Source: Planctomycetota bacterium (GTDB lineage Bacteria; Planctomycetota; UBA1135). Taken from it: a stretch of 64,000 bases of DNA. The notes under the pieces were generated by a model. That model saw only the letters and a list, made by a program, of their open reading frames with translations, was not told where the DNA came from and did not search any database. A program made the translations under genes and the position numbers. Numbering within the stretch: the stretch's first letter is position 1; every line of letters begins with the position of its first letter. Where the stretch lies: assembly GCA_030748415.1 (NCBI GenBank), contig JASMMA010000003.1, forward strand, positions 81,988 to 145,987, given 5' to 3'. Positions 1 through 64,000 of the stretch are shown one piece after another.

Positions 1-165
1 CTTCGTGCGACCGATGGGGATGTTGGTCAGTGGATTGTTTTCTCCACGAGCATCAACACTTCGCCCCGAATCGGAGCTTGTGTCGGTTGCAAAAGCCTCG
101 CCAGCAACAAGAAATATGGCGAGGAAGAGAATGGGCAAAGCCCTGATGAGTCGTTTTAGTTTCAT
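1..165 (-). CDS. Partial CDS (N-terminus only; continues past window start): hypothetical secreted protein
   Basis: The minus-strand ATG at 165..163 opens MKLKRLIRALPILFLAIFLVAGEAFATDTSSDSGRSVDARGENNPLTNIPIGRTK. This is signal-peptide-like and stays open to base 1. It lies 3 nt downstream of the 169..789 gene. It is absent from the ORF track because it is truncated. Confidence 0.4.
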   Translation of the reverse strand, partial: MKLKRLIRALPILFLAIFLVAGEAFATDTSSDSGRSVDARGENNPLTNIPIGRTK

Positions 166-168
166 TTG

Positions 169-789
169 TTATGCGTGTACCTCTCGTTGAGCGAGGGCTT
201 CTCTGAGTGTTGCTCTAGCGAGCGGGTCTTCGGGGGCTTCTTCAACAGAAAGTCGGGCGTAGTGAACCGATTCGTCAACATCACCGAGTGAATCTGCAAC
301 CGCAGCCATGTTTCTCAGCAATCGTGAGCGAGAGCGAGGACCGCCAACAAAGCCCCGTTGGCTAAATTCCCAAAGTACTGATTGTGCCGTCCTGGGTCGC
401 CCGCTTCGAAGAAACGCGGACGACAAAACGCAATGCGCATGTACATTTCCAGATAACAGACTCGCCGCAACAAGAGCTAGGCGAAGGTCATCATGATGCT
501 TGGGTGCGCACTCCTCTAATTCGATAGACCGGACGAGCACTCCCGAGCCTTCTAAAAAATATTGGTTGAGCTCTTTTAGTAAAGAGCCGTACTCTGCCCA
601 GGTGCTTTGTAGTTCCTCCCAGAGTGTGTGGGGAGATGGAGGAATCAGGGCAGGGGCAGGACAAAAGCGGTAGCCATCATTTAGGCGCATTCCCGCAAGA
701 ATCGAGGCTTGAAGAGTCAGGTGACCTAAGTGATTGGTTACCTCATTTGCATAGGCGCTAGCAGCGCGATATCGCAAGAGCTTTCTCAT
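169..789 (-). CDS. Hypothetical soluble protein translationally coupled to the upstream sigma-like gene
   Basis: ORF track gives 169..807. The internal ATG at 789..787 overlaps the sigma gene's TGA (788..786) as ATGA, which suggests translational coupling. No TM segment is visible. Confidence 0.5.
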   Translation of the reverse strand: MRKLLRYRAASAYANEVTNHLGHLTLQASILAGMRLNDGYRFCPAPALIPPSPHTLWEELQSTWAEYGSLLKELNQYFLEGSGVLVRSIELEECAPKHHDDLRLALVAASLLSGNVHAHCVLSSAFLRSGRPRTAQSVLWEFSQRGFVGGPRSRSRLLRNMAAVADSLGDVDESVHYARLSVEEAPEDPLARATLREALAQREVHA

Positions 790-1403
790 GACTGCATACA
801 CTCCCACTCCTTAGGAAAAAGAAGTGCTGGATATTTATTTTGCAGTGTGTCTTGAATCCTAGATAGGCTTTCCTCAACCCTTTGAACTGAGAGGCCGGTT
901 CTTTTCGATGCCTCCCAAGAATCACAATTCTCAACTACGGTTAAAAACAAAAGCGTGCGATCAGAAACAGGAAGCTCGTTAAATGCGTCTTGTATTTGTT
1001 TTGAATTCTCCTCCCAGAGAGAAAATCCGTTTTGGGTTTCTGCCATCCCTTCTAAAATTTTCCCTTCAATCCACATAGAGAAGGCTTCTGGTGTTTTTGG
1101 AAATTCTTTTAAGCGTGCTGCTTGTGCAAATAGCCTCGATGCAATTGTTTCGATAGGTACAAGTAAAAAGTGGCGCAGTAGTGCTGTGCGAATACCATTC
1201 TCAATCCACGGAATCACTTCTTCAAAAAATTGGGAGAGAAGTTGAAATCTTCTCGCCCCAGAAGCAGAAAGAAATGACTCGTGAATAATTCCAACTTTTT
1301 CCCAGCCCCTTCGTTCATGTTTTATACCGTTTGAAACAAGTCGAAGGAGAGGATCTGTTGATTGCATGTTCTGGTCGCCCTTCTGCCGACCCATCGAGGG
1401 CAC
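786..1403 (-). CDS. Divergent ECF-type sigma-70 family factor
   Basis: It is about 200 aa. The C-terminus has a region-4-like HTH (AFNELPVSDRTLLFLTVVENCDSWEASKRTGLSVQRVEESLSRI). Region 2 is only weakly recognisable. Confidence 0.5.
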   Translation of the reverse strand: MPSMGRQKGDQNMQSTDPLLRLVSNGIKHERRGWEKVGIIHESFLSASGARRFQLLSQFFEEVIPWIENGIRTALLRHFLLVPIETIASRLFAQAARLKEFPKTPEAFSMWIEGKILEGMAETQNGFSLWEENSKQIQDAFNELPVSDRTLLFLTVVENCDSWEASKRTGLSVQRVEESLSRIQDTLQNKYPALLFPKEWECMQS

Positions 1404-1968
1404 AAACGGACAGAAATAAACTCACAATTCCCAGCCTAGGATGTCGCTTTTGTCTTTTTCGCCAATGGAAAGGCCTTTGCGTCGCTCAAAAGAATTCTGA
1501 AACTTTTGCCAAACCGACGCGTATTCAAAGGTGAGACCCATGTCACTCCCTTTCCTTAGCCGAGAAAAGGTGGTGGTGGCAGGCCCGCTAAGGGATTTGC
1601 CTCTTTGCTGAATCGGTGAGGCCGACTTGCGCGACTTTTTTGGGGGGAGCGCGGTCGGCCGTTTTTTCCACACCCCCCTATCTGAATTGTGGAAAACTCA
1701 TACAGGCGAAAGGGATGTCCTTGTAACCCGTTTCATTCAAAGAGTTTCCGGTCCCGATTTCGGCTCCTAAAATCCGTTCCGCTTGTGGAAAACTCCCCCA
1801 AAACAGCTCACATCCACGGGAGCTTAGGTTTCTCCGTGAACGCCCTTTCCATTACTCCTTGTCTCATCTTTGTCATGGAGACCAACAAATCCAACTCTTG
1901 AGAATTGAGGGGGTCTTGTGTCTGGGTGGCTCCACTCTTCCGCATTTCGGGAAGATTAGAATGCCTGT

Positions 1969-2967
1969 ATGAAACAAACCTCGCCTCGAGAAGCCACTAT
2001 TACGATTCGTTTTCTGTCAATTCTTCTCTTTATTTTTGTTGCATGGTTATTTAATTTCATCATAGGCGACATTGGAAACACAGAAGGCCCACAACTTCAA
2101 ACCTATTATTCTGAGGCAGTTGATTCTTCTCTATCGCAACGCGAGCGGGAATTAGTTCACGAAGCTACCGGCCTTAATAATGCGATTGAGCGGCAGAAGG
2201 AAATCCAAGAAAACCTTCGTGCGGGCATGGAAGTCGCCAAAGAAACCATGGAGCAGATGGCTGCCCTTCATCGCCTCAGCATGGAACGAGGCTTCGAGCC
2301 TAGTGCAGACCAAAGCAAAGCTCTCGCTGAAGCCCAACAGCGCTACATTCAATCTCAAGCTGCCTTCGAAAGTGCTAATGAAACAATTGCATCTCTTAAC
2401 TCGAAGGTTCACACCACTGGGCAAGATTTAAAAATCGTTCGTGAACAAATTGAAAAACAGCAAAAGCCCGCGCGACAGGAGTGGCAAAACGCTTACGATG
2501 CGCACGAACTCAAGACAGCTTCGCTAAAGCTTCTATTCATTGTTCCCGTCTTCCTTCTGGCTGCTTTCTTTACATCAAAGCGGAAAGAATCAATCTACCG
2601 CCCCATCCTTATGGCGGTCTTTGTTGCCTCCTTTTTTCAGCTCGGCTTGGTAATGCACGAGCACTTTCCAAGCGAGTTCTTTAAGTACATTGCAATCGCA
2701 GCTGGAATCGCGATTGTGTTGGCTTTTTTGGTTCGCTCTCTTCGTTCTGCATCAAAGCCCCAACCCGCGGCCCTTCTCAACCGCCGGCGCGAGGCTTACC
2801 ACAGAGGCAACTGCCCTGAGTGCGCCTATCCATTCCCCGCAAAGCATGGGGCAACATTCACTTGTCCAAGCTGTGGAACCGGTCTTTTCTCCAAATGTCA
2901 ATCTTGCGGAGAATCTCGCCACGACCTTCTTCGGTACTGCACTAATTGTGGCTCGGATGGGTCTTGA
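1969..2967 (+). CDS. Membrane protein with a long coiled-coil segment and a C-terminal double zinc ribbon
   Basis: It has an N-terminal TM (ITIRFLSILLFIFVAWLFNFIIG), a Q/E/K/A-rich helical stretch and three further TMs. The C-terminus carries CPECAYPF..CPSCG..CQSCG..CTNCG. Confidence 0.6.
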   Translation: MKQTSPREATITIRFLSILLFIFVAWLFNFIIGDIGNTEGPQLQTYYSEAVDSSLSQRERELVHEATGLNNAIERQKEIQENLRAGMEVAKETMEQMAALHRLSMERGFEPSADQSKALAEAQQRYIQSQAAFESANETIASLNSKVHTTGQDLKIVREQIEKQQKPARQEWQNAYDAHELKTASLKLLFIVPVFLLAAFFTSKRKESIYRPILMAVFVASFFQLGLVMHEHFPSEFFKYIAIAAGIAIVLAFLVRSLRSASKPQPAALLNRRREAYHRGNCPECAYPFPAKHGATFTCPSCGTGLFSKCQSCGESRHDLLRYCTNCGSDGS

Positions 2968-3701
2968 CTGCCCAAGATCCTAAGTTAGTTCAAGGTATCG
3001 TGAACTCGCCCTTTTTTCCGCGCGCTCATGGTGCGTGGCTCATCCTCGCCACCGCCATCCTCCTTGGCGTCCTCTCTGGCGTCGAGCCGGGCAAAGGAAC
3101 ACTGGCCCTTTCTCTTGCAGCTATTGCCGCCTTTTGTTCGGGCGAGCGTTGGATGTCAGGTGCCCGCAAGCCTGCCCTGATTCACTTTTTCACATTTTCC
3201 CTGGCCAGCATTTGGGCACTCCAAGAAGTTGCCATTAGCCAGCTATTCTGGATTGGGATGTCGGCCGGCGGTTTTGCCCTTACACAATGGCTCCTTCGGA
3301 AACGCCGCGTAGCTTCTGAAATCAATGGAATGGTTGCCTTGAGCTTGGCGCTTCCTGCTGTAAGCCTCGCTTCCGGTTGCCCAATTGGCTGGCCACTCTT
3401 CACTCTGTCGGCGCTGTTCTCGCTTCATGTTTTGCATGCTGCTCTGCGTACTCGCGCCCACCTAGCCCCCAAGCGACGACCCATTGCTCGTACTGTCGGG
3501 CTCATCGGCGGGCTATTTGTTTTGGCCTTACTTCTTACTGGCAATTTGGGCGTTCCACTCGCCCTCGCCATGGTCATTGGGCTTGCTGAACCTTGGGCGC
3601 CAGATTGGACCCCCTTAAAAGTTAAAAGTATCGGTTGGCGCGAGACGGCTCTACTTGTCTTGATTCCGGCAAGCCTGATTGTCGAGAGTTTCCTCGGGTA
3701 G
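2946..3701 (+). CDS. YwiC-like polytopic membrane protein
   Basis: The N-terminal PRAHGAWLILATAILLG resembles the YwiC-family HGAW motif. The remainder is hydrophobic helices. The start is uncertain: TTG 2946 overlaps the upstream gene, and GTG 3000 is also in frame. Confidence 0.5.
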   Translation: MWLGWVLTAQDPKLVQGIVNSPFFPRAHGAWLILATAILLGVLSGVEPGKGTLALSLAAIAAFCSGERWMSGARKPALIHFFTFSLASIWALQEVAISQLFWIGMSAGGFALTQWLLRKRRVASEINGMVALSLALPAVSLASGCPIGWPLFTLSALFSLHVLHAALRTRAHLAPKRRPIARTVGLIGGLFVLALLLTGNLGVPLALAMVIGLAEPWAPDWTPLKVKSIGWRETALLVLIPASLIVESFLG

Positions 3702-3730
3702 TGTCCTAATAAGGGGGTCATACTGACTCC

Positions 3731-5152
3731 TTGAATTCCACCACCATTCCCCCCGCGAATTACGCCGGTTCGATTCGCGAAATCATGCACATTTCATGGC
3801 CCATTTGGGTTTCCATGATTTCATTGACATTGAAAGGTGTGGTGGACACCATCATGATTGGGCACTTGGGAACCGATGCCCTTGCTGGGGTGGGCTTTGC
3901 TGGCGTTCTTGTTTTTAATGTCCTTTGTTTTGGGATGGGCGTGCTTCGGGGGCAAAAGTCCCTTGTCAGCCAATATCTTGGGGCGGGTGAGCGAAAAACT
4001 GCCTTTTATTTTGGGGTTCAGGCTTTTTGGATTGGGCTCCTTTTCTCGGTTTTGTGCGTGTTTGCGGGACTTTGGCAGGAAACTTGGTTTCTCTCCATTG
4101 CAAACAAAGCCAACCTGAGTGAGTCTTCATTGGATATGGGCCGACGCTACTTTGACACTCGGCTCGTTTGGGCGGGAGCGTTCTTGCTTCAAATTGCTGT
4201 CTCGGAATATCTGCGGGGAACAGGCCGCACACGCCTTCCGATGGCGGCGGATTTAATTTCCCAGCCCTTGAATGTACTTTTTAATTATGCCCTTATCTTT
4301 GGGAAATTCGGGGCACCAGAATTGGGCGTTGAGGGTGCCGCAATCGGGACAGGTCTAGCTGACTTAGCTTCTTTGATTCTCCTTCTAGGGTTTGGCCGTG
4401 CGAAAGTCTCCCTGGAGGACCTAAAGCTCCAACCCAAAAGGTGGTGGCGAGCTCTTCGAGTTGGAACCGCCGGTGGAATTCAATTCACCATTGAAGTTGG
4501 CGCATACACCCTCCTGACCTTTTTTATTGGTTTTATCAGCACTCAAGATTTGGCCGCCCACAACGCAGCCATCAGCATTCTTCACTTTTCCTTTATGTCC
4601 GCTGTCGCCCTCGGGGATGGTGGCTCCGTTCTTATTGGTAGATATGTCGGTTCTCTGGATTGGGAACTCGCCAGGAAAACACTTCGGAACATGTTGGGGC
4701 TCATGATTGTGGTTATGGTGGTGATGGGAGCACTCTTTGTCACTTTCGGGCGTGAAATCATGCTCCTTTACATTGCCGATCCAGACCCCGAGGTAATGGA
4801 AAGGACCATTCGCCTTGGAATCCGCCTCCTGTGGGTTGCGGCGGTATTCCAGATTGGGGACGCAATTCAGATAGCATTCCGCTTTTCCCTCCGTGCCGCC
4901 GGAGACCACACTTGGGTGATGTGGGCAGGAATCCTCTGTTCTTGGCTACTAACGGTTCCTCTTGCTGCAACCGCCGTTTTCCTCATGAAGGGCGACGCCG
5001 CCACAGTTTGGTGGATGTGGAATTTTGAAATCTACCTAGGGGGGTTCTTTTTCTATCGAAGGTGGCGGAGTGGCGCCTGGCAAGCCAAACGATTGGTCCA
5101 GGATAGGGGCATTGTTGCTCGGCCAGAATCTCCACTTGAAGGAAGTTTGTAG
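3731..5152 (+). CDS. MATE family efflux transporter
   Basis: It is 473 aa with about 12 TMs. The N-terminal IMHISWPIWVSMISLTLKGVVDTIMIGHLG is typical of NorM/MatE proteins, and the two halves are duplicated. Confidence 0.8.
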   Translation: MNSTTIPPANYAGSIREIMHISWPIWVSMISLTLKGVVDTIMIGHLGTDALAGVGFAGVLVFNVLCFGMGVLRGQKSLVSQYLGAGERKTAFYFGVQAFWIGLLFSVLCVFAGLWQETWFLSIANKANLSESSLDMGRRYFDTRLVWAGAFLLQIAVSEYLRGTGRTRLPMAADLISQPLNVLFNYALIFGKFGAPELGVEGAAIGTGLADLASLILLLGFGRAKVSLEDLKLQPKRWWRALRVGTAGGIQFTIEVGAYTLLTFFIGFISTQDLAAHNAAISILHFSFMSAVALGDGGSVLIGRYVGSLDWELARKTLRNMLGLMIVVMVVMGALFVTFGREIMLLYIADPDPEVMERTIRLGIRLLWVAAVFQIGDAIQIAFRFSLRAAGDHTWVMWAGILCSWLLTVPLAATAVFLMKGDAATVWWMWNFEIYLGGFFFYRRWRSGAWQAKRLVQDRGIVARPESPLEGSL

Positions 5153-5172
5153 TATTTACTACACTTTTCCTA

Positions 5173-5943
5173 ATGCCCGAGGCTCAGAAGACCCTAGACC
5201 GGCTCCAAACCCTTGGCTTGACCAATCATCAAGCTAGGACCTATGTCGCATTATTAGGGTTGGGCGAAAGCGGGGCGACTGAAGTGGCGAGGGTTGCCCT
5301 CCTCCCCCGCCCGAATACTTACGATGCCCTCAATGCCCTCACCGCCCGGGGAGCCTGCACCCTTCTCCCTGGAAGACCCCGGAAATACCGCCCCTCCCCT
5401 CCAAAGGAGTGGCTTATTCCCTTGGGCAAGAACCTGCTGGAAGAGGCAGAGGGGGCTGCGGAGGCCCTTTCACAAGTAGAAACGCTTGTCTCTACCTCAA
5501 CTCAAATGCATGGATGGCAGCCGATTGCAGCCCAGCTCAAACAAGGACTCCAAATTGCCCAGGAGCACCTTTTGATAGATGCCCCCCACTCTTCTCTAAG
5601 TAGGTGGGAGGGCCCGATTCGGGCCACATCTCGCCGTGGGGTAGAGGTTGCCATCCTCTGCAGAGGCGGAATCCTTCCCTTTCAGCCACTCTCGGGATGG
5701 GTCGTCCTTGAAACGGAGGAGCTTGGTTCCTCCGAATCTTGCTGGGTTGTGGATCAGGAATGGGCTCTCCGGTACTCCGGAACTGGGAAAGCTGCTCGTG
5801 GCCGCTGCCTTCTGGATTCAGCTTTTTCTGCCGAGCTTGGCCGGGGAATTTTGGGTCAAATTTCCATGCTTGGAGATTGGGAGTCATCATCCCCCCACTA
5901 CCGTGCACTTCGCCGCCTTTATTCCGAGGCAACCCGCTCTTGA
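5173..5943 (+). CDS. TrmB-family winged-helix transcriptional regulator
   Basis: The N-terminus (LQTLGLTNHQARTYVALLGLGESGATEVARVALLPRPNTYDALNALTARG) matches the TrmB-type HTH pattern. Confidence 0.65.
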   Translation: MPEAQKTLDRLQTLGLTNHQARTYVALLGLGESGATEVARVALLPRPNTYDALNALTARGACTLLPGRPRKYRPSPPKEWLIPLGKNLLEEAEGAAEALSQVETLVSTSTQMHGWQPIAAQLKQGLQIAQEHLLIDAPHSSLSRWEGPIRATSRRGVEVAILCRGGILPFQPLSGWVVLETEELGSSESCWVVDQEWALRYSGTGKAARGRCLLDSAFSAELGRGILGQISMLGDWESSSPHYRALRRLYSEATRS

Positions 5944-5967
5944 ATCAGGTGCTAACCTAAATACTGA

Positions 5968-8445
5968 ATGAACATGGACAATGACGTTACCCGAGCTCCA
6001 AAACAGGAGCAGCTGAAAAACCTCCTGGGTGAGGTGCGGCGCAAGCGAGAAGCATCTGAGCAAGAGCTGTCCCCCGATGTCATTCTTGAGGAGGGCAAAC
6101 CTTTTGGTGATTATCACCTCCTTAGAGTGCTCGGTCGCGGTGGGATGGGTGTCGTTTGGGAAGCGGAGCAAGTCTCTCTAAATCGTCGTGTTGCTCTCAA
6201 GGTTCTCCCTCCCCAATCGGGTTTATCTTCACGCGGCAAAGAACGCTTCATGCGAGAAGCTGAAGCCGGCGCCCGACTGAACCATCGCGCCATTGTTTCT
6301 GTTTATGAAGTAGGGGACCACAACGGTGTTCTTTATATCGCGCAGGAGTTGGTTGATGGGGGACTTACTGTCTCGGACCACCTTTCTGAAATGCGCAGTC
6401 GCGGTGACCTTCCCGATGGTTATTACCGTGGCGTTGCTGAACTTTTCCTTGAGCTTGCCGAAGCCTTGGAAGTAGCACATGAAGCTGGGGTTGTTCATCG
6501 CGACATCAAGCCTGCAAACATTTTGATTACGATGGGGGACCAGCCAAAGATTGCAGATTTTGGTCTTGCCACTGTTGAAGGGACGGTTGACCTTTCGCGA
6601 ACAGGTGAACTTGTTGGCTCGCCCTTCTATATGTCCCCTGAGCAAGCGATGTCCAACCGCATGGGCATTGACCACCGAACGGACATTTTCTCTTTAGGGG
6701 CCACTTTCTATGAAGCGCTTACTTTAGAACTCCCATTTAAGGGTGACACTTATCAAGAAGTTCTTTCAAGCGTGGCAACAGAGGACCCTGTTGAACCAAG
6801 AAAATTGCGGAAAGGAATTCCAATTGACCTTGCTGTAATTTGCATGAAGGCCCTAGAAAAAAATCCGGACAAGCGGTATCACAAAGTGGGGCCGCTTGCA
6901 GATGACCTGCGCCGCCATCTAGAGAATCGCCCGATTCTTGCAAAAGCTCCTAGCACATTTGTTCGGCTTAGGAAATGGACCGTGCGGCACCCCGTTCAAA
7001 CTATTGCGGCGATGGCGCTCGTTCTAGTTTCAGGTTCTTTAGTGCAAACTGTCCTATCCAAGCAAGCCGAGAGGAAAGCTGTTGTTCAACAATTAGCAGA
7101 GGCCGCCCGCAACAAGCAAGCCCTCGAGTTCATGACTGGTTTATTTGACCAAGACAACCTTGAAGCGGCCCTTCCTGGAGAAGGGGGGCGAGATTTGATT
7201 GTGCGGCTCTTGGACTTTGGCTGGAATAGCGTTCAAGATGATTCTTTGCAGGACCCTGAATTTGCGGCAAACATTTTACAAACCATTGGGGGGGCCTATC
7301 ACAACGCTGGATTCCCTCTCAAGGCTGATGAAGTTTTGCGAGAAGCTCTAGTCGAAATCGAAGGGCTAACGGGGCAGAGTGCATCCCTACGCCTTCAGGC
7401 TCAAAACGCTCTCGCGGGAGTTCTTATTGACCGTGGCTTTTTCACTGAAGCCGAGAAACTCCTTCTTGATATCCCAGAAGAGGAACGGTCCCTAACTTCA
7501 AACACCTTACTTGCCTCTTCTTGGGCTTGGCTGGAGCGATATGAGGAAGCGGACAAGCTCCTATTAGAAGTTGTGCGCTCCTTTGAGGCTAACGAAAAAA
7601 GTTCGGAAGTGTTGCGCGCCCAAAATGTTCGTGGAGAAATCTTTTTGCGGTCGGGCGATTTAGATAGTGCGGTTTCAATTTTCGAAGAAACTCTTACGGC
7701 TCGCAGAAAAGTCGATGGCGTCCGAGCAAAAACAACCCTGACCTCTCTCATGAACCTAGCCTCATGTCGTTTTCTTCAAGGGAAATTAGACGATTCAGCA
7801 AGCCTCTTTCAGGAATGCTTCGATGGCAGAAAAGATGTTTATGGAAACCAGCATCGAAGCACTTTGAAGGCCTTGGCCGGTCTTGCAAACATTTCTTACA
7901 CGAGAAAAGAATACCTAGCCGCTTCACAGCAATTCCAGGAAGCCCTTGATGGGTATCGTTTTTCGCTAGGTAAGAGCGAAATGGCGCGAGACCCCGATGT
8001 CCTCACCATTGTCACCAACTTAGGGAAAAGCTTATGGAAGGCCTCAGGAGCGTCTGGCGAAGGCCCTTCTTTAAAAAGTGAGGCCGAAGGTCATTTGAAA
8101 TGGGCGCACTCCAATGGGATTAAACATTTGGGAGAGGATTCTCTTCAAGCGGCGCGATTCTCCCATAGCTATGCTCAGTTCCTAATCGAAGAGAAACGGT
8201 TTCTGGACGCAAAACCAATCTTGCAACAGGTCCTTGTTGTTTCAGAAGCCGAACTTGGTCTCGAAAATTCCTTGTCCCAAAAGGCTGGGGCAAGACTGGT
8301 TCTGGCGATGGCTGCTTCTGGTGAAACCAAACCAGCCCTCGGCCTTGCTGAAAAACTACTCGCCCACGCCACTCCCGGAAGCCAAGAGTTCAAAGATTTG
8401 TCTGCCTTAACCTCGGCCTTGCGGCCCAAGCCAAATGGGGAGTAG
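5968..8445 (+). CDS. Ser/Thr protein kinase with a TM segment and C-terminal TPR array
   Basis: Hanks kinase motifs are present: GRGGMGVVW, VALKVL, HRDIKPANIL, DFGLA, SPEQ. A TM (TIAAMALVLVSGSLV) follows, then about 450 aa of TPR-like helical repeats. Confidence 0.9.
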   Translation: MNMDNDVTRAPKQEQLKNLLGEVRRKREASEQELSPDVILEEGKPFGDYHLLRVLGRGGMGVVWEAEQVSLNRRVALKVLPPQSGLSSRGKERFMREAEAGARLNHRAIVSVYEVGDHNGVLYIAQELVDGGLTVSDHLSEMRSRGDLPDGYYRGVAELFLELAEALEVAHEAGVVHRDIKPANILITMGDQPKIADFGLATVEGTVDLSRTGELVGSPFYMSPEQAMSNRMGIDHRTDIFSLGATFYEALTLELPFKGDTYQEVLSSVATEDPVEPRKLRKGIPIDLAVICMKALEKNPDKRYHKVGPLADDLRRHLENRPILAKAPSTFVRLRKWTVRHPVQTIAAMALVLVSGSLVQTVLSKQAERKAVVQQLAEAARNKQALEFMTGLFDQDNLEAALPGEGGRDLIVRLLDFGWNSVQDDSLQDPEFAANILQTIGGAYHNAGFPLKADEVLREALVEIEGLTGQSASLRLQAQNALAGVLIDRGFFTEAEKLLLDIPEEERSLTSNTLLASSWAWLERYEEADKLLLEVVRSFEANEKSSEVLRAQNVRGEIFLRSGDLDSAVSIFEETLTARRKVDGVRAKTTLTSLMNLASCRFLQGKLDDSASLFQECFDGRKDVYGNQHRSTLKALAGLANISYTRKEYLAASQQFQEALDGYRFSLGKSEMARDPDVLTIVTNLGKSLWKASGASGEGPSLKSEAEGHLKWAHSNGIKHLGEDSLQAARFSHSYAQFLIEEKRFLDAKPILQQVLVVSEAELGLENSLSQKAGARLVLAMAASGETKPALGLAEKLLAHATPGSQEFKDLSALTSALRPKPNGE

Positions 8446-8454
8446 AATCCAGTT

Positions 8455-8835
8455 ATGCGTTGGTTCTTCCTAGCGGTTGCTCTGTTCTCCATCTTGTCGT
8501 GCGGGGTGGTGGCACCTCTTTCTTCAACTTCTGACCCAAACACATTTCGGGTTTCGGAAAATCCTCAAAGGGGGCGACTCGCCTGCTTAGAACTGAAGGG
8601 TGCCTTTGGGGAGTCACTGGGTTGTGTCGGTCACACCGTTTTAGTCGGAGAAACTCCTCAAGAAGTCGCCAACAGTCTTTGCGGTAGTCTCTGGGAGGGC
8701 TTCGGAATCAAAACCCAAATCAAGGACGATCCTCGAGGAGGAGTGTTGATTGTTTTAGAAGACGGGGTGCGTGCGCGAGCAAGACAAACCCACCCGGACT
8801 GGAGTGGGAAGCATGTCCCCATCTTGATTAGGTAG
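8455..8835 (+). CDS. Small lipoprotein of unknown function
   Basis: It has a signal peptide with a lipobox-like ILSC. It begins 10 nt downstream of the kinase gene. Confidence 0.55.
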   Translation: MRWFFLAVALFSILSCGVVAPLSSTSDPNTFRVSENPQRGRLACLELKGAFGESLGCVGHTVLVGETPQEVANSLCGSLWEGFGIKTQIKDDPRGGVLIVLEDGVRARARQTHPDWSGKHVPILIR

Positions 8836-8846
8836 CCGGATTTCGG

Positions 8847-9080
8847 CTAACCGCCCTTTCCGCCTTTTATCAGAGAAAGAACTTCTCCAGGATTAGGAAA
8901 ACGACCGGTTTGAGCTTTGTCGAAGACAAGCTCGCCATCCACGCGCACCTCGAATATGCCCCCGCCGCCTGGAATGAGTTCGGCATCAACATCCAATCCT
9001 TCCTTCAGCTCAGCAGCCAGACCGGCCGCACGAGGCTCAAAGTTTCAGACCAAACAAAATTCAATGCTGATTTTTTTCAT
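8847..9080 (-). CDS. SelW/Rdx-family selenoprotein (CxxU) with in-frame UGA at 9047..9045
   Basis: The frame from ATG 9080 to TAG 8847 is open apart from one TGA. It translates to MKKISIEFCLV-U-NFEPRAAGLAAELKEGLDVDAELIPGGGGIFEVRVDGELVFDKAQTGRFPNPGEVLSLIKGGKGG. This shows the CxxU and IPG..G.FEV.VDG....GRFP hallmarks. An AGGTGA Shine-Dalgarno sits 5 nt upstream. Confidence 0.8.
9009..9034 (-). promoter_or_regulatory. Putative bacterial SECIS hairpin for the SelW-like gene
   Basis: The mRNA can fold GCGGCC-GGUCU-GGCUGC (9029..9013), starting 15 nt after the UGA. The stem extends by 4 bp past a bulged U. The GGUC apical loop plus bulged U resembles the E. coli fdhF SECIS. Confidence 0.5.
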
Positions 9081-9101
9081 GATTCTCACCTGCACCACAA
9101 T

Positions 9102-9178
9102 TGGTGGGCCGACCAGGACTTGAACCTGGAACCTACGAATTATGAGTTCGCAGCTCTAACCAATTGAGCTATCGGCCC
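9102..9178 (-). tRNA. tRNA with CAU anticodon (elongator Met, or lysidine-type Ile2)
   Basis: A 77-nt cloverleaf folds by hand: GGGCCGA/TCGGCCC acceptor, GCTC/GAGC D stem, GCGAA-CTCATAA-TTCGT anticodon arm, CCAGG-TTCAAGT-CCTGG T arm, and an encoded CCA. It is not initiator-like. The C4/C5 acceptor pairs are Ile2-like. Confidence 0.9.
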
Positions 9179-9228
9179 ATTCCTTGATGGGGATTGTAGT
9201 TACACCTGAATTCAGGTGCTACTTGTTT
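9136..9228. repeat. Repeat copy 1: 5-prime half of tRNA(CAU) plus 50 bp of its upstream region
   Basis: This 93-bp segment is repeated at 9860..9952 with a single mismatch (a at 9204 versus g at 9928). Confidence 0.95.
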
Positions 9229-9234
9229 GAAAGG

Positions 9235-9816
9235 TTACGCCAGCGACTCTTTTCCTAAAAACCTAGTGAGCAAAAAGCTCGCTGTTGCCCAAGGAATCAA
9301 ATAAAGAGCCATCGCCTTCATCGGTGGCGCAAAGAGCCGGAAATCAAGCCATAAGGGAAGGGCAAAGTCGACAACTCCAATAAACAGGCTCAGTCCCAAA
9401 ACACATGCCATCTGCATCTTGCCTGACGGAATGCTCCACTTGAAAACCAGCCAGGATGTGAAAAGAAAGGCTGCAAGCTCTACAAACAGGAACCGAAGAA
9501 GCTCGAACAGTGGACTCGTCCTGCTACTAAAGGCCGAGAAGTCTCCACCATTAGAGGTAATCGACCACCTCGCATGAGGCAATCGTCCGCCAGCCGCAAT
9601 TTCTTCTTGGACCGATTCAGAAGATTTATTCTTAGACATATCGATGACATCACCCCCAAAGTACAAAAAGTATTCGCCTACAAGCGGGCGACCCTGAGCA
9701 TCCTCGGGAAGATTCACGATGGCATTCGTGGCTTGGACCTGAAATGCTAAAAACATCAGCATGGAGATAATCCAAGCGGCGAAGCCAGCCTTAAGTCCTG
9801 CGCGAATCCAACTCAT
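9235..9816 (-). CDS. Hypothetical membrane protein (island cassette 1)
   Basis: It is 193 aa with an N-terminal TM and 3 to 4 C-terminal TMs. It is flanked by the 93-bp direct repeats, and the region is visibly AT-richer than its surroundings. Confidence 0.55.
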   Translation of the reverse strand: MSWIRAGLKAGFAAWIISMLMFLAFQVQATNAIVNLPEDAQGRPLVGEYFLYFGGDVIDMSKNKSSESVQEEIAAGGRLPHARWSITSNGGDFSAFSSRTSPLFELLRFLFVELAAFLFTSWLVFKWSIPSGKMQMACVLGLSLFIGVVDFALPLWLDFRLFAPPMKAMALYLIPWATASFLLTRFLGKESLA

Positions 9817-9859
9817 GAGTATTTAAAAGTCTACAAACTTTGTGCGATTTATGGTGATT

Positions 9860-9952
9860 CGAATTATGAGTTCGCAGCTCTAACCAATTGAGCTATCGGC
9901 CCATTCCTTGATGGGGATTGTAGTTACGCCTGAATTCAGGTGCTACTTGTTT
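9860..9952. repeat. Repeat copy 2: displaced tRNA 5-prime half plus promoter-region copy
   Basis: It matches 9136..9228 at 92 of 93 positions. The left junction forms the palindrome ATTCGAAT (9857..9864). Confidence 0.95.
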
Positions 9953-10095
9953 AGGGGATGGGAACAATTTTGCTGAGACGTGCTTCGTGCTCTCCCTCCT
10001 CTAACTCATTCAAAAATTCTCCAAAAAGCAGTCCTTGATTGGCAAATTTTGGTTTTCTATTTGTGACAAAACTCCAGTTTCCCCTTTTAAGCACC

Positions 10096-10823
10096 ATGCA
10101 TAAGCTCCTTTCCCTCACCTTCCTTCTTTTTTTAGTGCAATCTCTGGATGTGCATTATTACCAGATGCTGCCATAAATTTGGGCTACAAAGGAACTTTAT
10201 CCCTAGATGCAGAGGAGATATCTCTGTCAAAGAGTTCGGTTTTGACAAAAAAAGAATTTGGGTTAAACCGATCCGGCATCGCTCTTGGGGTTGAGGCGCA
10301 ATCCGAAAACGTTCTGCTTGGTGCCGGGATAAGAGATATTACATTTGGCAACACTAGCCCATCTTCTGCGCCACCAGTACCCGGGGGCAGCTCTTCGGCG
10401 GGGTTGATTCCACTTTCTTCAAGAGAGCTTTACCTTTCTTATCGAGTTTTTTCTGAGGAAGATGCAAGTGGTTTTTTTGTTGGAGGGACTGGAGCAACAA
10501 GCGTTGAAGTGGATAGTTACCCTGGATCGCGCTATTCAAGATACTCATTGCTTGAGGGTGATTTTGGAGTGCGAAGTCGTGTGGGAAATCGTGGAGCTTT
10601 CGACCTTATGTTGAGCTATGTCTATACAGTTGACCCCGCTCACGCCACTTTCGCCAATGGCTCAAGTGATTTATCTTTTGAGGGTTTGCAATTTGGTGTT
10701 GCGCTCGCCTTGGTTTTTTTGTTGACCGCATCTGAACGGTTTATAGAATTGAAGGATGATTTGCCCATTAGCCTCGAACCCAAACGACTCATAGCGATTC
10801 GAATTATGAGTTCGCAGTTTTAG
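10096..10823 (+). pseudogene. Lipoprotein gene split by a frameshift in a T7 tract (pseudogene, phase-variable gene or homopolymer error)
   Basis: ATG 10096 encodes MHKLLSLTFLLF and then hits a stop at 10174. Adding one T to the T7 run (10127..10133) gives MHKLLSLTFLLFFSAISGCALLPDAAINLGYKGT, which has a lipobox (ISGC) and joins the 10179..10823 ORF. The 3-prime end runs into tRNA fragment 3. Confidence 0.5.
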
Positions 10824-10825
10824 CC
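10796..10825. repeat. Repeat copy 3: degenerate tRNA anticodon-arm fragment
   Basis: GATTCGAATTATGAGTTCGCAG is identical to copy 2 including the left flank, and then decays (ttttagcc versus ctctaacc). Confidence 0.8.
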
Positions 10826-10856
10826 AAACACAGACCCGAAAAGAAAGTTAGCAGCA

Positions 10857-11171
10857 ATGGAAAACAATAAAGAAGAGGACTTCGAGAAGGCTATCAACAT
10901 TCTTGATAAAGCAATGCACGTTGAGTTGAAGATATCCAGGTCCAGAAAATGGAAATGGATCGGTCTTTCCCTGGTGCTTCTGAGCGGAGTTTGTGTGCTT
11001 GGGATGTTCTTCGAAATAGGCTTGTTTTCTGACGAGATTTGGGAGTGGATTATCTATCTTACTTTTTGGTCGGGAACTTGTTCTGGAATAGATGGCTATA
11101 GCGGAGAACGTGAAGGTCACTTAATTCGATATGCTCGAGATTTAGAGGACAGGCTAAGCGAACAGCAATAA
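10857..11171 (+). CDS. Small hypothetical membrane protein (island cassette)
   Basis: It is 104 aa with two hydrophobic helices. It is AT-rich and lies between tRNA fragments 3 and 4. Confidence 0.45.
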   Translation: MENNKEEDFEKAINILDKAMHVELKISRSRKWKWIGLSLVLLSGVCVLGMFFEIGLFSDEIWEWIIYLTFWSGTCSGIDGYSGEREGHLIRYARDLEDRLSEQQ

Positions 11172-11260
11172 CGTCGGCTTGGGAGTTACCAACATGGTGC
11201 CGACTACTGTCCAGTAACACGCACTGCTAAAAAATTTCCACTCAAACGGCTCTTCTTGGG

Positions 11261-11303
11261 TCGAATTATGAGTTCGCAGCTCTAACCGTGAGCTATCGGG
11301 TAC
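11261..11303. repeat. Repeat copy 4: diverged tRNA 5-prime half
   Basis: TCGAATTATGAGTTCGCAGCTCTAACCGTGAGCTATCGGGTAC matches the tRNA 5-prime half, with a D-loop indel and acceptor-stem changes. It abuts the terminator of the 11366..11650 gene. Confidence 0.8.
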
Positions 11304-11307
11304 ATTC

Positions 11308-11339
11308 AAAAAAAGGGAGTTGACTTGCGTCAACTCCCT
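11308..11339 (-). terminator. Rho-independent terminator of the 11366..11650 gene
   Basis: On the minus strand the hairpin GGGAGTTGAC-GCAA-GTCAACTCCC is followed by TTTTTTT. Confidence 0.7.
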
Positions 11340-11365
11340 GCGCGAAGGGAAATGCCTTCTGCGAA

Positions 11366-11650
11366 CTACTCTGTGTAGGTACCAGAGATTTGGGTGCAGT
11401 GAACGCCAATGATGTTGTTCAAGATACCGAAAAGGGAAGACCAATCATCTGGGCTGGAGGAAACCGAAGTAATGGTGACACTCTCATCGTTTGGAACTTC
11501 GGCGCGTGCGGCGGCCATGTCGTCGCCGGGAATCTCAAAGCCAAAAAGGACAAAGGATTCGGCGTGGGCAGAAAAGGTGCCGTCGGTGTAATGGACGCCT
11601 GAACAAGATGCTGCCAAAAAGAGGGGAAGAAGGAGGGCTTTTGCTTTCAT
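11366..11650 (-). CDS. Small lipoprotein (possibly Bor-like)
   Basis: It begins MKAKALLLPLFLAASC, a signal peptide with a lipobox. At about 94 aa, its size and C-terminal pattern loosely recall Bor-family lipoproteins. Confidence 0.55.
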   Translation of the reverse strand: MKAKALLLPLFLAASCSGVHYTDGTFSAHAESFVLFGFEIPGDDMAAARAEVPNDESVTITSVSSSPDDWSSLFGILNNIIGVHCTQISGTYTE

Positions 11651-11768
11651 GATGGGGAGTTTAACGCTTCCCCCTTGGCTTGAGGCCAGCTTTTAGCTTA
11701 GTTATTAGGAGATTAGCACCCCCAAAAGCCTGCTCGCCTTGGACTGAAGAGGCTAAAATCCCCGACCG

Positions 11769-12254
11769 ATGACTGAACCCAGCACCATTACTCTCCAACA
11801 TATTCTCATCCAGAAGCGCGACGAGGCCGAGGATATTGCCAAGGGCTTGTTTGAGCGCGCGCAAGGCGGTGAAGATTTCGAGGCGCTCATGAAGGAGCAC
11901 TCCGAAGACCCTGGCGGCGGCACTTATGCAATGTTAAACAACGGTGTGGAGGGCCGCACCTTCACAGACCACATGTCCGACCTAAACAAACGCGCTGAAG
12001 CCATGGATTTAGAACTTCGCGAAGCCGTGAGTACAGGCAAAATGAACCACGAAGAGGCTGAAGCCAAAATGAAGGGGTTTATTGAAAACCTTCAGGGGGA
12101 AGCCGCAGATGTGGACCTGCCCTACCCACGAGCCACGATGGTGAAAGCGTTTGGCGATGTCGGCTTTGCTTTAGAAGTCGGCGGAATTGGCCTTGCGCCA
12201 TTTCACGAAGAAGATTCGCCCTTCGGTTGGCACATTATTCGCCGAACAAACTAA
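11769..12254 (+). CDS. Parvulin-type (PpiC) peptidyl-prolyl isomerase
   Basis: Parvulin signatures are present: ITLQHILIQ, EDFEALMKEHSEDPGGG and FGWHIIRR. Confidence 0.75.
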   Translation: MTEPSTITLQHILIQKRDEAEDIAKGLFERAQGGEDFEALMKEHSEDPGGGTYAMLNNGVEGRTFTDHMSDLNKRAEAMDLELREAVSTGKMNHEEAEAKMKGFIENLQGEAADVDLPYPRATMVKAFGDVGFALEVGGIGLAPFHEEDSPFGWHIIRRTN

Positions 12255-12268
12255 ACCTGCCACGGTTC

Positions 12269-13357
12269 TCACCGAGGCATTTCCTTTACATGCAGGTCAC
12301 GCTGCGGAAAGGGAATTTCAATTTTGTTCGCTTGAAGCTCAAGATACACCGAGCGGAGGAGAGCATCCAATGCTTGCCCGCGCAAGAGCGGTTCCGAAAT
12401 CCAGCAAAGAAGTTCGAAGTCAAGGCTGGACTCACCCAATGCACGGAATCTAACGCGGGGCTCAGGGTTGTTGCAGATTAGCTTTTCGTTTTTTGCAACG
12501 GACATGAGTACTTCTCGAACTTGATCTACATCGGAGCCATAGGCGACCCCAACTGGAACTCGCAGTCGCCGGCGCTGGCTGCCACCACCACTTTCGTTTG
12601 TGATGGTAGCGGAACCCATGACAGAATTCGGCACAGAAACCTCAATGTCGTCCCGAGTTAGAAGGCGCGTAGAGCGGAGCCCAATGTGGGTGACTTGGCC
12701 GCGTGTTCCATTATCTAAAACAATGAAATCTCCAACGCGGTAGGGGGCGTCAGCAATAATGAATACACCGGCGAATAGGTTGGCAAGAGTGTCTTGAGCG
12801 GCAAATCCAACCGCCATGGCCAATATTCCGGCAGATGCAAGCCAGCCGGTAGCATCTACATCCCAAATGGAAATAAGAACAAAAACCGCCAAACCAAAGA
12901 TGAGAAGCTTGGCAAGGTTGTCGAATAGGGGGAGCGTGGACTTTCCAACTGCCTTAAACCGGTCCTCCTGACAAGAGGCCGCGCCCAGGAGTAAACTACA
13001 TATTTTGGGAAGAGCGAACGCCCAAACCAAAAGGGCCAAAGATAAGAGTCCACGGACAGTTCCCTTTAGGGCAGCGTCCGCCAAATTGAGCCGGGTGGCT
13101 GATGCGGCAAGACCAAATAGAACAACTGTCTTCACGACGGGACCGTGAAGGAAGCCAATGACTTGGTCATCTAGAAGAGTTTTTGTTTTCCCAGCAAGCG
13201 CCTTCAGAGTAAGCCGAAGAATCCAACTCGATAACCATGCCGTAACGACTGAGAGAACAAAAAGAGTCCCGGCCTCAGCCCAGGGACCCTGGGGAAGGAA
13301 TTGCGGATAGGAGAAGTCGAGGCCGGGTGCGAGCGAGTCGCCTGTTTGTTGAATCAC
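12269..13357 (-). CDS. Mechanosensitive ion channel (MscS family)
   Basis: N-terminal TMs are followed by the MscS core LANLFAGVFIIADAPYRVGDFIVLDNGTRGQVTHIGLRSTRLLTRDDIEVSVPNS. Confidence 0.85.
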   Translation of the reverse strand: MIQQTGDSLAPGLDFSYPQFLPQGPWAEAGTLFVLSVVTAWLSSWILRLTLKALAGKTKTLLDDQVIGFLHGPVVKTVVLFGLAASATRLNLADAALKGTVRGLLSLALLVWAFALPKICSLLLGAASCQEDRFKAVGKSTLPLFDNLAKLLIFGLAVFVLISIWDVDATGWLASAGILAMAVGFAAQDTLANLFAGVFIIADAPYRVGDFIVLDNGTRGQVTHIGLRSTRLLTRDDIEVSVPNSVMGSATITNESGGGSQRRRLRVPVGVAYGSDVDQVREVLMSVAKNEKLICNNPEPRVRFRALGESSLDFELLCWISEPLLRGQALDALLRSVYLELQANKIEIPFPQRDLHVKEMPR

Positions 13358-14829
13358 TGAATCTGTTCGGTGTGGAGGTTAGAGCTGTCCCCTATTGTCA
13401 CAGCCTGCAACCAAACATCAAGCCCTGCGGCAGAAGCGGGAAGTTGCCTTGAAAAAGATGCTGTCCCAGAACCAGAAGTAATCACTTGAGCGATGATGTT
13501 GGGCGCATCAAGGCCGACAGTCGTCATCGCACCCGGTATTTGGTACACCGAAGAACCGGAAAGAGAGTTCGCGAACCAAACAACTTGCCCAGCAGTTCCG
13601 CCAGACAAGCTCAAAGTCGCCTGTGACCCTGCAACAAGCGGTGTAACACTTAAAACCAAATCCCCAGATAGGCCTGCCTGAACAGCCTTACGCAGATTCA
13701 CACGACCGTGGCCGTGAACATCGTCTTCGCCTGGCGCGCCGATGTCATCGCAAGATGCGTAGAGGCGAGCTTGAACTTGGTCCGGCGTAAACCATGGGTT
13801 GACAGCAAAAATCATGGCTGCAACACCATTTGCAACGGGTGTAGCCATGCTCGTACCACTCCAAGCTTGGTAACCACCACCAACAACGGTTGAAAGAATG
13901 CCGACTCCTGGGGACGCGACATCAATTGCCTTTCCGTAACTTGACCAGCTTGGTTTTTGGTCCGCAGAGTCCGTTGCACCAACAACAATCGTATCTGGAT
14001 AATCAAAGCTTGAGTGGTTCCGGCCTGAGTTATCGGCTGCATAAAAGAATAGGCCCCCTTTTAGCTTGATGTCTGTTCCAGTTGTTCCAACTGAAGAATT
14101 TTCGACTCCGCTATAGGAAGCGCTTACGGTCTTGGCTCCGTTATCGACGGCCCATCGGGCGCCATCAAGAATGTCTGACAAATAGGCTCCACCACTTGGT
14201 GAATTGCTAACCCTAACGGGCATTAGCTTCATGTTCCATGTAACGCCGGCAACGCCTACGCCATTATTGCCAATTGCGCCGAAACAACCTGCGACGTGTG
14301 TCCCATGACCATTAATGTCGCTTGTATCGCCACCATGAACCTCTTCAAGTTGGTCCGGTGCGTTGTAGCCGGGTATTAAATTGGCCGCTAAGTCAGGGTG
14401 TCCATGATCAACACCGGTATCGCACCAACTAATGATTTGGTTGGAGTCACCTGTGATTAAATCCCAACCTTGAGAAGACTCCATGTTTACATGGTGCCAC
14501 TGGTTTCCATACTCAGGGTCGTTTGGATCACCCAAAGGGAAGCAAAGCCAATCAGGCTCGACATACTCGTAATCACCTGTGGCCATCCAGGCTGCGGCGA
14601 GGGTGTTTTCAGTCATCCCTTCTGGAACTGAAACGACATATTCGCGAGTCTCAGGAAAGTGTCGAATAACCAAGTTGTCCAAGCGCGAAACTGCTGAAGC
14701 CGGGGCGTTTGAAACGGGCCTAACAATCATGCGGCCCGAAAATTCAAGCTCACCATGGCGTTCAATAAACTGGGTGGGAGTTGATTGTGCAGGAAAGGCG
14801 AACAGGATGAGGGGAATGAGGAGTTGCAT
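13354..14829 (-). CDS. Secreted S8 (subtilisin-like) serine peptidase with the shared C-terminal domain
   Basis: It has a signal peptide and the catalytic motifs DTGVD, HGTHVAG and GTSMATP. The last 105 aa or so match the shared CTD motif (LPASAAGLDVWLQAV). Confidence 0.9.
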   Translation of the reverse strand: MQLLIPLILFAFPAQSTPTQFIERHGELEFSGRMIVRPVSNAPASAVSRLDNLVIRHFPETREYVVSVPEGMTENTLAAAWMATGDYEYVEPDWLCFPLGDPNDPEYGNQWHHVNMESSQGWDLITGDSNQIISWCDTGVDHGHPDLAANLIPGYNAPDQLEEVHGGDTSDINGHGTHVAGCFGAIGNNGVGVAGVTWNMKLMPVRVSNSPSGGAYLSDILDGARWAVDNGAKTVSASYSGVENSSVGTTGTDIKLKGGLFFYAADNSGRNHSSFDYPDTIVVGATDSADQKPSWSSYGKAIDVASPGVGILSTVVGGGYQAWSGTSMATPVANGVAAMIFAVNPWFTPDQVQARLYASCDDIGAPGEDDVHGHGRVNLRKAVQAGLSGDLVLSVTPLVAGSQATLSLSGGTAGQVVWFANSLSGSSVYQIPGAMTTVGLDAPNIIAQVITSGSGTASFSRQLPASAAGLDVWLQAVTIGDSSNLHTEQIQ

Positions 14830-14866
14830 GAACCCACCTTAACAGGAGTGCGCCTATTATGGGGGT

Positions 14867-16594
14867 GTGAAAAAGTTCCTCGGACGCGTTTTTGCTTCGG
14901 CAGCAGGCCTAGCTTTGCTCCTTTGCCTTTCTCTTCTTGTAATGGTGGCTGTTTCTAGTGAAGCTCCCCTCGAAATTGAGCCTGGCTCCATTCTTGTGCT
15001 TGATTTATCCACCCCAATTAGTGACCGAGGCATTGAACCAAAACTCACCGACCGCATGCAAGGAGCTGAGACTCCTCTCCAGCTTCATCGGGTAACTTCT
15101 GCCCTTAAGCTCGCTGCGGCCGACGACCGCATCGGCGGACTTTTCATGCATGGTGCGCCTTCAGGTATTGGCTGGGCTTCGGTTCGAGAAATGCGCGAAG
15201 CTATCCAGGAATTTAAAGACAACAACAAACCCGTGTACTCTTGGTTTCCCAATCTGACCGAAAGCACCTTCAGTTTTGCCACTTTGGCCGACCCCTCCTG
15301 GTCCGCCCCCTTTGGTACTTTCATGCTTGACGGTTTTGCTGCTGAGGTCATGTACTTCAAAGACCTCCTTGAAAATATTGGTGTTGAAATACAGGTAACT
15401 CGAGTTGGGAAATATAAGAGTGCTGTTGAGCCATTCATGCTTGACCGTATGAGTAAGGCAAACCGCGAGCAAATTGAAAATTTCACCGGCGACTTGTTTG
15501 AGGTCGCGATGGAAGACTCTGCGAGCTCCCTTGGGGTTAGCCGAGAAGAACTCCGCAGCAGGGCCACAGAACGAGGCGCCATGCGAACCGAACAAGCTGC
15601 AGAAGCCGGCCTGTTGTCAGGGATTCTGTATTGGGACGAGGTCCTCGAGAAGCTTGCCGAGTTGGCTCCTGCGGAGGATGGTTTTGCCCAAGTTTCATTT
15701 TCTGATTACCTTGACGCAACTCCCAACGAAAAAAGAGAGTCCAGCGGAACGGTAGCCGTGGTTTTTGCGGAAGGAGAAATTTACGATGGCAGTGGTGAAA
15801 ATGGAGTTGCGGGGGACTCAGTCGCAAAAGAACTCCGAGAGTTGAGGCTTGACGATGAAGTTGATGCCGTTGTTTTAAGAGTCAACAGTCCAGGGGGTTC
15901 GGCAACAGCCTCTGAAACTATTCTTCGGGAAATGGAGCTCTTAAAAGCCCAAAAGCCCGTCGTGGTGTCCATGGGAAATGTCGCTGCCTCGGGTGGCTAT
16001 TGGATTTCCTGTAAAGCAAATCAAATCTTTGTCCAGCCCAACACCATTACGGGTTCAATTGGTGTTTTCGGAATGCTCCCCAATTGCCAAGGCTTGCTCG
16101 ATGAAATCGGCATCCGTGTAGAAACCGTCCGCACCGGCCCGCTCGCCGATATGCATTCTTTTTTCCGCCCCAAAACAAAAGAAGAGCTTGCAGTCATTCA
16201 AAGTTTTGTGGATGACATTTATGAGGGTTTCCTTGACCGAGTTGCTGATGGCCGCGGAATGGACCGCAACCAGGTTCATGAAATAGCTCAGGGTCGTGTT
16301 TGGTCAGGAAAGGACGCTGTTGAACTTGGGCTCGCAGATTCTTTTGGGGGCCTCCAAGATGCGGCAAATGCTGCAGCGGAGCTCGCTGGATTATCAGATG
16401 ACTTTGAACTGGATTTCCCAACTGAAGACCCCGGGGTCATGGACCTTCTTTTGGAATCTCTCATAAAGGAAGAAGAAACCGAAAATCTTGCTGGCGCCGC
16501 CGCACCCTTCCTTTCCCTGCTTGATTCCTTCCCAAGGTTTGGTGCGCGAAACGGCGTTTACGCTAGGATCCCTTGGGAGATTAGGATCCGTTAA
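14867..16594 (+). CDS. sppA: Signal peptide peptidase SppA (67K type, tandem S49 domains)
   Basis: An N-terminal TM is followed by two ClpP/S49-like halves. The second carries VVSMGNVAASGGYWISC. Confidence 0.85.
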   Translation: MKKFLGRVFASAAGLALLLCLSLLVMVAVSSEAPLEIEPGSILVLDLSTPISDRGIEPKLTDRMQGAETPLQLHRVTSALKLAAADDRIGGLFMHGAPSGIGWASVREMREAIQEFKDNNKPVYSWFPNLTESTFSFATLADPSWSAPFGTFMLDGFAAEVMYFKDLLENIGVEIQVTRVGKYKSAVEPFMLDRMSKANREQIENFTGDLFEVAMEDSASSLGVSREELRSRATERGAMRTEQAAEAGLLSGILYWDEVLEKLAELAPAEDGFAQVSFSDYLDATPNEKRESSGTVAVVFAEGEIYDGSGENGVAGDSVAKELRELRLDDEVDAVVLRVNSPGGSATASETILREMELLKAQKPVVVSMGNVAASGGYWISCKANQIFVQPNTITGSIGVFGMLPNCQGLLDEIGIRVETVRTGPLADMHSFFRPKTKEELAVIQSFVDDIYEGFLDRVADGRGMDRNQVHEIAQGRVWSGKDAVELGLADSFGGLQDAANAAAELAGLSDDFELDFPTEDPGVMDLLLESLIKEEETENLAGAAAPFLSLLDSFPRFGARNGVYARIPWEIRIR

Positions 16595-17672
16595 TTGATT
16601 TCACCCGGCTCATTGTTTCGTCAATTTTGAAAATGGTTTGACGAACCCATTCGTAGTCGCCTGGCGAGATTGATTGAGCTTGCATTTTTTCTAGTAGCCG
16701 GCGGGCATCTAGCCATCGAGATTGCTCCGTCCAAAGTTCTACCAAGTTCCCCGCCGCCTTCATGTGAACTGGGTTCAATTCAAGTGCACGCAAGTAGGCC
16801 TCTTCAGCTCCGGTGAAATCGCTATCCCAATCAAGAGCACAACCCAAGTTGAAGGCATATCTCGGCTCTTGCGGGTTTTCTCTTCCTGCAAAGCTAAAAC
16901 ACTCCGCTGCAAATTCGAAGCCGTCAATCCAAGAAGACTCAGCGGCGGCACGAAATGCGCTCATTCCCGCCTCGTTCCAAAGCTGTGAATTCGTTTCTTC
17001 GGCTTCAGCCAAGTGGCGAAAACTTCGATAGGCTTCTTGGTTCCTTCCACTTGCCTGAAGAGCTTCTGCGCGCATCAATTCCCATTTTTGACTTTGTCCC
17101 TGCTCTGGAACCATCTTATCTAGCAATTCAATCGCACGGGCTGGGTGCCCACTTGCGAGCGCTGATTCAGCCGCAAGCCACAGAATGCTGGATTCCTCTC
17201 CCACCTTTTCAATACAACTAAGAAAGCGTGGAAGTGCTTCGCGATGGCGGCCAAGCTTTTGGAGAACCAAAGCCCAAGAAAAACTGCCGCAGGTCGTCGA
17301 TAGGAGTGGTTGATGTGCAGCTTCCTTCTCTGCGGCTTCTGTATCGCCTGCCTGAATAAGAGCAAAAATATGAAGACCAAAAAGGGACTCACTTTCGGGA
17401 AAAAGGGAGCGCAAACCGTTCAGCTGAATAGAGGCTGATTGGTAATTCCCTTCTTTTATCAACAAAAGTGCTGCCTCGAACTGAGGGTCTAAACCCCAAG
17501 TCAGCTTCATGTCCTCAACAGCTCCCTCAGCCTGAAACACAACTGGAAGAAATCCAATATCAGGTAAAACAACCTGGTCCAAATAAGACAGGGTGTTTTG
17601 GGGCTCCTCCTGTTGTTTCTGGGCAGCGCAGGCGGCTATCAAAAGGAGTGGAATAAGCTGGATTTGCTTCAT
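16581..17672 (-). CDS. TPR-repeat lipoprotein
   Basis: It has a signal peptide with lipobox LIAAC, followed by repeated TPR-like A/L/Y-rich helical pairs. Confidence 0.65.
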   Translation of the reverse strand: MKQIQLIPLLLIAACAAQKQQEEPQNTLSYLDQVVLPDIGFLPVVFQAEGAVEDMKLTWGLDPQFEAALLLIKEGNYQSASIQLNGLRSLFPESESLFGLHIFALIQAGDTEAAEKEAAHQPLLSTTCGSFSWALVLQKLGRHREALPRFLSCIEKVGEESSILWLAAESALASGHPARAIELLDKMVPEQGQSQKWELMRAEALQASGRNQEAYRSFRHLAEAEETNSQLWNEAGMSAFRAAAESSWIDGFEFAAECFSFAGRENPQEPRYAFNLGCALDWDSDFTGAEEAYLRALELNPVHMKAAGNLVELWTEQSRWLDARRLLEKMQAQSISPGDYEWVRQTIFKIDETMSRVKSINGS

Positions 17673-17752
17673 TTTTGAAGGAGTATCTTAATGACGCCGC
17701 TGGAACTCATTGGCTTCCATCTCTACAATCAAATCGTCCCCTTTCATCCCCC

Positions 17753-18472
17753 ATGCCCCCAACTCGCGCAATTTTTCTAGACGCCGGAAACACGCTCTTC
17801 ACCGAGCGCCGACCCCGTGCCGCCATTTATTCCACCGTCGCCCGAAGCCATGGCTCCCGCGCCAATGAAGACGACGCCGCAGATTTGATGGGTAGAGCCT
17901 TTGCTGAAATCCCATTTTCCGCCGAAGGGAACTTCCGGTACAGCACGGCTTGGTTTGAAACTTTCAATGAAATTGTCCTTCGTGAAATGGGTGTTTCTGA
18001 ATCTCGCTGGGAAAGCGCACATAAGGAATTAATTGAACGCTTTGAAAGCCCAAAAACCTACAAGCTTTTCAAGGAGACAGAGGCCGTTTTACGCGAATTG
18101 TCGAACCTCGGACTCACCTTGGGCGTTGTGTCTAACTGGTCAGAACGACTCCCTGTGCTCCTTGGGGCTCTCGGGATTTCCGACAAGTTTGATTTCATCG
18201 TAACCAGTGCCGAAATGCGTGCCGAAAAGCCGAACCGTTCCATCTTTGAAAGAGCCCTCTTTAGAGCGGGCGTTCCCGCAGATGAGGTCCTCCATGTTGG
18301 GGACCACTTTGAACGAGATGTCCGTGGCGCTCAATCCTCAGGGATTCGTGCCGCGCACCTCGACCGAATGGCTGAAGGGGCTGGCATTACCAAAGAGGGC
18401 GTCCCCGTGATTGCGGACCTCGGCGGTATCCTGTCGCTGGTTGAACAAACCAGCCATGCCTCCCGCTCCTGA
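17753..18472 (+). CDS. HAD-superfamily hydrolase (subfamily IA-like)
   Basis: Motif I is FLDAGNTLF, motif II is VVSNW, and the C-terminal motif is VGDHFERDV. ATG 17753 is preferred over the TTG at 17675 given in the track. Confidence 0.75.
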   Translation: MPPTRAIFLDAGNTLFTERRPRAAIYSTVARSHGSRANEDDAADLMGRAFAEIPFSAEGNFRYSTAWFETFNEIVLREMGVSESRWESAHKELIERFESPKTYKLFKETEAVLRELSNLGLTLGVVSNWSERLPVLLGALGISDKFDFIVTSAEMRAEKPNRSIFERALFRAGVPADEVLHVGDHFERDVRGAQSSGIRAAHLDRMAEGAGITKEGVPVIADLGGILSLVEQTSHASRS

Positions 18473-19436
18473 CGCCTCTGCCTCCTTAGACCAGGCCTCC
18501 GCATCTGCAGTTAGCTTGCTCCAAGAACTTCGCTCGCGCCACATTGGTGACGATGCAAATGTTGAATTCTTGGTAGCCGCTTTTTTCGCGGGCGGCCATG
18601 TGCTAATTGAGGGAGCTCCTGGGCTGGGGAAGACTCGCCTTATCCATGGACTCGCCCAAAAACTTGGTCTGTCTTTTGGCCGAATCCAATGTACGCCCGA
18701 CCTGATGCCATTTGATATCACTGGAAGTGAAATCCTTGCCCGAGAAGGTGATGGATTTCAATTTTTAGAAGGTCCGGTTTTTACAAATATCCTCCTCGCA
18801 GACGAGATAAACCGCGCAACTCCTCGTACCCAGTCCGCACTTCTTGAGGCTATGGAAGAGCGGCAAGTAACCGCCGGAACCAAAACTCACTCCTTGCCGA
18901 ATCCGTTTTTCGTTGCCGCAACCCAAAACCCTATTGAGCTAGAAGGAACATATCCTTTGCCAGAAGCTCAACTGGATCGCTTTATTTTTAAGTTAGAGCT
19001 ATCTCGCCCCTCGGCCAAAACTTTGCAGGCTATTTTAGAGCTCGACTATGGTGAATCTTCTGGTCCATCTTTTCTTGATGAAGATTCAGTTAAAGGGATT
19101 CAGGAACTTGTCGCGCTAATGCCCCTCCCCAACACAGCAACCGCTCAAATCGCAGCTCTCATCTCTGCTACCCACCCAGAGGACAACTCTGCTCCTGAAA
19201 TTGTGCGCAAAAATGTTCGTTGGGGAGCAAGCCCTCGTGCAGGACTCGCCATTCTTGCTGGCGCACAATCCCTAGCACTCCTTCGTGGGCGTGCGCATGT
19301 TTCTCCCGAAGATCTCCGCGACGCCGCTGTGCCAGCCCTCCGCCACAGAATTGCGCTTCGGTACGAATCCGTCGCATCTGGTGTCGGCGTTAGCGATGTC
19401 ATTTCGGAAGTCCTTAAAAATCATTCCATACAATGA
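18456..19436 (+). CDS. MoxR-family AAA+ ATPase
   Basis: Walker A is GAPGLGKT and Walker B is LLADEINRA, followed by PRTQSALLEAMEERQVT. ATG 18456 is preferred over the upstream start at 18411. Confidence 0.85.
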   Translation: MPPAPDASASLDQASASAVSLLQELRSRHIGDDANVEFLVAAFFAGGHVLIEGAPGLGKTRLIHGLAQKLGLSFGRIQCTPDLMPFDITGSEILAREGDGFQFLEGPVFTNILLADEINRATPRTQSALLEAMEERQVTAGTKTHSLPNPFFVAATQNPIELEGTYPLPEAQLDRFIFKLELSRPSAKTLQAILELDYGESSGPSFLDEDSVKGIQELVALMPLPNTATAQIAALISATHPEDNSAPEIVRKNVRWGASPRAGLAILAGAQSLALLRGRAHVSPEDLRDAAVPALRHRIALRYESVASGVGVSDVISEVLKNHSIQ

Positions 19437-20323
19437 GCCTGAACTGCCTTGCTGCCTTATGCCAATTCAAACCCGCTCTTGGGGATTTAGATGGCAACCT
19501 TGAGAAGCACCACGAATGGCTCGACCGCGCTGCTAAAGAAAGTGCAGACTTGGTTTTATTTCCAGAGCTTTCCCTTACGGGATATTTCTTGCGTGATTTA
19601 ACCCAAGACTCGGGGCTAACACTTCAAAGCTCGATAGTCCAAGATTTGGTTTCTCGCTCCAAAGACAGGAGTATTGTTTTTGGGTTCATCGAGGAAAGTG
19701 AAGATCATCGCTTCTTTAACTCGATGCTCTTCGCTGAAGATGGCAAAATTCTTCATGTCCATCGAAAGGTACATCTTCCGGACTATGGGATCTTTGAGGA
19801 GGGCCGTTACTTCGCACATGGCAACTCGTTTGATGTTGTTCAAAGCCGCTTAGGTCGTTTCGGTATTTTGACTTGCGAAGATGCGTGGCACTTGGACTCT
19901 GCCTGGCTTCAATTCCTTCAAGGGGTAGATGCTTTTCTCATCCCAAGCGCTTCACCCGCACGAGGCATTGACACAGATGCACCTGAGCTTTCTTCCCAAA
20001 CTGCATGGCGTACACTTAATTCAGCAATTTCTCTTTTCATGCAATCTTGGGTGCTTCATTGCAACCGTGTCGGGTTCGAAGACGGCGCTATGTACTGGGG
20101 AGCATCTTCGATTACCTCCCCGTTTGGCTACCCCGTAGCCGAAGCCCCTGGCGAAGAAGAGCATCTGTTATTGCACTCCTTATCAAGTGACCCGATTCGA
20201 CGCGCGCGAACATTCACTCCATTGCGCCGCGACGCGCGGCCCGACCTAGTTCGCCTTCACCTCGCGCGAATGCTTCAAGACCCTGATGCGTTACTGGCAG
20301 CGGAACAGGGAAACAAAAGTTAG
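19433..20323 (+). CDS. Carbon-nitrogen hydrolase (nitrilase superfamily); probable glutaminase partner of NadE
   Basis: The Glu-Lys-Cys triad contexts are present: FPELSLTGY, HRKVHLP and LTCEDAW. The gene ends 2 nt before nadE. Confidence 0.8.
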   Translation: MSLNCLAALCQFKPALGDLDGNLEKHHEWLDRAAKESADLVLFPELSLTGYFLRDLTQDSGLTLQSSIVQDLVSRSKDRSIVFGFIEESEDHRFFNSMLFAEDGKILHVHRKVHLPDYGIFEEGRYFAHGNSFDVVQSRLGRFGILTCEDAWHLDSAWLQFLQGVDAFLIPSASPARGIDTDAPELSSQTAWRTLNSAISLFMQSWVLHCNRVGFEDGAMYWGASSITSPFGYPVAEAPGEEEHLLLHSLSSDPIRRARTFTPLRRDARPDLVRLHLARMLQDPDALLAAEQGNKS

Positions 20324-20325
20324 TT

Positions 20326-21183
20326 GTGAGTGAACGCACACTTCCTCCGCCTCCGGGCTGCAATGTGGAGCTTGCCGAGAAGGTTCTTTCGGCTTTTTTG
20401 CGAGAGGAGGTGGGTAAGTTCGGAATCAAGCGCGTCGTCCTCGGTTTGTCGGGCGGAATTGACTCTGCCCTTGTGCTTGAGCTTGCCGCACGAAGTTTGG
20501 GACCAGAAAATGTCACCCCAGTCGCCATGCCGTACAGGACAAGCAACCCAATTAGCTTGTCTCTAGCGACCGAAGCGGCCAAGCACGCCGGTACGGATAT
20601 GGAAGTTGTGGACATTTCAGACATTGCGGACTCCCATATCCAAAAAGCTGGAATTGAAGATGATGATTCTCCGGCAGCGCGCTTGCGGAAAGGAAACATC
20701 ATGGCACGCGCTCGAATGGTCGTCCTTTACGACCTAAGCGCAAGGGACAGCGCTCTTGTTTTGGGCACTTCCAATAAAGCTGAACTATTGCTTGGCTATG
20801 GAACCATTCACGGCGACATGGCCTCGGCAATCAATCCAATTGGAGACCTTTACAAGTCCCAAGTATTTGCCCTTTCGCGCCACTTAAATGTCCCCTCGGG
20901 AATCGTGGACCGGCCACCAAGTGCCGACCTGTGGGAAGGGCAAACCGACGAAGAAGAGCTTGGCTTCTCTTACGATGAAGTTGACTCCTTGCTCCACTTG
21001 CAAGTTGATCGGCGCTATTCTTCTGAAGAACTGCAAAAACTGGGCTTTCAAAAGAGTTTCATTGAAGTCATTTCAAAGCGGGTTCGTGCGAATCAATACA
21101 AACGCCGACCGCCCGTTATTGCAAAACTAGCCAACCGTACTATTAATTTAGATTATCGTTATGCTCGCGATTGGGGAGCTTAG
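20326..21183 (+). CDS. nadE: NAD+ synthetase (synthetase domain only)
   Basis: It carries the PP-loop SGGIDS, plus TSNKAELLLGYGTIHGD and the YKSQV motif. Confidence 0.85.
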   Translation: MSERTLPPPPGCNVELAEKVLSAFLREEVGKFGIKRVVLGLSGGIDSALVLELAARSLGPENVTPVAMPYRTSNPISLSLATEAAKHAGTDMEVVDISDIADSHIQKAGIEDDDSPAARLRKGNIMARARMVVLYDLSARDSALVLGTSNKAELLLGYGTIHGDMASAINPIGDLYKSQVFALSRHLNVPSGIVDRPPSADLWEGQTDEEELGFSYDEVDSLLHLQVDRRYSSEELQKLGFQKSFIEVISKRVRANQYKRRPPVIAKLANRTINLDYRYARDWGA

Positions 21184-21680
21184 GCCGCTTCACCACGGAC
21201 GAGCAAATCGCAAAGTTCCTCTAAGTCGGTAGAGTGAATTTCGTTTGGGGTTACTGGCCCCAAGGTTCTGAACCGGCAATATTCAGCGAAAGACATAACC
21301 TCTACATAATCACGAAATGTCATTTTCAATTGAAGCTGGTTCCGCGAGTGAGAAGGTAATGGTTTTGTATCTTCCGCATGCAATAAAATTCGACGGGCAC
21401 GATGGCACACGCTTAGGGTGTGCTCTAAGTTCATCATTACTTTCCGGAGCCTAACATCTTCATTTGGCTCAGCCTCTAAGTTTTCATCCACCTTAGACCG
21501 CGCAACTTCTAATACCGAGATTAGGGCCTCAACCTTGCAGAGCAATTTCCTGCGGAAGGCTGGGTCGGCTAACTGCTGTGCAGGAACGGAGGGGATGGGG
21601 TCGTACATGTTTCTGTAGGTGGGGGATTTTGGGCAAATGCCAAGACCCCAGAAGACTACCCCTAAAAATGGTCCGTCCAC
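21180..21680 (-). CDS. Hypothetical protein
   Basis: This is the last ORF of the minus-strand ECF operon. An alternative ATG lies at 21608. No motif was recognised. Confidence 0.45.
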   Translation of the reverse strand: MDGPFLGVVFWGLGICPKSPTYRNMYDPIPSVPAQQLADPAFRRKLLCKVEALISVLEVARSKVDENLEAEPNEDVRLRKVMMNLEHTLSVCHRARRILLHAEDTKPLPSHSRNQLQLKMTFRDYVEVMSFAEYCRFRTLGPVTPNEIHSTDLEELCDLLVRGEAA

Positions 21681-21715
21681 GGATTTCGGGGGAGAAATCC
21701 GACAAATTGGAGCAA

Positions 21716-23449
21716 TTAGTAGCTCGACAGGGCCCTTAGTAGGGAAAATTCCTGCCGATAATTCAGCCCTTCCACCGTTGCTGAAAGCCGATCTGCTTGG
21801 TAGGGGTCCCCTAGAAACCCAAGGGCAAGCACCATGTGGGCCACATCTGCGGGGGAATGTTTGCTAGAAGAACTCTTCAGTTCATTTGTGATGAGCTCTT
21901 GGGCCGCGGCAGAGTGGGTGAGCGCCAAAGAGCGTGCGGCCGACAATCTAACCGAAGCATTGCTTTCGCCAATCACCATCTTGGCTGCTTGAACCGCACC
22001 CTCCTCTGTGTTCAGTAAAGCCCATCCAAGGGCAAGGCCTCGACGGGAATCTGCCTGTGAGTTGCCATTCTCATGAACTTCCTTGAGGGTCTGAGCGGCT
22101 TTTTCCCCACCCAAGTAGCCCAAAGCGATACACAAGTAGCCGACAAAATCAGGGTCGCCACCCTTCCGAAGTGCTGCCTCGGAAAATTGTTCGACAGTCC
22201 TTTGGTCGCCATGAAAAGCTAAGCCAAGCGCGAGAGCTCCTCGAAGCCGCTCTTCGTCACGACGCATTTTTAATGAAGCCGGATCGTCTTCCCACGGGTC
22301 GCGCTTCTCTTTGCTAATAAACTCATTGAAAACATCTTCGATTAACGCATCAGATTTCGACAACCCAACTGCAATTCCCCAAGCGGCCTGAAGTTGGCGA
22401 TGCTTTTGGGTAATTGGGGCTAAGGCTTCCAAGTGACTCGTTGAAGTTTCTCCCCCTAACTGCCCGATGGCTAATAGGCATAAGATGCGCGTTTGCAAAT
22501 CAACAGGGGCGCTGGCCACTTCGGCGAGAACGGGGATTGCGCCTGTGTCCCCAAGGGAAGATATCGCTTGGGCGGCTGCTCTTTGGAGAGCAGGATCTCT
22601 TCCTCGAAGTTGTCGAACGAGCCAACCGCGAGATGAAGAATCTCCGATCGCACCAAGAGCCCAACAAATTAAACTCCGCACACGCCGGGATGCCGCGGCA
22701 GCATTACTGCTTAACTCAGCACCACCCATAACTAAAGCCGGGACAAAACCCTCAGAACCTTGGAGGCCTGCGCCCCAAATCGTGGCTAGAAGAAGCCGTT
22801 CTTGCTCCCCAAAAAGCCGGTCGGTCTTTAGGTTTCGTTCAAGCGCCATTCGAAGAAGCTCTGCGGCCTCCTTTCTTCCGCTTAGCCCCATTCCTATCGC
22901 AGCAAAACATTGGTCGTTGATGGGCCCCTTCGTTTCTGAAAACCGCTCACCTAAATAGACAAGCGCCCGGTCGTTGTCTAAAAGCCCCAAGCCTAAGAGC
23001 GCTGCCTGGCGAACTTGAGCAATAGAATCCTCCGCTGCGGATAAAAGAAAAGGCAGGGAGCTTGAATCTCCAATCCTTCCAATAGAAAGAGCCGAAGCCT
23101 CACGAACTTCAGGGAAGGGAGACTCGATTAGCTTGTGTAATAGCGGAAGCGAAGTTCCTAATACTTGCTCCCTGGAAAGCCGCCATTCGCCAAGCCCGTA
23201 ATTCCCGTTCGGAAGGAGCAATCGTGTTTGCTCACGGCTTTTTCCTTGGAAAAGGTTGCTGCGCTCATACTCGAACCAAAACTCCCATCGGTTCCAACCG
23301 TCAATAAGGATTGCTTCCCGAGTACTCTCCCTTGATGCAACTTCAGCGGCGAGCACTTCATCGTAAGGGCCTCGGTAAGCGCCACGAATCAGCGGTCTTT
23401 CCTGAGGAAGAATAGCGAAGCTTAAGGCGGGGAGGCAGAGTAGCAACAT
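21716..23449 (-). CDS. HEAT/armadillo-repeat protein with signal peptide
   Basis: Repeated VR..AA.ALG..GD..A.P.L units occur throughout, for example EVREASALSIGRIGDSSSLPFLL and QVRQAALLGLGLL. Confidence 0.65.
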   Translation of the reverse strand: MLLLCLPALSFAILPQERPLIRGAYRGPYDEVLAAEVASRESTREAILIDGWNRWEFWFEYERSNLFQGKSREQTRLLLPNGNYGLGEWRLSREQVLGTSLPLLHKLIESPFPEVREASALSIGRIGDSSSLPFLLSAAEDSIAQVRQAALLGLGLLDNDRALVYLGERFSETKGPINDQCFAAIGMGLSGRKEAAELLRMALERNLKTDRLFGEQERLLLATIWGAGLQGSEGFVPALVMGGAELSSNAAAASRRVRSLICWALGAIGDSSSRGWLVRQLRGRDPALQRAAAQAISSLGDTGAIPVLAEVASAPVDLQTRILCLLAIGQLGGETSTSHLEALAPITQKHRQLQAAWGIAVGLSKSDALIEDVFNEFISKEKRDPWEDDPASLKMRRDEERLRGALALGLAFHGDQRTVEQFSEAALRKGGDPDFVGYLCIALGYLGGEKAAQTLKEVHENGNSQADSRRGLALGWALLNTEEGAVQAAKMVIGESNASVRLSAARSLALTHSAAAQELITNELKSSSSKHSPADVAHMVLALGFLGDPYQADRLSATVEGLNYRQEFSLLRALSSY

Positions 23450-23477
23450 GTCCCCTTCAGTATGCGCAGGCTCCTTG

Positions 23478-24518
23478 TTAGTTCATAGCGCCAAGAACTG
23501 CGAGCAGTTCCTGGGATGGCAGTGAACCCACAACGTAAGTGCGAACGGAGCGGACATCGCCCTCCATTACCCGAATGCCGCCAACTTCCGCTTCACGAGC
23601 AAGGACAACCTCGGGGAAAACTCCACCTGGGCTCCCTGTCCTTAATTGTTGGGCGACCATCATGTTTACAAGGCCGTCACTCAGAATCTCCATATGGAGA
23701 TTGGGCATTTGGCTTCCGTAGGTCATCTGGGCCAAGACGATGCGCTGTTCTCCGTGAGAGAAACCTGCAGGGTAATAAATCACAGGGTTCGGAGAAAACC
23801 CTAGAAGACTATCGTCCGTTGGGCCGTTGTAGTCTTGATCAGGGGCAATCGGCTGCGACCAAAGAACATTGCTCAGGTCGGGGGTTTCATCCAAAGAGTC
23901 CGTCGAAAGTTGGCAAACCAAAGCGCCGGCAGAGTCGCGCCTAGTCCAGCCCATAACCAAGTTGCTTTGTTGGTCCACCACAAACTCAACGCTTCCGAGT
24001 GAGTAAATGGACTCGGCTAGATAACGGACACAAGTGCGACCGGCCATCGAAACTGTTCCCGGAAGTTCAGTCCATGTGTAGTTTTGCCGAACCCGGTTTT
24101 CGTTGTGAATCCGAAAGTCTCGATAATGAACAAGATAGCGCTGGCGAGTGATGTAGCTGGACTGCCAAAAAGTACCGGGGGCGCTAAAGGCAACGGAATC
24201 GTCTTCTGCAACACCAACAACATCGAGACTAAATTGGCCAAGCCCGTCGGCCCAAAGGACTTCTTGGAAGCGGTCGGAACGACCGTTGGCATCAATTACT
24301 TCATAAGTACGGGCTTGCCGTAGAAGAGTGTCTTTGGGGTAAACAAAGTCTGCCAAAGGAAGGGCTGCGGCACCAGTTCCTGTGTGTCCGGGTTGCCCGG
24401 ATTGGCCAGACTGCCCACTGAGCAAAGAGACGCTTGTTCCTGGGCGAGCTTGTTGCGGAAGGCAACCAGCAAGACAAGCAACCAAAAGAAAAACTAGAGT
24501 TGTCCGAACTAGGTTCAT
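23478..24518 (-). CDS. Lipoprotein, possibly MucB/RseB-like
   Basis: It has a signal peptide with lipobox LAGC and sits directly after the sigma/anti-sigma pair. The C-terminal RTYVVGSLPSQELLAVLGAM recalls the RseB C-terminus. Confidence 0.45.
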   Translation of the reverse strand: MNLVRTTLVFLLVACLAGCLPQQARPGTSVSLLSGQSGQSGQPGHTGTGAAALPLADFVYPKDTLLRQARTYEVIDANGRSDRFQEVLWADGLGQFSLDVVGVAEDDSVAFSAPGTFWQSSYITRQRYLVHYRDFRIHNENRVRQNYTWTELPGTVSMAGRTCVRYLAESIYSLGSVEFVVDQQSNLVMGWTRRDSAGALVCQLSTDSLDETPDLSNVLWSQPIAPDQDYNGPTDDSLLGFSPNPVIYYPAGFSHGEQRIVLAQMTYGSQMPNLHMEILSDGLVNMMVAQQLRTGSPGGVFPEVVLAREAEVGGIRVMEGDVRSVRTYVVGSLPSQELLAVLGAMN

Positions 24519-24946
24519 CGGGAAACCTCTAGTGATGCGCCCATGGAGGCCGCAAGAATGCGAGCAGAGGGCGACAGTTGATTAGGAGTAACAGACAGTG
24601 CGGTCACGCGGGATGCGTAGTAATCACGCAACTCGTTGTGAGCGGAAAGAGATGCCGAAGAATCCGTAGCGGTTGGCTGAAAGCCATCGGTCACAAAACT
24701 CAATGTGACAAGCAACAACACCGCAGCGGCGGCAGCCAGGCGGGGGAAGGCAAAAATCGGAGTGGTGGGTTGTGAAGCTGCAACCACCTCAGGCAGTATG
24801 CGCTCCCATAGCTCTTCGGGAGCCTCCACCTCCTCCATCAACGAAAGCGACACCCGATCCCAAAGCTCGTCAGGAGCTTGGGCATTACCCAAGGCGCGAA
24901 GCTCAGCTTCAAGCTCTTCAGGTAAGGGTCGGACTGTGTCGTTCAT
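24515..24946 (-). CDS. Putative anti-sigma factor (single TM)
   Basis: It begins 8 nt downstream of the ECF sigma gene. A short cytoplasmic N-terminus is followed by one TM (LAAAAAVLLLVTLSFV). Confidence 0.5.
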   Translation of the reverse strand: MNDTVRPLPEELEAELRALGNAQAPDELWDRVSLSLMEEVEAPEELWERILPEVVAASQPTTPIFAFPRLAAAAAVLLLVTLSFVTDGFQPTATDSSASLSAHNELRDYYASRVTALSVTPNQLSPSARILAASMGASLEVSR

Positions 24947-24954
24947 TGTTTGTT

Positions 24955-25545
24955 TTATTGTGTGCCTTCGCGTTCAAGGAATTCGCGGAGGGCGGCGTGT
25001 GCACGATTGAGCCGTGATTTCACCGTGCCAAGACTGCACTCCAGAACTTCTGCTATCTCATCGTAGGAAAGATTTTCCATGTATCGAAGGACAAGGAGTG
25101 AGGCAAACTTGGGGTTAATCCGTCGAAGGGCTTGACGAACAGAAACCCGAGCTTCTTCCCCCTCAGCTTGAAGGGTTGGGTCTGCAGCTTCAGAAGAGGC
25201 AGGCTCCAGAGCCGATCCAGCCTCGATATTGGCCAGGAAGGTTGTGACTTGCCCGCGTGTGCCTGCCAGCCGACGGCGGCGGACATCAATGGCGGCGTTT
25301 ACCGCAATCCTGTAAACCCAAGAAGAGAAACGGCTACGGTAAGCAAAATCGCCCATTCTGCGAGACAAGGTAATCATGGTCTCTTGCGCTGCGTCAAGGG
25401 CATCTTCCTCGTTGCCAGTCACTCGAAGGCAGATGGTGAAAACTCGATTCTTGTAAAGATCGTAGAGTTGTCGGTATGCGGCTTGAAATTCGGCCCCGGC
25501 AGTCTCTTGGCACCGCTTAACGAGTTCTTGCTCGGTGGAATTCAC
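24955..25545 (-). CDS. ECF (RpoE-like) sigma-70 family factor
   Basis: Region 2 is YDLYKNRVFTICLRVTGNEEDALDAAQETMI and FSSWVYRIAVNAAID. Region 4 is LRYMENLSYDEIAEVLECSLGTVKSRLNRA. Confidence 0.85.
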   Translation of the reverse strand: MNSTEQELVKRCQETAGAEFQAAYRQLYDLYKNRVFTICLRVTGNEEDALDAAQETMITLSRRMGDFAYRSRFSSWVYRIAVNAAIDVRRRRLAGTRGQVTTFLANIEAGSALEPASSEAADPTLQAEGEEARVSVRQALRRINPKFASLLVLRYMENLSYDEIAEVLECSLGTVKSRLNRAHAALREFLEREGTQ

Positions 25546-25558
25546 GGTGTGCAGTTAG

Positions 25559-25584
25559 GACGGCAGAGGGTTAGTTGAGGTTCC
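25559..25584 (-). promoter_or_regulatory. Candidate ECF-type autoregulated promoter (GGAAC-N17-CGTC)
   Basis: The minus strand reads TGGAACCTCAACTAACCCTCTGCCGTCCTAA, ending 13 nt before the GTG start. The resulting leader would be unusually short. Confidence 0.35.
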
Positions 25585-25715
25585 AGGAATTCTTGTTTTT
25601 TCTGGACTCCCTAAGTCTAGTGATTTCCTAACTTTGGGACAAATCGACATAGAATTGCGATTTCCTAGCACAAAAGGGAAATGGTCGCGCTAAACCCTGT
25701 CCAAATAATGGCTTA

Positions 25716-26846
25716 TCAGCCGCCGAGCAAACCAACCACATCAATCCCAACAACTGTGTCACCTGAAGTGGCTGAGCATCCGGCCAAACAAAGGGCACCT
25801 GGGAGAGGGTCACAAGCTGCAGAAGTAACCTGGTAAAGGATTCTGCCTGCGCCTAGATTGGCAATCGCCTCTAGGGATTGGAGGCAAACGGCATCTTGGG
25901 TGCCGCTTTGGGGAGGCCCCTCGCCAGGGTCAACAGGAACAAGGCCGCCAGACGGGTTTCCGCTACCAGAATTGCTATTCCCGGAATTCCCAGAACCTGA
26001 ACCTAGGGCGTTGGAGTCCACATAAGTGCGGGGGCGGACTGTGGCAAACATAGATTCCCAAACCAACTGACCCAATTCAGAGCCAGCGTGAGTCAGGGTA
26101 ACTGCCTGAGCCAATATTGCTTGGTCCATCACGACTTGGGCAGCGATGGAGACAGTTGGCTGAGTCGCGAACCAACTTGCGGGAAGGCGATAGCGGATAC
26201 GGTCGATATGCCAACCACTACTATTTGAGGCAAAAGAAGCCGTGTCAACAAAGTAGGGCAAAAGCTGGGCGTAGCCGAAAGTGCGAAGGCTAGTCGGCAG
26301 AGCACGAACTAATTGGAACTCATAAATGGAGGTGGCGTTTTGCCCGTAAATGTCCAGAATGAAATCCTGGCCGTTTGAATAAACATTGAAGTAGAGGGCG
26401 GTATCGGCGGGAGGATGGGTCCCTGGAGCTTCGTAAACCAAGGGGGCTGAGCCAGACATAATCTCTTGAAGATCTGTTAGCCCATCTTGGTCGGTGTCAG
26501 CCACGGTGGGATCAGTACCAATTCGAACCTCCAGTATGTCATCGAGACCATCGCCATCGCAGTCCACTAAAGGAGCACCTGAAGCCCCTGAAGCCCCTGA
26601 AGCGCGCAAATCATTACCCTCAGAGGGGACACCCACGGCAAAAAAAAGCACGAGGGCGAAAGCTAGGAGGGATGGTGCGGATTTAAACATGGCAAGTGGT
26701 TGACCTTTCAACCAGGGAGGGAAGTCCCAGAGTAACAGGTTTTGGACAAGAATTGTGGGCAAAACTGCCACAAATCCTATGTTTAGTAGAGCGGGCAACT
26801 GTGCTGGGGTTACAAGGATATCTGTGATGCCTTTTATGGCATTCAA
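25716..26846 (-). CDS. Secreted protein with thrombospondin-type-3-like calcium-binding repeats
   Basis: It carries DCDGDGLDDILEVRIGTDPTVADTDQDGLTDLQE and a Gly/Ser/Asn low-complexity tract. The track start overlaps the kinase stop by 4 nt. The internal ATG at 26690 gives a cleaner signal peptide (MFKSAPSLLAFALVLFFAVG). Confidence 0.6.
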   Translation of the reverse strand: MNAIKGITDILVTPAQLPALLNIGFVAVLPTILVQNLLLWDFPPWLKGQPLAMFKSAPSLLAFALVLFFAVGVPSEGNDLRASGASGASGAPLVDCDGDGLDDILEVRIGTDPTVADTDQDGLTDLQEIMSGSAPLVYEAPGTHPPADTALYFNVYSNGQDFILDIYGQNATSIYEFQLVRALPTSLRTFGYAQLLPYFVDTASFASNSSGWHIDRIRYRLPASWFATQPTVSIAAQVVMDQAILAQAVTLTHAGSELGQLVWESMFATVRPRTYVDSNALGSGSGNSGNSNSGSGNPSGGLVPVDPGEGPPQSGTQDAVCLQSLEAIANLGAGRILYQVTSAACDPLPGALCLAGCSATSGDTVVGIDVVGLLGG

Positions 26847-29800
26847 TCCCCATAAACCCTAACAAGGCCGTCTCTGCAGCCGGCTAGGAGAGAGTCTCCA
26901 TCTGGACTGAAATCCAGGCTGTAAACCCCCTTCCCGCCGGTTTTTAGGGTGTAAATCGGTCGCAGAGATTCCTGGTCTAGAAGCATAATCCGCCCTGAAT
27001 CATCCCCGAAAACCAAGCGGCTCTCTTGGGGATGGACTGCAAGGGAATAAATTGGGGAGTCCTGATTCCAAACCAACGGCTCGCCTGATGAGCCATCCCC
27101 TCCCCCTCTATTGCTGATTTGAAGCCTTGAGCCGTCCCACTCCCACCCGATAACCATACCATCCCAAAGAGAAGAGCAAAAAAGACGCCAGCCATGGGAG
27201 GAGCCAGAAGATGCATCAGGAACGAATCGAATGCAAGATATCCAGGATTGGTGACCGGGCTCCTCGGCAACTTGTTCCCATGTGGTGGTATCAAAAATCC
27301 TAAGTTTCTTATCCATGCCTCCACAGGCAAGCCATTGGCCTGATGGACTGAAGCGGACGGCACCCGTGTAAAACCTGGTCCCAGCTTGGGCCAAAAGTAT
27401 CTTGGGTATTTGGGAGTCACCTTGAACTACATTCCATACTCGCACCCGACCGTCCCCACAGGCAACAGCCAGCATGAGTTCTTTGTTGCCCGTCTTGGGG
27501 TCAAGGACATAAGAAAAATCCAAGTCCCAGGCCATTCTGGCAAGTTTGCTCTCCTTTCCATTATCTTCGCTCGGGAGTTCATTAACAAAATCGAATTGCT
27601 TGTCGTTCATCAAATCCCACACTCGAACTCCACCGTTATTTAGGGCCGCCGCCAAATAGTCCCCATCGGGAGAGTATTGAACCTTATATGCCGCACTATT
27701 GACAATGGACTCCGAATTTTTGTCGAATTTAAAGTATTTAAAGTCCTCCAAATCAAAGGAGTGCGGTTGTGATTTCGGAGCACTTTCGGGTTGCCATACA
27801 TCAACCATTCCACTAGATTTGGCGGAAGCAAAGCCGCCTTTCGGGTTATAAGCAACCCCAAATATTCTTACATCATTGTTGGCAATTTTCTCTTCGGGGA
27901 ATAGCTGAACACGCTGTTCACTTTCTGAATCCCAGAAAAGAACGGCGCCATCTTGGGAGCCCGAATAAACCCTGCCAGTTTTCTGAAATCCAAGACATAT
28001 CACAGGGCCTTGATGCCCTGTTAGGATTTTCCCTTGACCTAAACCAAATGTTGTCGGCTTAAACTCTCTTACCGAACCATCTTTGCATGCTGCATAAAGG
28101 CTGTTTGAGCTATGGGGTCGAACAAGAACCTCCATATCAAAAATGTTCTTGCCGCCGGAAGGAAATATTTCTTTGCGCCAAAATGGTTTGCTGTTCAATC
28201 CCAGATGTCTTACTGGGAAAAGAGAAAGGGTTCCTTCCTCATCAGCAACATAAAAGAACTCCTTATGTCCGAGGCTGCTGCCCTCAACAAAAGAAGAAAG
28301 CGCCGTTATTGGATAACTACTCGCCAGCCAAGCAACCGGCTGAGATGACGGTGTTTTCCAGAATAAGACCCTCCCGTCGCGCCCGGCAGTTAACAATGAG
28401 CCGGTGGGGGAAGCGCTTATCGAAGTCACCGGGCCAAAGTGATGAGCTTTGTCGTTACCAAAATATGGTGCTTTCATTGCTTTCGCAGGAGCACCCTTTG
28501 TAGGGAGTGTCACAAAATAAATGTCTCCAGCAATGGTTCCTGCAACAACTACACCGCTCTCTCCTTCTGGCTCCCAAAAGGCAAGCTGGCGAATCGCATG
28601 GGGTAATTGAATCTCGCCCAAATGTGTTGGGGGGGTGGTAGTTCGATCAAAAAATTTCACGCTCCCTTGTTTGGTTCCTGCGGCGATAAGGGTGTCCCAT
28701 GAAGAGCATGCCACAGAGGAAAAGCTGGCGCCGCTGGATTTAATCGTAACTTTAGTGCTTCCATCAAAACCACTAATAACAATATGGCTATCACCCAAAA
28801 TGCTGCAAATAAAACGGCCTTGTGAGGAAATCGCCATGGAACGAATGGGATTGGACGGGTTGCTTTCAATAAGAACACCTGCGGACAAATCAATTTGGCC
28901 CGAAAGGTGGTCCCACTCCCAGCCCCTGTGCTGTTGGGGGCATAATTCAAGCGCTTTGGCAGCATCAATGTATTGTTGGTCTTGGAACAACCAAAACGCA
29001 TCACGGAACTTGGCGTGATATTGTTCAAGCTCGGCTTCGTTCTTGGATTGAACTGCCCGATAACGAGCCCTCTCGGCTTCGTTCTTGGATTGAACCGCCC
29101 GATAACGAGCCCTCTCGGCTTCGTTCTTGGATTGAACTGCCCGATAACGAGCCCTCTCGGCATCTGCCCAAAACCAAGTAATCAATGCAATTGCGAATGA
29201 ACCCATTAGTAGCGATGCCGATTTGCCGGGGTTCCTTTGGGACCACTTGAGGGCTTTCTGAATCGCTCTGGGTGGCCGGGCAAAAATAGGTTCGTTTGCC
29301 AACCAGCGGCGCAAATCGGCTGCAAACTCTCCCATGGATTCGAATCGGTGACTTGGGTTCTTTTCGAGCGCTTTCAAACAAATAACTTCAAGTTCGCGAG
29401 GGACTTGTGAACGGAATTCGCGAATCGGAATCGGGTCTGCTTCACAAATCTTGCGACTGACTTGATCTCGTGTGTCCCCCTCAAATGGTGGACGAGATGT
29501 GAGGGCTTCGTAAAGAGTTGAGCCAAGCGAAAACTGGTCGCTTGCGGGACCAATATCACCAAGGTTTCCGCCCGCATGTTCTGGACTCATGTAATAAGGA
29601 GTTCCAGCTAAATCCTGACTCAGAGTCAGCGTCAGAGAGTGGTCCATTCGTGCTAAACCAAAGTCTGCCACTTTTGCAATTTCTCTATCTTGCAACAGGA
29701 TATTGGATGGCTTGATGTCTCGGTGGACAACTTTGAGGTCGTGAGCAACCTGCATAGCTTCACCGACTTGAGCAATGATGTCGGCAACCCATCGAAAATA

Positions 29801-30358
29801 CTCGGAGTCCACTTTTCCAGAATTCCGTCGGTCGGGAATGCACTCTGCAAGTGTTTCCCCATCGCCAACAAGTTCTTGTGCAATAAATCGCAAGCCGTTT
29901 TGTTCACCTGTGGCGTAAACCCGGACAAGGCCCTGATGATCCAGGTGCCCAGCGGAAATGGCCTCTCGGTGAAAGCGCTGAATTGCTTTCGGCGATACCG
30001 CAAGAAGCGGAGGCAGAATTTTTAAAGCAACATGTCGCTCTACAGATTTTTGTTGCGCTTCCCAAACCAACCCCATTCCTCCGCGGCCAATTTCTCGTAC
30101 TAACTCAAAGTCGCCGAGGATTCGGCCGGGCTGTAGGCCGCCATCTTCTTCGTTCAGCATATTGCACAAATCTTGGAAACCGTCAATCTTGGAAGCCAGT
30201 AGGGTCTGTATTAAATCGCCATGCTCCGCACAAAGAGTTGCAGCGGTTGTTGGGTCACCGGCCTGATAACTAGAAAGCCACTCTTGAAATAGTTTTTCCG
30301 CAGTTGTCTCTTCTTGGGTGGCGTTCGCAGGAAGATTCGGATTGGGAGTGTTTGGCAT
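26843..30358 (-). CDS. Ser/Thr protein kinase with a TM, a repeat stalk and a large WD40 beta-propeller region
   Basis: Kinase motifs are GRGGMGLVW, VALKIL, HRDIKPSNIL, DFGLA and SPEH. A TM (LLMGSFAIALITWFW) follows, then three copies of AERARYRAVQSKNE and about 700 aa of WD40-like repeats. Confidence 0.9.
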   Translation of the reverse strand: MPNTPNPNLPANATQEETTAEKLFQEWLSSYQAGDPTTAATLCAEHGDLIQTLLASKIDGFQDLCNMLNEEDGGLQPGRILGDFELVREIGRGGMGLVWEAQQKSVERHVALKILPPLLAVSPKAIQRFHREAISAGHLDHQGLVRVYATGEQNGLRFIAQELVGDGETLAECIPDRRNSGKVDSEYFRWVADIIAQVGEAMQVAHDLKVVHRDIKPSNILLQDREIAKVADFGLARMDHSLTLTLSQDLAGTPYYMSPEHAGGNLGDIGPASDQFSLGSTLYEALTSRPPFEGDTRDQVSRKICEADPIPIREFRSQVPRELEVICLKALEKNPSHRFESMGEFAADLRRWLANEPIFARPPRAIQKALKWSQRNPGKSASLLMGSFAIALITWFWADAERARYRAVQSKNEAERARYRAVQSKNEAERARYRAVQSKNEAELEQYHAKFRDAFWLFQDQQYIDAAKALELCPQQHRGWEWDHLSGQIDLSAGVLIESNPSNPIRSMAISSQGRFICSILGDSHIVISGFDGSTKVTIKSSGASFSSVACSSWDTLIAAGTKQGSVKFFDRTTTPPTHLGEIQLPHAIRQLAFWEPEGESGVVVAGTIAGDIYFVTLPTKGAPAKAMKAPYFGNDKAHHFGPVTSISASPTGSLLTAGRDGRVLFWKTPSSQPVAWLASSYPITALSSFVEGSSLGHKEFFYVADEEGTLSLFPVRHLGLNSKPFWRKEIFPSGGKNIFDMEVLVRPHSSNSLYAACKDGSVREFKPTTFGLGQGKILTGHQGPVICLGFQKTGRVYSGSQDGAVLFWDSESEQRVQLFPEEKIANNDVRIFGVAYNPKGGFASAKSSGMVDVWQPESAPKSQPHSFDLEDFKYFKFDKNSESIVNSAAYKVQYSPDGDYLAAALNNGGVRVWDLMNDKQFDFVNELPSEDNGKESKLARMAWDLDFSYVLDPKTGNKELMLAVACGDGRVRVWNVVQGDSQIPKILLAQAGTRFYTGAVRFSPSGQWLACGGMDKKLRIFDTTTWEQVAEEPGHQSWISCIRFVPDASSGSSHGWRLFCSSLWDGMVIGWEWDGSRLQISNRGGGDGSSGEPLVWNQDSPIYSLAVHPQESRLVFGDDSGRIMLLDQESLRPIYTLKTGGKGVYSLDFSPDGDSLLAGCRDGLVRVYGD
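29030..29161 (-). repeat. 42-bp tandem repeat x3.1 inside the kinase gene
   Basis: Units lie at 29030..29071, 29072..29113 and 29114..29155, followed by a 6-bp partial unit. There is one mismatch (t versus c in unit 2). The repeat is in frame and encodes (YRAVQSKNEAERAR)x3. Confidence 0.95.
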
Positions 30359-30488
30359 GGTTGTTCAGAAAGGCTGGCTCTACCTACTGAGAACCTCTTT
30401 CGCATAAGCGTGGCATCTTTTTTGCCCTTAAATCATAGGTCTCCCTGTGCGATTTGTGGGAATGCCGCTATCCTGTGCGGCCCTGAGT

Positions 30489-30565
<77 letters not shown>

Positions 30566-30578
30566 ACCCAGAATGTGC

Positions 30579-32744
30579 CTAGAACTGGTAGGCCCAAACA
30601 ATCTTGGCAGTTAAGTCTTCGCCCTGCCGGCGATAACCCCATCCGTAGTCGGTCATACCTGACTCAAGAGAAACGAAGACTTCGCGTTGGTCCATGCGAA
30701 TCCAGCGATACCGGCTTTGAAGCCCAATCATGGGAGCCGGGGCGCCGTCCTCGTCCACATTCCAAGCCTGGACAACGGTTTGCCAATATTGGGTGGGCGA
30801 GAAAAACCAATCAAAGGTTCCGCGCTCAAGGTTTGCCGTAAATTCGCCACCAGTGCTGGTTTCAATGAAGTGTCGTTGGATTTCAGCACCTATGCGAAGG
30901 CTCGGGCTTGGTCTCCATTCGCCACCGGCGCGAAGTGAGATAAGATCGCCGTTGTCATACCAACCACCAGCTGAAAGACCGGCAAAACCAGAAAGAGGGC
31001 GAGCGGGAGACGTTTCAGCCGTTGCGCCGAGCGAAATCCAATCATATTCACCAGCGGGAACTGCCATGCCAAGAACATTTTCTTGATCACTCAAGTTATC
31101 TCCTTCTAAATTAATCGTGCAAGACAAGAGGTCTCCGGCGTGGGTTTCTAACCCGAAAACTTCAAGCGGCACTTTGTAGTACTGAAGCGAGTTGTTCAAA
31201 CTTGTGTGAAGTTGAGCAGATGCGCCATAGCGGTAGTGCCGCACGATTTTATGGGCCTGGTGGGATTCAAAGAGGACCGATGCGCGGTGGATGTGGGCCG
31301 AGTTTTCTCGAACATATCCAAGGGCAGGTCGGAAACGAATCCCAATCGCGGTTGTTCCCAACGAACCAGAAAGGTGGTCTGTTTTAAAGTTCCCCTCAAT
31401 GCCCCAAGCATGGTCCCGTGAACCATTGGAGATGCTGTCGTCGTAGGCGCGCACCCCCCATGCGTTGAGTCCAACGGTGCCATCTAAGAGGGTGGAGTTT
31501 AAATAACGAGCATCAAAGCCAAGGGAAGATGCGTCGGTGGAATTCGCGGGGTCTCCGGTGGTAATTAGGGCGCCTACTCGGAGGTCCTGGCTTAGGTCTA
31601 GGGTGGGGCGGAAAACGGAGAAGGTGTCTGCGCCTTGGCTGACAGCCATTGCGCCCAAACTCCACGGACCACGGCGGCCGGTGACACGAGCGCCAGCATC
31701 AATGGAAACTTCGCTCCCATCCAAGAGGCCCATGCTCCGAGTATGAAATGGGCGAACATCTGGGTTGTCGCCCAAAGGGCCAAAATCAAAAAAGGATGAG
31801 CCTTCTAAGAAAAAGTCGCGCTTTTCTGGATATAGGTCGGGAAACCGACTTGTGTCGAGACGAACATAATCGACTTCTGTTTCGGAAAAGTCGGGATTCA
31901 AAGCTAAGCCGACCATCGTTTGGGAATCAAAACGCCAATCTAAATCAAGACCCATTTTCCCAAGGGTGCTTAGGTTCGTTTGCCAACCGCTGTCGAGAGC
32001 AATGTTGTGGTCAAGGGAGACGGATGCGTATGGGCGAACGCTTAAGCCGTGACCAGGAACAAGAAAATCAACTCCAGTGAGGCGACCCGCATAAGAAAGG
32101 TTTGTGATTTTTACACCGCGACTTGCGGCGGCCCAACGATCAATTGTCCGTTGGCCAGCACGATATCTTTGGATATTGAAACCCCAATCTTTAGTTGTGT
32201 CTGCAGAAAGAGTAGTGATGGGAATTGCAATTTCTGCCGACCAGCCATTTGCTCCTATCTTGGTTCGGGCCGCCCAGGTGCCATCCCATTGAGGGTCAAC
32301 TCGAAGGCCGTTAGCGGAAATCAAACTGTCTCTTTTGCCACCAGCAGCGCCCACCTCAAAGAGATAACCGCTTTGACCATCGCCCAAGGTATCCAAGACA
32401 ATGGAAATGTGGTCTTCGTGAGACAAGTCGCCATCACGCGCCATTTGACGAAGTGCAACATGGCGGCCATCGTCTTCGGAGCACAATACTCCGATATAAA
32501 GAGTTGTGGCTGTGCGGAGGAGTCGAACATGGGTTCCCCGCAGGGGGTCGTTTCCTTCAGCGGGCTCTACCATGGTGAAGGAATCGAGTTTGGTTGCATC
32601 ACGCCAAACAGAATCCAGGAGTACGCCATCAAGAGCGGGTGGGGTATCCGTAGGCGCAGGTGCAGTTGATGGAGTGTCTTGGCTCCAAAGGGCAGAAGTT
32701 GGAGCGACTATCAGAAGCAGAGCAGTTGTGAGGAGTGGGCGCAT
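30579..32744 (-). CDS. Secreted CBM9-like / DUF5916-type protein
   Basis: From ATG 32744 there is a signal peptide (MRPLLTTALLLIVAPTSALWS). The N-terminal pattern LDGVLLDSVWRDA..F..VEP..G....THVRLL....LYIGV and DPQWDGTWAA....NGWSAEIAIP is typical of the CBM9/DUF5916 family. The long beta-rich C-terminus ends in WAYQF. Confidence 0.55.
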   Translation of the reverse strand: MRPLLTTALLLIVAPTSALWSQDTPSTAPAPTDTPPALDGVLLDSVWRDATKLDSFTMVEPAEGNDPLRGTHVRLLRTATTLYIGVLCSEDDGRHVALRQMARDGDLSHEDHISIVLDTLGDGQSGYLFEVGAAGGKRDSLISANGLRVDPQWDGTWAARTKIGANGWSAEIAIPITTLSADTTKDWGFNIQRYRAGQRTIDRWAAASRGVKITNLSYAGRLTGVDFLVPGHGLSVRPYASVSLDHNIALDSGWQTNLSTLGKMGLDLDWRFDSQTMVGLALNPDFSETEVDYVRLDTSRFPDLYPEKRDFFLEGSSFFDFGPLGDNPDVRPFHTRSMGLLDGSEVSIDAGARVTGRRGPWSLGAMAVSQGADTFSVFRPTLDLSQDLRVGALITTGDPANSTDASSLGFDARYLNSTLLDGTVGLNAWGVRAYDDSISNGSRDHAWGIEGNFKTDHLSGSLGTTAIGIRFRPALGYVRENSAHIHRASVLFESHQAHKIVRHYRYGASAQLHTSLNNSLQYYKVPLEVFGLETHAGDLLSCTINLEGDNLSDQENVLGMAVPAGEYDWISLGATAETSPARPLSGFAGLSAGGWYDNGDLISLRAGGEWRPSPSLRIGAEIQRHFIETSTGGEFTANLERGTFDWFFSPTQYWQTVVQAWNVDEDGAPAPMIGLQSRYRWIRMDQREVFVSLESGMTDYGWGYRRQGEDLTAKIVWAYQF

Positions 32745-32815
32745 GTCGGGATGGTGACCTATTGGACAGGGCCAGAATAAGGTGGCGGGCAGAAACGCCA
32801 AATGCCCAGCAAAGC

Positions 32816-32851
32816 AAAAAAGCGGCCGCCCCTTAGGAGGGACGGCCGCTT
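32816..32851 (-). terminator. Rho-independent terminator of the metalloprotease gene
   Basis: On the minus strand the hairpin AAGCGGCCG-(14 nt)-CGGCCGCTT is followed by TTTTGC. Confidence 0.6.
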
Positions 32852-32869
32852 CAATTGGTTGGTTGGGGC

Positions 32870-34438
32870 CTAAAACTGCTCCGAAACCAAATTACTGAGC
32901 TTGCAGCTCGTTGTATCAACAAGCTGGATGTGGAAGGTTTTCCCTGCCGCTCCACTTGGGACCGATTTGGAAAAACTTCCTGTGCCAGCGGAATCAAAGG
33001 AAATCGTTCCCGCCACCTTTGGATTCCTTAGGCCTAGGAAAACCGAAGAGCAGGATGTGCTGGAGAAGCCTGTGCTGCCACTGTAGTAAAGGGTTCCTGA
33101 ACCATTAGCAGTGCCACCAGTCACCGTTAGGGTGTTCAGGGTACCCGCCGTTCCGGGGCTTGGATTGGTGATGGTCAAAGGACCTCCGCCGCCGCCTCCG
33201 CTGCAACCGGCATCCAGACAACTGCGAGAGTTTTTGTGGTTGTTGATGCTGTTGATGCTAGAACTTCCAAACTTGGAAACATTTCCAGAACAACCTCCAT
33301 TACAAGGGCACATGATGTGGCAAGAACCACAACCTGAACAACTGCTACAACAGTGGCCAGCGTTCCAGTTATGTCCAAGCTCATGCGCGGAAAGGCTCAC
33401 GCGGCGAGACATGTTGCTTGTGTAGCGAGACTGAACCATGGAGTAGCCGTAGTTGCTATTGCAAACAACACCAAGCCAAGCAATTCCGATTACAGAACCT
33501 GAAACGGACCTTCCCGTGAATAGCTGGGCAAAGTCGCGCTGGACGCTTCCCTGGTTGGAACGCCACTCTGCGCGGAACTGGTCCAGAAGAGTTCCCGGGT
33601 CATTGCTGGTATAGGGGTTGGAGCCGCTTGAGGTGCGAACAATGATCGTGGTGATGTCGTAACAAATGCCAACATCATTTTGGTAAATCACCTCAACATC
33701 ATTCATGACATCTTCAATATCCGCGATAGTGTTGTTGGAGTTGTTCCCATTCTTTTGGAAGAATTGGTAATCCGCATCAGCAGCAAACTCTACGGTCTTA
33801 TCGGCGCGTTGGTTTCCACTAAGGGAACCAGCACCCGTGTGTTGGTTATTGCCAGGGCCGGGAGCGTGTGCGCCACTATTGTTTCCACCACTAAATGGGG
33901 ACACAGGATCCGATTGATAGTTAGGTGGGAGCAAAGATTCTGCCATGACCCAATTGTCATCGGGAACCATGTCGGCAGTGTTGTAAATAACATGTACATC
34001 GGAAATGGCTGAGTTGTCAAAGTCGCTCAAGGGCTGAACCATCCGAACAGGAGAGCCGTCGCCCAAATCAATTCGGGCATGGAGACCATTCTTCCTTAAA
34101 GAGGCCGAAACGATGGAACCCGGGATGCCGGCGATCGCGCCGCGGTAAGTCCGGATTTCTGGAGTTTCGATTGCATAAAGCTTGCCATCTTCGCGTTGTT
34201 CATAAGCAACAAAGTTCTGGCTGCGAACGGAATACTTGTCTAGCAAGAGTTCGGTATCAAAGACCTCGTCGAGAACCAGGCGAACCTGAAAGTTCTCAAC
34301 GGGAGTTGCTGGGAGTTCCAGCGACTGAAGTGACCAAGCAAAGAAGCTCTCTTCAAGAGTTGTTGCAGAGTCGTTATTTGTGAGAGAAGCGGAAGAAAAG
34401 GCCAAAGGAATGGCCGCAATGAGGGAGAGAATGTTCAT
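32870..34438 (-). CDS. Secreted metzincin (reprolysin/M12B-like) zinc metalloprotease with a Cys-rich segment and the shared C-terminal domain
   Basis: It has a signal peptide, the zinc motif HELGHNWNAGH (HExxHxxGxxH) and a CHIM Met-turn-like motif within CCSSCSGCGSCHIMCPCNGGCSG. The C-terminal 105 aa or so carry VPSGAAGKTFHIQLV. Confidence 0.75.
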   Translation of the reverse strand: MNILSLIAAIPLAFSSASLTNNDSATTLEESFFAWSLQSLELPATPVENFQVRLVLDEVFDTELLLDKYSVRSQNFVAYEQREDGKLYAIETPEIRTYRGAIAGIPGSIVSASLRKNGLHARIDLGDGSPVRMVQPLSDFDNSAISDVHVIYNTADMVPDDNWVMAESLLPPNYQSDPVSPFSGGNNSGAHAPGPGNNQHTGAGSLSGNQRADKTVEFAADADYQFFQKNGNNSNNTIADIEDVMNDVEVIYQNDVGICYDITTIIVRTSSGSNPYTSNDPGTLLDQFRAEWRSNQGSVQRDFAQLFTGRSVSGSVIGIAWLGVVCNSNYGYSMVQSRYTSNMSRRVSLSAHELGHNWNAGHCCSSCSGCGSCHIMCPCNGGCSGNVSKFGSSSINSINNHKNSRSCLDAGCSGGGGGGPLTITNPSPGTAGTLNTLTVTGGTANGSGTLYYSGSTGFSSTSCSSVFLGLRNPKVAGTISFDSAGTGSFSKSVPSGAAGKTFHIQLVDTTSCKLSNLVSEQF

Positions 34439-34655
34439 GAGGGAGTTGTGTGGGAATGCAAAGGGGCACCCCCTATGTTACAGGTTTGACCAAATGGGAC
34501 CTTTTTTGGTTCCGCATTCCTTGACGATGCATGAACGCAAACACCTAAACTGTTACTATATATATGTTTACGATATCAAAAACGGGCGTTAGGGTCTTGG
34601 CAGTTTGCCGTCCGTGAGTTATTTAGCGGTGGGCCTGATTCTTGGAGGGATCAAA

Positions 34656-36755
34656 ATGTTTGTTTCACAAAAATCAATTTTCGCGGGCTTGCGGGTTGCG
34701 CTCTTCGGCGCTCTCCTCGCCTTCACCCCTGGCTGTCTAGGGGGTAGTAGTTCTACTCAACTAGAGGCATCTTTCGATCACGACGCAGTCGTTTTGAAGG
34801 ACTACCTCGGGAATGAACTATTGCTCGGAACGACTGAGCCTTACAGTCCTCGTAAAACTTGTGGGGATTGCCACGATTTCGAGCATGCAGAGCTCGGATA
34901 TCACTTTCAGCAAGGTCGAGCTGATGAAACCGGCGATGTGGTCGCAATAGATGATTTCTTTGGCGATGGCAGAGACTACATCGTTTCCTCAGGAATGTAT
35001 GGGAAGTGGTGACCTCCTTCCTCCGACGCCAGCCAGTTGGCCGGCAAAGACAACGCAAGCGCTTCTGAGATTGACAAGACTTCTTACTTTTGGGCCGGAA
35101 AATGCGGCGCGTGTCACCCTGGCGGTGGCCCGGGCGAATTCGACCGAGATGGACAGAAGTATTACGACCTGGAAACAGGCCTTTATGGCTACGAAAACTT
35201 AGGACTGACCGCTGGTGATGTTGAGTTTGATGGTGATTACAGTTTTGTAAGCCCATCTACCGGCTCACACATGGCAGCCAAGTGGGCGACAACCGGTGTT
35301 TCCGAGCCGGATTGCCTTTCTTGCCACAAAACTACCTGGACGGTCACTGATGGGAAAATCATGAACGGGGTTTGGCGTCAGGCCACCCTTCGCTCCATGC
35401 ACACCCTAGTTAATGACCTCGGGGAAACTGTTCCCGCCTACTACTCTGCGCCTACTGCAGGAATGGGATGGTTCTCCACCCTAGACTTCAAGAGCCTGCC
35501 GGCCGGCAAGCCCACTGAGGCAGAGGTTCTTCAAATTGACTACCAAGCTGGCATTGATGCTGGGCACTTGGAAGTGAATGCTGATGGATACCTTTCCTTA
35601 TTTGGGGATGTCATTTCCGACTCGCCTAATGATTTCGCTTGCTGGCAATGTCACACTTTTGCAGATAGTAAAAAACGGGGACGCTCTTGGTTTAATGCAG
35701 ATCAAGATGTGCACTTCGCTGCATTTACTCACCGCGACGATGATGACCCCAGCAACGATTTGGAAGATGGCGATAGCCAAGGCTGCATTGAATGCCACCC
35801 AAACAATGGCGAGCATGATTTCGCCAAGGGTAACGCGAACTTGCAGTCGGTTCGAAACCACACGGACTACAACAACTTCAGGTCATGTCGTGAATGCCAC
35901 ATGGAAGGCGGTAACAAGCACCCCGATGCAACCGTTCCTACCTCACCCATTCACACCGACGACGGACACCTTGATGTAATGTCCTGTGAGTTCTGCCACA
36001 TTCCTTACAAAGAAACGAAGAGCATGTTGGTTGTTGACAATGCCTCTACTGGTTCAACAAAATCATTCTGGACCAATGACGCGGCGCATGGATTTTCTTC
36101 TGGAAACCCAATGAATCCTGCTGACCCTATCAAGGACAAGTGGTATCCATCCGTTAAGTGGAAAACAGACTACGACGGTGTTGACCGCATTTTCCCAATG
36201 AAGGCGCTTTCTGTCATGTATTGGGGAGATTGGGACCAAAATGGAACTCCATCGGACTACACAGATGATGTCATCACACCTCTTATCTTGTGGCGTGTCC
36301 GACAAATAACAGGTGGGGCTGTTCTCCCAGGAACCTTGGACGATTCTGGCGATGGTGTTGCCGAAGTAAACACTGCTTCTGAAATTGCGGCTTACCTCGC
36401 TGCACTCAAGGGCAATGACAACTTTGGAAATCCTGTTGCTGTGACTCCTGTCCTTGTGAAGGGTGGCAACATTTGGTACGAAGACCTCGCAGAACCTGAA
36501 GGCGTGAATCATTTTGAGTATCATGGAACAGGGATTGCGATTGAATCTCTTATCCCATTCTCACTGGACCACAATGTGCTTCCTGCTTCCCGCGCCTTGG
36601 GCGCAAACGGCTCTTGCGGCACCTGCCACAGGGGCTTGAATGGTGGCCTCATGGCACCTGGTTTTGATCGGCTGATTTTGGAAGATCCCTACAACGAGCT
36701 GGGTTCGCCGGTATTTACAACACCGCGCGATTTGCTCGGAATCAATCCTTTCTAA
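34656..36755 (+). CDS. Octahaem c-type cytochrome lipoprotein; single reading frame interrupted by one TGA (35010..35012)
   Basis: ATG 34656, preceded by GGAGGG, opens MFVSQKSIFAGLRVALFGALLAFTPGC (lipobox). There are eight CxxCH motifs: CGDCH, CGACH, CLSCH, CWQCH, CIECH, CRECH, CEFCH and CGTCH. Track ORFs 34605..35012 and 35037..36755 share a frame and are separated only by the TGA. Confidence 0.55.
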
Positions 36756-36773
36756 TCGGCTTTCATGGTTGGA

Positions 36774-36812
36774 GCGCCATCCGTCCCTCAGGGCGGGTGG
36801 CGCAATTTTTTT
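36774..36812 (+). terminator. Rho-independent terminator after the cytochrome gene
   Basis: GCGCCATCCGTCCC-TCA-GGGCGGGTGGCGC forms a 13-bp stem including G-U pairs. AATTTTTTT follows and overlaps the glgP stop codon. Confidence 0.65.
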
Positions 36813-38895
36813 ACTTGTTCAAATGAGCGGGCAAGTAGTATCTGTGCAGGTAATCGGACAGCATGCGGTCCGCGCGGAATTGACTGGGCACTGTTTGAAT
36901 TGAGTTGCGCATCCGGCGAACCCATCCATGGGGTATTCCATCTCGACCAGTTTTATGAAAAAGAGGAATCACCTCATTCTCAAGTAGTTCGTAAAGCGAT
37001 TCGGCATCCGAAGTGTCTTGTCGAGCTCTTGATTTAAATTCAATTCCATTCCCAATTGCCCACCCATTCTTTTTGTTCCAGGCTTCCGGCCACCAGCCGT
37101 CCAATATTGACAGATTGAGGCCGCCGTGGAGCGTGGGTTTCATTCCCGAAGTGCCGCTAGCCTCATGGGGGCGAAGGGGAGTGTTCAGCCACACATCACA
37201 ACCGCTCGTTAACATCCGACCAATTCGCATGTCGTAGTCCTCCAGAAGAACGACGCGACCGCGGAGGGCCATTCGTTGAGTCATTTTAAATATTTTCTGG
37301 GCATAGGCTTGACCATCTTTGTCATCCGGGTGTGCCTTCCCAGCGAAAACGAATTGAACGGGGCAATTAACATCAGACATCATTCTTTCCAGACGTTTAA
37401 TGTCCTTAAAAAGAAGAGGGGCCCTTTTGTAGGTCGCAAAGCGGCGGGCAAACCCAATGGTGAGGGCATCCTCCTCTAAGACTTGTTGAGCTTTGGAGAT
37501 TTCCGATGCAGTTGCGCCTCGGCGAATCGCTTGGTCCGCGTTCATTTTCCGCACAAAATGGACAAGCTCCGAACGCAACGTTGTGCGAAGGTCCCAAAGG
37601 TCGCCATCGCTTAACTTGTCTGTTCGTTTCCACAAGTTTTCATCTGGGGAATCTTTGGACCAATCCACACGGAGCTTCTTCCGATAGAATTCTTCCGTTG
37701 TGGATGAGAGCCAGGTTCGCATATGGACGCCGTTTGTCACATGACCAATGGGGACCTCTTCCGGTGATGGTGCGTCGTACACCTTTTGCCACATCTCACG
37801 AGACACTACACCGTGGAGAGCAGAAACTCCATTGACTTGGTTGGCTGTATTTAGCGCCAATACAGTCATGCACAAAACAGGCTCCTTTTTCGTGGGCTCC
37901 TGCGGGTTTTCATCTCCAAGAGCTGCCAGCCTTTTCGCGTTCAATTCCGCTCCACGCAAAACAGGGCGCAACCATTTGCTTGCAAGCTTAACGGGATAGC
38001 GGTCGTGGCCCGCAGGAACAGGGGTGTGGGTTGTAAACACCGTGCTCTTTTTGATTTTTGAAAGACATTCGTTCCGTCGCATGCGCTCAAGCTGAACGAA
38101 GGCCGCGTGCCCTTCGTTTAAGTGAAAAACTGTTGGTTTTTCACCGAGAGCATCCAGTGCCATCAAACCGCCTACACCTAAAAGGATTTGTTGTCGAAGA
38201 CGGTCCTCGGGAGAACCGCGATACAAACCAGCAGTTAGCGCACGATCCTCAGGGCGGTTCTTTTCGAGGTCGGCATCGAGTAAATAAAGAGGGACACGGC
38301 CAACCTGAAGCTGCCAAACTTTTGCCCAAACCGTGCGGGTTCCCATTGGACAAGCAATCTCCTTGCCTGTGTCTTGAAGTGGCCAAACATTCCAACAAAA
38401 CTCCGGGTAAAGAGCGCGAGTGGCGCCATCGGACTGAAACTCTTGTCGGTAGTATCCGTGCCGATAAAGAAGGCCAACGCCGAGTAATGGGATGCCGAGG
38501 TCGCTTGCAGTTTTTAGATGGTCGCCGGCCAAAACGCCGAGGCCACCCGCGTATTGAGGCATGCTTTCGTGAAGTGCGAACTCCGAGCAAAAATATGCCA
38601 CACGCAAACGCCGCTCTTTAGCTGTAGATGATTTTGAAAACCATGTTTTTGCTTTGGCGTACTCGCGAAGATTTTTTTCAACATTAGAAAGCCGAGACAG
38701 GAAGCTCTTGTCTGTTGAAAGGGCTTCCATTCGAGCTGGCGAGCCAACTTCCAGAACAATGGCCGGGTTGTGATTGCTGGCCTCCCAAAGCACCGGGTCA
38801 ATCTCGGCATACAGGGCTTGAGCGGAGTGGTTCCATGTCCACCAAAGATTTTGATGGATGGATTTGAGGCGTTCCTTCAGTTTTTCTGGGTTCAT
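36811..38895 (-). CDS. glgP: Alpha-glucan (glycogen/maltodextrin) phosphorylase, GT35
   Basis: Typical alpha-glucan phosphorylase signatures are AYFCSEFALHESMPQYAGGLGVLAGDH and the PLP-lysine region EASGTSGMKPTLHGGLNLSILDGWW. Confidence 0.9.
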   Translation of the reverse strand: MNPEKLKERLKSIHQNLWWTWNHSAQALYAEIDPVLWEASNHNPAIVLEVGSPARMEALSTDKSFLSRLSNVEKNLREYAKAKTWFSKSSTAKERRLRVAYFCSEFALHESMPQYAGGLGVLAGDHLKTASDLGIPLLGVGLLYRHGYYRQEFQSDGATRALYPEFCWNVWPLQDTGKEIACPMGTRTVWAKVWQLQVGRVPLYLLDADLEKNRPEDRALTAGLYRGSPEDRLRQQILLGVGGLMALDALGEKPTVFHLNEGHAAFVQLERMRRNECLSKIKKSTVFTTHTPVPAGHDRYPVKLASKWLRPVLRGAELNAKRLAALGDENPQEPTKKEPVLCMTVLALNTANQVNGVSALHGVVSREMWQKVYDAPSPEEVPIGHVTNGVHMRTWLSSTTEEFYRKKLRVDWSKDSPDENLWKRTDKLSDGDLWDLRTTLRSELVHFVRKMNADQAIRRGATASEISKAQQVLEEDALTIGFARRFATYKRAPLLFKDIKRLERMMSDVNCPVQFVFAGKAHPDDKDGQAYAQKIFKMTQRMALRGRVVLLEDYDMRIGRMLTSGCDVWLNTPLRPHEASGTSGMKPTLHGGLNLSILDGWWPEAWNKKNGWAIGNGIEFKSRARQDTSDAESLYELLENEVIPLFHKTGRDGIPHGWVRRMRNSIQTVPSQFRADRMLSDYLHRYYLPAHLNK

Positions 38896-38907
38896 TTTTG
38901 TCTCGCC

Positions 38908-39984
38908 CTATGCGCGGGCGGTCTCTTCGGAAAGGCTACGAAGTCGAGCAGCAAGTTCTTCTTGGTGGATTCCGGTAAGGAAATTCGAATCTAGTTTCCA
39001 ATTCCAGTTTCCAGTTGTCGTTCCTGGAACATTCATTCGAGCTTCTGTTCCTAACTCCAAATAGTCTTGCATGGGAGCAATTGCCAAAAAGGATTTGCTT
39101 GAGAATACACGATGCAAAAACTGCCAGCAGTTTTCGGATGCCTTTGTTTTCTCTAGCCAAGAAGCAAGAGTGTCGTTGTCGTGTGTTCCGGAATAGGAAA
39201 CCGTGTACTCTTTGTGCGGTTTTCCACCATTTTGAAAAATGTGCATCCCAGGAAGCGCAAAATCATCCCTGAGGTTTTCTATCTCAGGAGTTATGTGGCC
39301 CAAATCCTCAGCAATTAGTGGAAGTGGGCTTCCAAGTTTTGCAATAACCGCTTCTAATAACTTACGGCCGGGAGCCAGTCCCCACTCGCCCGCTTTGGCT
39401 GTTTCTGAACCTGCAGGAATCTCCCAAGCATGGTGAAAACCAATAAAGTGATCCACTCGAATTGCGTCAAAAAGTTCCAAGTGAAATTCAAACCGCCGCA
39501 CCCACCAATCAAAGTCTTCGGCTTGGTGTGCCGACCATTTGTAGTGAGGGTGGTCCCAGCGCTGGCCAGTTGGGCTGAAGTTGTCCGGTGGAACACCCGT
39601 AATCACTTCAGGGGTTCCATCGGAGTTCAGCCGAAAAAGGTCTGGCCGTTCTTGAACATCCTCCGATTCCATCGGAACAAAAATTGGGAGGTCGCCAAGT
39701 AAACGAACGCCCCGCTCTGCGCAATGCGTATGCAAACTATCCCACTCGCCGTCCAAATAGTTTCCCAAACGGAAGGATGAGAGCGAGGAGTAAGGCGAAT
39801 GGTTCGGTTTTGGTAATGGTCCCACCGGCAGCATTTGCCACCATCGAAGACCTGCACTTGCCACCCAATCTGCAAACCGTTTTGCGGTATCAAGGCCTCG
39901 CCCGCCATCTGGAAGGGAACTCAAATGCAATAGCACCCCAGCGGAACGCTCGTTGAAAAAAGGGTGCACTTGTGGTGGGCTCAC
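38908..39984 (-). CDS. malQ: 4-alpha-glucanotransferase (GH77), compact form
   Basis: GH77 motifs are present: SAGVLLHLSSLP, WQMLPVGP, SPYSSLS, LLGDLPIFV, IRVDHFIGF, IAEDLG and GTHDNDT. At 358 aa it is about 140 aa shorter than typical MalQ. Confidence 0.8.
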   Translation of the reverse strand: MSPPQVHPFFNERSAGVLLHLSSLPDGGRGLDTAKRFADWVASAGLRWWQMLPVGPLPKPNHSPYSSLSSFRLGNYLDGEWDSLHTHCAERGVRLLGDLPIFVPMESEDVQERPDLFRLNSDGTPEVITGVPPDNFSPTGQRWDHPHYKWSAHQAEDFDWWVRRFEFHLELFDAIRVDHFIGFHHAWEIPAGSETAKAGEWGLAPGRKLLEAVIAKLGSPLPLIAEDLGHITPEIENLRDDFALPGMHIFQNGGKPHKEYTVSYSGTHDNDTLASWLEKTKASENCWQFLHRVFSSKSFLAIAPMQDYLELGTEARMNVPGTTTGNWNWKLDSNFLTGIHQEELAARLRSLSEETARA

Positions 39985-42350
39985 TTACTACGCACCCAAA
40001 CACTTCCGCCGATGGCGGGAACTTGTTCTTCTTCGCCAAGGATGCACTTCCAGGATTTTCCAACAGAGCTCCCCCTTAAATCCACATTTGGATTCCACTT
40101 AGCAGCTTTCGGGCCTGCATTGAGGGCAACAATAATGGATTCACTTTGGTCTATTCGCGAGAAAACAAACAGATCGCGTTCATCATCGGTTAACAAAACC
40201 TCAAGCGACCCTCTTCTTAATGCGGAGTGGTCTGAACGGATGTGAATGATTTTTCGATACCACTCCAGTTGATTCTCGTCCACGAAGTACTGGCTCTTGT
40301 CATCGAAGGGTTCCAAATCCTTCCATAACATGGGGCGGCGACACATGGGGTCATCTGCGCCCCACACGCCTACTTCATCACCGGCCCAAATCATGGGCGC
40401 GCCCATCCAGGTCATCTGAAAAAGTGCCCCAAGCCTTGCGCGGCGATAGGCCTCTTCAGATGGTCGAGAGTCGTCATAATTTGGACCCGAATCTTGCAAG
40501 CGGTTTTGTTGATCGTAATCTCGGTCGGGATTCTGCATCATGGAAGCCAAACGGTCTGTGTCGTGACTATCCAAAAGGTTTTGCATCGAAAAGGTGGTTT
40601 CGGCGGAGTAAGCCAATCGCAATTCAGCAAGCTGATTCGATAATTCGGAAGTAGAAGGACGCCTTTCTTTGTGGCCAATCCAAGCAACGACCGACTGGGC
40701 AAATGGATAATTCATCACTGCATCAAAGCGGCCCGGCTTCACCCATTCTTCAGCACGATGCCAAATCTCACCAGAGATATAGGCGTCAGGGTTGATTGTG
40801 TGAACAAGGCGACACCACTCATCCCAAAAAGCCATGGGGACTTCATTGGGCACATCGAGCCGCCAGCCATCAATGCCATCTGAAGGGTCGCCATCGCCAT
40901 CTGGGTCCATCCAACGGGCGGTCATAGCAAAAATATGTTTGCGTAGGCTCTCTGAAGCAAGGCCGTATTCTTCATTTTTGGCGAAGACGGGCAATTCGCC
41001 GAATCCAGCCCAGCCCTCATATTCGAAGGGCTCCCAGGAGCGAATCGAAAACCAATCTGCAAACCGAGAGTCCTTACCATTCTCTTGAACATCACGAAAG
41101 GCTGGATGAGCCACGCCAACATGGTTTAAAACGCCGTCAATAATGACTCTGAAGCCCATGGACTTTGCCTTTTTCAGAAAACGGAGAAAGCGACGGTCGC
41201 TTTCGGTCCAAGTCCAGGTAGTTGGGTCTAGAAGATCCTCCTTTAGCTCGGCCTCGGCATAACCGCCCCCACCCAAACGGTCGTCAATGTGAAGATAATT
41301 CGTAGCGTTGTATTTGTGGTGACTGGTAGCTTCGAAAACAGGGTTGAGGTAAAGCGCGTTCACTCCAAGGTCTGCCAAGTAGGGTAGTTTTTCTTCAAGG
41401 CCAGCGAGGTCACCGCCGTACTGCCGTTGGAAAACCGAATACTCCCAATAACTCGTGTCGCCTTTTTCTTCCCAGGCCTCGGGTATTTCATATGGAGCTG
41501 TCCAACGGTTTACTGGGCTTGGATTCCAATCAGCGTTCCCATTTCGAAACCGGTCTGGCATGATTTGATACCAAATGGCATCCTTTGTCCAGGCGGGGGT
41601 GCGGGTTTGTGCAACGGATTGTGGGTCCAGATTAAAAACTTCGGGGTGGCTCACAATTGTGTCTCCATCTTCTAGAAGAAAAGTGTATTCCCCTTCGATT
41701 CGAGAACCGATGCGCGCCTCCCAAATTTGGAACCGTTCATCTTGGTGAATCTTGGAAAGGCGAACTCGGTTATTTCGGTGGCGTAAAGCTAGGGTTACCG
41801 ATTTCAAATCATGTGCCAAGCTTTGGTAGCGGATTAGGAAACTGCCGTCCGAAAGTCGTTGAAGAAAAAATGTGTTCGCAGGGTTGTGGTCTAAGCCACC
41901 GGCTCGAATATTCCCGTCCCCTACTTTTTCATGAGACTCCCGAAGCACCGCTGAAAGGCCAAGCCGTAGGATTGAGTTTCTCCCCCCGTGGCCATCGTCG
42001 GAGTGGTCCGAGTTTAATGGGTCATGCTTCCATTCTTCGCCGTTCACTACAAACTTGTAGTGGTGAAGCCCAGGTGGCAACTCTAGGACAACTCGCCATG
42101 AAAGGCCCAATGTTCGCTCCATGGGGAGGGCGTCTTTCGACCAAGCATTAAAGCTCCCAACAAGAAAAACACTCTCAACTGGCCGACCAGGGTCAAATGA
42201 GAACTCGCACCTCCACCGGTTTTCCGGAAGTGCGTCCGCTTGAATCGAGCCCGGAACCGCTAGAGCAACCTCCGAATCTGCCCCCCTATCTTGAAGGGGT
42301 TCAAATGGCGGCCACTGTGTAAAAAGAAGGAGAGCGGAGATTGCAAACAT
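39981..42350 (-). CDS. GH13 alpha-amylase family enzyme (neopullulanase/cyclomaltodextrinase-like) with N-terminal CBM48
   Basis: The CBM48 module is VFLVGSFNAWSKD..LELPPGLHHYKFVVNGEEWKHDP. GH13 regions are GVNALYLNPVFE, VIIDGVLNHVG, GWRLDVPNEV, SGEIWH and LLDSHDTDR. Confidence 0.85.
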   Translation of the reverse strand: MFAISALLLFTQWPPFEPLQDRGADSEVALAVPGSIQADALPENRWRCEFSFDPGRPVESVFLVGSFNAWSKDALPMERTLGLSWRVVLELPPGLHHYKFVVNGEEWKHDPLNSDHSDDGHGGRNSILRLGLSAVLRESHEKVGDGNIRAGGLDHNPANTFFLQRLSDGSFLIRYQSLAHDLKSVTLALRHRNNRVRLSKIHQDERFQIWEARIGSRIEGEYTFLLEDGDTIVSHPEVFNLDPQSVAQTRTPAWTKDAIWYQIMPDRFRNGNADWNPSPVNRWTAPYEIPEAWEEKGDTSYWEYSVFQRQYGGDLAGLEEKLPYLADLGVNALYLNPVFEATSHHKYNATNYLHIDDRLGGGGYAEAELKEDLLDPTTWTWTESDRRFLRFLKKAKSMGFRVIIDGVLNHVGVAHPAFRDVQENGKDSRFADWFSIRSWEPFEYEGWAGFGELPVFAKNEEYGLASESLRKHIFAMTARWMDPDGDGDPSDGIDGWRLDVPNEVPMAFWDEWCRLVHTINPDAYISGEIWHRAEEWVKPGRFDAVMNYPFAQSVVAWIGHKERRPSTSELSNQLAELRLAYSAETTFSMQNLLDSHDTDRLASMMQNPDRDYDQQNRLQDSGPNYDDSRPSEEAYRRARLGALFQMTWMGAPMIWAGDEVGVWGADDPMCRRPMLWKDLEPFDDKSQYFVDENQLEWYRKIIHIRSDHSALRRGSLEVLLTDDERDLFVFSRIDQSESIIVALNAGPKAAKWNPNVDLRGSSVGKSWKCILGEEEQVPAIGGSVWVRSK

Positions 42351-42389
42351 AGGCTACGGTGGGGTTTTGTATTTTATCCCCATCTTTCA

Positions 42390-44768
42390 ATGAGCAACCC
42401 CTACCGCGCCCTTCGATTCGCGCTTGGTCTTTTGGCCTGTGGGGTTGTTGCATGGTCCTTTGGCCGAGTGCTGAATCGTGCTCTCGAGTCACCCTCCTTG
42501 GATGGCCCCAAAACGGAGCTGGTCGTCATGCATTGGTCGGGCGAAGGAGGCCAAGAAGAAGATGCCATCGCTGAGGAGCTCCTTGCCGACTTTGAAGCCG
42601 AAAACCCTGATATCCAAGTTCGGCGAATCAATCCCGGAGACGCAGGTTCCTTCTATACCAAGCTCCAAACCATGGCGGCGGGCGGAACCCCTCCAGATGT
42701 CTTTTATGTGGGCTCCGAGCGCCTGCCCGCCTTCGCTTCGATGGGCCTCATTGCCCCTGTCAACGAATCCGCCATCGACTTGTCCGACTTTTATCCGGCC
42801 ACCTTGGACGCTTTTCGGTTCGACGGTACTGCAAGCGGTCAAGGCACGCTCTACGGCATTCCCAAAGATTTCACGACCATGGGCTTCTATGCAAACAGGA
42901 GCCTCTTCGAACAAGCGGGCTTGCCTTGGCCTAAAGATGATTGGACCTGGAATGAGTTTATTCAAACAGCTTCAGCTCTCGGAGGGTTAGAGGGAATCAC
43001 CGGGGCGGAATTTGTCACTTGGCCCATGATGGTCAGGCTCTACCTTCGAACTTGGGGACTCGATTTGGTCTCCCCCGATTTCAAGACCCTTCGTTTAAAA
43101 GACCCTGCGGTTGTAGAAGCCCTCTCGCGCCTCCGTAATTGGCGGCACGATCGCACGAACTTTCCCAACGCGCTAACGAGCGGCAAATCAAAAGTTGCCA
43201 CCGGTGCTTCGGTATTCCTGACAGGAAAGGTTGGAATGGCGGGCCCATTTGGGCGGTGGGTTGTGCCTTCCTATCGAAAAATCCCCAGCCCTGAGAGTGG
43301 CGGTTTTGATTGGGATTTCCTTCCCCTTCCGAGAGCTGAAGGCCATCCCCCAAGGAATGCTATTGCGACCGTTGCCTGGTGCGTTTCTTCCAAAACCAAG
43401 CATCCGGCCTCAGCCCAGGCATTAGTTGAGCATCTTTGTGGTCCAAAGGGCCAAAGTTTGGCGGCTCCATTGGGCCTCGCAGTTCCCACTCGGAAATCCG
43501 TCGCAAACAGCCCCGCCTTTTTAGATTCCAAGACCCCTCCATTCCGCGATGATCTCTTCTTGAGCCAAGCGGAAAACGCAGCCGCAATTGCCTGGCCATC
43601 CGATTCCCGCTTCGAAGCCCAGTTGAATTGGCGGCTGAGTTCCGCCCTCCAAAGTGGCGATAGCACCCTCGAAGAGGCGTCTTCAGCATTTGAACAAGAT
43701 TGGGAGCTTGTCGCGAGCTCTCCCCTGGCTCGAACGGACTTCCCGGATATGCCCTGGGACAGAATCCGGGCCTGGGTCACGACTCTAATCGCTCTCCTTC
43801 TGGCAATCGGCGCCCTGCGCTGGTGGCGAGGGCGGCCTGGCAAACTGGAAGCTCAGGAGGAGCGATGGGGGCTGGCTCTTCTTTCGCCATGGGTGCTTGG
43901 ATTTCTACTTTTTATGGCCTTCCCTATTGGTTTATCTTTACTTCTCTCCTTCTCTAAGTGGAATGGAGTCAGCGAACTCGGCACCGCCAGTTATGTGGGC
44001 CTTGCCAACTATTCACAACTACTTAGTCACGATGGACGATTTCTTACCAGCCTGCGCGTTACGGCTTGGTATTCCCTCTTGGCGGTTCCCTTGGGTCAAC
44101 TTGCTGCGCTTGGAGCCGCCCTCTTGATGAACTCAAAGGTTCGTGGCATTGGGTTCTTCCGGGCCGCCTGGTATCTCCCAAGTGTTCTTGCTGGAGTTGG
44201 GATATCTGTTTTGTGGCGCTGGGTTTTCGATGGCGACCACGGCCTCATGAATTCCGGCCTGAACGCTGTTCTTCATTCTCCGCTCCTGTCTTGGGCGGGC
44301 CTAAGTGCACCCGAATGGTTCGGTGCCGATGCAGCCATTTGGGGACCGCCAGCATTTGTCATTATGAGCCTTTGGGCAGTTGGTGGTCCCATGATGATTT
44401 ACCTTGCTGGCCTCCAGGGCATTTCCCAAGATCTCTACGAAGCCGCCGAAATTGATGGGGCCGGTCGTTGGGCGCGCTTTCGACATGTCACCCTTCCTAT
44501 GCTTTCTCCCATTATCTTTTTTAACACCATCATGGCCGTGATTGGTTCGTTCCAGGTGTTCACCCAAGCATTTGTGATGACCGGTGGGGAACCCGGCGAC
44601 TTAACCCGTTTCTTTGTTCTTTATCTTTTCAATCAAGCCTTTGAGTTTTATGAAATGGGCTACGCCTCTTCGATGGCTTGGATTTTGCTGCTCGTCACCC
44701 TTGTACTCACTCTTATCTTGATGAAGGGCTCTAAGCGATTTGTTCACTACGAGGCTTTACAGGGATGA
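42390..44768 (+). CDS. Fusion protein: sugar-type ABC solute-binding protein plus ABC permease (MalF/UgpA-like)
   Basis: From ATG 42390 there is an N-terminal anchor, then about 450 aa of family-1 SBP (ELVVMHWSGEGG.., TPPDVFYVGSERLPAFASMGLIAPV). A TM follows, then a permease with the EAA-loop region YEAAEIDGAGRWARFRHVTLPMLSP. The frame is continuous. Confidence 0.8.
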   Translation: MSNPYRALRFALGLLACGVVAWSFGRVLNRALESPSLDGPKTELVVMHWSGEGGQEEDAIAEELLADFEAENPDIQVRRINPGDAGSFYTKLQTMAAGGTPPDVFYVGSERLPAFASMGLIAPVNESAIDLSDFYPATLDAFRFDGTASGQGTLYGIPKDFTTMGFYANRSLFEQAGLPWPKDDWTWNEFIQTASALGGLEGITGAEFVTWPMMVRLYLRTWGLDLVSPDFKTLRLKDPAVVEALSRLRNWRHDRTNFPNALTSGKSKVATGASVFLTGKVGMAGPFGRWVVPSYRKIPSPESGGFDWDFLPLPRAEGHPPRNAIATVAWCVSSKTKHPASAQALVEHLCGPKGQSLAAPLGLAVPTRKSVANSPAFLDSKTPPFRDDLFLSQAENAAAIAWPSDSRFEAQLNWRLSSALQSGDSTLEEASSAFEQDWELVASSPLARTDFPDMPWDRIRAWVTTLIALLLAIGALRWWRGRPGKLEAQEERWGLALLSPWVLGFLLFMAFPIGLSLLLSFSKWNGVSELGTASYVGLANYSQLLSHDGRFLTSLRVTAWYSLLAVPLGQLAALGAALLMNSKVRGIGFFRAAWYLPSVLAGVGISVLWRWVFDGDHGLMNSGLNAVLHSPLLSWAGLSAPEWFGADAAIWGPPAFVIMSLWAVGGPMMIYLAGLQGISQDLYEAAEIDGAGRWARFRHVTLPMLSPIIFFNTIMAVIGSFQVFTQAFVMTGGEPGDLTRFFVLYLFNQAFEFYEMGYASSMAWILLLVTLVLTLILMKGSKRFVHYEALQG

Positions 44769-45613
44769 AAAAACTATACGCATACCTTCCCCTTGTTCTC
44801 GGTGCAGGCGTCATGCTCTTCCCTTTGTGGTGGATGTTTGTTGTTTCTCTTGAAAATGCTGGGCGTGCAGGTGCAGCCGCCGCAGGGGGTGAAGTCGCTT
44901 TGTGGCCTACTGTTGCAAATTGGTCGAACTACACAGATGCCTTGCGGGAACTCGGTGCGCGACCGTGGGATAGTTTTCTAGATGCCTTTGCAAATTCGGT
45001 AGTCGTAACGGTGCTCGTTGTTATTGGGCAAGTTCTCTCATGTTCTCTTGTCGGCTATTCTTTTGCTCGAATTCGTTTTCGCGGGTCGAAACCATTATTT
45101 GTTCTCATGTTGGCAACCATGATGCTTCCGCCTCAAGTCACCATGATTCCACTCTTCCTCTTTTTTCGTTCGCTTGGGTGGGTGGACACGATTCTCCCTT
45201 TGGTCGTGCCAGCATTTTTTGGAAATGCTTTCTTTATCTTTATGTTCAGACAGTTTTTCTCTCAGATACCTCAGGCGCTTGTTGAGGCGGCTCGGCTGGA
45301 TGGCTGTGGCCATTTTTCAATTTGGTGGAGAATTATGCTCCCCATATGCAAACCAGTCATTGCGATTTGCGCCGTGTTTAGTTTCATCTTCGCGTGGAAT
45401 GATTTCCTGATTCCTCTTATCTACCTTCACAGCGAAGAACAATCGACTCTCGCTGTAGCGCTAAACTCGTTTAGAAATCAGTACGGTGGCTTGGAAGATG
45501 TTCAATACCTTATGGCGGTTTCAATTGTGACTATGATTCCCTGTGTTCTGCTTTTCTTCTCCGCGCAAAAGCAGTTTGTTGAAGGGCTAGGAAAAGGAGC
45601 GGTCAAAGGATAA
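44765..45613 (+). CDS. ABC sugar permease (MalG/UgpE-like)
   Basis: It has six TMs and the EAA loop [25 protein letters not shown]. It overlaps the upstream gene by 4 nt. Confidence 0.85.
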
Positions 45614-46641
45614 TGGCAAAACTCTTACTGAAAGGACTTTGGAAAACTTACAGCGGCAGCATCGAAGCTGTCCGCAATGTCAATTTAACTGTAGCTGATG
45701 GCGAGTTTGTTGTCTTGGTCGGCCCGTCTGGTTGTGGGAAGTCCACGACACTCCGAATGGTGGCCGGTCTTGAAGACATCACCGCCGGTGAACTTTCAAT
45801 CGCGGGGCGAGTCGTAAATGAAGTCGCTCCCAAAGATCGAGACATCGCCATGGTTTTTCAAAACTATGCGCTTTATCCCCACATGACGGTTCGCAAAAAC
45901 CTAGCCTTTGGGCTGGAGCGTAAAAAAACTCCACGGGAAGAAATTGAGCGACGAATCGCGGATGCTGCGACCATGCTTGGCCTGAGTGACCTTCTTGAGC
46001 GAAAGCCTGGTGCGCTGTCCGGCGGACAACGCCAGCGAGTTGCCTTGGGCAGGGCAATTGTTCGAGAACCAGCAGCCTTTCTATTTGATGAACCCCTTTC
46101 CAACTTGGATGCAAAGCTCCGCGTTGAAATGCGAGCCGAACTGAAAAGCCTTCACAAACGATTATGTTCAACTGTTCTCTATGTCACTCATGACCAAGAA
46201 GAGGCCATGACGCTTGGTGACCGCTTAGTTGTTATGGATGATGGAGTTGTTCAGCAAGTGGGACCCCCTTCTGAGATTTATGACAAACCTGCCAATCGAT
46301 TTGTTGCTGGGTTTGTGGGAACTCCGCCCATGAACTTTTTGAACGCGGACTCCGTCAGTCGAGTCACTCCACCAGAAGCCGGGCTGTGCTTAGGTGTTCG
46401 ACCTTCAGCACTCCAGTTGGTGCACTCCGAAGACCGCGCAGCTGTGACTGCCACCCTTGTTGCTAGTGATAACCTCGGAGATTGCTCAGACCTTCTCCTG
46501 CAAACAGCGACGGGAGAAAAAATCACTTGCCGAGCTCCGGGAAGACCGGAAATCAGAGCTGGGGATACTGTATTCCTAAGCGTTAATCCTGAAGATTGCC
46601 ATTTCTTCCGACAAGGTCCACATGGCGCGCGAGTGGGATAA
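45613..46641 (+). CDS. ABC sugar-transport ATP-binding protein (MalK/UgpC/MsmX-like)
   Basis: Walker A is GPSGCGKST, the signature is [14 protein letters not shown] and Walker B is [13 protein letters not shown]-terminal TOBE-like regulatory domain is present. Confidence 0.9.
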
Positions 46642-46676
46642 AAAAAGAGGGCGGGTTGCGAACCGCAACACGCCCT
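46640..46676 (-). terminator. Rho-independent terminator of the paralog gene 46693..47730
   Basis: On the minus strand AGGGCGTGTTGCG-GTT-CGCAACCCGCCCT (12 of 13 bp paired) is followed by TTTTTTT. Confidence 0.6.
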
Positions 46677-46692
46677 ATGAGGACTGCTTATT

Positions 46693-47730
46693 TTATTGAA
46701 CCGTTACAACCAATGAATTGGCTAAGCTTCCTGTGCCGGGTCCGGTTATCTCAACGCATTGTGAGTAAACGGTTAGGCCAGCAGCAGCAGGCGGGATGTT
46801 GGTTAGAAAATGAACCTCACCATTTGGGTCAACTGTTTGGGTAGGAAATTGACTGATGGGCGGAGTCATATCCACATCACCGAACATGGTTTGAGTAGGG
46901 CCCGAGCCCGTCAAAGAGTAGCCAATGATGACATTGTTACCAGGGGTGCAATTCGTAACATCAAAACTACCCTGCTGGCCAGCAATAATGTTGCTTGTGG
47001 AGTAAATCGGCCGCCATGGTGGGGCCGAAATTTTTATGGAATCAAAGTCAAAACCAACATCGAGGGGGTCGAAGCCGTGGCCAGATTTGAGCTGAAGTTC
47101 ATTAAAACGAAAGTCACCAAACCAAACCTCTAGGTCTGGTGTGCTTGTTGGGTAATCCACTGGAGGGTCAATCCAAAGCTTTGCAACTTCATCGCCAGGC
47201 AAGAAGTCAACTCGTACAACCAAGCGAGCGAGAGTGTCACAATGGGTACCTGGAACATAGTAAGGGAGATTACCTTGCCATGGTTGATCCAAACCCCATT
47301 CATACTGGTCAAATGGACTTCCAATCAATAGGCCTTCCATGTTCCACTGCCAGTTCAAGGTCAGTGCCCCATACTCATCGTCACTTGAGCGTTGGCAGTC
47401 AAAGTGAACCCAAATTTCAGTGCCGTCAGCGCCGATGGCGCCCTGGTCAACGATGGCATCTAGGCCATTCAAATCAATCAAGCGGTAAGAGCCGCCATGA
47501 TCGAGGTTGGTGGACATCATGCCGCCGATGGGGTCGAAACCGGGAGTCGAAACAATGCCCTCGTCCATGTTGTTGCCACTCCACCAGTCAGCTTGGAAGC
47601 CGACACCGCCGGCCATGCCGCCAAGATTACCGGCAGGGTAGTCAAAGGACTCAAAACAAATGGTCTCGTAGTTTTGGGCGGCTGCGGGAGCTGCCAACAA
47701 AACGAGAATGGGAAGGAGAGAAGTTTTCAT
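46693..47730 (-). CDS. Secreted protein of unknown function, paralog 1 (N-terminal lectin-like module plus shared C-terminal domain)
   Basis: It has a signal peptide and the motifs ESFDYPAGNLGGMAGGVGFQADWWSG and DHGGSYRLID. The C-terminal domain carries IPPAAAGLTVYSQCV. By eye it is about half identical to the adjacent gene. Confidence 0.7.
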   Translation of the reverse strand: MKTSLLPILVLLAAPAAAQNYETICFESFDYPAGNLGGMAGGVGFQADWWSGNNMDEGIVSTPGFDPIGGMMSTNLDHGGSYRLIDLNGLDAIVDQGAIGADGTEIWVHFDCQRSSDDEYGALTLNWQWNMEGLLIGSPFDQYEWGLDQPWQGNLPYYVPGTHCDTLARLVVRVDFLPGDEVAKLWIDPPVDYPTSTPDLEVWFGDFRFNELQLKSGHGFDPLDVGFDFDSIKISAPPWRPIYSTSNIIAGQQGSFDVTNCTPGNNVIIGYSLTGSGPTQTMFGDVDMTPPISQFPTQTVDPNGEVHFLTNIPPAAAGLTVYSQCVEITGPGTGSLANSLVVTVQ

Positions 47731-47745
47731 GAATCAGAATGGGGA

Positions 47746-48777
47746 TTAGGGGATGTTTACAACAAGAGAGTTACTGAGGTTGCCAAGTCCGCCGCCGAGA
47801 ATCTCAACTGATTGGGTATAGACGGTTGCGCCTGCTAGGCTAGGTGGAACAGGTGCGCTAAAGGAAGCAATCCCACTTGTGTTTGCTACAAGGGTTGGAA
47901 GTTGACTGATGGGTGGAGTCATGTCCACATCACCAAACATTGTTGTTGTTGGGCCAGGGCCTGTTAAGGAGTAGCCGATGATGACTGAGCTTCCAGGGCT
48001 TACATTTGAAACCTCAAAGTCTGCAACCGAGCCAACAATTGCATTATTCACAATGTAAATGGGCCGGAAAGCTGGAGTATCAATGGCTATTCCGTCGAAA
48101 CTAAATCCGGGCGCTGTTCCGTCTCCTGACTGAAGTCGAATCTCGTTAAAACGAAAGTCTGCAACCATCACATCCAGGTCGGCAGCAGTTGTTGGGTGGT
48201 CTGTGGGGGGGTTGAGCCAAAATTGAACGCGTTCATCGCCCGGAAGAAAGTCAATCCGGTAAACCATCGTGTTCAAAAGAGCATCATCTGAACCAGGGAC
48301 AACATCGTGGGTGGGTGCGCCGGTCCGTGCGAAGCCAACCTCATTGGTTCCCCAGGGGCTTCCGAGGAAGACTTGCTCCCCAACCCACTGCCAGTTCAAA
48401 GAAAGCCCACCGTAAAGGTGGTCGCACATGGTTTCTTTTTTCATCATGAAACCAATCCAGATGGTGGTGTTATCGGCACCAAGTTGCCCGCCATCCAAGA
48501 TGGGGCCCAGTGAAGAGCGGTCAATAAGGCGGTAGGAGCCGCCGTGGTCCACACCGACTTCCATGCGTTGCCCAATGGGGTCGTAACTCGAGCCAACAAC
48601 GAAACCGTCACTGAGTGAGGAGCCAGACCACCATTCGTTTTCCCATCCGAAGCCACCATTAAGGCCGCCAAGGGGGCCAGCGGCGTAGTCAAAAGACTCG
48701 TCGGCAATGGGTTCGTATGTTTGAGAAAATGCGGGGGAAGAAAGGAGGGGAAGAAGGAGGGGAAGAAGAATCTTCAT
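47746..48777 (-). CDS. Secreted protein of unknown function, paralog 2
   Basis: It has a signal peptide and the motifs ESFDYAAGPLGGLNGGFGWENEWWSG and DHGGSYRLID. The C-terminal domain carries VPPSLAGATVYTQSV. Confidence 0.7.
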   Translation of the reverse strand: MKILLPLLLPLLSSPAFSQTYEPIADESFDYAAGPLGGLNGGFGWENEWWSGSSLSDGFVVGSSYDPIGQRMEVGVDHGGSYRLIDRSSLGPILDGGQLGADNTTIWIGFMMKKETMCDHLYGGLSLNWQWVGEQVFLGSPWGTNEVGFARTGAPTHDVVPGSDDALLNTMVYRIDFLPGDERVQFWLNPPTDHPTTAADLDVMVADFRFNEIRLQSGDGTAPGFSFDGIAIDTPAFRPIYIVNNAIVGSVADFEVSNVSPGSSVIIGYSLTGPGPTTTMFGDVDMTPPISQLPTLVANTSGIASFSAPVPPSLAGATVYTQSVEILGGGLGNLSNSLVVNIP

Positions 48778-48788
48778 GGCACTATTGT

Positions 48789-50963
48789 TTAGCGTGAGAT
48801 GATGAGGGCGGAGTAGGGTGCAATTCGGACATTGCCCGAATAGGGCATGCCATCTTTGGGGGTGCTATTGGCGGTTACGCTTGTGGACCCATAATTTCCG
48901 AATGTTGAATCAAAAATTGTGGCGTCAGAGTTAAAGCGGACCTGCCAAGTGCCGCCCTGTGGAAGGCCAATGCTGTAAGAGGTGTACCACTTGTTGGCGA
49001 AATTCAGAATGACGATGACATCGTCACCAGGGCCTCCCTGATCCCAGCGGTGGAAGGCAAGGAACTTATCGGAATCATTTACATGATGTATGTTGAGGCC
49101 TGAACCTTTAAGGCCGCCAACATTTCCAGGTAGGTTTCGACGAAGCGCAATTAGGTTTTGATATAGGGAATGTATTCCGCTAAAGGTGGATAGCTTCGAC
49201 CAGTCAAGGGGGTCGCGGTCATCAAAATAACCATCCTCGAGAAATTCCTGGCCCTGGAAAAGCATAGGAATCCCGGGCGATGTCATTGTTAACACTGCTC
49301 CAAGGGTAGAACGCTTTTTAGAAAACCAGCTGTCAGCATTTCCGGGCCAAATTTCTTCGGGCAATCGAGAGCGACCATTGGCAACTTCGTCATGAGACTC
49401 GGTATAGATGATTCGCTGAAAGCGGTCGCCGTTGTAGTTGTAATCAATTGCGTCCCGAACGGACCACATGTTTCGCGAGTTGTCGTCACCGACGATAAGG
49501 TTGCCGCGGATTGTGTGTACAAAATTTGGATCCCACTGCGAGTCAAACCCTGCACCGCCGGCACCGGTATCTTTTGTAATCCAATGATTGGACCACATAT
49601 CCTCGGCCATGTTAATTTTATTCGGCAAAAGAGTGTCTATCTCGTCATTTATCCACTGCATTAGAGACCACGCTTCTGGCAAATCTGTCCCGTTGGCGTT
49701 TCGGATATAGGAAGTAGCGTCCCAACGAAGGCCATCAAAATGGTAGTCGTCAAGCCACATCAAAACATTGTCTCGAATGTATTGCCGCACTTCGCCTTCG
49801 TTGTAGTTGGGGCGAGTATCTCCCCATAGAGTTTGAGAGCGAGAGTCGTTATAGAAATAAATTCCACCGTACTGAGAGCTCGGGGACCAGCCATCAAACT
49901 GCCATAGGTCCATTTCGGTGGGGCCCCAATGGTTAAACAAAACATCGGCAAAAACTGCCATGCCTCGGGCGTGCGCCGCTTTTACAAAGGCTTTAAATTG
50001 TTCAGGAGTTCCGTAGTGGGACTCGACGGCAAATGGATGCGAGTAGTTGTATCCCCAGGAATACTCGCCCGGGAATTCACAAAATGGCATGAGCTCGATT
50101 GCAGTTACTCCCAAGTCCTTCAAGTAATCGAGTTTTGTTGCAGCAGTTAGCAGTGTGCCTGGATCTCCGCCCGGGTTGTCAAATAAAGTCCCGATGTGTG
50201 TTTCGTAAATAACCAAATCGTTCCAGGCGGGAAGCTGAAAGTTGTCCCCGCTCCAATCAAAATCGCTGTGATCTACAACAACTGATTTCCCAAGCGAGTT
50301 TGTTACCTGGAGCGCTCTAGGATCATTTCTCCAAACACGGGAGCCAGGTGTGTCAATCACATATTGGTACTCTGCTCCAGCCGACAAGTTGCGGACATCC
50401 AAGGACCACCACTCATTTCCTTCGCTAGCCATCGGAGCATTCGTGGTGTTCCAAGAGTTAAAGCTTCCGGTTAAGTAAACATTTGTCGCGTTCGGTGCCC
50501 AAACGCGAAAGGCCGCCCCTCGGCCGCCATTGGGCCGGTCATCCCAAAGAACCGCACCCTTACCTGAATGTGTGGATGGTTCCGCTTCCAATCGGTAACT
50601 AATGGAGTAGGAAGTTCCATGGGGTCGCCAAACTCCAATGTGCCAGGTGTCCGTTGTTAGCGCCGGGGTCGTCGTTTGGTCCAATACGATTAGCTCATTG
50701 CTGGTTCCAGAGGTTGCAGACCGTGCATCCCACTCTGTGAGCGTTGGTGGCTGATTGCGCCGCAAATACAAATCGGCATGGGGGCCCGCCTGTTGAAAAA
50801 CCTCCACTCTGAGTTTTGGGTTCCAATCTCGGGCCAAAATCTGATAGTGGTCAAACTTCCACTGAGCAGGTTTGATAGAAGAGTGGGGACCCTGGCTGCT
50901 CACCTGGGCAGAGAGAGCGGTTGCAAGAAAAAAGACGCTGAGGAGAGGGAGGGTGATGCGCAC
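48789..50963 (-). CDS. Secreted GH13 enzyme (branching-enzyme/isoamylase-like) with CBM48
   Basis: It has a signal peptide, then the CBM48 segment AAFRVWAPNATNVYLTGSFNSWN. GH13 regions are GVTAIELMPFCEFPG..WGYN, ADVLFNHWG, DGLRWDATSYI, NMAEDMW and YTESHDEV. Confidence 0.8.
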   Translation of the reverse strand: MRITLPLLSVFFLATALSAQVSSQGPHSSIKPAQWKFDHYQILARDWNPKLRVEVFQQAGPHADLYLRRNQPPTLTEWDARSATSGTSNELIVLDQTTTPALTTDTWHIGVWRPHGTSYSISYRLEAEPSTHSGKGAVLWDDRPNGGRGAAFRVWAPNATNVYLTGSFNSWNTTNAPMASEGNEWWSLDVRNLSAGAEYQYVIDTPGSRVWRNDPRALQVTNSLGKSVVVDHSDFDWSGDNFQLPAWNDLVIYETHIGTLFDNPGGDPGTLLTAATKLDYLKDLGVTAIELMPFCEFPGEYSWGYNYSHPFAVESHYGTPEQFKAFVKAAHARGMAVFADVLFNHWGPTEMDLWQFDGWSPSSQYGGIYFYNDSRSQTLWGDTRPNYNEGEVRQYIRDNVLMWLDDYHFDGLRWDATSYIRNANGTDLPEAWSLMQWINDEIDTLLPNKINMAEDMWSNHWITKDTGAGGAGFDSQWDPNFVHTIRGNLIVGDDNSRNMWSVRDAIDYNYNGDRFQRIIYTESHDEVANGRSRLPEEIWPGNADSWFSKKRSTLGAVLTMTSPGIPMLFQGQEFLEDGYFDDRDPLDWSKLSTFSGIHSLYQNLIALRRNLPGNVGGLKGSGLNIHHVNDSDKFLAFHRWDQGGPGDDVIVILNFANKWYTSYSIGLPQGGTWQVRFNSDATIFDSTFGNYGSTSVTANSTPKDGMPYSGNVRIAPYSALIISR

Positions 50964-51055
50964 GGGGCTCGGACTCTTTGTCCAGACTTAGATATTACCC
51001 CGAAAAACCCCTTTGGGGTGAGGTTTTTGAAATTTCCACACCTTTTTCACTACCC

Positions 51056-51083
51056 CTAGACACTGACCCCTTCGGCTGGGTCA
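51056..51083. promoter_or_regulatory. Candidate operator, left arm of a 28-bp inverted repeat
   Basis: The sequence is CTAGACACTGACCCCTTCGGCTGGGTCA. Its reverse complement matches 51188..51215 at 26 of 28 positions. It contains the internal palindrome TGACCC-N8-GGGTCA. Confidence 0.45.
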
Positions 51084-51187
51084 ATCTACCTCCAAAGGCA
51101 TGCGGGGAAGGGGTTTGGGGCAACATGCCTAGGCCCTAGGCAATATTTGTCTCTAAGTGCTTTATTGCAAAGGAATTAGGCAAAAAA

Positions 51188-51215
51188 TGACCCAGCCGTT
51201 GGGGTCAGTGTCTAG
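51188..51215. promoter_or_regulatory. Candidate operator, right arm of a 28-bp inverted repeat
   Basis: The sequence TGACCCAGCCGTTGGGGTCAGTGTCTAG ends 38 bp upstream of the regulator's ATG at 51253. Confidence 0.45.
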
Positions 51216-51252
51216 CGCTCTGGGACCTCTTTTTGGATAATGCCCCCTCTTC

Positions 51253-52116
51253 ATGCCTGAGACTCGACTCCTTTCTGACAACCTTTGGGCTGTCTGCTTC
51301 AAATTGCTGCCAAACCAACTAGAGGGCGCTCCTGCGCCCCAGAGGGTCCATCTTTCTGGCACCTTCAACCAATGGGACGAGACCTCCCTCCTTATGGAAA
51401 GGGGAGCCGATGGCTCCTGGGGGGCCCGGTTAGAGCTTCCGGAGGGGGAGCACCTTTACAAGTTCATTCTGGATGGAGAGTCTTGGTTTCCGGATCCCGA
51501 GAACCCACTTTCTGTTGATGACCCCCACCATGGAAAAAACTCGGTGCTTGAGCTGGGCAGGCTCTCGGGTCGAGAGCAGTCCTTTTTAGTTCGAGACGAT
51601 CTCCATTGGCGGGCAGTCAGTTCTCCTCGCCGATTGGAGATTCTAGAGTTCCTCCTCTCGGCCGCCCCTTGCTCTACGGCCGAGCTTGCCGAAGCAATGG
51701 ATGTTGCAGCCGATGGCCTCTACCACCACATCCGGATTCTTCTCAAGGCTGGTCTTGTCCGTGAAGTTGGCGAAGTTTGTCGGGCAAATCGCACTGTTCC
51801 TGTTTTTGACGTGGCCGCGAGGGAGCTCCGCTTTCAGCCAGACGATGACGATCGGCTCCCCTCACTCTGGCGAAGCCTGGCCCGTCGAGCCGAGCGGGCG
51901 ATTGAACATTCAGGTGACACCCCTCACCTAGATCCACTCTTTTCCCTGGGTGGTGAAATTACATGGCTAAATGAAGAGAGAATCGAAAAGGTCCGCACGC
52001 ACTTGGCACACATCAAGCGCCTCTTTGCGGAAGGCCGCCAAGACCGGCATGGCCAACTTGTTCTGCTCGCCCATCTGATGACTCCAGTTGAGCGAACCCG
52101 AACAAATAGCTCTTAG
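51253..52116 (+). CDS. Fusion of a CBM48/AMPK-beta-type glycogen-binding module with an ArsR-type winged-helix regulator
   Basis: The N-terminus is VHLSGTFNQWDETSLLMERGADGSWGARLELPEGEHLYKFILDGESWFPDPENP, a CBM48 signature. The middle is RRLEILEFLLSAAPCSTAELAEAMDVAADGLYHHIRILLKAGLV, an ArsR HTH. Confidence 0.75.
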   Translation: MPETRLLSDNLWAVCFKLLPNQLEGAPAPQRVHLSGTFNQWDETSLLMERGADGSWGARLELPEGEHLYKFILDGESWFPDPENPLSVDDPHHGKNSVLELGRLSGREQSFLVRDDLHWRAVSSPRRLEILEFLLSAAPCSTAELAEAMDVAADGLYHHIRILLKAGLVREVGEVCRANRTVPVFDVAARELRFQPDDDDRLPSLWRSLARRAERAIEHSGDTPHLDPLFSLGGEITWLNEERIEKVRTHLAHIKRLFAEGRQDRHGQLVLLAHLMTPVERTRTNSS

Positions 52117-53567
52117 TCCCGAGACGCCGCACGATCCACGCCAATAGCGTTGAGGTGTTCTGCAGCGTCTGCTGTTGGATAAGAACCCGTAAAGCAACCA
52201 GTGCAGAACCCTTCAATAGCGGGGTTCCCCGTTTGTGCGGCTTCCACCATTCGATTCAACTCAAGGTACATCAAATAGTCCACGCCTATTTCGGCTGCAA
52301 TTTCACTGTTATCTCGATCGCGCGCAATAAACTCTTTCTTTGTCGCCATATCAATCCCATAAGGGCATGGGGCAACAAGAGGGGGGGATGTTGACGCAAA
52401 ATAAACATTCTTTGCACCGGCGCGGCGTGCGATTTCCACAATCTTGCGCGAGGTGTTGCCGCGCACAATGGAGTCGTCCACTAACAAAACATTTTTATCT
52501 TTAAATTCCAGCGGAATCGGGTTCAGTTTTCTCCGAATTGCAGACCGGCGCTCCTTCTGGTTGGGCATGATGAAGGTTCGCCCAACATATCTGTTTTTAA
52601 TAAAGCCCTCTCGGTAGGAAATTCTCAAGTAGTGCGCCATGGAAAGAGCAGCATCGCGTGAAGAATCGGGAATAGGAATTACAACATCTGGGCTTGGAGC
52701 TCCTGCTTCTTCCCATTGCTTAGCCAATGCCTTTCCAAAACGGCGGCGAGTTTTATACACAGAAATTTCATCCAGAAACGAATCCGGCCTAGAAAAATAC
52801 ACCAACTCGAAAATGCATGGTCTGTGGGCTTGTTCCGTAACCTGAATGAACTCCGGCTCTTGGCCCGGGCGAACAACAAACGCTTCTCCAGCGCGCAAAT
52901 CCCGAACGCGCTCAAAACCAATAACATCAAAGGCAACGGATTCGGATGCAGCTGCCCACTCAACCCCTTCCGGGCTTTCGCGCCTTCCAATCACACACGG
53001 CTTGATGCCTGTTGGATCTCGAAAAGCAAACATGGCACCCTCGCTTAAAATCCCACAAACGGAATAGGCGCCTTTTGTGCGGTCAAATACACCTTTTACG
53101 GCAACCCCGATTCGGTCAATCAGCGCGGCTGTTGGGTCGGTGCGGTGAAGAGCTTGAGCAAATGCATAAAGAATGGCCTCCACATCGCAGGAGGAAGTCA
53201 GGCAAATGTTTTCTTGTGGAAACAAACGGCCCTTGAGGTCCAAAAAGTTTGTGAGGTTTCCATTGTGAGCCATGCCCACACCAAATGGGTAGTTGATATA
53301 GAAAGGTTGGGCATCTTCGTCTGAACCCATGCCAACGGTGGGATAGCGAACATGGGAAACGCCCAGGTTTCCTTTCAGCCGCTGCATGTCACTAAAGCGG
53401 AAAATATCCCGCACCATTCCGTTTTGCTTGCGTAAATGAAAACGACCATCGTAGGACAAAATGCCAGCGGCGTCCTGGCCGCGGTGCTGTAGAGCAATGA
53501 GGCCTTCGTAAAGCTCGGGAGCCGTATCCGTTCCGGGCAAGCCGGCGATGCCGATGAATCCGCACAT
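52113..53567 (-). CDS. purF: Amidophosphoribosyltransferase
   Basis: MCGFIGI provides the N-terminal nucleophile Cys. The PRPP loop is VLLVDDSIVRGNTS, and C-terminal Cys residues are present. The track start (TTG 53588) would add a 7-aa propeptide. Confidence 0.9.
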   Translation of the reverse strand: MCGFIGIAGLPGTDTAPELYEGLIALQHRGQDAAGILSYDGRFHLRKQNGMVRDIFRFSDMQRLKGNLGVSHVRYPTVGMGSDEDAQPFYINYPFGVGMAHNGNLTNFLDLKGRLFPQENICLTSSCDVEAILYAFAQALHRTDPTAALIDRIGVAVKGVFDRTKGAYSVCGILSEGAMFAFRDPTGIKPCVIGRRESPEGVEWAAASESVAFDVIGFERVRDLRAGEAFVVRPGQEPEFIQVTEQAHRPCIFELVYFSRPDSFLDEISVYKTRRRFGKALAKQWEEAGAPSPDVVIPIPDSSRDAALSMAHYLRISYREGFIKNRYVGRTFIMPNQKERRSAIRRKLNPIPLEFKDKNVLLVDDSIVRGNTSRKIVEIARRAGAKNVYFASTSPPLVAPCPYGIDMATKKEFIARDRDNSEIAAEIGVDYLMYLELNRMVEAAQTGNPAIEGFCTGCFTGSYPTADAAEHLNAIGVDRAASRD

Positions 53568-53623
53568 GGGATGATTTTGGGGTGGCAAGCGGGTGGGTGC
53601 TGACCCGCATGGAGGTGAACATT

Positions 53624-54763
53624 CTACCGAAAACTGGCCAAAGTTCCCCCTCGGATTGCCTCAAGCTCATCCAAAACACCTTCCGACTCTGCATTCACAC
53701 AAGCCAACCACTCGCGCTGTCCATCCGAACGGCGATAAAGCGGGTCGTAGTAGTGCTCCAGGAGAGCGTGGGCAACTTTGGGCCACTCACCCTGGTCCAA
53801 CCAGAGCTGAAGTTTTCCGGTCCACTTTGCTTCAAGCCGTTCCTTAAAAAATGGGAGCCGATCTCGCACTCGCTTCAAGTGCTCCCGCGTGCTTGCATAG
53901 TCTTCTCCCAATACATTTACGCGAAAAGAATCACTCGCTTCGATACGAACGGAAGAGCCCGCTTCCATAGCTTGGAAGATTGTTCTAGGAATAATTGAGT
54001 CCCCAACCTTTCGGCTCTCCCCTTCCACAAACCATGGAGGCGGGCCCATCTCCAAAAGGCGGTGCGCGAGGGAAGAATCAAAAGATTTTTGACTCTTCGG
54101 GTTGAGACCAATTGCGCCAAGAACCGATGAACGGTGACCTGCGCAATCTTCCAAATCAAGCGTGGAGCCTGGGTTTTTCTTTTCAAGGCCACGAAGCAAT
54201 CGTGTTTTCCCAACACCCGTTGGACCTCGAAGAACAACAAGGGGTGTGGCCGGGTCAAATCTATGAAGTACTCTGCGAACCCAGGAACGGTATCCCCGAT
54301 AACCGTCTTGGAGGTGGAACACATGAGAGTGACCCAGCTCCCTCAATAAAGCAATAACCGCGCAGGAACGCATTCCTCCGCGCCAACAGTGAATCAAAAT
54401 GGGGTTCTTTGAAACAAAAGAAAACTCCGCCCTTTCGGCCACGATGGATTGCACCAATGGAGTTAATTTTTGAAACTTGGGCAGCCACTCCTTGCGCGGA
54501 ACGGGTGCGCCCAATATTTCTTCCAACATGCCTCCTATTCGTTCCTTCGCAAGAGCCAATCCTTCCCGGTAAGCTGCTTCTGGTGATTCTTGTTTGTAAA
54601 GCGTTCCAACAATGGTGCGCTGGTCATTTTCAAAAAGGGGGAAATTTATCGCCCCGGGAATGTGGTCGTCTTCGAACTCAGCAGGGCTTCGAACATCCAC
54701 CACGCGCAGGCCCGAAAGGGTGCGAGCATCCTCAAAAGAAAGGCTGGGAATGTTCATGGGCAC
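53624..54763 (-). CDS. selU: tRNA 2-selenouridine synthase
   Basis: A rhodanese domain carries the active-site motif CWRGGMRS, followed by the P-loop GPTGVGKT and LLEHYYDPLYRRS. It is collinear with E. coli YbbB/MnmH as I recall it. Confidence 0.85.
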   Translation of the reverse strand: MPMNIPSLSFEDARTLSGLRVVDVRSPAEFEDDHIPGAINFPLFENDQRTIVGTLYKQESPEAAYREGLALAKERIGGMLEEILGAPVPRKEWLPKFQKLTPLVQSIVAERAEFSFVSKNPILIHCWRGGMRSCAVIALLRELGHSHVFHLQDGYRGYRSWVRRVLHRFDPATPLVVLRGPTGVGKTRLLRGLEKKNPGSTLDLEDCAGHRSSVLGAIGLNPKSQKSFDSSLAHRLLEMGPPPWFVEGESRKVGDSIIPRTIFQAMEAGSSVRIEASDSFRVNVLGEDYASTREHLKRVRDRLPFFKERLEAKWTGKLQLWLDQGEWPKVAHALLEHYYDPLYRRSDGQREWLACVNAESEGVLDELEAIRGGTLASFR

Positions 54764-54860
54764 GGGGAAAACCGCTATTCAGAGAGATTTTAACCAGTTT
54801 TTCCACCAAATCTCCCTATTTGCCGCAACAATAGAGAGCCCCCCTCTGTCTTTAAGAAAC

Positions 54861-57260
54861 ATGCTGCAACTTCTCCTACTTCCCCTCCTGCTCTCCCCTC
54901 AAGGCTCTCTTTCTTCCGGCCCAGACAACTTTGTGGTTAAGCCCGAACTTCGCGAGGTCATTCGAGTTGCCCCCCTTGAACACCATCGCGCCTACATTGT
55001 TATGACTGAGCAACCCGATGCGGCTGCTCTGCGCGAACAATTCGCCCACCTTCCGCGAGGCGAACGCCAACTTGCCCTTTCGAGCGAACTTCGTTCCTTC
55101 TCAGAGATCTCTCAAGCCGCTTTACGCGAAGCCGCCTCTCTTCTCGCGTCCCAGGGTCATATCTCATGGTCTGAACCGCTTTGGATTGCAAACAGCTTCC
55201 GCGTTGAAGCCGACGCAATCGCTTTTGAAACTTTAGCCGCAATTCCTGGTGTTTCTTATATTCAATACGACCCCATACGAGATCCAATGGAAATGCAAGA
55301 CATTCCATTGAGCGTTGCTATCCAACAGCGCGCAGCCGCAGGTACCTCGAACGGAAATGGTCGGGCGACAACTTATTACTTTGAAGACTTTGAATCTGGT
55401 TCTCTTGGCCCCGAATGGGCCACAACAACAACTGCATGTGGGCGGGAACAAATTACATCTTCGTTCGGTCCTTTCGCGGGGAACAAACACTGGGTCTGCG
55501 ACAGCTCCTCAAATGGCTGCTACAGCACAGTTACTTTGACTTTAACTGTTGACCTTTCTTCTCAATCTACTGTCAAGCTTCAATACGCGTTTAAAGATTT
55601 GAATGACGAGTTCAATAATGGCTCAGATATTCTTGAGGCATCTGATGATGGTGGAGCAACATGGAAAAAGATTGCTGACTTGACCGGAAGCAACAACTCA
55701 TATCTCTTAATGGCTCACGACCTTGATACTTTGGGTCTGAATTATGTTTCCAACTTTATGATTCGTTGGTCTTGGTACGACAACTACGGCGCCGACACCG
55801 ACGGTTTCGCATTTGACAATATTGAGCTTGCAGATTACTTCCCGCCACCGCCGCCGCCATCTCCCGAACCAAACCTTGTTAAGCACCAAGCTCCAGACCT
55901 CTGGGGGATTGGTATCGACGGAAGCGGGGCCGTTCTTCTGAACATTGACTCGGGAACGGATCGCAGCCACCCTGACCTTGCAAACCGAATCTGGACCAAC
56001 CCCAACGACCCCGTTGATGGCGTGGACAATGACGGAAACGGTTATGTGGATGACTATTGGGGTTGGAATTTCTCCAGCAACAACAACAATCCGAGTGGTG
56101 GCGGCCACGGCACCAGCACCGCCGGAATCATGGTTGGTGATGGCGCCGGTGGGGTTCGCCAAACCGGCATGGCTCCAGGTGCAAGTCTTGCTGTTTGCCA
56201 ACTCGGCAGTGAAGCTGATCATTGGGGCGCCCTTCAGTGGGGCCTTTCAGTTGCTGTGGACTGCTCTTCCTCTTCTTACTCCTACAAGTGGCCCTTCTCG
56301 CCACGCCCGGACTACCACCAACATCGCGCGGTTTCTGAAATGGTGTTGGCTGGTGGTCAAATCCATTGCAACTCCATTGGAAACCAAGGGGGCTCCTCCA
56401 GCTACCCCATCCCCTTTAATATCTCTGCCCCTGGCAATGTGCCTGGGCCTTGGGTTCATCCCCAGCAAGTTGATGGCGGCATTGCGGCAGTTCTTGGTTG
56501 CTGTGGAATCCGCGTGGGCGACGAAACCTACTACGACCCAAGTGGCCGAGGTCCCGCAGCTTGGGAAGACATCAAAATCTATGATTCCAGCTATCCCCAT
56601 AACCAAAACCAAAGTTATTGGGATTACCCGGCAGGCGGGTGGAACCTTCCACAAGCAGGGTTACTGAAACCGGACATCGCTGGATATACCGATGGCTGTT
56701 ACACCACATCCGATGGCGGAGGTCACTCCACTTTTAGTGGGACCTCTTGTGCAACTCCCCATATCGGTGGCTCTACTGCCCTCATGATCTCTGCAAATCC
56801 GCACGCTGAGCCTCGTCACATTAGTGCCGCCTTGCAACTGGCCGCTCTAGATAAAGGCGCTACTGGAAAAGATGCTTATTGGGGTTCAGGCGTTGCAAAG
56901 GTTTACGACGCAGCAATGCGCCTGATTCACCTTGCCGTCCCTGACCAGCAAACTGCCTCCCTTGGCTCAACTGTAAACATCAACATGAGTGGCCCGGCCG
57001 GTGCCACATATGGGTTGTTCTATTCGCTTTCCTTGGGCACCACTACGCTTCCCGGAATTGGTGACCTAGATTTGGCAAATGGCGTTCTCATAAAAGTTGC
57101 GAACTTGAATGCCGCGGGTCAGTCCACATTTGTTGGCGTTGTTCCAAACAACCCACTTCTTGTAGGCCAAACAATCTACATTCAATCTGTTTGTAACGAC
57201 TTGGCCGGAGCCACTGGCCAAGCTCTCTTCTCTTTAGTCGAGCAGGTCGAAATTCAATAA
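54861..57260 (+). CDS. Secreted S8 serine peptidase with the shared C-terminal domain
   Basis: ATG 54861 gives the signal peptide MLQLLLLPLLLSP. The triad contexts are DSGTDRSHPDL, GHGTSTAG and GTSCATPHIGG. The C-terminus carries VPNNPLLVGQTIYIQSV. The track start at 54612 would overlap selU. Confidence 0.88.
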   Translation: MLQLLLLPLLLSPQGSLSSGPDNFVVKPELREVIRVAPLEHHRAYIVMTEQPDAAALREQFAHLPRGERQLALSSELRSFSEISQAALREAASLLASQGHISWSEPLWIANSFRVEADAIAFETLAAIPGVSYIQYDPIRDPMEMQDIPLSVAIQQRAAAGTSNGNGRATTYYFEDFESGSLGPEWATTTTACGREQITSSFGPFAGNKHWVCDSSSNGCYSTVTLTLTVDLSSQSTVKLQYAFKDLNDEFNNGSDILEASDDGGATWKKIADLTGSNNSYLLMAHDLDTLGLNYVSNFMIRWSWYDNYGADTDGFAFDNIELADYFPPPPPPSPEPNLVKHQAPDLWGIGIDGSGAVLLNIDSGTDRSHPDLANRIWTNPNDPVDGVDNDGNGYVDDYWGWNFSSNNNNPSGGGHGTSTAGIMVGDGAGGVRQTGMAPGASLAVCQLGSEADHWGALQWGLSVAVDCSSSSYSYKWPFSPRPDYHQHRAVSEMVLAGGQIHCNSIGNQGGSSSYPIPFNISAPGNVPGPWVHPQQVDGGIAAVLGCCGIRVGDETYYDPSGRGPAAWEDIKIYDSSYPHNQNQSYWDYPAGGWNLPQAGLLKPDIAGYTDGCYTTSDGGGHSTFSGTSCATPHIGGSTALMISANPHAEPRHISAALQLAALDKGATGKDAYWGSGVAKVYDAAMRLIHLAVPDQQTASLGSTVNINMSGPAGATYGLFYSLSLGTTTLPGIGDLDLANGVLIKVANLNAAGQSTFVGVVPNNPLLVGQTIYIQSVCNDLAGATGQALFSLVEQVEIQ

Positions 57261-59308
57261 TCGGTTTCTTCGGAGTCGCCTCCATAACCAAGCGCTTCAA
57301 GACTTGCTTGTTCAGCGGCCCCCATTTCGACCACTCCTCGGCCAACCTCTGGGATTGATGCACGCAGTTCGTCAAGCTTGGCGCTCATTTCTGCAGCACG
57401 AGCAGGCTCGGTAGCAAAGTAATTCACCGCATCACCTGTTTTGGTGGAAAACAAGAACTCGTGTTTGCCTGAAACCGACCGAACATATTTCCATTCCCCT
57501 TCTTGATAGCCCATGAGCCTATTTTCCTCGCGAGAAAGCCCGTAGGCTTCCATGTAAAGCGGGTAATCTTCAAGCGCCTCCCCTTTGGTAAGTGGCTGAA
57601 GACTTCGGCCCTGGATTCCTTCTGGCACTTGGATTCCCGCTAATTCACATAAGGTGGGAAGTAAGTCAATGTGCGAGGCAATGGTCTTCGACCTTGTGCC
57701 TGCCGTTGAGCCTGGTGCGCGCAACACACCTACAACATGTTGAGTTGCAGCGTATAAGCTCGGCGCGTGCAAAACTTTGATTCCTCCCTTTCCAAACAGT
57801 TCTGGAACATCGCTACCTTCACCAAAACATTCGCCGTGGTCCGAAACAACTGCCACGATTGTATTTGAAAGGCCTGGATCTCGAAGCTCAAGAGATTCAA
57901 GTAAGCGGCCTAACTGGCTATCCAAAAAAGCCACCTCGCCTCGCTGAAGGACAAGGCTCTCTTCGCAATCAGGATTCACCGCGTGGGGGCCTTCATTTTT
58001 TCCAGAAAGAGCTGCTGCGCGGAACGGAAGGTATTCCTCGCTACTTTCCCTGGGGTCGTGTGCGTCGAAAAGGTGGACCCAGGCAAAAACTGGGCGAGTT
58101 TGGCCGGCAATCCATTCAATCGCTCGATTGGTCGTTGTGGCTCCAGGTGTCGTTGCTGCAGCAGAATCCAATCCTGCAGGGAACAATCGATCGCAAATCG
58201 CAACCGTTCGAATAGAGAAGCCCGCCATAACACCTATCAAGCTAGCTGTCTCTCCGGCGCGGTCGTCAAAGTGTTGAAAGCCGCGGGAAAACCCTTTGTC
58301 CCGACCAATTACAGGCCGCGCCGAGATAAAGGCGCCTGTGGACCAGCCTCCGTTATGGAAAAGTTCAGGAAGCCGAGGTGTCTTCAGGACCGGCGCAGTG
58401 TCCCCGTTGTCCCGAAGCCCATGGCTTGGGGGATACATCCCTGTCAACATGCTGTTGTGCGCTGGAGCAGTAATCGGAGCAATGCTCTGCCAGTTTTCAA
58501 ACACGTGTCCCTGTTCAGCCAGACTGTGAAGGTTGGGTGTTTCTAGTCCGCCGCCACCATAAAGCGGAAGCGTGTCTGCGCGAACAGTATCCCAACTCAC
58601 CAGTATTACATTCGGAGAGCCGTCTGGCGCTACTACGGTTGGCCCCGGACTCTTAAGTGCGCCCCCTTGAAGGGAGAAATGAAGGTAGGCCGCCGAAACA
58701 AGTGGAACAAGAAGAAGCCACGCTGCCGTTTTCCGTATAAGGAGGTTTAACTCTTTGGGCTGGCTTCTCGGCAACAAAAAACCAAGACCAAGAATGAGTG
58801 CAAAAGAAACGAACCAATGCCAGTCGTTACTCAAGTTCAATCCATAATCAAACAAACTGACCCAGCCGCGTTCATCCAATTTTTGAGGGTCGTTATGGGT
58901 AAATTGTCGAAGGCGTAAAACAAGATATGCAATCAACAAACCTGAAAAGGCGCAACTTGCTTTGTTTGTTCTTTCTGCTCGAGTGCCCAACCAAAAAAGA
59001 GTGGTGAGGGCAACGCCGGCAATAAGCCATGCCCAACCATCGGCGCCTACATAAAGTTGTCGGCGTAAGTGCAAAACAAAAACACAGCCCAGGAGTGTTG
59101 CTAAATCCCAGGGAAGTTTGCCGGAAAGGGGGAGCTTGGATGCCAGCCAGCCCAATGAGCCATACACAAGAACTGGGGCAAGAAGTGCCATTGCCCAAAA
59201 AAGAGGCGTCTCGGCAAAATGCGCGGATGCCGAGAGCACAAGGCCAGCCTCAAAGGAGGCAACTGCCCAGCCGCAAAGGATGGCTCTTGATGTTTTCATC
59301 ACCGGCAT
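57254..59308 (-). CDS. Membrane-anchored alkaline-phosphatase-superfamily (sulfatase-like, LtaS/EptA-type) enzyme
   Basis: A polytopic N-terminus of about 230 aa is followed by WDTVRADTL and ITAPAHNSMLTG. A Thr replaces the sulfatase Cys/Ser, as in phospho-transferases. Confidence 0.7.
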   Translation of the reverse strand: MPVMKTSRAILCGWAVASFEAGLVLSASAHFAETPLFWAMALLAPVLVYGSLGWLASKLPLSGKLPWDLATLLGCVFVLHLRRQLYVGADGWAWLIAGVALTTLFWLGTRAERTNKASCAFSGLLIAYLVLRLRQFTHNDPQKLDERGWVSLFDYGLNLSNDWHWFVSFALILGLGFLLPRSQPKELNLLIRKTAAWLLLVPLVSAAYLHFSLQGGALKSPGPTVVAPDGSPNVILVSWDTVRADTLPLYGGGGLETPNLHSLAEQGHVFENWQSIAPITAPAHNSMLTGMYPPSHGLRDNGDTAPVLKTPRLPELFHNGGWSTGAFISARPVIGRDKGFSRGFQHFDDRAGETASLIGVMAGFSIRTVAICDRLFPAGLDSAAATTPGATTTNRAIEWIAGQTRPVFAWVHLFDAHDPRESSEEYLPFRAAALSGKNEGPHAVNPDCEESLVLQRGEVAFLDSQLGRLLESLELRDPGLSNTIVAVVSDHGECFGEGSDVPELFGKGGIKVLHAPSLYAATQHVVGVLRAPGSTAGTRSKTIASHIDLLPTLCELAGIQVPEGIQGRSLQPLTKGEALEDYPLYMEAYGLSREENRLMGYQEGEWKYVRSVSGKHEFLFSTKTGDAVNYFATEPARAAEMSAKLDELRASIPEVGRGVVEMGAAEQASLEALGYGGDSEETDY

Positions 59309-59332
59309 ATTATGACGCGCCGGGGGAAATCT

Positions 59333-60049
59333 TTAGTGGCGTTTAGCGGAGCGCCCGTGGGGGGCTTTAATCACAGCGCTCTTTGGCTCTCCCGATTTGA
59401 GCCGCTGAAGAGCCATATAAAATTCGGGGCCCGGAAGAACGGATAAAAATTCGATATCCGTTTCGGTCAATCCCCATTCCTGGAACAGCCCCGCTTTGGA
59501 AGCATTGGCGAAAGTGCGCCACCTGCTTATTTCTTGGAGTACTGTGGCTTGCACAATCGGTGTCGTTGTATTGAGAAAGCCTGATAATGCGTTGCCAATC
59601 CAGCCCTCGGAGGCCAAAACAGAAAGTCGTTCTTGGATTCCTTGCGCCCGATGCTCTTGGACAAACCGGCGGGCAACCATGAGGCGCACATGAATCGGTC
59701 GATTGTGAAGTTTGTCATGGGCGCCGGGAATACGGTCTCGGAGGTGGCGCTCGTGTCTCTCAAACCGCCCCCGAAGCATTCGGTCAAAATATTGGCGGCG
59801 ATCATGGTGGGACATGGACTCAATTTCCTTTCTGCCTTCTGGGTCCATCCTTTCCAATTCGTGTTTTTTTAGACGACGAACTGCGGCCGATCTGCGACGC
59901 ATTTCTTCGCGAGCCTCAGGCGGCATTTCTCGATACCTTTGGATGCGTTGCCGCATTTCTACCTGCTGTTCAGGGGTTAGTTTGTTCCACCACTCAGCGG
60001 CCTCAGGGGCCGGAGCTTGTGGCAAACAAAGAAGAACAAGGCTAAACAT
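59333..60049 (-). CDS. Secreted Arg/Glu-rich protein, DUF3106-like N-terminus
   Basis: ATG 60049 overlaps the upstream stop (UGAUG) and gives the signal peptide MFSLVLLCLPQAPA. WWNKLTPEQQVEMRQRIQRYREMPPEAREEMRRR resembles DUF3106 repeats. Confidence 0.5.
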   Translation of the reverse strand: MFSLVLLCLPQAPAPEAAEWWNKLTPEQQVEMRQRIQRYREMPPEAREEMRRRSAAVRRLKKHELERMDPEGRKEIESMSHHDRRQYFDRMLRGRFERHERHLRDRIPGAHDKLHNRPIHVRLMVARRFVQEHRAQGIQERLSVLASEGWIGNALSGFLNTTTPIVQATVLQEISRWRTFANASKAGLFQEWGLTETDIEFLSVLPGPEFYMALQRLKSGEPKSAVIKAPHGRSAKRH

Positions 60050-60420
60050 CAGTCTTCCAGGGTTGGATCCCAAGCACCAGAGGCCGCATCGGCTAAGCTC
60101 AAATCGAGGGAGTCATCTGCGACAAGCTCCCAAGACTCCAATACCTCTTGAGCTTGAAACATCTCGGCCATCTCAGCGGCGGAAACGGCTGTGGTGGCTG
60201 GACCTTCTTGAATGGTCGAAATTTCTGGACGACCTTTTCCAAGCCAGAAACCAAAGGAAAGAAGAAGGACAGCAGCGGTAGCTTTGGGCAGCCAACGACT
60301 CCTCGGGTGGTGCAAAAGATTCCCCTCTTGGTCGAGGCGAGAATCCAACCTCGAACTAAAGCCCGAAGGAACCGGCGCGCCAGGGTGTTGGTCGAGAATG
60401 TCGTCTATCCAGTCAGTCAT
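60049..60420 (-). CDS. Putative anti-sigma factor (single TM)
   Basis: ATG 60420 overlaps the sigma gene's stop (ATGACTGA). There is one TM (ATAAVLLLSFGFWLG). Confidence 0.45.
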   Translation of the reverse strand: MTDWIDDILDQHPGAPVPSGFSSRLDSRLDQEGNLLHHPRSRWLPKATAAVLLLSFGFWLGKGRPEISTIQEGPATTAVSAAEMAEMFQAQEVLESWELVADDSLDLSLADAASGAWDPTLED

Positions 60421-60997
60421 TTTCAGCCTCTCGGTAGGGGGCAAGAAGAAGGCGCATGTTTTCTCTTGCTCTGTGGCAAAGAGATTTCGCGGCTTTTGGG
60501 CTTATCCCGAGAACTTCACCGATTTCATTTAAATCAAAATCGTCGAAATGTTGGAACACCAGGGCGGACCTTTGGTTCTCTGGAAGTTTTTGAAGGGCGG
60601 ATTCCACCAAAACAGACCAAGACTCCCTATCTGGGGCCTCAAACGGTGTTTCGGTGGATGTGTCCTCGAGCGGAAGGGATGTGCCTTCAGGCGAAACGGG
60701 AAGTGGTTTGGTTGGCTTCCGGTTTCGATCGCGAATGTTATTCAGGGCGAGGTTATAGGAAATTCGGTAGAGATAGGTGCTTAGGCGACCGGTCGGCTGA
60801 TATCGTTCGCGAGCACGCCAAAGTCGGATAAATGTTTCTTGGGCAATATCCTCAATTGCGGCTGCCGGCCCAAGGATTCTCCGAAGCAATCCAAAAACTG
60901 GTGCTTGGTAAGTTTCAACGATTCGCTGAAAGGCAGCACGATCTCCACCTTTAGCGGCAATCATCCACTCAACTCCGGGGTCTGGCTCGTTAGTCAC
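60413..60997 (-). CDS. ECF sigma-70 family factor
   Basis: Region 2 is FQRIVETYQAPVFGLLRRILG..EDIAQETFIRLW and STYLYRISYNLALNNIRD. Region 4 is LVFQHFDDFDLNEIGEVLGISPKAAKSLCHRAR. Confidence 0.85.
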   Translation of the reverse strand: MTNEPDPGVEWMIAAKGGDRAAFQRIVETYQAPVFGLLRRILGPAAAIEDIAQETFIRLWRARERYQPTGRLSTYLYRISYNLALNNIRDRNRKPTKPLPVSPEGTSLPLEDTSTETPFEAPDRESWSVLVESALQKLPENQRSALVFQHFDDFDLNEIGEVLGISPKAAKSLCHRARENMRLLLAPYREAEND

Positions 60998-62027
60998 AGT
61001 TCGCTACCGAAGGCCTAGACAAGCGGGGGCCAATCCGGCCAAGGAAATCTTCCAGGCGGACGGGGCCATAGAAACGAGAATCGCGACTTTGGGAATGGTT
61101 ATCACCTAAGAGGAAATATTCATCCTCAGCCAACTGTAACTCCGAAGAGCTTGCGTAGGTTCCGTCTGCTTTTCGGAAACGGTCTCGAACAATTCGAATC
61201 CTGGAAATGGTGGAATTCTGTCCAGAAAAGCCTGCGTGCTCAGGCGGTGGACCACTTGGAACACCCACAAGTGGGATGTTGGGCTTTGAATCAAAGCTGA
61301 CGGGGTCCATGAGTAGGGTTTGGTTAAGGGTAGCGGTTAGTTGCTGATCTACTTTCGCAAAAAAGAGTGTGCCCGATTTGACTGGAGAAGAAAACTGAAC
61401 CGCTTTCAGCTGGGTTGTTCCCGAATGAAGGCTCGCTTCGTTTTCTGTAATCTTCAAATAGAATTGGTGAGCCCCTTCTCGCAAATTTAACGAAAGGGCG
61501 CCGCTCTTCTCAAAAGAAAAATGAACTGAAATGCCAAGGTCTGATGCAAAGAGTGGGCCGGGGCATAGTCGGCCATCAAGAAGAAACCCATTCTTTGGGT
61601 ATTCTCGAAGCGTCACCTGCTTAGAAACCTTTAGCTCACCTGAAGGGAGAAATTCGTTTTCTTCTACCGGAAAAAATTTGGCTATTTCTTCACCAGAAGC
61701 ATCTATCAGGGGAACCATCTCCTCGGGAGAGAATACCGGACGCTTGTTAACGGTGCCGTCGATGTACAAGTCGCCGTCAATAAGCTGTATTCGTTCTCCC
61801 GGAAGACCGACGACTCTTTTAACTGCAGCTTCACCAGTGTCGGGTTCTAGGAAATAAACTACTTCCCCCCTTTCGGGTCGGCTCGTTGTGGGCAAGCGTA
61901 AACGGTTTTCTCCGTCTAAGAGAGTTGGGAGCATCGAAACCCCTACTATTCGGATGGGTCTAAAAATCGCGGCAAAAGTACAAGCCACAATGAATAAAAG
62001 TAGGGCCGACTTGCGTTTGAGCTTCAA
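60990..62027 (-). CDS. lepB: Signal peptidase I
   Basis: An N-terminal TM is followed by the S26 boxes GVSMLPTL, KRVVGLPGERI and YFLLGDNHSQSRDSRFYG. Confidence 0.8.
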   Translation of the reverse strand: MKLKRKSALLLFIVACTFAAIFRPIRIVGVSMLPTLLDGENRLRLPTTSRPERGEVVYFLEPDTGEAAVKRVVGLPGERIQLIDGDLYIDGTVNKRPVFSPEEMVPLIDASGEEIAKFFPVEENEFLPSGELKVSKQVTLREYPKNGFLLDGRLCPGPLFASDLGISVHFSFEKSGALSLNLREGAHQFYLKITENEASLHSGTTQLKAVQFSSPVKSGTLFFAKVDQQLTATLNQTLLMDPVSFDSKPNIPLVGVPSGPPPEHAGFSGQNSTISRIRIVRDRFRKADGTYASSSELQLAEDEYFLLGDNHSQSRDSRFYGPVRLEDFLGRIGPRLSRPSVANCD

Positions 62028-63397
62028 CCTAAAAGGATGTGGGCTACACCAAAGAAAAGTAAAACAGATGACAGGTCACTAACAGCAATCATTACTGGGC
62101 CGGAAACAAGTGCTGGGTCAAGGCCGATGGCTTCAGAGCCCAGGGCGATTGAAGCGGAAGCCATCGCTGCCCAAGACATGGCGAGGAAAAGAGCAAGCCC
62201 CAAGGAACTCCCTACTTGCCAATCGCCACTTGCCAACAATGAAACTGCCGGTATTGCAAGAGCGCAAGAAAGTGCTCCAAGAGCGACACCAACTTGGACC
62301 TCTCCAAGGAATACTTTGACCCGCCGACCGGCTGTGACTTGGCCGACCGCGAACCCACGCACCAGAATCGCCGATGTTTGCGTTCCTACGGTTCCAGAAA
62401 GAGCCAGGACCATTGGAATGTAAGAGAGGATGGTCAGCCAATTCCCTTCACCATTTGATGTAGGCGCAAAATGATTCATGACTCGAGACATCGCTAGGCC
62501 GGCCATCACGGTCACAAACAGCATTGGGGCACGGTGGACAACACGAAGCCAGAAGCTTTCGCCAACTTCAGTTTCGCCACTGGCGCCCGCAAGGAGAAGA
62601 GCATCTTCGGAGCCCTCTTCTTCCAAGACCTCTAAAGCATCATCGGAGGTAACGATTCCAACTAAAACTCCTCGCGCATCAGATACTGGAATCGCAGCTA
62701 GATTGTAATGCAAAATCCGACGGGCGACATCTTCCTGGTCCTCATCAGTGCGTGCGAAAATCACATCGGGGTTGGCAACTTCGCCAACTTCTTGATGGAT
62801 ATTTGCTTCCAATAGCTCCCTTGCGGAAACCACGCCCTGAAGGTGCCCCTGTGGGCCAACCAAATAAAGAATGCTAATCGTCTCAGCGTGCTCTTCATCT
62901 CCGCGCTTGATTCGTTTCAGGACATCACCAATTTTCTCAACCGAAGAGATAGCAACGAATTCAGTGGTCATTAAGCCACCGGCGGTCTCTGGGTCGTAAG
63001 CAGAGAGTTGACGAAGATCCGACGCCTCTTGGGGCTCTACAAAAGAAAGGACTTCTTGTCGCCGAGTTTCTTCAATCTCTTCCAAAATGTCTGCACCATC
63101 ATCAGCAGAGATTTTGTTCAATAAGCCGCCCAGTTCGGCGGGAGGCATGTTTTCAGTCAGGCGTTGGACAAGCTGGGGCTCTGCTTCGGCCAACACTTCT
63201 GCAGCGAGTTCGGCTGGCAAAGTCTGGAAGGCCGAGCGCGCATCAGTTGCTGAAAAATCCAACCAAAGCACATCTGCAATATCTGCAGGGTGCAGGCCCT
63301 CGGTGGCGGCAAGCACGGACCCTTGGCCTTGCTCGATTTGATCGCGCAAGGTTTGGAGCACCTGTTGGCGCATTTCGCGGCGGCGGACGCGTGCCAT
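62024..63397 (-). CDS. mgtE: Magnesium transporter MgtE
   Basis: It has an N-domain, tandem CBS-like segments (GGLMTTEFVAIS.., AIPVSDARGVLVGIVTSDD) and a C-terminal 5-TM domain. Confidence 0.85.
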   Translation of the reverse strand: MARVRRREMRQQVLQTLRDQIEQGQGSVLAATEGLHPADIADVLWLDFSATDARSAFQTLPAELAAEVLAEAEPQLVQRLTENMPPAELGGLLNKISADDGADILEEIEETRRQEVLSFVEPQEASDLRQLSAYDPETAGGLMTTEFVAISSVEKIGDVLKRIKRGDEEHAETISILYLVGPQGHLQGVVSARELLEANIHQEVGEVANPDVIFARTDEDQEDVARRILHYNLAAIPVSDARGVLVGIVTSDDALEVLEEEGSEDALLLAGASGETEVGESFWLRVVHRAPMLFVTVMAGLAMSRVMNHFAPTSNGEGNWLTILSYIPMVLALSGTVGTQTSAILVRGFAVGQVTAGRRVKVFLGEVQVGVALGALSCALAIPAVSLLASGDWQVGSSLGLALFLAMSWAAMASASIALGSEAIGLDPALVSGPVMIAVSDLSSVLLFFGVAHILLG

Positions 63398-63462
63398 AGC
63401 GAGAGATTATAGGGGCAAACCTCGCCGGCCGCCCTTTGGAGGCGGGGCTACAATGCTTCGCA

Positions 63463-64000
63463 ATGACTCCCCTCGAAGGCCTGTTAAAGCTCTGTGACCA
63501 AATTGATTATCTGCAGGCAAAAACTCTTGAAGGTAAGCCGGATCTCAGCGCGGAGGAAGTTGCCCGTAAGCAAGCCCATGCATTGCGTGAAGAGGTTTTT
63601 AGCCAGCTGCCTTCGCTACGAGAACACAGTAATGCGGCTGAGCTTTCTGATACTGAACTTCTAGTGCTTGCTCTTTTGTTTCACCGGCGCCTTGCTGGCG
63701 ACGACCGCATGGTGGAGGGCGGCGCTCTGGTTGGACTTTTAGGTTTGGCTGGCTATCCCCGCTCAGAAACCCTGGAGCACTTGCGACGGGACGGTCGGCT
63801 TCGGAAAGAAGGGTGGCTGCAAACTCGTTCGCAAGCTCGAGGTTTCGACCCCGTGGATACCTGGTTTGCCGCAACAAACACTGCCTTTTCTCTTTTTTGG
63901 GAAGGTGGAGGGAGCAAAAAGCCTACCGCGCAAACCTTATCTGAGGTCCCCGTTCTTCAAGCCTATCGCGATGAAGAAGATTACTTGTGGGATCTTTATG
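63463..64000 (+). CDS. Partial CDS (continues past window end), hypothetical
   Basis: ATG 63463 opens MTPLEGLLKLCDQIDYLQAKTLEGKPDLSAEEVARKQ, and the frame stays open to base 64000. It is absent from the ORF track because it is truncated. Confidence 0.5.
   Translation, partial: MTPLEGLLKLCDQIDYLQAKTLEGKPDLSAEEVARKQAHALREEVFSQLPSLREHSNAAELSDTELLVLALLFHRRLAGDDRMVEGGALVGLLGLAGYPRSETLEHLRRDGRLRKEGWLQTRSQARGFDPVDTWFAATNTAFSLFWEGGGSKKPTAQTLSEVPVLQAYRDEEDYLWDLY

Follow-up and report, generated by a model that had tools for sequence, protein, structure and literature searches.

Selenoproteins of the SelW-like family have been described in bacteria since about 2005, and eukaryotic SelW relies on a SECIS element in the 3'-UTR together with SBP2/eEFSec. 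Among the selenoprotein families in the Sargasso Sea data, the SelW-like proteins ranked first in abundance; they have a CXXU motif and a presumed redox function (PMC1088965), and their selenocysteine (Sec) form outnumbers the Cys form in Sec-decoding organisms (PMC1794560). In the general model of the bacterial SECIS (bSECIS), the upper stem has 4-16 bp and bears an apical loop of 3-9 nt (PMC13188914, Fig. 2A). The loop has a G within its first two positions and follows the pattern N1-G-[G|U]-N-N2, where N1 and N2 can pair; it lies 16-37 nt past the UGA, and the MFE is at most -7.5 kcal/mol (PMC13188914). The SECIS of Escherichia coli fdhF is a 17-nt upper stem-loop located 11 nt from the UGA, in which SelB contacts the bulged U17 and the loop nucleotides G23 and U24 (PMC8659212).

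We analysed a stretch of 64,000 nucleotides from a Planctomycetota bacterium, referred to as the window, and found that positions 8847..9080 on its minus strand hold a real small selenoprotein gene, an ordinary member of the SelW/Rdx family. The reading frame covers 77 codons from the ATG at 9080..9078 to the TAG stop at 8849..8847 and contains one TGA in frame, codon 12 at 9047..9045. The predicted product, with the TGA translated as U, is MKKISIEFCLVUNFEPRAAGLAAELKEGLDVDAELIPGGGGIFEVRVDGELVFDKAQTGRFPNPGEVLSLIKGGKGG. It has the redox motif C9-L-V-U12, the UGA at 9045..9047 (minus strand) supplying the second redox residue of the CxxU, and IPGGGGIFEVRVDGELVFDKAQTGRFP is found downstream of the motif. 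A Shine-Dalgarno-like AGGUGA could be read from the sequence at 9086..9091 on the same strand, 5 nt before the ATG.

An earlier note on this DNA had claimed the 77-codon frame from ATG 9080 to TAG 8847 with one TGA, the CLVU at residues 9-12 with the Rdx core, and an AGGTGA Shine-Dalgarno. The frame is borne out by translation, both protein features are present in it, and the AGGTGA is at 9091..9086. The note was also right about a gap in the minus-strand ORF track: the ORF list (table 11, at least 50 aa) has no minus-strand entry at the locus and gives only plus-strand ORFs of 85 aa and 68 aa. ORF finders miss the gene because its selenocysteine codon is UGA. Its description as unannotated is correct in that the gene is absent from the standard-code ORF list, a gap that any such list would give, but an NCBI HMM exists that would name the protein.

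We consider it very probable that this SelW-like gene is a functional gene for a 77-residue selenoprotein, in which UGA codon 12 is decoded as selenocysteine via a SECIS element. The family membership is clear from the joined protein, which scores above the curated cut-offs of three profiles: Pfam Rdx PF10262 (68.3 bits against a cut-off of 22.6, E-value 6.7e-19, covering profile positions 1-73 of 74), NCBIfam TIGR02174 CXXU_selWTH (57.7 bits against 34.2) and NCBIfam NF041051 "SelT/SelW/SelH family (seleno)protein" (89.7 bits, just above the cut-off of 88). Both NCBIfam models are also matched by all 30 of the aligned homologues described below. The sequence search of the product against PDB matched 3DEX, 2FA8, 2OJL, 2OKA, 2P0G, 2OBK and the human MIEN1.

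We predicted the 3D structure of the product using AlphaFold2 with 30 homologues, and the model has a pLDDT of 86.4. It contains strands at residues 4-9, 33-38, 43-47 and 50-54 and helices at 15-29 and 66-72, with the CxxU sitting between beta1 (4-9) and alpha1 (15-29). The predicted order, beta1-[CxxU]-alpha1-beta2-beta3-beta4-alpha2, is that of the thioredoxin-like fold of the family. Using Foldseek, the model is similar to 3DEX, 2FA8 and 2P0G with TM scores of 0.87-0.90 (rmsd 1.1-1.6 A over ~75 residues, 28-41% identity), and to the mouse SelW 2NPB and MIEN1 2LJK with TM scores of 0.67 and 0.75, respectively (identity 21-34%). Glutaredoxins and thioredoxins rank lower in the same list. By analogy with the family, Cys9 and Sec12 on this minimal thioredoxin-like fold would most likely alternate between the reduced state and a reversible selenenylsulfide, giving the protein the role of a thiol/disulfide-type oxidoreductase.

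The UGA is conserved across the related genomes. A six-frame search of 41 of them found a homologue in 33, all 33 with an in-frame TGA. This retention matches the predominance of the Sec form reported for the family. The homologue is present in all 25 genomes of the same family, covering 24 genera besides the window's own, and in 8 of the 16 genomes from other families of the order. We extracted 30 loci, each having the TGA at the CxxU position (30/30) with coding sequence kept downstream, so that the pattern of a stop followed by no conservation is not what these relatives carry; most of the loci begin at an ATG 10 codons upstream of the TGA. Seven residues (C9, U12, P16, A18, G41, K55 and P62) are the same in every one of the 30 sequences, and the UGA position aligns with the second (redox) Cys of the CxxC homologues. 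Past the UGA, the first, second and third codon positions have pairwise substitution rates of 0.38, 0.32 and 0.61, respectively; this codon periodicity shows that the region past the UGA is translated.

The earlier note had also claimed a hairpin GCGGCC-GGUCU-GGCUGC 15 nt after the UGA, with four more base pairs past a bulged U. In the window's own sequence the hairpin is present at 9029..9013, 15 nt past the UGA, with its loop G-GUC-U at 9023..9019, and past the unpaired U21 the sequence allows four more pairs in a row (C17-G42, U18-A41, C19-G40 and G20.U39). The extended stem-loop in the MFE fold occupies 9002..9042 on the minus strand, with lower helices beyond the unpaired U21 and C17 that belong to this sequence only. 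The MFE of the 50 nt starting from the UGA is -20.7 kcal/mol (z = -2.5), and 4 of 200 shuffled sequences are as stable; a 66-nt version of the stretch was also folded. The single-sequence fold is hence only modestly better than chance, and the strong support for the hairpin comes from the comparison with the relatives and not from its own fold energy.

The alignment of the 30 sequences has no gaps over the 63 nt surrounding the UGA, and therefore the spacing from the UGA to the loop is 21 nt (columns 7-27) in each of them. The RNAalifold consensus stem pairs columns 21-24 with 36-39 and columns 26-28 with 32-34, around the loop G29-U30-(C/U)31. Together with the pair counts and the frozen synonymous positions it delimits a conserved SECIS core at 9012..9030 on the minus strand (columns 21-39). 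Within the hairpin, third positions with fourfold degeneracy hardly vary, with C in 29/30 sequences at column 27, T in 30/30 at column 30 and G in 30/30 at column 33, and the third-position variation is 0.33 in the hairpin codons versus 0.61 elsewhere. G29 and U30 are invariant (30/30), column 28 holds G or A, and U occupies column 32 in 29/30.

The stem also covaries. The pair 24:36, formed by the wobble positions of two Ala codons, is kept in all 30 sequences with six double changes, and the wobble-to-wobble pair 21:39 is kept in 24 of the 30 with nine double changes. Compensated changes were also observed at the pairs 25:35 and 26:34. Compensations that change amino acids were seen too, in L029 (GCCGAC...GTCGGC), L048 (GCTTCC...GGAAGC) and L049 (GCGACC...GGTCGC). 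The covariation score of the full structure is 0.136 versus 0.081 for column shuffles (0/500 reach 0.136) and no more than 0.082 for slid partners. A 1x1 mismatch at 25:35 is tolerated in 16/30 sequences. The lower helices of the window's own fold are poorly conserved on the 30-sequence alignment, where column 21 is a U in only 5/30 sequences and pairs with column 39 in 24/30. We considered the lower stem and the bulged U as parts of the functional core and dropped them, as the alignment shows neither to be conserved.

We also compared 71 homologues drawn more widely, from many phyla. Each of the nine Sec forms among them has a hairpin at the corresponding site with a G in its loop, and the third positions in the hairpin region vary among the 61 CxxC forms. 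No stem was seen by eye at the SECIS site in the predominant CxxC type, CTQCRW...AAWMAQELL. An Rfam scan of 8700-9300 at a permissive threshold gave no SECIS family, only the tRNA, an antisense look-alike and chance matches. Judged from the comparison with the relatives, the hairpin is a conserved SECIS under RNA-level selection, with covariation.

The genome encodes the machinery to use such an element. We searched the window's own assembly, a metagenome-type assembly of 2.46 Mb in 68 contigs with 90.6% completeness, and found selA (465.7 bits), selB (282-307 bits, with profile positions 362-536 not covered by the match) and selD (299.5 bits), and tRNA-Sec with the anticodon UCA (C11:139604-139699, 71 bits), all four above the cut-offs of their models, so the check for selA, selB, selC and selD proposed in the earlier note came out in favour of Sec decoding. 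SelA, selD and tRNA-Sec are clustered within ~5 kb (contig C11, 134554-139699), the tRNA-Sec beginning ~90 nt past the end of the selD frame (112 nt past the end of the HMM match), and selB lies ~35 kb upstream of the cluster on the same contig. The machinery is on C11 and selW is on C33, and hence their assignment to one organism depends on the binning. SelD, for which the nearest named relative is 80% identical ("Planctomycetes bacterium UBA7888"), which points to an uncultured planctomycete as the probable host, is itself encoded with one in-frame TGA, with Sec at residue 16 in the context ...DYAACSG-U-AAKLPQGEL..., where SelD proteins have their catalytic Cys/Sec. Its hairpin has a z-score of -0.7, not clearly better than shuffles, and we therefore did not draw a genome-wide SECIS consensus from selD.

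Low-level read-through of UGA independent of Sec occurs in bacteria generally, and it could be argued that the codon is read here without SelB or Sec, by near-cognate insertion of Trp or Cys or through a general reassignment of UGA. We found nothing specific in favour of this explanation and consider it very unlikely. UGA is not reassigned and is otherwise an ordinary stop in this genome: TGA closes 268 of the 842 long frames, a second TGA is the terminal stop in 14 of the 30 selW homologues, and the only tRNA with a UCA anticodon is tRNA-Sec. Moreover, the UGA falls where the CxxC homologues have their redox Cys, and under this explanation nothing would account for a SECIS whose loop keeps an invariant G-U.

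The TGA could alternatively be a true stop, which would make the locus a pseudogene or an 11-codon micro-ORF with the downstream Rdx similarity as a decaying remnant. Under table 11 the frame does close at codon 12, leaving no minus-strand ORF of at least 50 aa in the list, and TGA is a common stop in this genome. A decaying remnant, however, would not be expected to keep the TGA at the same codon in 30/30 loci and in frame in 33 genomes of many genera, nor the downstream coding periodicity with the invariant P16, A18, G41, K55 and P62, nor a covarying hairpin where a SECIS is expected, and the complete Sec machinery in the genome also speaks against it. The comparative data effectively refute this explanation, and we regard it as extremely unlikely. 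That the real gene could be the antisense plus-strand ORF at 8910..9167 (85 aa), the only listing of a standard-code finder at the locus, with the minus-strand frame being incidental, is a vanishingly small chance: like the 68-aa ORF it has no Pfam match and runs antisense through the tRNA gene, and it is the minus-strand frame that has the strong family matches and the coding periodicity.

If the gene is read as a selenoprotein gene, as we prefer, the decoding would follow the established bacterial pathway. SelA would convert Ser-tRNA(Sec) to Sec-tRNA(Sec) using the selenophosphate made by SelD. With the ribosome at the UGA, the mRNA just downstream would fold into the hairpin with the loop G-GU(C/U)-U, and SelB-GTP carrying Sec-tRNA(Sec) would bind the apical G-U loop and deliver Sec to the A site. 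The binding of SelB to this hairpin and the insertion of Sec at codon 12 are what the conserved element and the encoded machinery would predict.

The gene follows directly after a tRNA gene with the anticodon CAU at 9102..9178 on the same strand (called tRNA-Met(CAT) by ARAGORN; Rfam tRNA, 72.5 bits). The distance from the CCA end of the tRNA to the selW ATG is exactly 21 nt, the figure given in the earlier note. We compared the three CAT tRNAs in the genome. One has the initiator hallmarks (C1xU72, GGG/CCC in the anticodon stem; C66), the one at C11:75498 has the acceptor stem G2-C71/C3-G70 like an elongator tRNA-Met, and the one at 9102-9178 has C4-G69/C5-G68, which we take to be TilS determinants. 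The latter is thus probably a tRNA-Ile2, with CAU modified to lysidine, rather than a tRNA-Met. The same tRNA also gives an antisense Rfam match to the Plastid-ycf2 5'UTR; this RNA presumably adjoins the plastid trnI-CAU, which would explain the match.

The tRNA and selW are probably co-transcribed, since 21 nt is too short for a promoter and no sigma-70 promoter was detected in a scan of 8600-9500. The transcript would comprise tRNA(CAU) and selW and end at a terminator-like hairpin, CCCACUC-CAGUCC-GGGUGGG with a U-rich tail, at 8779..8808 on the minus strand, ~40 nt past the selW stop (pattern scan and fold; consensus match only). The same-strand order tRNA(CAU)-selW recurs in six genomes of the family, namely the window's own (L021), L022, L025, L035, L036 and L042, with spacers of 11, 21, 39, 50 and 152 nt in the other five, and this recurrence implies a tRNA-mRNA co-transcript. 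We speculate, tentatively and with somewhat more doubt than belief, that in this family the selW mRNA may have no promoter of its own and be the 3' part of the tRNA-Ile2(CAU) precursor, its 5' end being produced by the 3'-end processing of the tRNA. If so, the expression of the selenoprotein would be tied to the transcription of the tRNA.

Several other observations were made around these genes. The spacer in L025 (11 nt) has no Shine-Dalgarno. The 152-nt spacer in L035 (L035:1723-1874) contains an exact 21-nt repeat of the 3' end of the tRNA (CAAGTCCTGGGCGGCCCACCA), 36 nt before the selW start, and resembles an att site, as would be left behind by an element that had integrated into the tRNA gene in the past. 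In the window, the flanking ORFs at 8455-8835 (plus strand, 126 aa) and 9235-9816 (minus strand, 193 aa) gave no Pfam match, and the former may not be a real gene because it shares sequence with selW's terminator-like hairpin, which is on the other strand. Further upstream, the plus strand encodes a Ser/Thr kinase with TPR repeats (5968-8445), a TrmB-like regulator and a MatE transporter.

What the earlier note reads from the sequence is correct throughout, its interpretation is supported, and none of the three refuting conditions that it names applies. The gene is of value for annotation and as internal evidence of Sec decoding, and it is not surprising. Standard-code gene callers would miss or truncate it, here and in at least 33 related genomes. 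The claim that the organism decodes selenocysteine is supported by selW, the Sec machinery and a selD with its own Sec-UGA, and selW and the selenoprotein gene selD are independent evidence that UGA is decoded as Sec when a SECIS follows. This raises the prior for other in-frame UGAs, e.g. the one in a multihaem cytochrome at ~35010. There, at 35010-35046 on the plus strand of the window, the hairpin GCCAGCC-AGUU-GGCCGGC begins 15 nt past the in-frame UGA, just as in selW, and has the selW arrangement of 3 bp, AxC mismatch, 3 bp and (A/G)GU(U/C) loop. Its fold alone is not better than shuffles (z = +0.5).

We also scanned the genome loosely for in-frame TGAs followed by a GU-loop hairpin. The scan gave 280 candidates, mostly in non-coding frames, and is too noisy to define the selenoproteome; the sole credible candidate by eye is ...WATW-U-GPC..., encoded outside the window near 203110 on the minus strand of contig C33. 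Its frame has 84 codons upstream and 263 codons downstream of the TGA, with a 9-bp hairpin bearing a GUU loop 21 nt downstream of the TGA, and is likely to encode a thioredoxin-fold UxxC selenoprotein. The alignment of the 30 selW sequences offers a clean case of a SECIS embedded in coding sequence, with the covariation confined to synonymous positions, and could serve as a lineage-specific template for finding more selenoprotein genes.

Compared with the known bacterial SelW-like selenoproteins (PF10262, TIGR02174, NF041051), the protein has the same size of ~75 aa, the CxxU after beta1 and the thioredoxin-like fold, and its gene shares with theirs the Sec-UGA followed by an in-frame SECIS; we see no essential difference. 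The SelW-related structures with Cys, i.e. 3DEX (SAV_2001), 2FA8 (Atu0228), 2P0G (Vibrio cholerae), 2OBK (Pseudomonas fluorescens), 2OJL and 2OKA, have the same fold and the motif at the same site, but carry CxxC instead of CxxU, are ~25 residues longer and are encoded by genes without the SECIS hairpin. The mammalian SelW (2NPB) and MIEN1 (2LJK) share the family, the fold and the site, with CxxU in SelW and CxxC in MIEN1. A Cys form (CAPC) in a Myxococcales MAG (L052:3001-3207) keeps GCGGCT-GGTCT-GGCTGC at the SECIS position, which may be a fossil SECIS from a recent Sec-to-Cys conversion like the cases in Figure 4 of PMC1794560. As an ordinary member of a known family, the gene leaves the knowledge of selenoproteins unchanged.

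The hairpin agrees with the general bSECIS model in each of its features. It has a 5-nt loop GGUCU on the 6-bp stem GCGGCC/GGCUGC, the loop reads G28-G29-U30-C31-U32 with G28.U32 able to pair, and both the spacing of 21 nt and the MFE of -20.7 kcal/mol are inside the ranges of the model. The comparison with E. coli fdhF is more mixed. Both are hairpins in the coding region just after the UGA, with a G-G-U-C loop and its essential G-U; in the window's own sequence only, the extended upper stem also begins 11 nt past the UGA and carries a 5' U without a partner, like U17. The fdhF SECIS has a stem of 4 bp above and 2 bp below the bulged U, and the SelW hairpin is longer, its unpaired U being flanked by 6 bp above and 3 bp below. 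Its loop can be drawn as 5 nt or as a GUC triloop with G.U or A-U as the closing pair, and the stem in the SelW family tolerates the 1x1 mismatch at 25:35 in 16/30 sequences. Of the fdhF-like features claimed in the earlier note, the GGUC loop and the unpaired U of the own fold are there, but the bulged U is not conserved in the relatives: its column pairs with column 39 in 24/30 of them, and the SelW family thus does not keep, in the 5' strand of the upper stem, the bulged U that SelB binding requires and that would mark an fdhF-type element. The SelW hairpin should therefore be regarded as working like the fdhF SECIS without being a copy of it, and as belonging under the general bSECIS model.

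Follow-up and report, generated by a model that had tools for sequence, protein, structure and literature searches.

Five genes with a common C-terminal domain

The window examined here, a 64-kb stretch of DNA from a Planctomycetota bacterium, encodes five secreted proteins whose last ~105 residues can be aligned with one another. One is a metzincin of the M12B (reprolysin-like) type, whose gene occupies positions 32870-34438 on the minus strand. Its C-terminal domain (CTD), encoded at 32873..33187 on the same strand, is preceded by a GGGGGG linker and is a variant with a covarying pair of Cys residues. The Pfam model Reprolysin_5 spans only residues 213-383 of this protein. Two further members are S8 proteases. 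The gene for S8 protease A (13354-14829, minus strand; CTD 13357..13671, residues 387-491) encodes a protein in which Pfam Peptidase_S8 spans only residues 129-375. S8 protease B (54861-57260, plus strand; Peptidase_S8 at residues 358-676) ends in the most divergent of the five copies, at 56943..57257. Its in-frame ORF extends to a start at 54612, and the start that resembles a signal peptide is 54861. A close partial homologue (P0005) is found in a Planctomycetota MAG.

The remaining two proteins, unkA (46693-47730, minus strand; CTD 46696..47010) and unkB (47746-48777, minus strand; CTD 47749..48063), have CTDs that are 58% identical. Hmmscan finds no Pfam family anywhere in unkA. Its domain order appears to be a signal peptide, a lectin-like N-domain and the CTD, and that of unkB a signal peptide, an N-domain with a predicted ConA-like lectin/glucanase fold and the CTD. 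The full-length AF2 model of unkB (pLDDT 81.8) matches legume lectins, a sialidase lectin domain and GH131 in Foldseek. In an alpha-glucan utilisation locus, both genes closely follow that of a secreted GH13 enzyme. The modelled lectin fold and this location make a surface-displayed glycan binder plausible for unkA and unkB, in keeping with their earlier description as putative glycan-binding proteins. No sixth copy of the CTD was found in the window.

Homology of the five copies

The original prediction held that the five proteins share a C-terminal domain of about 100 residues. Leave-one-out HMMs, an HMM built from outside sequences and hhalign comparisons agree in upholding it, with S8 protease B as the weakest case. 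The alignment has invariant G, S, G, F, P, G, Q and V columns. When each copy in turn was omitted from the model and sought among the 649 six-frame ORFs of the window, it was every time the top match outside the training set, with E-values of 4.6e-7 for the metzincin, 2e-7 for S8 protease A, 4.5e-7 and 1.4e-6 for unkA and unkB, and 0.049 for S8 protease B. An HMM built from 70 external sequences, none of them from the window, places the five proteins at the top of the window ranking (unkA, 7e-36; unkB, 2e-34; S8 protease A, 1e-17; metzincin, 1e-13; S8 protease B, 3.6e-4), and the next window ORF has an E-value of 0.64. Aligned singly against the external alignment by hhalign, the CTDs of the metzincin and S8 protease B reach probabilities of 98.2% and 83.1% and the other three 99.9, 99.9 and 99.1%, as against 0.1-0.2% for shuffled controls.

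By these sequence comparisons, the CTDs of the metzincin, S8 protease A, unkA and unkB belong beyond doubt to one family, and the assignment of the S8 protease B CTD as a divergent, weakest member is supported. Chance or low-complexity similarity was considered as a source of the resemblance and is rejected by the statistics of all three approaches. Two motifs had been singled out by eye, a late block [LVI]P-x3-[AL/V]G-x2-[VIF]-[WYH]-x-Q-x-V and a terminal SN...[IV]-Q. Both recur in the family consensus, VPxxAxGxTVxxQA...LSNSLAxxI[QLG]. Identity between the CTD cargoes of the window genome is 20-35%.

Family size, position and catalogue status

An exhaustive HMMER search recovers 2,427 cluster representatives at E<=1e-3, a number that falls to 513 when the threshold is set to E<=1e-10. 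The estimate of family size rests on this search of representatives; a word-indexed protein search with CTD alignments gave 5 matches and then 1. Among the 152 best matches, 146 have the domain at their extreme C-terminus, and 137 stop with its last residue. The same position is seen in 646 kb of loci, almost all of it MAG DNA, where 106 of 108 CTD-bearing ORFs terminate with the CTD. Exceptions are rare. Four of these 152 matches have the CTD N-terminally in the mature protein, followed by an FGE-sulfatase domain in P0070, P0089 and P0110 (the fourth case is P0101). Tandem copies occur in five matches (P0062, P0076, P0083, P0121 and P0138). The surroundings of the tandem member P0138 and the N-terminal member P0089 held no taxonomic or functional clue.

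The expectation that the domain would differ from known CTDs and from generic domains is borne out by scans of Pfam and NCBIfam, in which no model covers the CTD in the five window proteins (hmmscan and NCBIfam scan, threshold E<=1) or in 119 full-length relatives. Generic Ig-like or beta-sandwich Pfam domains (PKD, FN3, Big_x, CARDB, FlgD_ig and PPC) are likewise absent from the CTD in these 5 proteins and 119 relatives; the FG-GAP, Big_9 and cadherin matches in relatives fall within the passengers. No paper on such a domain in Planctomycetota was found in the library of literature searched. The CTDs represent a previously uncatalogued family that is real, modular, lineage-restricted and C-terminal.

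Passengers and export

The CTD is joined to many unrelated passengers. Among the 119 relatives, Pfam recognizes FG-GAP repeats (17/119, the commonest type), Big_9/cadherin, C-type lectin, beta-helix, reprolysin, S8, CBM96, BNR and metallophosphatase domains. NCBIfam adds choice-of-anchor J (NF038128) in thirteen relatives, a label given to domains that occur with alternative anchors (LPXTG, PEP-CTERM or T9SS), and further passenger matches that resemble 'myxosortase-dependent' and 'T9SS-dependent' types. The NCBIfam matches to GldK/GldJ that are also present in this set most probably stem from the FGE-sulfatase domain that Pfam, too, finds in three proteins.

Most full-length members have signal peptides. 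These expose Gln, a feature resembling the 'Q-rule' described for signal peptides of Bacteroidetes (PMC5837995). Orthologues in UBA7888 keep the CTD, with 72-83% identity in this domain versus 84-90% in the passengers. No apparent linker or cleavage motif emerges from the composition of the 15 residues before the CTD, and a poly-Gly linker precedes the domain in a subset of members only.

Lineage and genomic surroundings

A scan of 185,579 species genomes, seeded with 8 closer sequences, used one narrow pattern, GYSL[TAS]G[APS]GP[TIF], and the taxonomic range that it yields is therefore a lower bound. It identified 64 loci, all in MAGs, which are mostly labelled Planctomycetota or Planctomycetales and in some cases 'uncultured bacterium'. 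The exception is one MAG, with two loci, that is labelled Myxococcota. For PurF of the window, the named relatives are all labelled Planctomycetota. The bacteria that carry the CTD are uncultured and mostly marine, and form a clade with the label Planctomycetota. Copies are dense in these genomes: 5 in the 64-kb window and 108 in the 646 kb of loci, with as many as 9 seeded loci in one MAG.

Candidates for a dedicated export or anchoring machinery were sought in the same regions. Among the 35 window ORFs covered by Pfam, the export-related genes are signal peptidase I and SppA only. Neither these ORFs nor the neighbours of the 64 loci include a sortase-like or translocon partner, and a comparison of 1,079 ORFs from 66 loci, clustered all against all, gave no recurrent non-syntenic neighbour. 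Conserved neighbours were rejected as machinery, since the clusters contain only shadow ORFs on the antisense strand and housekeeping genes in syntenic blocks. One such block, kept in 7-8 MAGs, carries a Na+/H+ antiporter, a class II aaRS, an NTP transferase, an aminotransferase and four unannotated ORFs, with nothing sortase-like or secretin-like among them. Genes for T9SS machinery (SprA, PorV, PorU or GldKLMN) were seen neither among the window ORFs that Pfam covers nor in the one conserved neighbourhood inspected.

Fold and composition

AF2 predicts the CTD of S8 protease A to be an Ig-like beta-sandwich of seven strands (pLDDT 95.3). Foldseek searches with this model return generic Ig-like matches only, and the predicted structure, like the HMM scans, leads to no catalogued assignment. 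Conservation is spread across Gly/Pro turns, loops and strands beta3 and beta6, with conserved aromatic positions in GYSL and [YW]xQ, and the information content by position reveals no single obvious conserved patch. A covarying pair of Cys residues is present in 22 of the 155 domains; in none is the loop Cys found by itself. This pattern implies a disulfide, predicted to link the beta3-beta4 loop to the beta6-beta7 connection, and so a domain that folds outside the cytoplasm. The family is also nearly uncharged (K 0.4, R 1.3, D 3.4 and E 1.6%); the CTDs contain 0-4 Lys and 0-1 Arg.

Possible functions of the domain

We consider the chances about even that the CTD is a folded C-terminal targeting or retention module for delivery to, or anchoring at, the cell surface. 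After Sec export and removal of the signal peptide, the sandwich would fold and be recognized in its folded form by a lineage-specific partner. This dedicated partner might be an outer-membrane translocon, or else a cell-surface receptor or polymer. Proteases, lectin-like glycan binders, adhesin repeats of the FG-GAP and cadherin types, beta-helix proteins and phosphatases would in this manner be brought to the surface or held there. The logic would be analogous to that of the T9SS CTD of Bacteroidota, a family outside of which the CTD appears to lie. Homology and family size, terminal position, unrelated passengers, export signals, the implied disulfide, fold, copy number, lineage restriction, retention in orthologues and the glycan-related setting of unkA and unkB all argue for a targeting or retention module. 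The failure to find a partner or a linker motif, the N-terminal and tandem copies and the diffuse conservation argue against it.

The domain had been proposed as a lineage-specific sorting or anchoring tag. Its modularity, lineage restriction, C-terminal placement and diverse passengers are as anticipated, and its role in sorting or anchoring is what we infer from them. A pure C-terminal secretion signal fares less well, because N-terminal copies ahead of FGE-sulfatase domains and tandem copies are unexpected for such a signal. These rare arrangements indicate that a free C-terminus is not essential, and a binding or anchoring module consequently fits better than a translocation signal.

A bolder form of the targeting or retention proposal, which we advance tentatively, is that the CTD marks the cargo of an undescribed outer-membrane secretion or surface-attachment pathway in a clade of uncultured marine Planctomycetota. 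The domain would then be a functional analogue of the T9SS CTD with an independent origin. It would act alongside an N-terminal rule based on Gln/pyroglutamate, like that of Bacteroidetes, and each genome would encode tens or more of the surface proteins so marked. If this dedicated pathway is real, folded Ig-like secretion signals at the C-terminus would have evolved a second time, independently.

Somewhat doubtful is the idea that the CTD is a binding module, similar to a CBM or an adhesin, that tethers its carriers to something in the surroundings (marine particles, polysaccharide or prey surfaces), not to the envelope of the producing cell, and involves no dedicated sorting machinery. An Ig-like sandwich with conserved aromatics (GYSL, [YW]xQ) would suit this role, N-terminal or tandem placement is possible in the fashion of CBMs, proteases carry the domain, and glycan-active enzymes adjoin it in the window. 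Its nearest structures are ligand-binding sandwiches (enediyne apoproteins), and the N-domain of a beta-glucan recognition protein, 3aqx, is also matched. However, an exact C-terminal end in 137 of 152 matches is stricter than the position of typical CBMs, Pfam CBM families do not match the CTD, and restriction to one lineage is unusual for substrate binding. Many of the passengers, moreover, are already binders or adhesins (lectins, FG-GAP, cadherin-like and choice-of-anchor J proteins), which rarely carry CBMs.

It is unlikely that the CTD is a structural Ig-like appendage, acting as a spacer or as an aid to folding or stability comparable to a P-domain or PPC, with a C-terminal bias left by the history of domain shuffling. 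A spacer at the terminus would space nothing, and stabilising domains are specific to their passengers, whereas the CTD accompanies more than 20 unrelated passenger types, usually as one copy and in last place. The nearly charge-free composition kept throughout the family also suggests a specific environment or partner. The points that do agree with an appendage are the generic fold with no close structural relative, conservation mainly on Gly/Pro turns and core strands, the lack of a cleavage motif upstream and the somewhat faster divergence of the CTD than of its passengers between orthologues.

To our knowledge, outer-membrane transport and surface display in Planctomycetota are poorly understood, and the clade that carries the CTD has no cultured member. 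With more than 2,400 sequence clusters, the domain offers a sequence handle for predicting the surface and secreted proteome of abundant ocean bacteria. The family is a starting point for phylogenetic profiling aimed at the responsible machinery. It is also a candidate for a new Pfam or NCBIfam entry, which would improve the annotation of thousands of proteins now called 'hypothetical' or described by their passengers only.

Comparison with known systems

The targeting or retention module proposed here recalls the type-A CTD of the T9SS (TIGR04183 / Por_Secre_tail, Bacteroidota) in several respects. Both are folded Ig-like seven-strand sandwiches at the extreme C-terminus of Sec-exported cargo, both are joined to highly diverse passengers with many cargoes per genome and low identity among the cargoes of one genome, and in both cases the accompanying signal peptides expose Gln. 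T9SS CTDs are 70-100 aa long, form an Ig-like 3+4 sandwich and have very low sequence identity (PMC11285876). Despite these similarities, hhalign assigns a probability of 0.35% to the match between a 75-sequence CTD alignment and a small alignment of genuine type-A CTDs. At E<=1, TIGR04183, TIGR04131 and Por_Secre_tail match none of the five window proteins, they do not figure in the top families of the 119 relatives, and solved T9SS CTDs are absent from the Foldseek top 50 of the window CTD. Its almost uncharged composition and its rare N-terminal and tandem copies further distinguish the window family; we know of no T9SS CTD reported at an N-terminus or in tandem. T9SS genes are reported from FCB phyla only (PMC11285876), and PurF and the MAG labels point to Planctomycetota, outside this group, as the hosts of the window family. 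It is very improbable, then, that the CTD is an extremely divergent T9SS CTD of hosts with a genuine or derived T9SS that is hidden by a Planctomycetota label or carries that label in error, even though size, fold class, terminal position and exposed Gln agree and T9SS CTDs are themselves almost unconserved in sequence.

PEP-CTERM/exosortase, LPXTG/sortase, MYXO-CTERM and GlyGly-CTERM/rhombosortase signals resemble the CTD as lineage-restricted C-terminal marks on diverse surface proteins, and they have passenger types in common with it, such as choice-of-anchor J and M36-like peptidases. These short signals of ~20-35 residues consist of a motif, a hydrophobic helix and a basic tail. The CTD, in contrast, is a folded domain of 100 residues whose last element is a beta-strand and in which Lys and Arg are nearly absent, and none of the NCBIfam models for these four signals matches the 5 window proteins or the 119 relatives.

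Dockerin and CBM modules are comparable in being non-catalytic, appended to varied secreted proteins and presumably partner-binding, and in tolerating occasional tandem or N-terminal placement. They differ in fold, no Pfam dockerin or CBM model matches the CTD, and the passengers of the CTD are mostly non-enzymatic, adhesin-like repeats rather than CAZymes.

The best matches by both profile and structure are the enediyne apoproteins (C-1027 CagA, neocarzinostatin, actinoxanthin and macromomycin). They share with the CTD a seven-strand Ig-like sandwich of ~110 residues and the pattern L-x-x-GQ-x-[AV]-x-[LV]-x-VSGA ... TDASG-x-ASFS. The scores are marginal, with profile E-values of 0.04-0.3 (0.04 for 1hzk_A) and structural matches of TM 0.5-0.6 and rmsd 4-7 A (1j48_A, E 8e-4; 1nco, TM 0.60), and no Pfam match falls on the CTD. 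Enediyne apoproteins are stand-alone secreted ligand carriers encoded in actinomycete antibiotic clusters and are not terminal modules, whereas the window CTD is the terminal module of larger proteins. The two groups share at most a remote common ancestry inside the Ig-like superfold.

A shared domain in five secreted proteins

All five ORFs named in the original prediction are found in the window: a metzincin (32870-34438, minus strand), the S8 proteases A (13354-14829, minus strand) and B (54861-57260, plus strand), and two paralogs of unrecognised family, unkA (46693-47730, minus strand) and unkB (47746-48777, minus strand). Pfam matches cover only the passenger, the part ahead of the C-terminal domain (CTD): M12B reprolysin in the 522-aa metzincin (residues 213-383) and Peptidase_S8 in S8 proteases A (residues 129-375) and B (residues 358-676). 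UnkA and unkB have no Pfam match anywhere along the protein, and the last ~105 residues of the five proteins have no NCBIfam match.

Alignment of the five tails contains eight invariant columns. Pairwise BLAST by itself gives weak support, except between unkA and unkB, whereas profile tests are clear. In leave-one-out HMM searches of 649 six-frame window ORFs, each omitted copy is the best non-training ORF (E = 2e-7 to 1.4e-6; 0.049 for S8 protease B). A profile built from 70 non-window sequences places the five copies on top (E = 7e-36, 2e-34, 1e-17, 1e-13 and 3.6e-4), followed by a window ORF at E = 0.64. Probabilities from hhalign are 99.9, 99.9, 99.1, 98.2 and 83.1%, versus 0.1-0.2% for shuffles. 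These approaches agree that the tails share one domain, as had been proposed from visual alignment. S8 protease B is a divergent member, and the 64-kb window holds no sixth copy. The mechanical ORF of S8 protease B (54612-57260) starts at 54612 and overlaps the 5' end of an opposite-strand rhodanese-domain gene (53624-54763). The true start is likely 54861, where a signal-peptide-like sequence, MLQLLLLPLLLSPQ, begins.

Family size, passengers and taxonomic range

The CTD is a real, sizeable and uncatalogued domain family. An exhaustive HMMER search of 1.84 billion cluster representatives yields 2,427 proteins at E<=1e-3, of which 513 reach E<=1e-10. Of the 152 best matches, 146 have the domain at the extreme C-terminus and 137 have no residue beyond it; its final residue is mostly Q, L or G. 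Passengers of 119 full-length relatives are mutually unrelated, and the Pfam types among them include FG-GAP/VCBS repeats, Big_9/cadherin-like repeats, C-type lectin, right-handed beta-helix, reprolysin, S8, CBM96, BNR, DM13 and metallophosphatase. No Pfam family covers the tail of these relatives, and NCBIfam has no model for it in those scanned, which upholds the view of a modular domain outside the catalogued ones. Among the passengers, NCBIfam does identify types that are typical of surface-sorted proteins. These include choice-of-anchor J in 13 relatives, a label for domains whose anchor varies, for instance LPXTG, PEP-CTERM or T9SS (type IX secretion system), and some proteins similar to 'myxosortase-dependent' or 'T9SS-dependent' enzymes.

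A scan of one genome per species across 185,579 prokaryotic species gives 64 confirmed loci, every one from a MAG; since the scan relied on a single narrow peptide pattern, this taxonomic range is a lower bound. Planctomycetota or Planctomycetales is the label of nearly all the loci; a few bear just 'uncultured bacterium', and one MAG carries the label Myxococcota. Several MAGs supply many loci each. Together with two further loci, they contain 108 CTD-bearing ORFs in 646 kb (compared with five in the 64-kb window), so that copies are numerous and often clustered. The CTD forms the last residues in 106 of these 108 ORFs.

The window is syntenic with MAG UBA7888 at ~75% nucleotide identity and more distantly with another MAG, and a contig of JGI metagenome 3300035204 matches part of it exactly. 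Among the best 120 matches of the window PurF, the named relatives are all Planctomycetota-labelled MAGs, none cultured. Orthologues in UBA7888 keep the CTD at 72-83% identity, versus 84-90% for their passengers.

Fold and composition

AlphaFold2, given a 75-sequence alignment, predicts a seven-strand beta-sandwich with very high confidence (pLDDT 95.3, pTM 0.86). Foldseek searches of the PDB with this model return generic Ig-like sandwiches only, led by enediyne chromoprotein apoproteins (C-1027, E = 8e-4; neocarzinostatin, TM 0.60) and then macroglobulin domains; no T9SS CTD is in the top 50. Enediyne apoproteins are also the best, marginal, matches of the sequence profile (E = 0.04). Together these matches suggest at most a remote kinship inside the Ig-like superfold. 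A catalogued Ig-like Pfam domain is ruled out, since no Pfam family falls on the CTD.

The domain is nearly without charge (K 0.4, R 1.3, D 3.4, E 1.6%) compared with cytoplasmic proteins of the window (K 4.3, R 6.8, D 5.6, E 7.1%). A strictly covarying Cys pair, in the beta3-beta4 loop and just ahead of the conserved LSNSL, occurs in ~15% of members, including the window metzincin (32873-33187). Of 23 cases, 22 have both Cys, and none has the loop Cys by itself. Such covariation implies a predicted disulfide and, with it, extracytoplasmic folding. A looser second pair occupies columns 38 and 130 of the family alignment A4; unkA has it.

Genomic context

UnkA and unkB lie in an alpha-glucan utilisation locus (36811-50963) that encodes glucan phosphorylase (36811-38895), a GH77 4-alpha-glucanotransferase (38908-39984), GH13 with CBM48 (39981-42350), an ABC sugar importer (fused solute-binding/permease, permease and ATPase; 42291-46641) and a GH13/CBM48 enzyme that has a signal peptide (48789-50963). 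A regulator of the ArsR type, which contains a CBM48-like domain, is at 51253-52116. The two paralogs lie directly downstream of the GH13/CBM48 enzyme at 48789-50963, and each combines a signal peptide, a predicted ConA-like lectin/glucanase-fold domain and the CTD. They may serve as surface glucan binders of this locus. The local biology fits surface display, since a displayed glucan binder would be useful here.

The metzincin gene precedes, by 68 bp and on the same strand, a gene for a 740-aa CBM9-like protein with DUF5916 (pair at 30579-34438), presumably of an outer-membrane barrel family. UBA7888 keeps this pair (locus L003, 7512-11580), where it adjoins the unkA/unkB block; in the window the two are 12 kb apart. 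Other window genes include tRNA-Arg(CCG) (30489-30565), two large kinases of the Ser/Thr protein type, an 825-aa one with TPR repeats (5968-8445) and a 1,171-aa one with WD40 repeats (26843-30358), and a TSP3-repeat protein downstream of the latter (25716-26846). Elsewhere, a four-ORF block without Pfam match (265, 463, 499 and 315 aa; locus L011, 6394-10897; syntenic in L012, L017 and L018) adjoins a CTD protein and is conserved in 7-8 MAGs. Its ~460-aa protein itself bears a CTD in two of them.

In most family members (P0006-P0152) and most window signal-peptide proteins, the predicted signal-peptidase I site is followed by Gln, for example, AAA|QNYE, AFS|QTYE, LSA|QVSS, LWS|QDTP, FPA|QSTP, LSP|QGS and ILP|QERP. 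The window N-termini concerned belong to 46693-47730, 47746-48777, 48789-50963, 30579-32801, 13354-14829, 54861-57260, 21716-23449 and 16581-17672; the metzincin is an exception. By a crude rule, a -3/-1 site then Q occurs in 70 of 95 signal-peptide-like family proteins (background Q 3.2%). This resembles the Bacteroidetes 'Q-rule', whose average Q-value is 71% in that group and low in Chlamydiae and Spirochaetes, with Planctomycetes outside the analysis (PMC5837995).

Possible functions

By analogy with known sorting domains, we favour the CTD being a folded C-terminal module for targeting or retention, at about even odds. A lineage-specific partner would recognise the folded domain, and the passenger would thereby be targeted or retained. 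This reading of the CTD as a sorting or surface-retention tag is favoured because one copy, exceptions aside, always closes the protein, unrelated exported passengers carry it by the dozen, cargoes per genome are many, it is restricted to one lineage, and its passengers elsewhere carry other anchors. No partner gene was found among the window genes examined or as a recurrent neighbour around the family loci, and no conserved linker or cleavage motif ahead of the domain. The sorting or anchoring role originally predicted is plausible and the best available, if unproven.

Atypical architectures speak most strongly against a strictly C-terminal secretion signal. Three independent proteins (P0070, P0089 and P0110) carry the CTD directly behind the signal peptide and ahead of an FGE-sulfatase domain, and P0101 likewise has it at the start of the mature protein, followed by other domains. 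Five others (P0062, P0076, P0083, P0121 and P0138) have two or three tandem copies; those of at least P0076 and P0138 belong to a Cys-containing subtype. The domain therefore does not need a free C-terminus, and weight moves from a translocation signal to an anchoring or binding module. The same architectures keep alive two rivals: a CBM-like substrate binder, to which we assign a lesser but appreciable probability, and a merely structural appendage, which we consider unlikely.

Comparison with known systems

A PEP-CTERM or LPXTG-type signal is ruled out, as the CTD has neither a hydrophobic helix nor a basic tail. The closest known logic is that of the T9SS CTD, a folded Ig-like sandwich of 70-100 residues that is almost without sequence conservation and is recognised as a structure (PMC11285876). 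The two are alike in fold class and terminal position. They differ in host, the MAG labels here being nearly all Planctomycetota, and in profile, a direct profile-profile comparison with genuine type-A CTDs giving a probability of 0.35%. That the CTD is a divergent true T9SS CTD seems very unlikely. The distinction originally drawn from T9SS, PEP-CTERM and LPXTG signals therefore stands. No description of the domain was found in the literature searched. By analogy, the CTD probably works like the T9SS CTD while lying outside that family, and is probably a fresh form of the principle of a folded sorting domain at the C-terminus, from a phylum without a known example.

Follow-up and report, generated by a model that had tools for sequence, protein, structure and literature searches.

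Gene organization at the locus

The plus strand of the window (the whole 64 kb stretch of planctomycete DNA analyzed here) carries two open reading frames, 34605/34656..35012 and 35037..36755, that share a frame and have the TGA at 35010-35012 as the sole stop codon between them. If this codon is read through, the two pieces form one gene for a c-type cytochrome (Table 1). The joined product begins with a signal-peptide/lipobox-like N-terminus (MFVSQKSIFAGLRVALFGALLAFTPGC) that ends in LLAFTPGC, and its orthologs display LPAC, LPGC or LTGC at the equivalent site, as read from the sequences themselves rather than by a lipoprotein predictor. The upstream piece provides this N-terminus and one CxxCH motif, while the downstream piece provides seven. 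The start assigned by the gene caller to the downstream ORF, TTG 35037, has no Shine-Dalgarno sequence and lies inside the loop of the hairpin described below, and the first in-frame Met of this piece comes only after its CGACH motif. An earlier sequence-only reading had put forward the lack of a Shine-Dalgarno sequence, the late Met and the distribution of signal peptide and motifs over the two pieces in favor of a single gene, and all of these hold on inspection of the sequence. In a plus-strand scan, the UGA junction lacks a terminator-like site and an intrinsic terminator follows the gene; the other sites recovered are one nested in the stem of that terminator and a weak 5-bp stem (35293-35310) within the downstream piece.

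The comparison with homologous loci shows that 34656-36755 is one gene. Orthologous loci are split at the identical codon and do not encode two independent proteins: L001 and L003 have the identical split with an identical 24-nt gap, and homologs of 730-780 aa span both halves in one frame. In the database entries examined, the gene is always split, with one part entered as a fragment and the other as a "hypothetical protein". Some 40 database proteins (560-587 aa) all take the loop TTG as their start, with "MAGK" or "MAAK" as the first residues, and P0001, a database entry of 99% identity, shows a truncation at the equivalent place.

Table 1. Features of the cytochrome gene and of the selenium-related genes in the window
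Feature	Position	Strand	Basis or remark
Shine-Dalgarno GGAGG, 7 nt before ATG 34656	34644..34648	+	read in sequence
Joined gene, 699-aa octahaem c-type cytochrome	34656..36755	+	single frame via read-through of UGA 35010
Signal peptide, lipobox-like end TPGC, Cys27	34656..34736	+	read in sequence
Haem motif 1, CGDCH, residues 69-73, upstream of UGA	34860..34874	+	sequence; family-conserved
UGA, proposed selenocysteine 119, in conserved loop G-M-Y-G-K-W-U-P-P-S	35010..35012	+	34/34 stops TGA; Cys in 7 loci
SECIS-like hairpin GCCAGCC-AGUU-GGCCGGC, one A.C mismatch	35028..35045	+	fold and covariation
Haem motif 2, CGACH, then invariant PGGGPGEFDRDG; proposed catalytic haem	35103..35117	+	invariant columns; catalytic role inferred via NrfA alignment
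Haem motif 3, CLSCH	35313..35327	+	sequence, family alignment
Haem motif 4, CWQCH, then K339/K340	35640..35654	+	K339/K340 specific to Sec/Cys/Tyr classes
Haem motif 5, CIECH	35784..35798	+	aligned to NrfA haem 4
Haem motif 6, CRECH	35886..35900	+	aligned to NrfA haem 5
Haem motif 7, CEFCH, class-specific H438 before it	35985..35999	+	sequence, class comparison
Haem motif 8, CGTCH	36615..36629	+	sequence, family alignment
Intrinsic terminator, 13-bp stem and T run, 3′ of gene	36774..36813	+	terminator scan
SelW-like (Rdx) selenoprotein gene, CxxU with TGA 9047-9045	8847..9080	-	PF10262 E 7e-19
Hairpin of SelW-like gene, GCGGCC-GGUCU-GGCUGC, starting 15 nt after UGA	9029-9013	-	sequence
selU/mnmH, tRNA 2-selenouridine synthase	53624..54763	-	NF008750, 293.5 bits vs cutoff 241

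The UGA column in homologs

Across GTDB genomes, we found an in-frame stop at the column of the UGA in 34 homologous loci (31 unique), and in every one of them the stop is TGA, with no instance of TAA or TAG. These loci span at least six phyla (Planctomycetota, Wallbacteria, Chloroflexota, Deferribacteres, Delongbacteria and Desulfobacterota), their products reach down to 27-30% identity, and conservation at the protein level persists in both halves on either side of the UGA. Seven loci have Cys (TGT/TGC) at this column, either in the motif NW-C-SP (L063, L071 and L076-78) or in RY-C-TV (L069/70). Many other homologs feature Gly, Ser or Tyr; Trp (TGG) occurs once, in the third copy in L025, and P0053/L154 reads GGA at the site where its sister L053 has TGA. 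It is this comparison, and not the window alone, that shows the TGA to be conserved above chance across the aligned loci. The sequence-only reading had proposed the UGA as a candidate selenocysteine (Sec) codon and had named the residue aligned with it in homologs as a way to tell Sec from Trp. With TGA in 34 loci, Cys in seven and Trp in one, the column favors Sec, and together with the TGA-specific hairpin (see below) the comparative data argue strongly for selenocysteine at this codon.

The same signature, a UGA followed by the hairpin, is carried by 71 metagenomic contigs, and a CxxCHxGGG motif lies downstream in 64 of the 67 that are long enough. The one relative with Gly (GGA) at the site prompted us to consider genetic code 25, in which UGA encodes Gly. 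This was rejected because TGA ends 9 of the 28 long ORFs of the window and the Gly-bearing relative truly has GGA; the organism uses the standard code, with TGA as an ordinary stop.

A hairpin specific to the UGA-bearing genes

The minimum-free-energy fold of the 48 nt that follow the UGA is the hairpin of Table 1 (-10.3 kcal/mol), which starts 15 nt after the UGA in the window gene and 9 nt after it in a distant group of homologs. The stem, the 15-nt spacing and the single A/C mismatch described by the sequence-only reading are all confirmed by the sequence and this fold. The mismatch is no defect: 32 of 56 unique metagenomic contexts share it. The folding energy of the window sequence is not better than that of its shuffles (z = -0.37), and therefore the fold alone is no proof. 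The evidence comes from the homologs: 31/31 unique TGA contexts, versus 2/58 sense-codon contexts, contain the 10-mer apex GCCAGTTGGC, of which the 64 kb window has a single copy. A GCC-AGUU-GGC apex follows every TGA, with an invariant AGUU loop that contains a G-U step, and the Gln-Leu codons of the loop are CAG TTG in 34/34 TGA genes versus 5 of the roughly 20 sense-codon homologs that have QL.

Among the 31 unique TGA genes, three pairs of the lower stem covary, the clearest tally being that of pair 20-35 (CG in 11, GC in 11, UA in eight, UG in one and none unpaired). RNAalifold and a separate pair count agree on a stem of 6-7 bp, 92.6% of whose cells are paired overall. The covariation score is 0.484 versus 0.144 in shuffles (0/500 reach it) and ≤0.13 in slid controls, all by statistics that ignore phylogeny. 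Hence, the sequence comparison shows a hairpin that is real, kept with compensatory changes and specific to TGA-bearing genes, which is the joint conservation of codon and hairpin that the sequence-only reading had pointed to as a mark of Sec. Fossil versions of the hairpin beside TGT (L069/70) and GGA (L154) indicate recent loss of Sec in these lineages. The largest metagenomic subgroup has a 2x2 internal loop in the lower stem, with three G-C pairs left at the apex. A longer lower stem (CCUUC/GAAGG) is present in some sequences; we set it aside as it is not conserved. Scoring against bacterial SECIS models, also raised by the sequence-only reading, gave no match to the curated Rfam SECIS models, and an E-value scan around the UGA gave chance-level matches only.

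Selenium-related genes in the window

Two further genes of the window, both mentioned by the sequence-only reading, are upheld by profile matches: a SelW-like gene with a CxxU motif, whose hairpin has the same spacing from its UGA as that of the cytochrome gene, and selU. In its 15-nt spacing, G-U loop and stem sequence, the cytochrome hairpin resembles the SelW-type SECIS of the window, the stems being nearly identical. The SelW-like gene with its SECIS and selU point to selenium use by this organism, which favors Sec in the cytochrome and indirectly supports the presence of Sec machinery. We found no selA, selB or selD among 20 long ORFs of the 64 kb window and no tRNA-Sec in the window, where a search with Rfam at the gathering threshold recovered two tRNAs only.

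Fold and family relationships

AlphaFold2 (AF2) predicts the joined protein as a compact single chain (pLDDT 90.8, pTM 0.89), with pLDDT 87-90 around residue 119 and disorder at residues 1-39. In a Foldseek search of PDB entries released up to April 2026, the octahaem tetrathionate reductase (OTR) of Shewanella oneidensis (1SP3) is the only significant match (E 2e-6, probability 1.0), with a TM-score of 0.28 normalized by the query and 0.43 by the target and 12% identity; the model supports a relationship to OTR at the superfamily level only. A single-protein sequence search of PDB returned no match. A 120-sequence profile was dominated by calmodulin and dockerin matches, because the long non-Sec homologs have an N-terminal EF-hand/dockerin-like extension. 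The profile of distant members without this extension matched NrfA (E 9e-6) and not 1SP3, over about 95 residues that align haems 5-6 and the loop before them to NrfA haems 4-5 and its catalytic-His loop. Pfam and NCBIfam searches with the joined protein gave generic cytochrome domains or sub-threshold matches only. On these profile and model comparisons, the family appears to be an uncurated, distant relative of the NrfA/OTR catalytic multihaem cytochromes.

The distant Sec-type members display a C-terminal fusion to an FdnI-like cytochrome b (PF01292 E 5e-18; TIGR01583 142-155 bits versus a cutoff of 116), whereas the planctomycete window protein is stand-alone. The eight haem motifs, the OTR-like predicted fold and this fused cytochrome b in distant homologs are the firm structural features of the family. 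We dropped an operon-based assignment of the substrate because the gene neighborhoods are not conserved: those of the window, L001, L003, L059 and L074 hold genes for a reprolysin protease, glucan phosphorylase, type II secretion, GAPDH and H+-pyrophosphatase, and the five loci share no neighborhood that would hint at a substrate.

Predicted active site and mechanism

Outside the haem motifs, the alignment of the family has seven conserved His for eight haems and no conserved Cys column. Five residues, H83, Y169, K339, K340 and H438, are kept in the classes with Sec, Cys or Tyr at the UGA column and lost in those with Gly or Ser. The protein has about 9.5 kDa per haem, a value within the range of catalytic cytochromes (PMC7096707). 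The NrfA profile alignment implies a shared core haem arrangement, in which haem 2 of the window protein would correspond to catalytic haem 1 of NrfA.

We consider it quite probable that this is one gene whose UGA encodes Sec119 in a lipid-anchored octahaem cytochrome, with the Sec serving catalysis near haem 2. In this mechanism, the ribosome would read UGA 35010-35012 as Sec, presumably because SelB with Sec-tRNA binds the hairpin at 35028-35045. The product would be an exported, lipid-anchored cytochrome c (about 76 kDa) to which eight haems are covalently bound, likely an enzyme rather than an electron carrier. Its Sec would lie between haem motifs 1 and 2 in the loop G-x-G-K-(W/F)-U-P-P-S and is predicted to reach into the pocket of haem 2 (CGACH-PGGGPGEFDRDG), where it might act as the catalytic residue with H83, Y169, K339/K340, H353 and H438. 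The substrate may be a small chalcogen or nitrogen oxyanion or a polysulfide-type molecule, and electrons would travel from haem to haem down the chain. The fused FdnI-type dihaem cytochrome b of other phyla could link the domain to the quinone pool. Counting against a catalytic Sec is the Gly, Ser or Tyr at the site in many homologs, which is unusual for such a residue.

As a variant to which we give a low but real probability, residue 119 could itself occupy the sixth (distal) coordination position of the catalytic haem. This would make it a natural His/selenolate-ligated haem c, with a Cys thiolate or Tyr phenolate in the sister clades. Consistent with this, Sec is replaced by exactly Cys and Tyr, both anionic haem ligands, where the pocket of H83, Y169, K339/340 and H438 is kept; the seven conserved non-motif His fall one short of the eight haems, and a second conserved Cys like that of MccSep (see below) is absent.

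Alternative explanations

From the window alone, a lone TGA beside a TGG codon would fit a nonsense mutation (TGG to TGA or the like) that would make the octahaem cytochrome a pseudogene, and the third copy in L025 does have TGG at the site. Decay of this kind does not account for TGA in 31 unique loci of several phyla with both halves conserved as protein, the absence of TAA and TAG at the column, the covarying TGA-specific hairpin or the 71 further metagenomic contigs; this conservation refutes the pseudogene in practice, and we regard it as highly improbable. A sequencing or assembly error at the junction, an a priori possibility only, has a negligible chance of being correct. The GGA of P0053/L154 set against the TGA of its sister L053 means that single-base differences at this codon exist among assemblies, but the TGA recurs at the identical codon in independent assemblies from many studies and technologies, and the 99%-identical P0001 is truncated at the equivalent place. 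Gene callers' annotation in all database entries examined would have the locus encode two independently translated proteins, a small lipoprotein with one haem and a second protein with seven, the latter made by coupling or re-initiation at TTG 35037. A c-type cytochrome requires a signal peptide for export and haem attachment, and the downstream piece has neither a signal peptide nor a Shine-Dalgarno sequence. The assigned "start" falls on an internal Leu codon that is conserved, sense-codon homologs of full length run across the junction as one polypeptide, and AF2 gives the joined chain one compact fold that is confidently predicted at the site; two genes are very unlikely here.

A conserved programmed stop that involves no Sec is a further alternative, to which we assign a slim probability. 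Here, the hairpin would stimulate near-cognate read-through (inserting Trp, Cys, Arg or Gly), or termination would yield a small monohaem lipoprotein with an occasional long form. The shortness of the hairpin and its lack of a match to curated SECIS models are in line with such a stop, as are the variety of Gly, Ser, Tyr and Trp in the sense-codon homologs and the lack of selA, selB, selD and tRNA-Sec in the 64 kb window. Against it stand the exclusive use of TGA, the Cys homologs at the exact column and the likeness of the hairpin to the SelW-type SECIS of the window in spacing, G-U loop and stem. To our knowledge, Sec insertion is also the only conserved mechanism of UGA recoding established in bacteria with the standard code. 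Further, on its own the N-terminal fragment would mature into a peptide of 92 residues, and its fold is integrated into the full AF2 model.

Comparison with known selenocysteine and multihaem cytochromes

The sequence-only reading knew of no described multihaem cytochrome with Sec, and on this point it does not stand. MccSep/ExtKL (GSU2937-2936) of Geobacter sulfurreducens is a Sec-containing pentahaem polysulfide reductase (PMC13510729; NCBIfam NF040886). Characterized in 2025-26 as the first multihaem selenoenzyme, it answered a fifty-year-old question of sulfur respiration. A 2026 review tabulates ExtKL, the GSU2204 family and an OTR-family octahaem cytochrome as Sec cytochromes, the OTR family having Sec members annotated in GenBank (PMC13188914). 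The class is therefore not unprecedented; the window family itself is absent from the described Sec cytochromes and from curated selenoprotein lists.

Like the window protein, MccSep is a periplasmic multihaem c-type cytochrome whose gene was annotated as a pair of ORFs with an in-frame UGA between them, with a SECIS-like hairpin closely 3′ of the UGA, Cys-type relatives within Sec-type clades and a Pro after the Sec (G-U-P in MccSep, W-U-P in the window protein). It thus offers a working precedent for Sec beside a catalytic haem. Unlike the window protein, which has eight haems and places the proposed Sec between haems 1 and 2, it has five haems and a Sec in a C-terminal Ig-like domain; its His/Cys haem ligation is essential, whereas the window family has no conserved extra Cys. 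The profiles of MccSep (NF040886) and of the GSU2204 family (NF041027) gave no match, either to the window protein (E ≤1) or to three distant members (E ≤0.1). TIGR04315, the tetrathionate reductase family of octahaem cytochromes (cutoff 375 bits), to which the Sec-type protein WP_331457571.1 belongs, does not match the window protein and gives the distant members 28-57 bits over their central haems. Sequence and motif layout appear to set the window family apart from MccSep, with no relationship detected by sequence, PDB sequence searches included, and with an MccSep paper (August 2026) that postdates the fold database.

With OTR, the window protein shares eight CxxCH haems, a catalytic type and much protein per haem, but it is about 260 residues longer, with a large C-terminal beta-rich region. 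OTR has a Lys ligand and a nearby Cys, which we do not use as evidence. The likeness to NrfA (e.g., PDB 1FS7) consists of haems 5-6 and the "KKRG...DVH" loop, which align to NrfA haems 4-5 and the catalytic-His loop. NrfA differs in having five haems and a CxxCK motif where all eight motifs of the window protein are CxxCH, and the match covers only about 95 residues. The His/Cys-ligated catalytic haems of the sulfur enzymes TsdA and SoxAX (PMC13510729) offer a possible analogy, that of one conserved chalcogen residue (Sec or Cys) at a catalytic haem c, on which residue 119 could conceivably serve as a ligand; these enzymes have no sequence or fold relationship to the window protein.

Significance and distribution

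If Sec is inserted as proposed, the family would be a second class of multihaem selenoenzyme, independent of MccSep and more widespread, even if residue 119 does not ligate a haem. In several phyla, the class would be hard-wired to the quinone pool via the fused cytochrome b. Its recognition would add a family to the bacterial selenoproteome, correct hundreds of annotations and point to a yet undescribed reaction, respiratory or detoxifying, in phyla such as Planctomycetota, Desulfobacterota and Chloroflexota. As one active site occurs with Sec, with Cys, with Tyr and with Gly/Ser in parallel, the family would provide a natural experiment on the part played by selenium in haem catalysis. Dozens of the metagenomic contigs with the UGA/hairpin signature come from sediment and groundwater.

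The cytochrome gene and its in-frame UGA

Re-reading the locus bears out its description from sequence alone as two in-frame ORFs joined across one TGA (see table). The joined product of 699 aa opens with a hydrophobic signal whose last residues are TPGC, and displays one CxxCH motif upstream of the UGA and seven downstream. ORF finders start the downstream piece at TTG 35037; this ORF has neither a Shine-Dalgarno sequence nor a signal peptide, its earliest Met lies past the CGACH motif, and no intrinsic terminator was found at the UGA junction. Two genes flank the cytochrome, one for a DUF3417 alpha-glucan phosphorylase and one for a reprolysin-like metalloprotease whose tail is Cys/Gly-rich; their synteny holds in the closest relative (L003/L043, 73% identity) and no further. 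The window overall has many glycogen-metabolism genes (malQ, glgB-like, phosphorylase).

Features of the cytochrome locus and of the selenium-related genes in the window
Feature	Position	Strand	Remarks
Metalloprotease gene	32870-34438	-	flanks cytochrome
Start ATG	34656	+	preceded by GGAGG
In-frame TGA	35010-35012	+	sole interruption of the frame from ATG 34656
Hairpin GCCAGCC-AGUU-GGCCGGC	35028-35045	+	lowest-energy fold of the 48 nt following the UGA
Stop TAA	36753-36755	+	end of cytochrome frame
Strong intrinsic terminator	36774-36803	+	3' of cytochrome gene
Phosphorylase gene	36811-38895	-	flanks cytochrome
SelW-like (Rdx) selenoprotein gene	8847-9080	-	77 aa; CxxU; TGA 9047-9045; PF10262, E 7e-19
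SECIS hairpin of SelW-like gene	9029-9013	-	classical SECIS; loop GGUCU; -20.7 kcal/mol, z = -2.9
tRNA-Met	9102-9178	-	SelW-like gene directly downstream
selU/mnmH, tRNA 2-selenouridine synthase	53624-54763	-	adjoins purF (52113-53588)

Among 5.8 billion proteins searched, homologs fell into two length classes, namely long proteins of 730-780 aa covering both halves of the query, and about 40 short ones (560-587 aa) that always begin with MAGK or MAAK and cover just its last 82%. In the DNA of two short-class homologs (59% and 73% identical), the window arrangement recurs: an upstream ORF terminates at a TGA, and exactly 24 nt separate this from the called start. We then aligned the junction peptide by tblastn to the 79 loci read from 223 relatives in a GTDB scan of one genome per species. 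An in-frame stop occupies the residue-119 column in 34 loci (31 unique), and in all 34 it is TGA. These come from Planctomycetota, Candidatus Wallbacteria, Chloroflexota, Deferribacteres, Candidatus Delongbacteria and several Desulfobacterota, at identities to the window protein down to 27-30%, and share the loop G-M-(Y/F/M)-G-K-(W/F)-U-P-P-S. Elsewhere the column holds Gly (24 loci), Ser (14), Tyr (10; motif RW-Y-PY), Cys (7; NW-C-SP) or Trp (1).

The sequence-only reading had kept a nonsense mutation or a sequencing error as alternatives, and the separately called TTG ORF would fit two independent genes. A stop that is only ever TGA, shared across phyla in a column otherwise filled by sense residues, excludes all three, and the cytochrome almost certainly is a single gene whose UGA is conserved and functional.

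The hairpin downstream of the UGA

When the 31 unique TGA genes are aligned over 48 nt from the UGA onward, the hairpin apex GCC-AGUU-GGC is invariant and the three pairs beneath it covary: 20-35 is CG in 11, GC in 11, UA in 8 and UG in 1, with none unpaired; 21-34 is CG in 20, UA in 9, GC in 1 and unpaired CA in 1; 22-33 is AU in 20, CG in 10 and unpaired AC in 1. Paired cells amount to 92.6% versus 74% in shuffles, the covariation score of 0.484 (0.144 in shuffles) was reached by 0/500 shuffles, slid controls all stayed below 0.14, and RNAalifold independently recovers the same stem. Some of the compensatory changes also alter the encoded amino acids (Ser TCC/Gly GGC to Ser AGC/Ala GCG; Phe UUU/Lys AAA to Gly GGG/Pro CCG), which conservation of the protein would not bring about. 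The Gln-Leu codons of the loop are CAG TTG in 34/34 TGA genes, whereas sense-codon homologs with Gln-Leu mostly use CTN for Leu. The 10-mer apex occurs in 31/31 unique TGA contexts versus 2/58 sense contexts (Fisher p 6e-22, not corrected for phylogeny). Homologs far from the window protein have two codons fewer between UGA and hairpin, with the loop starting 16 nt after the UGA versus 22 nt; the known range for bacterial SECIS elements covers both spacings.

The window hairpin has a short stem with an energy no better than shuffles, and the proposed scoring against bacterial SECIS models gave no matching Rfam family. A pattern scan of metagenomes extended the conserved TGA and hairpin to 71 contigs (loci L083-L153; 56 unique contexts). 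The A.C mismatch seen in the window hairpin recurs in 32/56 of these contexts and is thus not a defect. The most abundant metagenomic Sec-type subgroup (peptide ...KWUPPSSDSSQLARKVNMR) has mismatches at both 21-34 and 22-33 (one A.C, one C.A), so that the stem is reduced to 3 bp at the apex and, beyond a 2x2 internal loop, two or three more pairs; a lower stem this weak suggests that the element depends essentially on its apex.

Intact hairpins at loci with TGT (L069/L070) or GGA (L154, 450-2597, P0053) at the Sec codon suggest very recent loss of Sec, and L025 (around 6530), with TGG and a partly decayed hairpin, also looks like a recent loss. The GGA could be an assembly variant, since L053, a near-identical sister of L154, retains TGA.

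Selenium use

The organism is predicted to use selenium. The selU/mnmH reported earlier was confirmed, and the SelW-like gene and the cytochrome gene do share a UGA-to-hairpin spacing of 15 nt; the SelW-like apical stem (GCGGCC/GGCUGC) is near-identical to that of one subgroup of the cytochrome family. selD often neighbors selU/mnmH; none is adjacent here, and selA, selB, selC and selD were not found within the 64 kb window. TGA ends 9/28 long ORFs of the window, indicating the standard genetic code. We consider it very probable that UGA 35010-35012 is decoded as Sec.

Relation to known cytochromes

Sec-containing multihaem cytochromes have already been described: one is the Geobacter polysulfide reductase MccSep/ExtKL, a pentahaem protein whose C-terminal Ig-like domain holds Sec325 next to a His/Cys-ligated haem (PMC13510729), and a 2026 review tabulates ExtKL (NF040886), the GSU2204 family (NF041027) and a GenBank-annotated octahaem cytochrome of the octahaem tetrathionate reductase (OTR) family (TIGR04315) (PMC13188914). 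Neither the window protein nor any of three distant relatives passes any of these three models, and our literature searches turned up no account of this octahaem family. We conclude that it is a selenoprotein family that is new, of a kind established only recently.

Pfam and NCBIfam gave only generic or sub-threshold cytochrome matches to the joined protein. A confident AlphaFold2 model from 120 homologs (pLDDT 90.8, about 87-90 near residue 119; pTM 0.89) has the Shewanella OTR 1SP3 as its sole significant PDB neighbor (E 2e-6, probability 1.0; target-normalised TM-score 0.43, identity 12%), and distant members score 28-57 bits against the TIGR04315 cutoff of 375. Their profile also matches NrfA (E 9e-6), aligning NrfA haems 4-5 and its catalytic-histidine loop with haems 5-6 here and the KKRG...DVH loop that precedes them. 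We conclude that the relation to OTR and NrfA is at superfamily level only. By the NrfA profile register, haem 2 would be the counterpart of its catalytic haem; haem 2 (CGACH followed by PGGGPGEFDRDG) is the best-conserved stretch in the family.

Predicted role of the selenocysteine

Across an 85-sequence alignment, H83, Y169, K339, K340 and H438 are kept in the Sec, Cys and Tyr classes and lost from the Gly and Ser classes; residue 119 thus belongs to a co-conserved set resembling an active site, and the loop that aligns to the NrfA active-site loop contains K339 and K340. Gene neighborhoods are not conserved and give no substrate hint. A catalytic role of Sec near haem 2 is somewhat favored, with Sec perhaps serving as nucleophile in that haem's distal pocket. 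The other reading, in which Sec is itself a haem ligand, appears unlikely. The MccSep arrangement, with Sec beside a Cys-ligated haem, does not apply, as the alignment has no second conserved Cys.

Domain architectures

Distant members of 840-880 aa, both Sec-type (Chloroflexota, Delongbacteria, Desulfobacterota) and Tyr-type (Acidobacteriota), carry a C-terminal dihaem cytochrome b of FdnI (formate-dehydrogenase-gamma-like) type (PF01292 E 5e-18; TIGR01583 142-155 bits, cutoff 116) and are therefore predicted to be self-contained quinol-linked oxidoreductases. Such fusions (L056, L059, L061, L062, L065, e.g., 3836-6415, L072, L074 and L082) combine eight c-haems and a membrane quinol site on a single polypeptide. 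The planctomycete proteins have a lipoprotein-type N-terminus in place of the cytochrome b domain. Several Phycisphaerae-type genomes code for three or more paralogs, and eight loci in such genomes (L017, L025, L028, L038, L041, L044, L045, L047) carry two non-Sec paralogs, Gly-type and Ser-type, fused head to tail in tandem (1400-1650 aa; 14-16 CxxCH; first motif CX3-4CH in some). Long non-Sec homologs (P0020-P0052 and others) display, behind the signal peptide and within the N-terminal 60-80 residues, a pair of dockerin/EF-hand-like D-x-D-x-(D/N)-G-(Y/F)-V repeats, which flooded a PDB profile search with calmodulin and dockerin matches; Sec-type proteins have a lipobox instead, except L055, which shows the repeat in its reconstructed N-terminus.

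Follow-up and report, generated by a model that had tools for sequence, protein, structure and literature searches.

Carbohydrate-binding modules (CBMs) are substrate-targeting appendages of enzymes, and in eukaryotes they additionally tether kinases, phosphatases and scaffold proteins to glycogen or starch. MalR (LacI-type), MalT and the archaeal TrmB are sensor-regulators contained in one polypeptide and encoded beside alpha-glucan utilisation genes, and all of them respond to imported sugar. Their sensors are, respectively, periplasmic-binding-protein-like, STAND and TrmB-specific domains with a pocket for small sugars, TrmB being a winged helix joined to a sugar-binding domain. Surface-binding CBMs, for their part, typically recognise longer glucan chains. 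In AMPK it is a CBM that makes the kinase glycogen-responsive (PMC2642990), and in RsgI (an anti-sigma factor with a CBM3), SusR and BguR the recognition of polysaccharides is wired to the transcription of degradative enzymes (PMC6582324; bioRxiv 10.64898/2026.01.10.698779). BguR was considered as a precedent for a CBM sensor and set aside, given that its sensor consists of beta-propellers, and we found no published precedent for a CBM wired straight to a DNA-binding domain.

Such an arrangement is encoded in a 64-kb stretch of Planctomycetota DNA (the whole of the sequence analysed, hereafter the window), by a gene whose product carries a CBM, a winged helix-turn-helix (wHTH) and a helical tail on one soluble chain. 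This is a one-component architecture, and neither HisKA, HATPase and receiver domains (in Pfam searches) nor a transmembrane segment were seen in the protein. To judge from its sequence, the protein is probably a cytoplasmic one-component transcription factor of a rare kind, and it probably couples the availability of alpha-glucan to the expression of the neighbouring secreted GH13 operon. We give the model as a whole, in which the CBM48 serves as the alpha-glucan input and the protein controls the divergent secreted GH13 operon, a probability of about 0.55. Like the beta subunit of AMPK/SNF1, the regulator bears a glucan-binding module on a cytoplasmic regulatory protein and not on an enzyme; it differs from AMPK, the output of which is a kinase complex, in that its output is a predicted DNA-binding domain in the same polypeptide and that its host is bacterial. 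It is not homologous to MalR, MalT or TrmB, from which it is set apart by the use of a surface-binding CBM as the presumed sensor. Whereas RsgI, SusR and BguR sense beyond the cytoplasm via a membrane-spanning protein, and RsgI directs its output through a sigma factor, the regulator is soluble, cytoplasmic and itself the predicted DNA binder.

Table 1. Features of the regulator locus (window coordinates; residues are those of the regulator).
Feature	Residues	Position	Strand	Basis
Two paralogous secreted proteins, ~345 aa		46693..48777	-	ORFs; presumed GH13 operon
Secreted GH13, divergent, presumed regulated		48789..50963	-	Pfam; divergence in every fused locus
-10-like TAATAT, secreted GH13 operon		50992..50997	-	Anchored comparison of loci; putative promoter role
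Candidate operator, TGAAA-N12-TTTCA		51028..51049	.	Unique in window, conserved across family loci
Lineage-specific 156-nt insertion		51060..51215	.	28-nt terminal inverted repeats; absent from orthologous loci
-10-like GATAAT, regulator gene		51236..51241	+	11 nt ahead of ATG; putative promoter role
CBM48-wHTH regulator gene		51253..52116 (including stop codon)	+	ATG start, 287 aa ORF
AMPK-beta-type CBM48 beta-sandwich, putative alpha-glucan sensor	1-103	51253..51561	+	Model, Foldseek, phmmer
ArsR-like winged helix-turn-helix	116-194	51598..51834	+	HTH_20/HTH_5 profiles, AF2 model
C-terminal helical domain and extended conserved tail	195-287	51835..52113	+	Model; conserved in CBM-less paralogs

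An earlier sequence-only reading of this DNA had proposed a CBM48 fused to an ArsR-type HTH and had named profile searches as a possible refutation of both. These searches back the two domains alike, and the ORF and both domains are real: all Pfam scores exceed their curated cut-offs (AMPK1_CBM, 39.8 bits against 26.8, residues 30-96; CBM_48, 25.5 against 22.4; HTH_20, 49.1 against 27, residues 123-172; HTH_5 of the ArsR family, 36.1 against 22). The same reading was also right about the lack of a signal peptide, the N-terminus being formed by the first beta-strands of the CBM without a hydrophobic leader. Eight full-length relatives share this architecture together with a common N-terminal start, MP(L/E)E. 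An initial AF2 run with the 8 fused sequences only gave a good CBM and an HTH and tail with pLDDT below 50; the addition of 13 CBM-less paralogs to the input (21 family members) remedied this and yielded a model with a pLDDT of 88.2 and a pTM of 0.77.

The AMPK-beta signature that had been read into the N-terminus is borne out by the structure as well as by the two CBM profiles. The CBM domain of the model (pLDDT 85-97) superposes in Foldseek on 1z0n and 4yef with TM-scores of 0.87-0.88, an rmsd of 1.7-1.8 A and 32-35% identity, and phmmer relates it to 1z0n with an E-value of 3e-10. It shares with the AMPK/SNF1 beta modules (1Z0M, 1Z0N, 4YEF) both the fold and the four contact residues, and differs from them by a loop that is two residues longer ahead of a conserved glycine and by an HH where AMPK has Q-L146. 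Specifically, W41, K70, W78 and N96 align with W100, K126, W133 and N150 of AMPK beta1; these four are the residues critical to carbohydrate binding in AMPK beta1 (PMC4032982). They are not only intact but invariant in all 8 fused proteins, while the CBMs of the two deep fused clades are only ~50% identical overall, a pattern which argues for selection for glucan binding. From these residues and the fold we infer that the CBM of the regulator binds alpha-glucan.

The wHTH comprises in the model four helices (residues 116-122, 125-137, 142-149 and 154-165) followed by a wing (169-194), with ADGLYHHIRIL (residues 153-163) as the predicted recognition helix. Y157, H158 and H159 are invariant in 21 of 21 family members, and the recognition helix as a whole, (A/P)D(G/S)LYHH, hardly varies among members, with or without the CBM. 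The domain had been described as a canonical ArsR/SmtB winged helix; the ArsR-like wHTH stands on its HTH_20 and HTH_5 scores, but it is not that of a canonical metalloregulator, for with the metalloregulator subfamily profile NF033788 (NCBIfam) it reaches 35.4 bits where 55 are required. Inspection of the family alignments revealed neither of the metal(loid)-binding motifs, CxC in alpha3 or DxHx10HxxE in alpha5. The sole conserved cysteine, C140 in A-P-C140-S, is located where the first HTH helix begins and is retained by at least 90% of the 21 sequences. The HTH of the regulator falls within a small family of extended ArsR-like proteins bearing a C-terminal helical domain. The helical tail noticed earlier is recovered in the model as helices spanning residues 201-219 and 241-261, and this C-terminal domain is a probable dimerisation domain. 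In Foldseek searches the HTH and tail together match 4g6q_B (TM-score 0.72 over 169 columns, E = 4.7e-07) and 1uly (E = 1.5e-06), and weak sequence matches of the regulator were obtained to 4g6q and 2p4w. Thus the wHTH and C-terminal helical fold of Kfla_6221 (4G6Q) and PH1932 (1ULY) can be superposed on the regulator; these two proteins and Phr (2P4W) share 16-19% identity with it, and none of them has an N-terminal CBM. Phr is a heat-shock repressor, and we know of no function for Kfla_6221.

The fusion of a CBM to a wHTH is as unusual as the sequence-only reading had supposed: it is represented by 8 protein clusters among 5.8 billion and was detected in 6 of 185,579 species genomes, all of them Planctomycetota MAGs, and no characterised family of this architecture was found in the literature. 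All known members of the wider family likewise come from uncultured MAGs. Literature searches for CBM48, AMPK1_CBM or a carbohydrate-binding module coupled to an HTH or ArsR regulator returned nothing relevant. A search with a CBM-only profile for other CBM-DNA-binding fusions drew in no HTH fusions among its best 120 matches; this is a weak negative, these matches being all short (AMPK beta subunits, branching-enzyme fragments and stand-alone CBMs of ~100 aa). The fused proteins form a single clade that branches from within the CBM-less regulator family; the fusion originated once, within this small family. The CBM-less paralogs lie upstream of S41 or other peptidase genes, and the nesting of the fused clade among them implies that the gain of the CBM coincides with the recruitment of the regulator to a glucan locus.

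This family context bears on whether the CBM is the signal input at all. Sensing could proceed via parts that the CBM-less relatives also possess, for instance Cys140 or the C-terminal domain, with the CBM serving only in structure, oligomerisation or localisation, and the CBM-less paralogs, which share the recognition helix, operator and tail of the fused proteins and presumably answer to a signal of their own, are in keeping with this, as are the conservation of C140 in its PCS motif and the better conservation of the wHTH (80% mean identity) than of the CBM (66%). Nevertheless, we consider it improbable, given that none of the four sugar-contact residues has changed, even as identity elsewhere in the CBM fell to ~50%, and that the CBM was gained exactly where the neighbouring gene switched from a peptidase to a GH13.

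[quoted passage not shown] The divergent transcription of the regulator from this gene, pointed out previously for the window, recurs in every fused locus, and the synteny comparison retained the secreted GH13 as neighbour in all of them. The two genes for the ~345-aa secreted proteins follow the GH13 at gaps of 11 and 15 nt and are kept after it in all fused loci; neither protein has any Pfam match. A second GH13 (GH13-2, 39981..42350) scores 43.8 bits with AMPK1_CBM, so that both GH13 enzymes of the locus do contain a module of this class, as claimed. An alignment indicates that the CBM48 of the secreted GH13 is without equivalents of the Lys and Asn contacts of the AMPK type, and it resembles the CBM of the regulator less than the AMPK beta module does; a recent copying of the module from the adjacent GH13 is therefore unlikely. 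The window also encodes a MalEFGK-like ABC sugar importer, a GH77 enzyme and a glucan phosphorylase. It should be noted that the gene order around the regulator, inclusive of purF and SelU, is conserved as one block, and thus part of the synteny may be inherited and not selected.

The intergenic region between the regulator and the GH13 contains a palindrome with the family consensus TTGAAAT-N10-ATTTCAA. Its core occurs once in the window against 0.18 occurrences expected, and in a weight-matrix scan of the window it is the sole match of at least 12 bits. Every fused locus carries an exact copy in the equivalent intergenic region, and others precede stand-alone paralogs; across ~300 kb of related loci, all exact copies lie upstream of some family member. 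An unbiased enumeration of inverted repeats returned this palindrome as the top motif, with 10 of the 14 independent upstream regions containing it, as against at most 2 in shuffled sequences. The near-invariance of the recognition helix in fused and CBM-less members parallels their common operator. On these comparative grounds the palindrome is likely to be the operator of the regulator, which would bind it as a dimer. The only further site with one mismatch, at 29970, is within chance expectation and was rejected, and direct control of the divergent region between the ABC importer and GH13-2 was dropped, there being no further match of at least 12 bits in the window. The presence of the operator only once in the window points to two direct targets, the operon of the secreted GH13 and the regulator's own gene; nothing obvious places the importer or the cytoplasmic enzymes under the same control. 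Hence the earlier suggestion that expression of the locus is tied to alpha-glucan availability was narrowed to these two targets, and it was not upheld for the entire glucan locus with its ABC importer, GH13-2, GH77 and phosphorylase.

Alignment of the loci on the palindrome uncovered a -10-like hexamer on either side of it. On the GH13 side, TAATAT is 30 nt off the operator edge and ~28 nt ahead of the GTG start, and TAATAT, TAGGAT or TAGCAT is found 30-31 nt from the palindrome in 6 of the 7 fused lineages compared (the window and loci L001, L003, L005, L006 and L013). On the regulator side, the orthologues have TATTCT to the right of the palindrome, at 30 nt in 4 of these 7 lineages and at 28 nt in L014, and the GATAAT of the window is exactly 30 nt away once a 156-nt insertion, which here parts the operator from this element, is taken out. 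This insertion is shared with a 99%-identical relative (L020) and missing from the orthologous loci; its inverted repeats (51056-51083 and 51188-51215) are 93% complementary, and CTAG is found at both junctions. The element folds strongly (-84 kcal/mol, z = -8.3), an Rfam search of the intergenic region gave no match, and an insertion with terminal inverted repeats explains it better. No further copies were found, a metagenome scan for its inverted repeat producing 0 matches.

A scan of the intergenic region with the sigma-70 consensus predicted 0 promoters and no -35 partner for the hexamers. The rules of Planctomycete promoters are poorly established. The arms of the palindrome (TTGAAA) were considered as divergent -35 boxes and rejected, as the sequence 17 nt downstream of them is neither conserved nor -10-like, whereas the hexamers at 30 nt are both. 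Relative to both hexamers the operator is centred at about -53 and spans about -43 to -64, a placement seldom seen with a simple repressor and just as compatible with an activator. It is quite possible that the regulator, with the same CBM sensor, is a glucan-dependent activator of both divergent promoters: the operator would then lie upstream of the expected -35 position, and the lack of a -35 consensus is typical of activator-dependent promoters. However, ArsR-like regulators are overwhelmingly repressors, and in the CBM-less paralogs only ~17-18 nt separate the palindrome from the -10-like element downstream of it, an overlap with the -35 position that suggests repression, though a class II activator would fit there too. 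Our best guess is that the regulator is a repressor which is relieved by maltodextrin.

In the mechanism we propose, dimerisation via the C-terminal helical domain would set two ArsR-like winged helices on TTGAAAT-N10-ATTTCAA, placed between two putative divergent promoters, that of the three-gene secreted GH13 operon and that of the regulator's own gene. The CBM48 would act as the input domain for an alpha-1,4/1,6-glucan ligand, most plausibly malto-oligosaccharides that the GH13 frees extracellularly and the adjacent MalEFGK-like ABC system imports. Occupancy of the CBM would alter DNA binding or the contact with RNA polymerase, and the secreted enzyme set would thereby track alpha-glucan. 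In this scheme we infer both that sugar binding is coupled to DNA binding and which way the control runs.

The ligand may alternatively be the cell's own glycogen: the CBM would anchor the regulator to glycogen granules, the amount or branching of glycogen would titrate the occupancy of the operator, and the secreted GH13 would be expressed according to the carbon stored in the cell and not to the oligosaccharide imported. The CBM is indeed of the AMPK beta type, unlike the CBM48 of the secreted neighbour with its missing Lys and Asn, the regulator is a cytoplasmic protein, the locus also encodes a GH77 and a glucan phosphorylase, and the two CBMs of a dimer would favour avidity for a polymer. 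PhaR, a DNA-binding repressor that also binds PHB granules and is titrated by them, offers a possible mechanistic analogue for this alternative alone, despite being non-homologous and acting on a polyester in place of a glucan. Moreover, the AMPK module binds glycogen and the kinase responds to glycogen structure (PMC2642990). We nonetheless regard this reading as doubtful, for the sole conserved target is an operon for exported enzymes, which substrate induction fits more naturally, and the genes of glycogen synthesis are not linked to the locus. By analogy with AMPK, its fullest form would be a bacterial glycogen sensor on DNA that partitions between glycogen granules and the operator, an unlikely proposal: were it true, it would be the glycogen equivalent of PhaR and PHB, with reserve size or branching setting the transcription of secreted enzymes, and the first CBM to serve as an allosteric or sequestration input to a DNA-binding protein.

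Returning to the preferred reading, if the CBM is the input, the regulator would represent a new route by which bacteria read intracellular alpha-glucan, be it polymeric or oligomeric, and would extend glycogen sensing of the AMPK type to prokaryotic transcription. The combination of CBM, wHTH and 22-bp operator would in that case also form a compact part that may be engineered into a maltodextrin or glycogen biosensor. For the uncultured Planctomycetota, the locus provides a regulatory handle on the use of glucan and flags the two conserved ~345-aa secreted proteins as probable members of an alpha-glucan regulon.

The regulator gene lies exactly where the sequence-only reading had placed it (51253..52116, forward strand, ATG start, 287 aa), and the two domains claimed for its product, a CBM48 module and a winged HTH, are both backed by Pfam, with four models exceeding the curated thresholds. 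The HTH had been called canonical ArsR/SmtB; the Pfam matches bear out an ArsR-like winged helix, but with 35 bits against the NCBIfam metalloregulator ArsR/SmtB subfamily model, under its cut-off of 55, it is ArsR-like and not a canonical member, and it lacks the metal-binding motifs of those regulators. The other factual statements on the regulator and both GH13 enzymes of the locus hold, including the presence of the same CBM class in both enzymes and the divergence of the regulator from the secreted one. With only the eight fused sequences (those with the CBM+HTH architecture) AF2 resolved the CBM alone, and with 13 CBM-less relatives added it gave a confident full-length model (pLDDT 88.2, pTM 0.77). 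In Foldseek searches of the PDB the predicted CBM matched the AMPK beta1/beta2 glycogen-binding domains 1z0n, 1z0m and 4yef (TM 0.87-0.88, rmsd 1.7-1.8 Å, 32-35% identity), while the predicted HTH and tail superposed on Kfla_6221 (4g6q; TM 0.72, 169 columns) and on the ArsR homologue PH1932 (1uly); PDB sequence searches with the regulator were concordant. The regulator thus shares the overall fold of the Kfla_6221/PH1932 class, but that poorly characterised class has no CBM.

Features of the locus (window nucleotides) and of the regulator (residues)
Feature	Position	Strand	Remarks
Glucan phosphorylase	36811..38895
GH77 4-alpha-glucanotransferase	38908..39984	-	358 aa
Second GH13	39981..42350	-	AMPK1_CBM 43.8 bits
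SBP-permease fusion, permease, MalK-like ATPase	42291..46641
Two paralogous secreted proteins, ~345 aa	46693..47730, 47746..48777	-	after GH13 at 11-15 nt spacing
Secreted GH13	48789..50963	-	clear signal peptide; CBM_48 55 bits; divergent from regulator
Insertion, 156 nt	51056/51060..51215		between operator and -10-like hexamer of regulator
AMPK1_CBM (Pfam)	residues 30-96		39.8 bits, cut-off 26.8
CBM_48 (Pfam)	residues 26-77		25.5 bits, cut-off 22.4
HTH_20 (Pfam)	residues 123-172		49.1 bits, cut-off 27
HTH_5, ArsR family (Pfam)	residues 124-170		36.1 bits, cut-off 22
Beta-sandwich	residues 1-101		AF2 model
Short strand	residues 108-113		AF2 model
Winged helix	helices 116-122, 125-137, 142-149, 154-165; wing 169-194		AF2 model
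Two long helices	residues 201-219, 241-261		AF2 model
C-terminal tail	regulator end		AF2 model; extended, conserved

The AMPK beta1 residues described as critical for carbohydrate binding are W100, K126, W133 and N150 (passage in PMC4032982, citing Polekhina et al. 2005). A HMMER alignment to 1z0n pairs the first three with W41, K70 and W78 of the regulator. As the fourth counterpart we take N96, which a MAFFT alignment, with the AMPK sequence beyond residue 144 entered by hand, places opposite N150 past a one-residue deletion. All four are invariant in the fused proteins (8/8); CBM identity is only about 50% when the family's two deep clades are compared, yet these contacts are fixed. In fold and sugar-contact residues the module is like the AMPK beta CBM and is predicted to bind glucan, whereas its output would be a DNA-binding domain and that of AMPK is a kinase complex. 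Predicted glucan binding would also suit an alternative modelled on PhaR or AMPK, in which the regulator is sequestered on glycogen granules; we consider this unlikely. In the alignment, the neighbouring secreted GH13 has a CBM48 without equivalents of the Lys and Asn contacts, which makes it unlikely that the regulator's module is a recent copy of it.

A lone cysteine, C140 (P-C-S, residues 139-141; window 51667..51675), opens the first HTH helix close to where ArsR has its CxC metalloid site. No fewer than 90% of the 21 family members have it, and it is possibly a thiol-based input of the parent family. Set beside the invariant sugar contacts of the fused proteins, a scheme in which the signal bypasses the CBM and arrives, as in CBM-less relatives, through C140 or the tail appears less probable still than sequestration.

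The CBM-HTH fusion is a genuine, clearly defined and rare feature. Among 5.8 billion clustered proteins searched there were eight full-length relatives (52-99% identity), all CBM+HTH, the named ones being from Planctomycetota MAGs. When 1.84 billion cluster representatives were searched exhaustively by profile, one fused representative came up, the remaining matches being multi-CBM proteins or proteins of ~200-220 aa that match the HTH and tail only; the HTH and tail profile drew in about a dozen CBM-less proteins. Scanning 185,579 species-representative genomes yielded six fused and two CBM-less loci, and all eight come from uncultured Planctomycetota or Phycisphaerales MAGs. Other DNA-binding fusions of the CBM were absent among the best 120 matches of a CBM-only profile search (a weak negative), and literature searches yielded neither a CBM48-HTH or CBM-ArsR regulator nor the already characterised family that the sequence-only reading had allowed for. 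In a neighbour-joining tree of the HTH and tail, the fused proteins form one clade nested among CBM-less members, a topology that points to one fusion event. MAGs of Gemmataceae, Phycisphaerae and Phycisphaerales encode stand-alone proteins of ~90-100 aa, named 'glycogen-binding domain', with AMPK1_CBM/CBM_48 only (P0262, P0263 and P0266); such modules may have been the donors for the fusion, and they hint at a role of their own for free cytoplasmic or periplasmic CBM48 proteins in Planctomycetota.

The synteny comparison that had been proposed as a check found the secreted GH13 divergent from the regulator in every fused locus. The pair of ~345-aa secreted proteins, neither with a Pfam match, likewise follows the GH13 in every fused locus (40-66% identity) and probably belongs to the same alpha-glucan regulon; purF-like and SelU-like genes lie downstream of the regulator. 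Gene order in the fused clade is kept as a block, so shared ancestry may explain part of this synteny. The closest solved relatives of the secreted GH13 are cytoplasmic branching enzymes (GlgB 3k1d, 178 bits) and TreZ, and it falls far under the NCBIfam equivalog cut-offs; a branching-enzyme-like GH13 that is secreted is unusual. In addition to its signal peptide, this enzyme has a weak PPC-like region in its N-terminal part. The solute-binding protein and first permease of the ABC importer form one ORF of ~800 aa (42291..44768, forward strand; SBP_bac_1 at residues 89-388, BPD_transp_1 at 602-810), a fusion also found in related loci L001 and L002. The GH77 match covers Pfam profile positions 179-461 of 465, so that the enzyme appears N-terminally short relative to typical MalQ; its start and the 3' end of the upstream GH13 share 4 nt. 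The regulator's stop overlaps that of the convergent purF-like amidophosphoribosyltransferase gene (52113..53588, reverse strand) by 4 nt (52113..52116), as also in L001, and leaves no space for a terminator between the two.

All fused intergenic regions, which otherwise do not align, have in common the palindrome TGAAA-N12-TTTCA, once per locus, 46-69 nt ahead of the start codon of the GH13 gene, where the start is set so as to give a ~724-aa protein. The copy at 51028..51049 is the sole exact one in the 64-kb window (0.18 expected), and ~300 kb of related sequence held no further exact copies beyond the upstream regions of family members. As the palindrome was first spotted by eye, we enumerated without bias, across 14 non-redundant upstream regions, every inverted repeat of 5-mers separated by 0-20 nt. 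TGAAA-N12 ranked top (10/14 regions), the second and third motifs were register shifts of it, and shuffled controls had at most two loci in common. A weight matrix from the symmetrised consensus, TTGAAAT-N10-ATTTCAA, recovered just this one site in the window. All 21 family members have nearly the same recognition helix, (A/P)D(G/S)LYHH, which fits the use of one operator type by the whole family.

The CBM-less paralogs (a small family of 195-230 aa, ArsR-like, in Planctomycetota and Phycisphaerales) have the palindrome upstream in five of seven loci, exact in L009, L011 and L018 and with one mismatch in L008 and L010; it is absent upstream of L007 and L016. It ends 30-31 nt ahead of the start codon in L008, L009 and L011, and a -10-like element lies ~17-18 nt past it, ~7 nt before the start codon, a spacing that would make the palindrome overlap the -35 position and leave the transcripts leaderless. 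Four CBM-less loci have S41 (tricorn-type) peptidase genes directly downstream, in one more the regulator precedes an aspartic protease and an M90 peptidase, and none has the secreted GH13. Gain of the CBM thus coincides with a switch of neighbours from peptidase to alpha-glucan genes.

We inferred promoters for seven fused lineages anchored on the palindrome. On the GH13 side, six of the seven have TAATAT, TAGGAT or TAGCAT at a distance of 30-31 nt from the edge of the palindrome, L014 having no -10-like hexamer there; on the regulator side, TATTCT lies at 30 nt in four lineages and at 28 nt in L014, and L001 has only a weaker A/T-rich candidate. No recognisable -35 element was seen. With these spacings the candidate operator would cover positions of roughly -43 to -64 in each promoter, a geometry compatible with repressor and activator alike. 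Family precedent makes us lean toward a repressor; activation, a question independent of the other alternatives, we hold to be only somewhat the less probable. The insertion, present in the window and its 99%-identical relative L020 and absent from orthologous loci, has 28-nt terminal inverted repeats with CTAG at each junction and folds at -84 kcal/mol (z -8.3). It has no Rfam match and no further copies in the window or JGI metagenomes, and is possibly a MITE-type element. Its excision with one CTAG kept puts GATAAT exactly 30 nt from the palindrome. In this lineage autoregulation may have been uncoupled by the element, which leaves the GH13 side of the operator unaffected.

The reading that we favour, at somewhat better than even odds (roughly 0.55), is a cytoplasmic one-component regulator whose dimer would sit on the palindrome, with the divergent promoters of the regulator gene and the GH13 operon on either side; imported malto-oligosaccharide or another alpha-glucan would bind to the AMPK-type CBM48, and the sugar-loaded module would alter DNA binding. 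The regulatory logic is like that of MalR, MalT and TrmB, but their sensor domains are unrelated to this CBM. RsgI-CBM3, SusR and BguR likewise wire glycan sensing to transcription; unlike the regulator they are membrane proteins that sense outside the cytoplasm, BguR with beta-propellers and not a CBM. Confinement to a few uncultured Planctomycetota limits the reach of the finding. A defined protein, four residues predicted to contact the ligand and a 22-bp candidate operator make the hypothesis open to direct test. On this evidence the regulator would be of the one-component sugar-responsive type, with a CBM as its sensor, which appears to be unprecedented.
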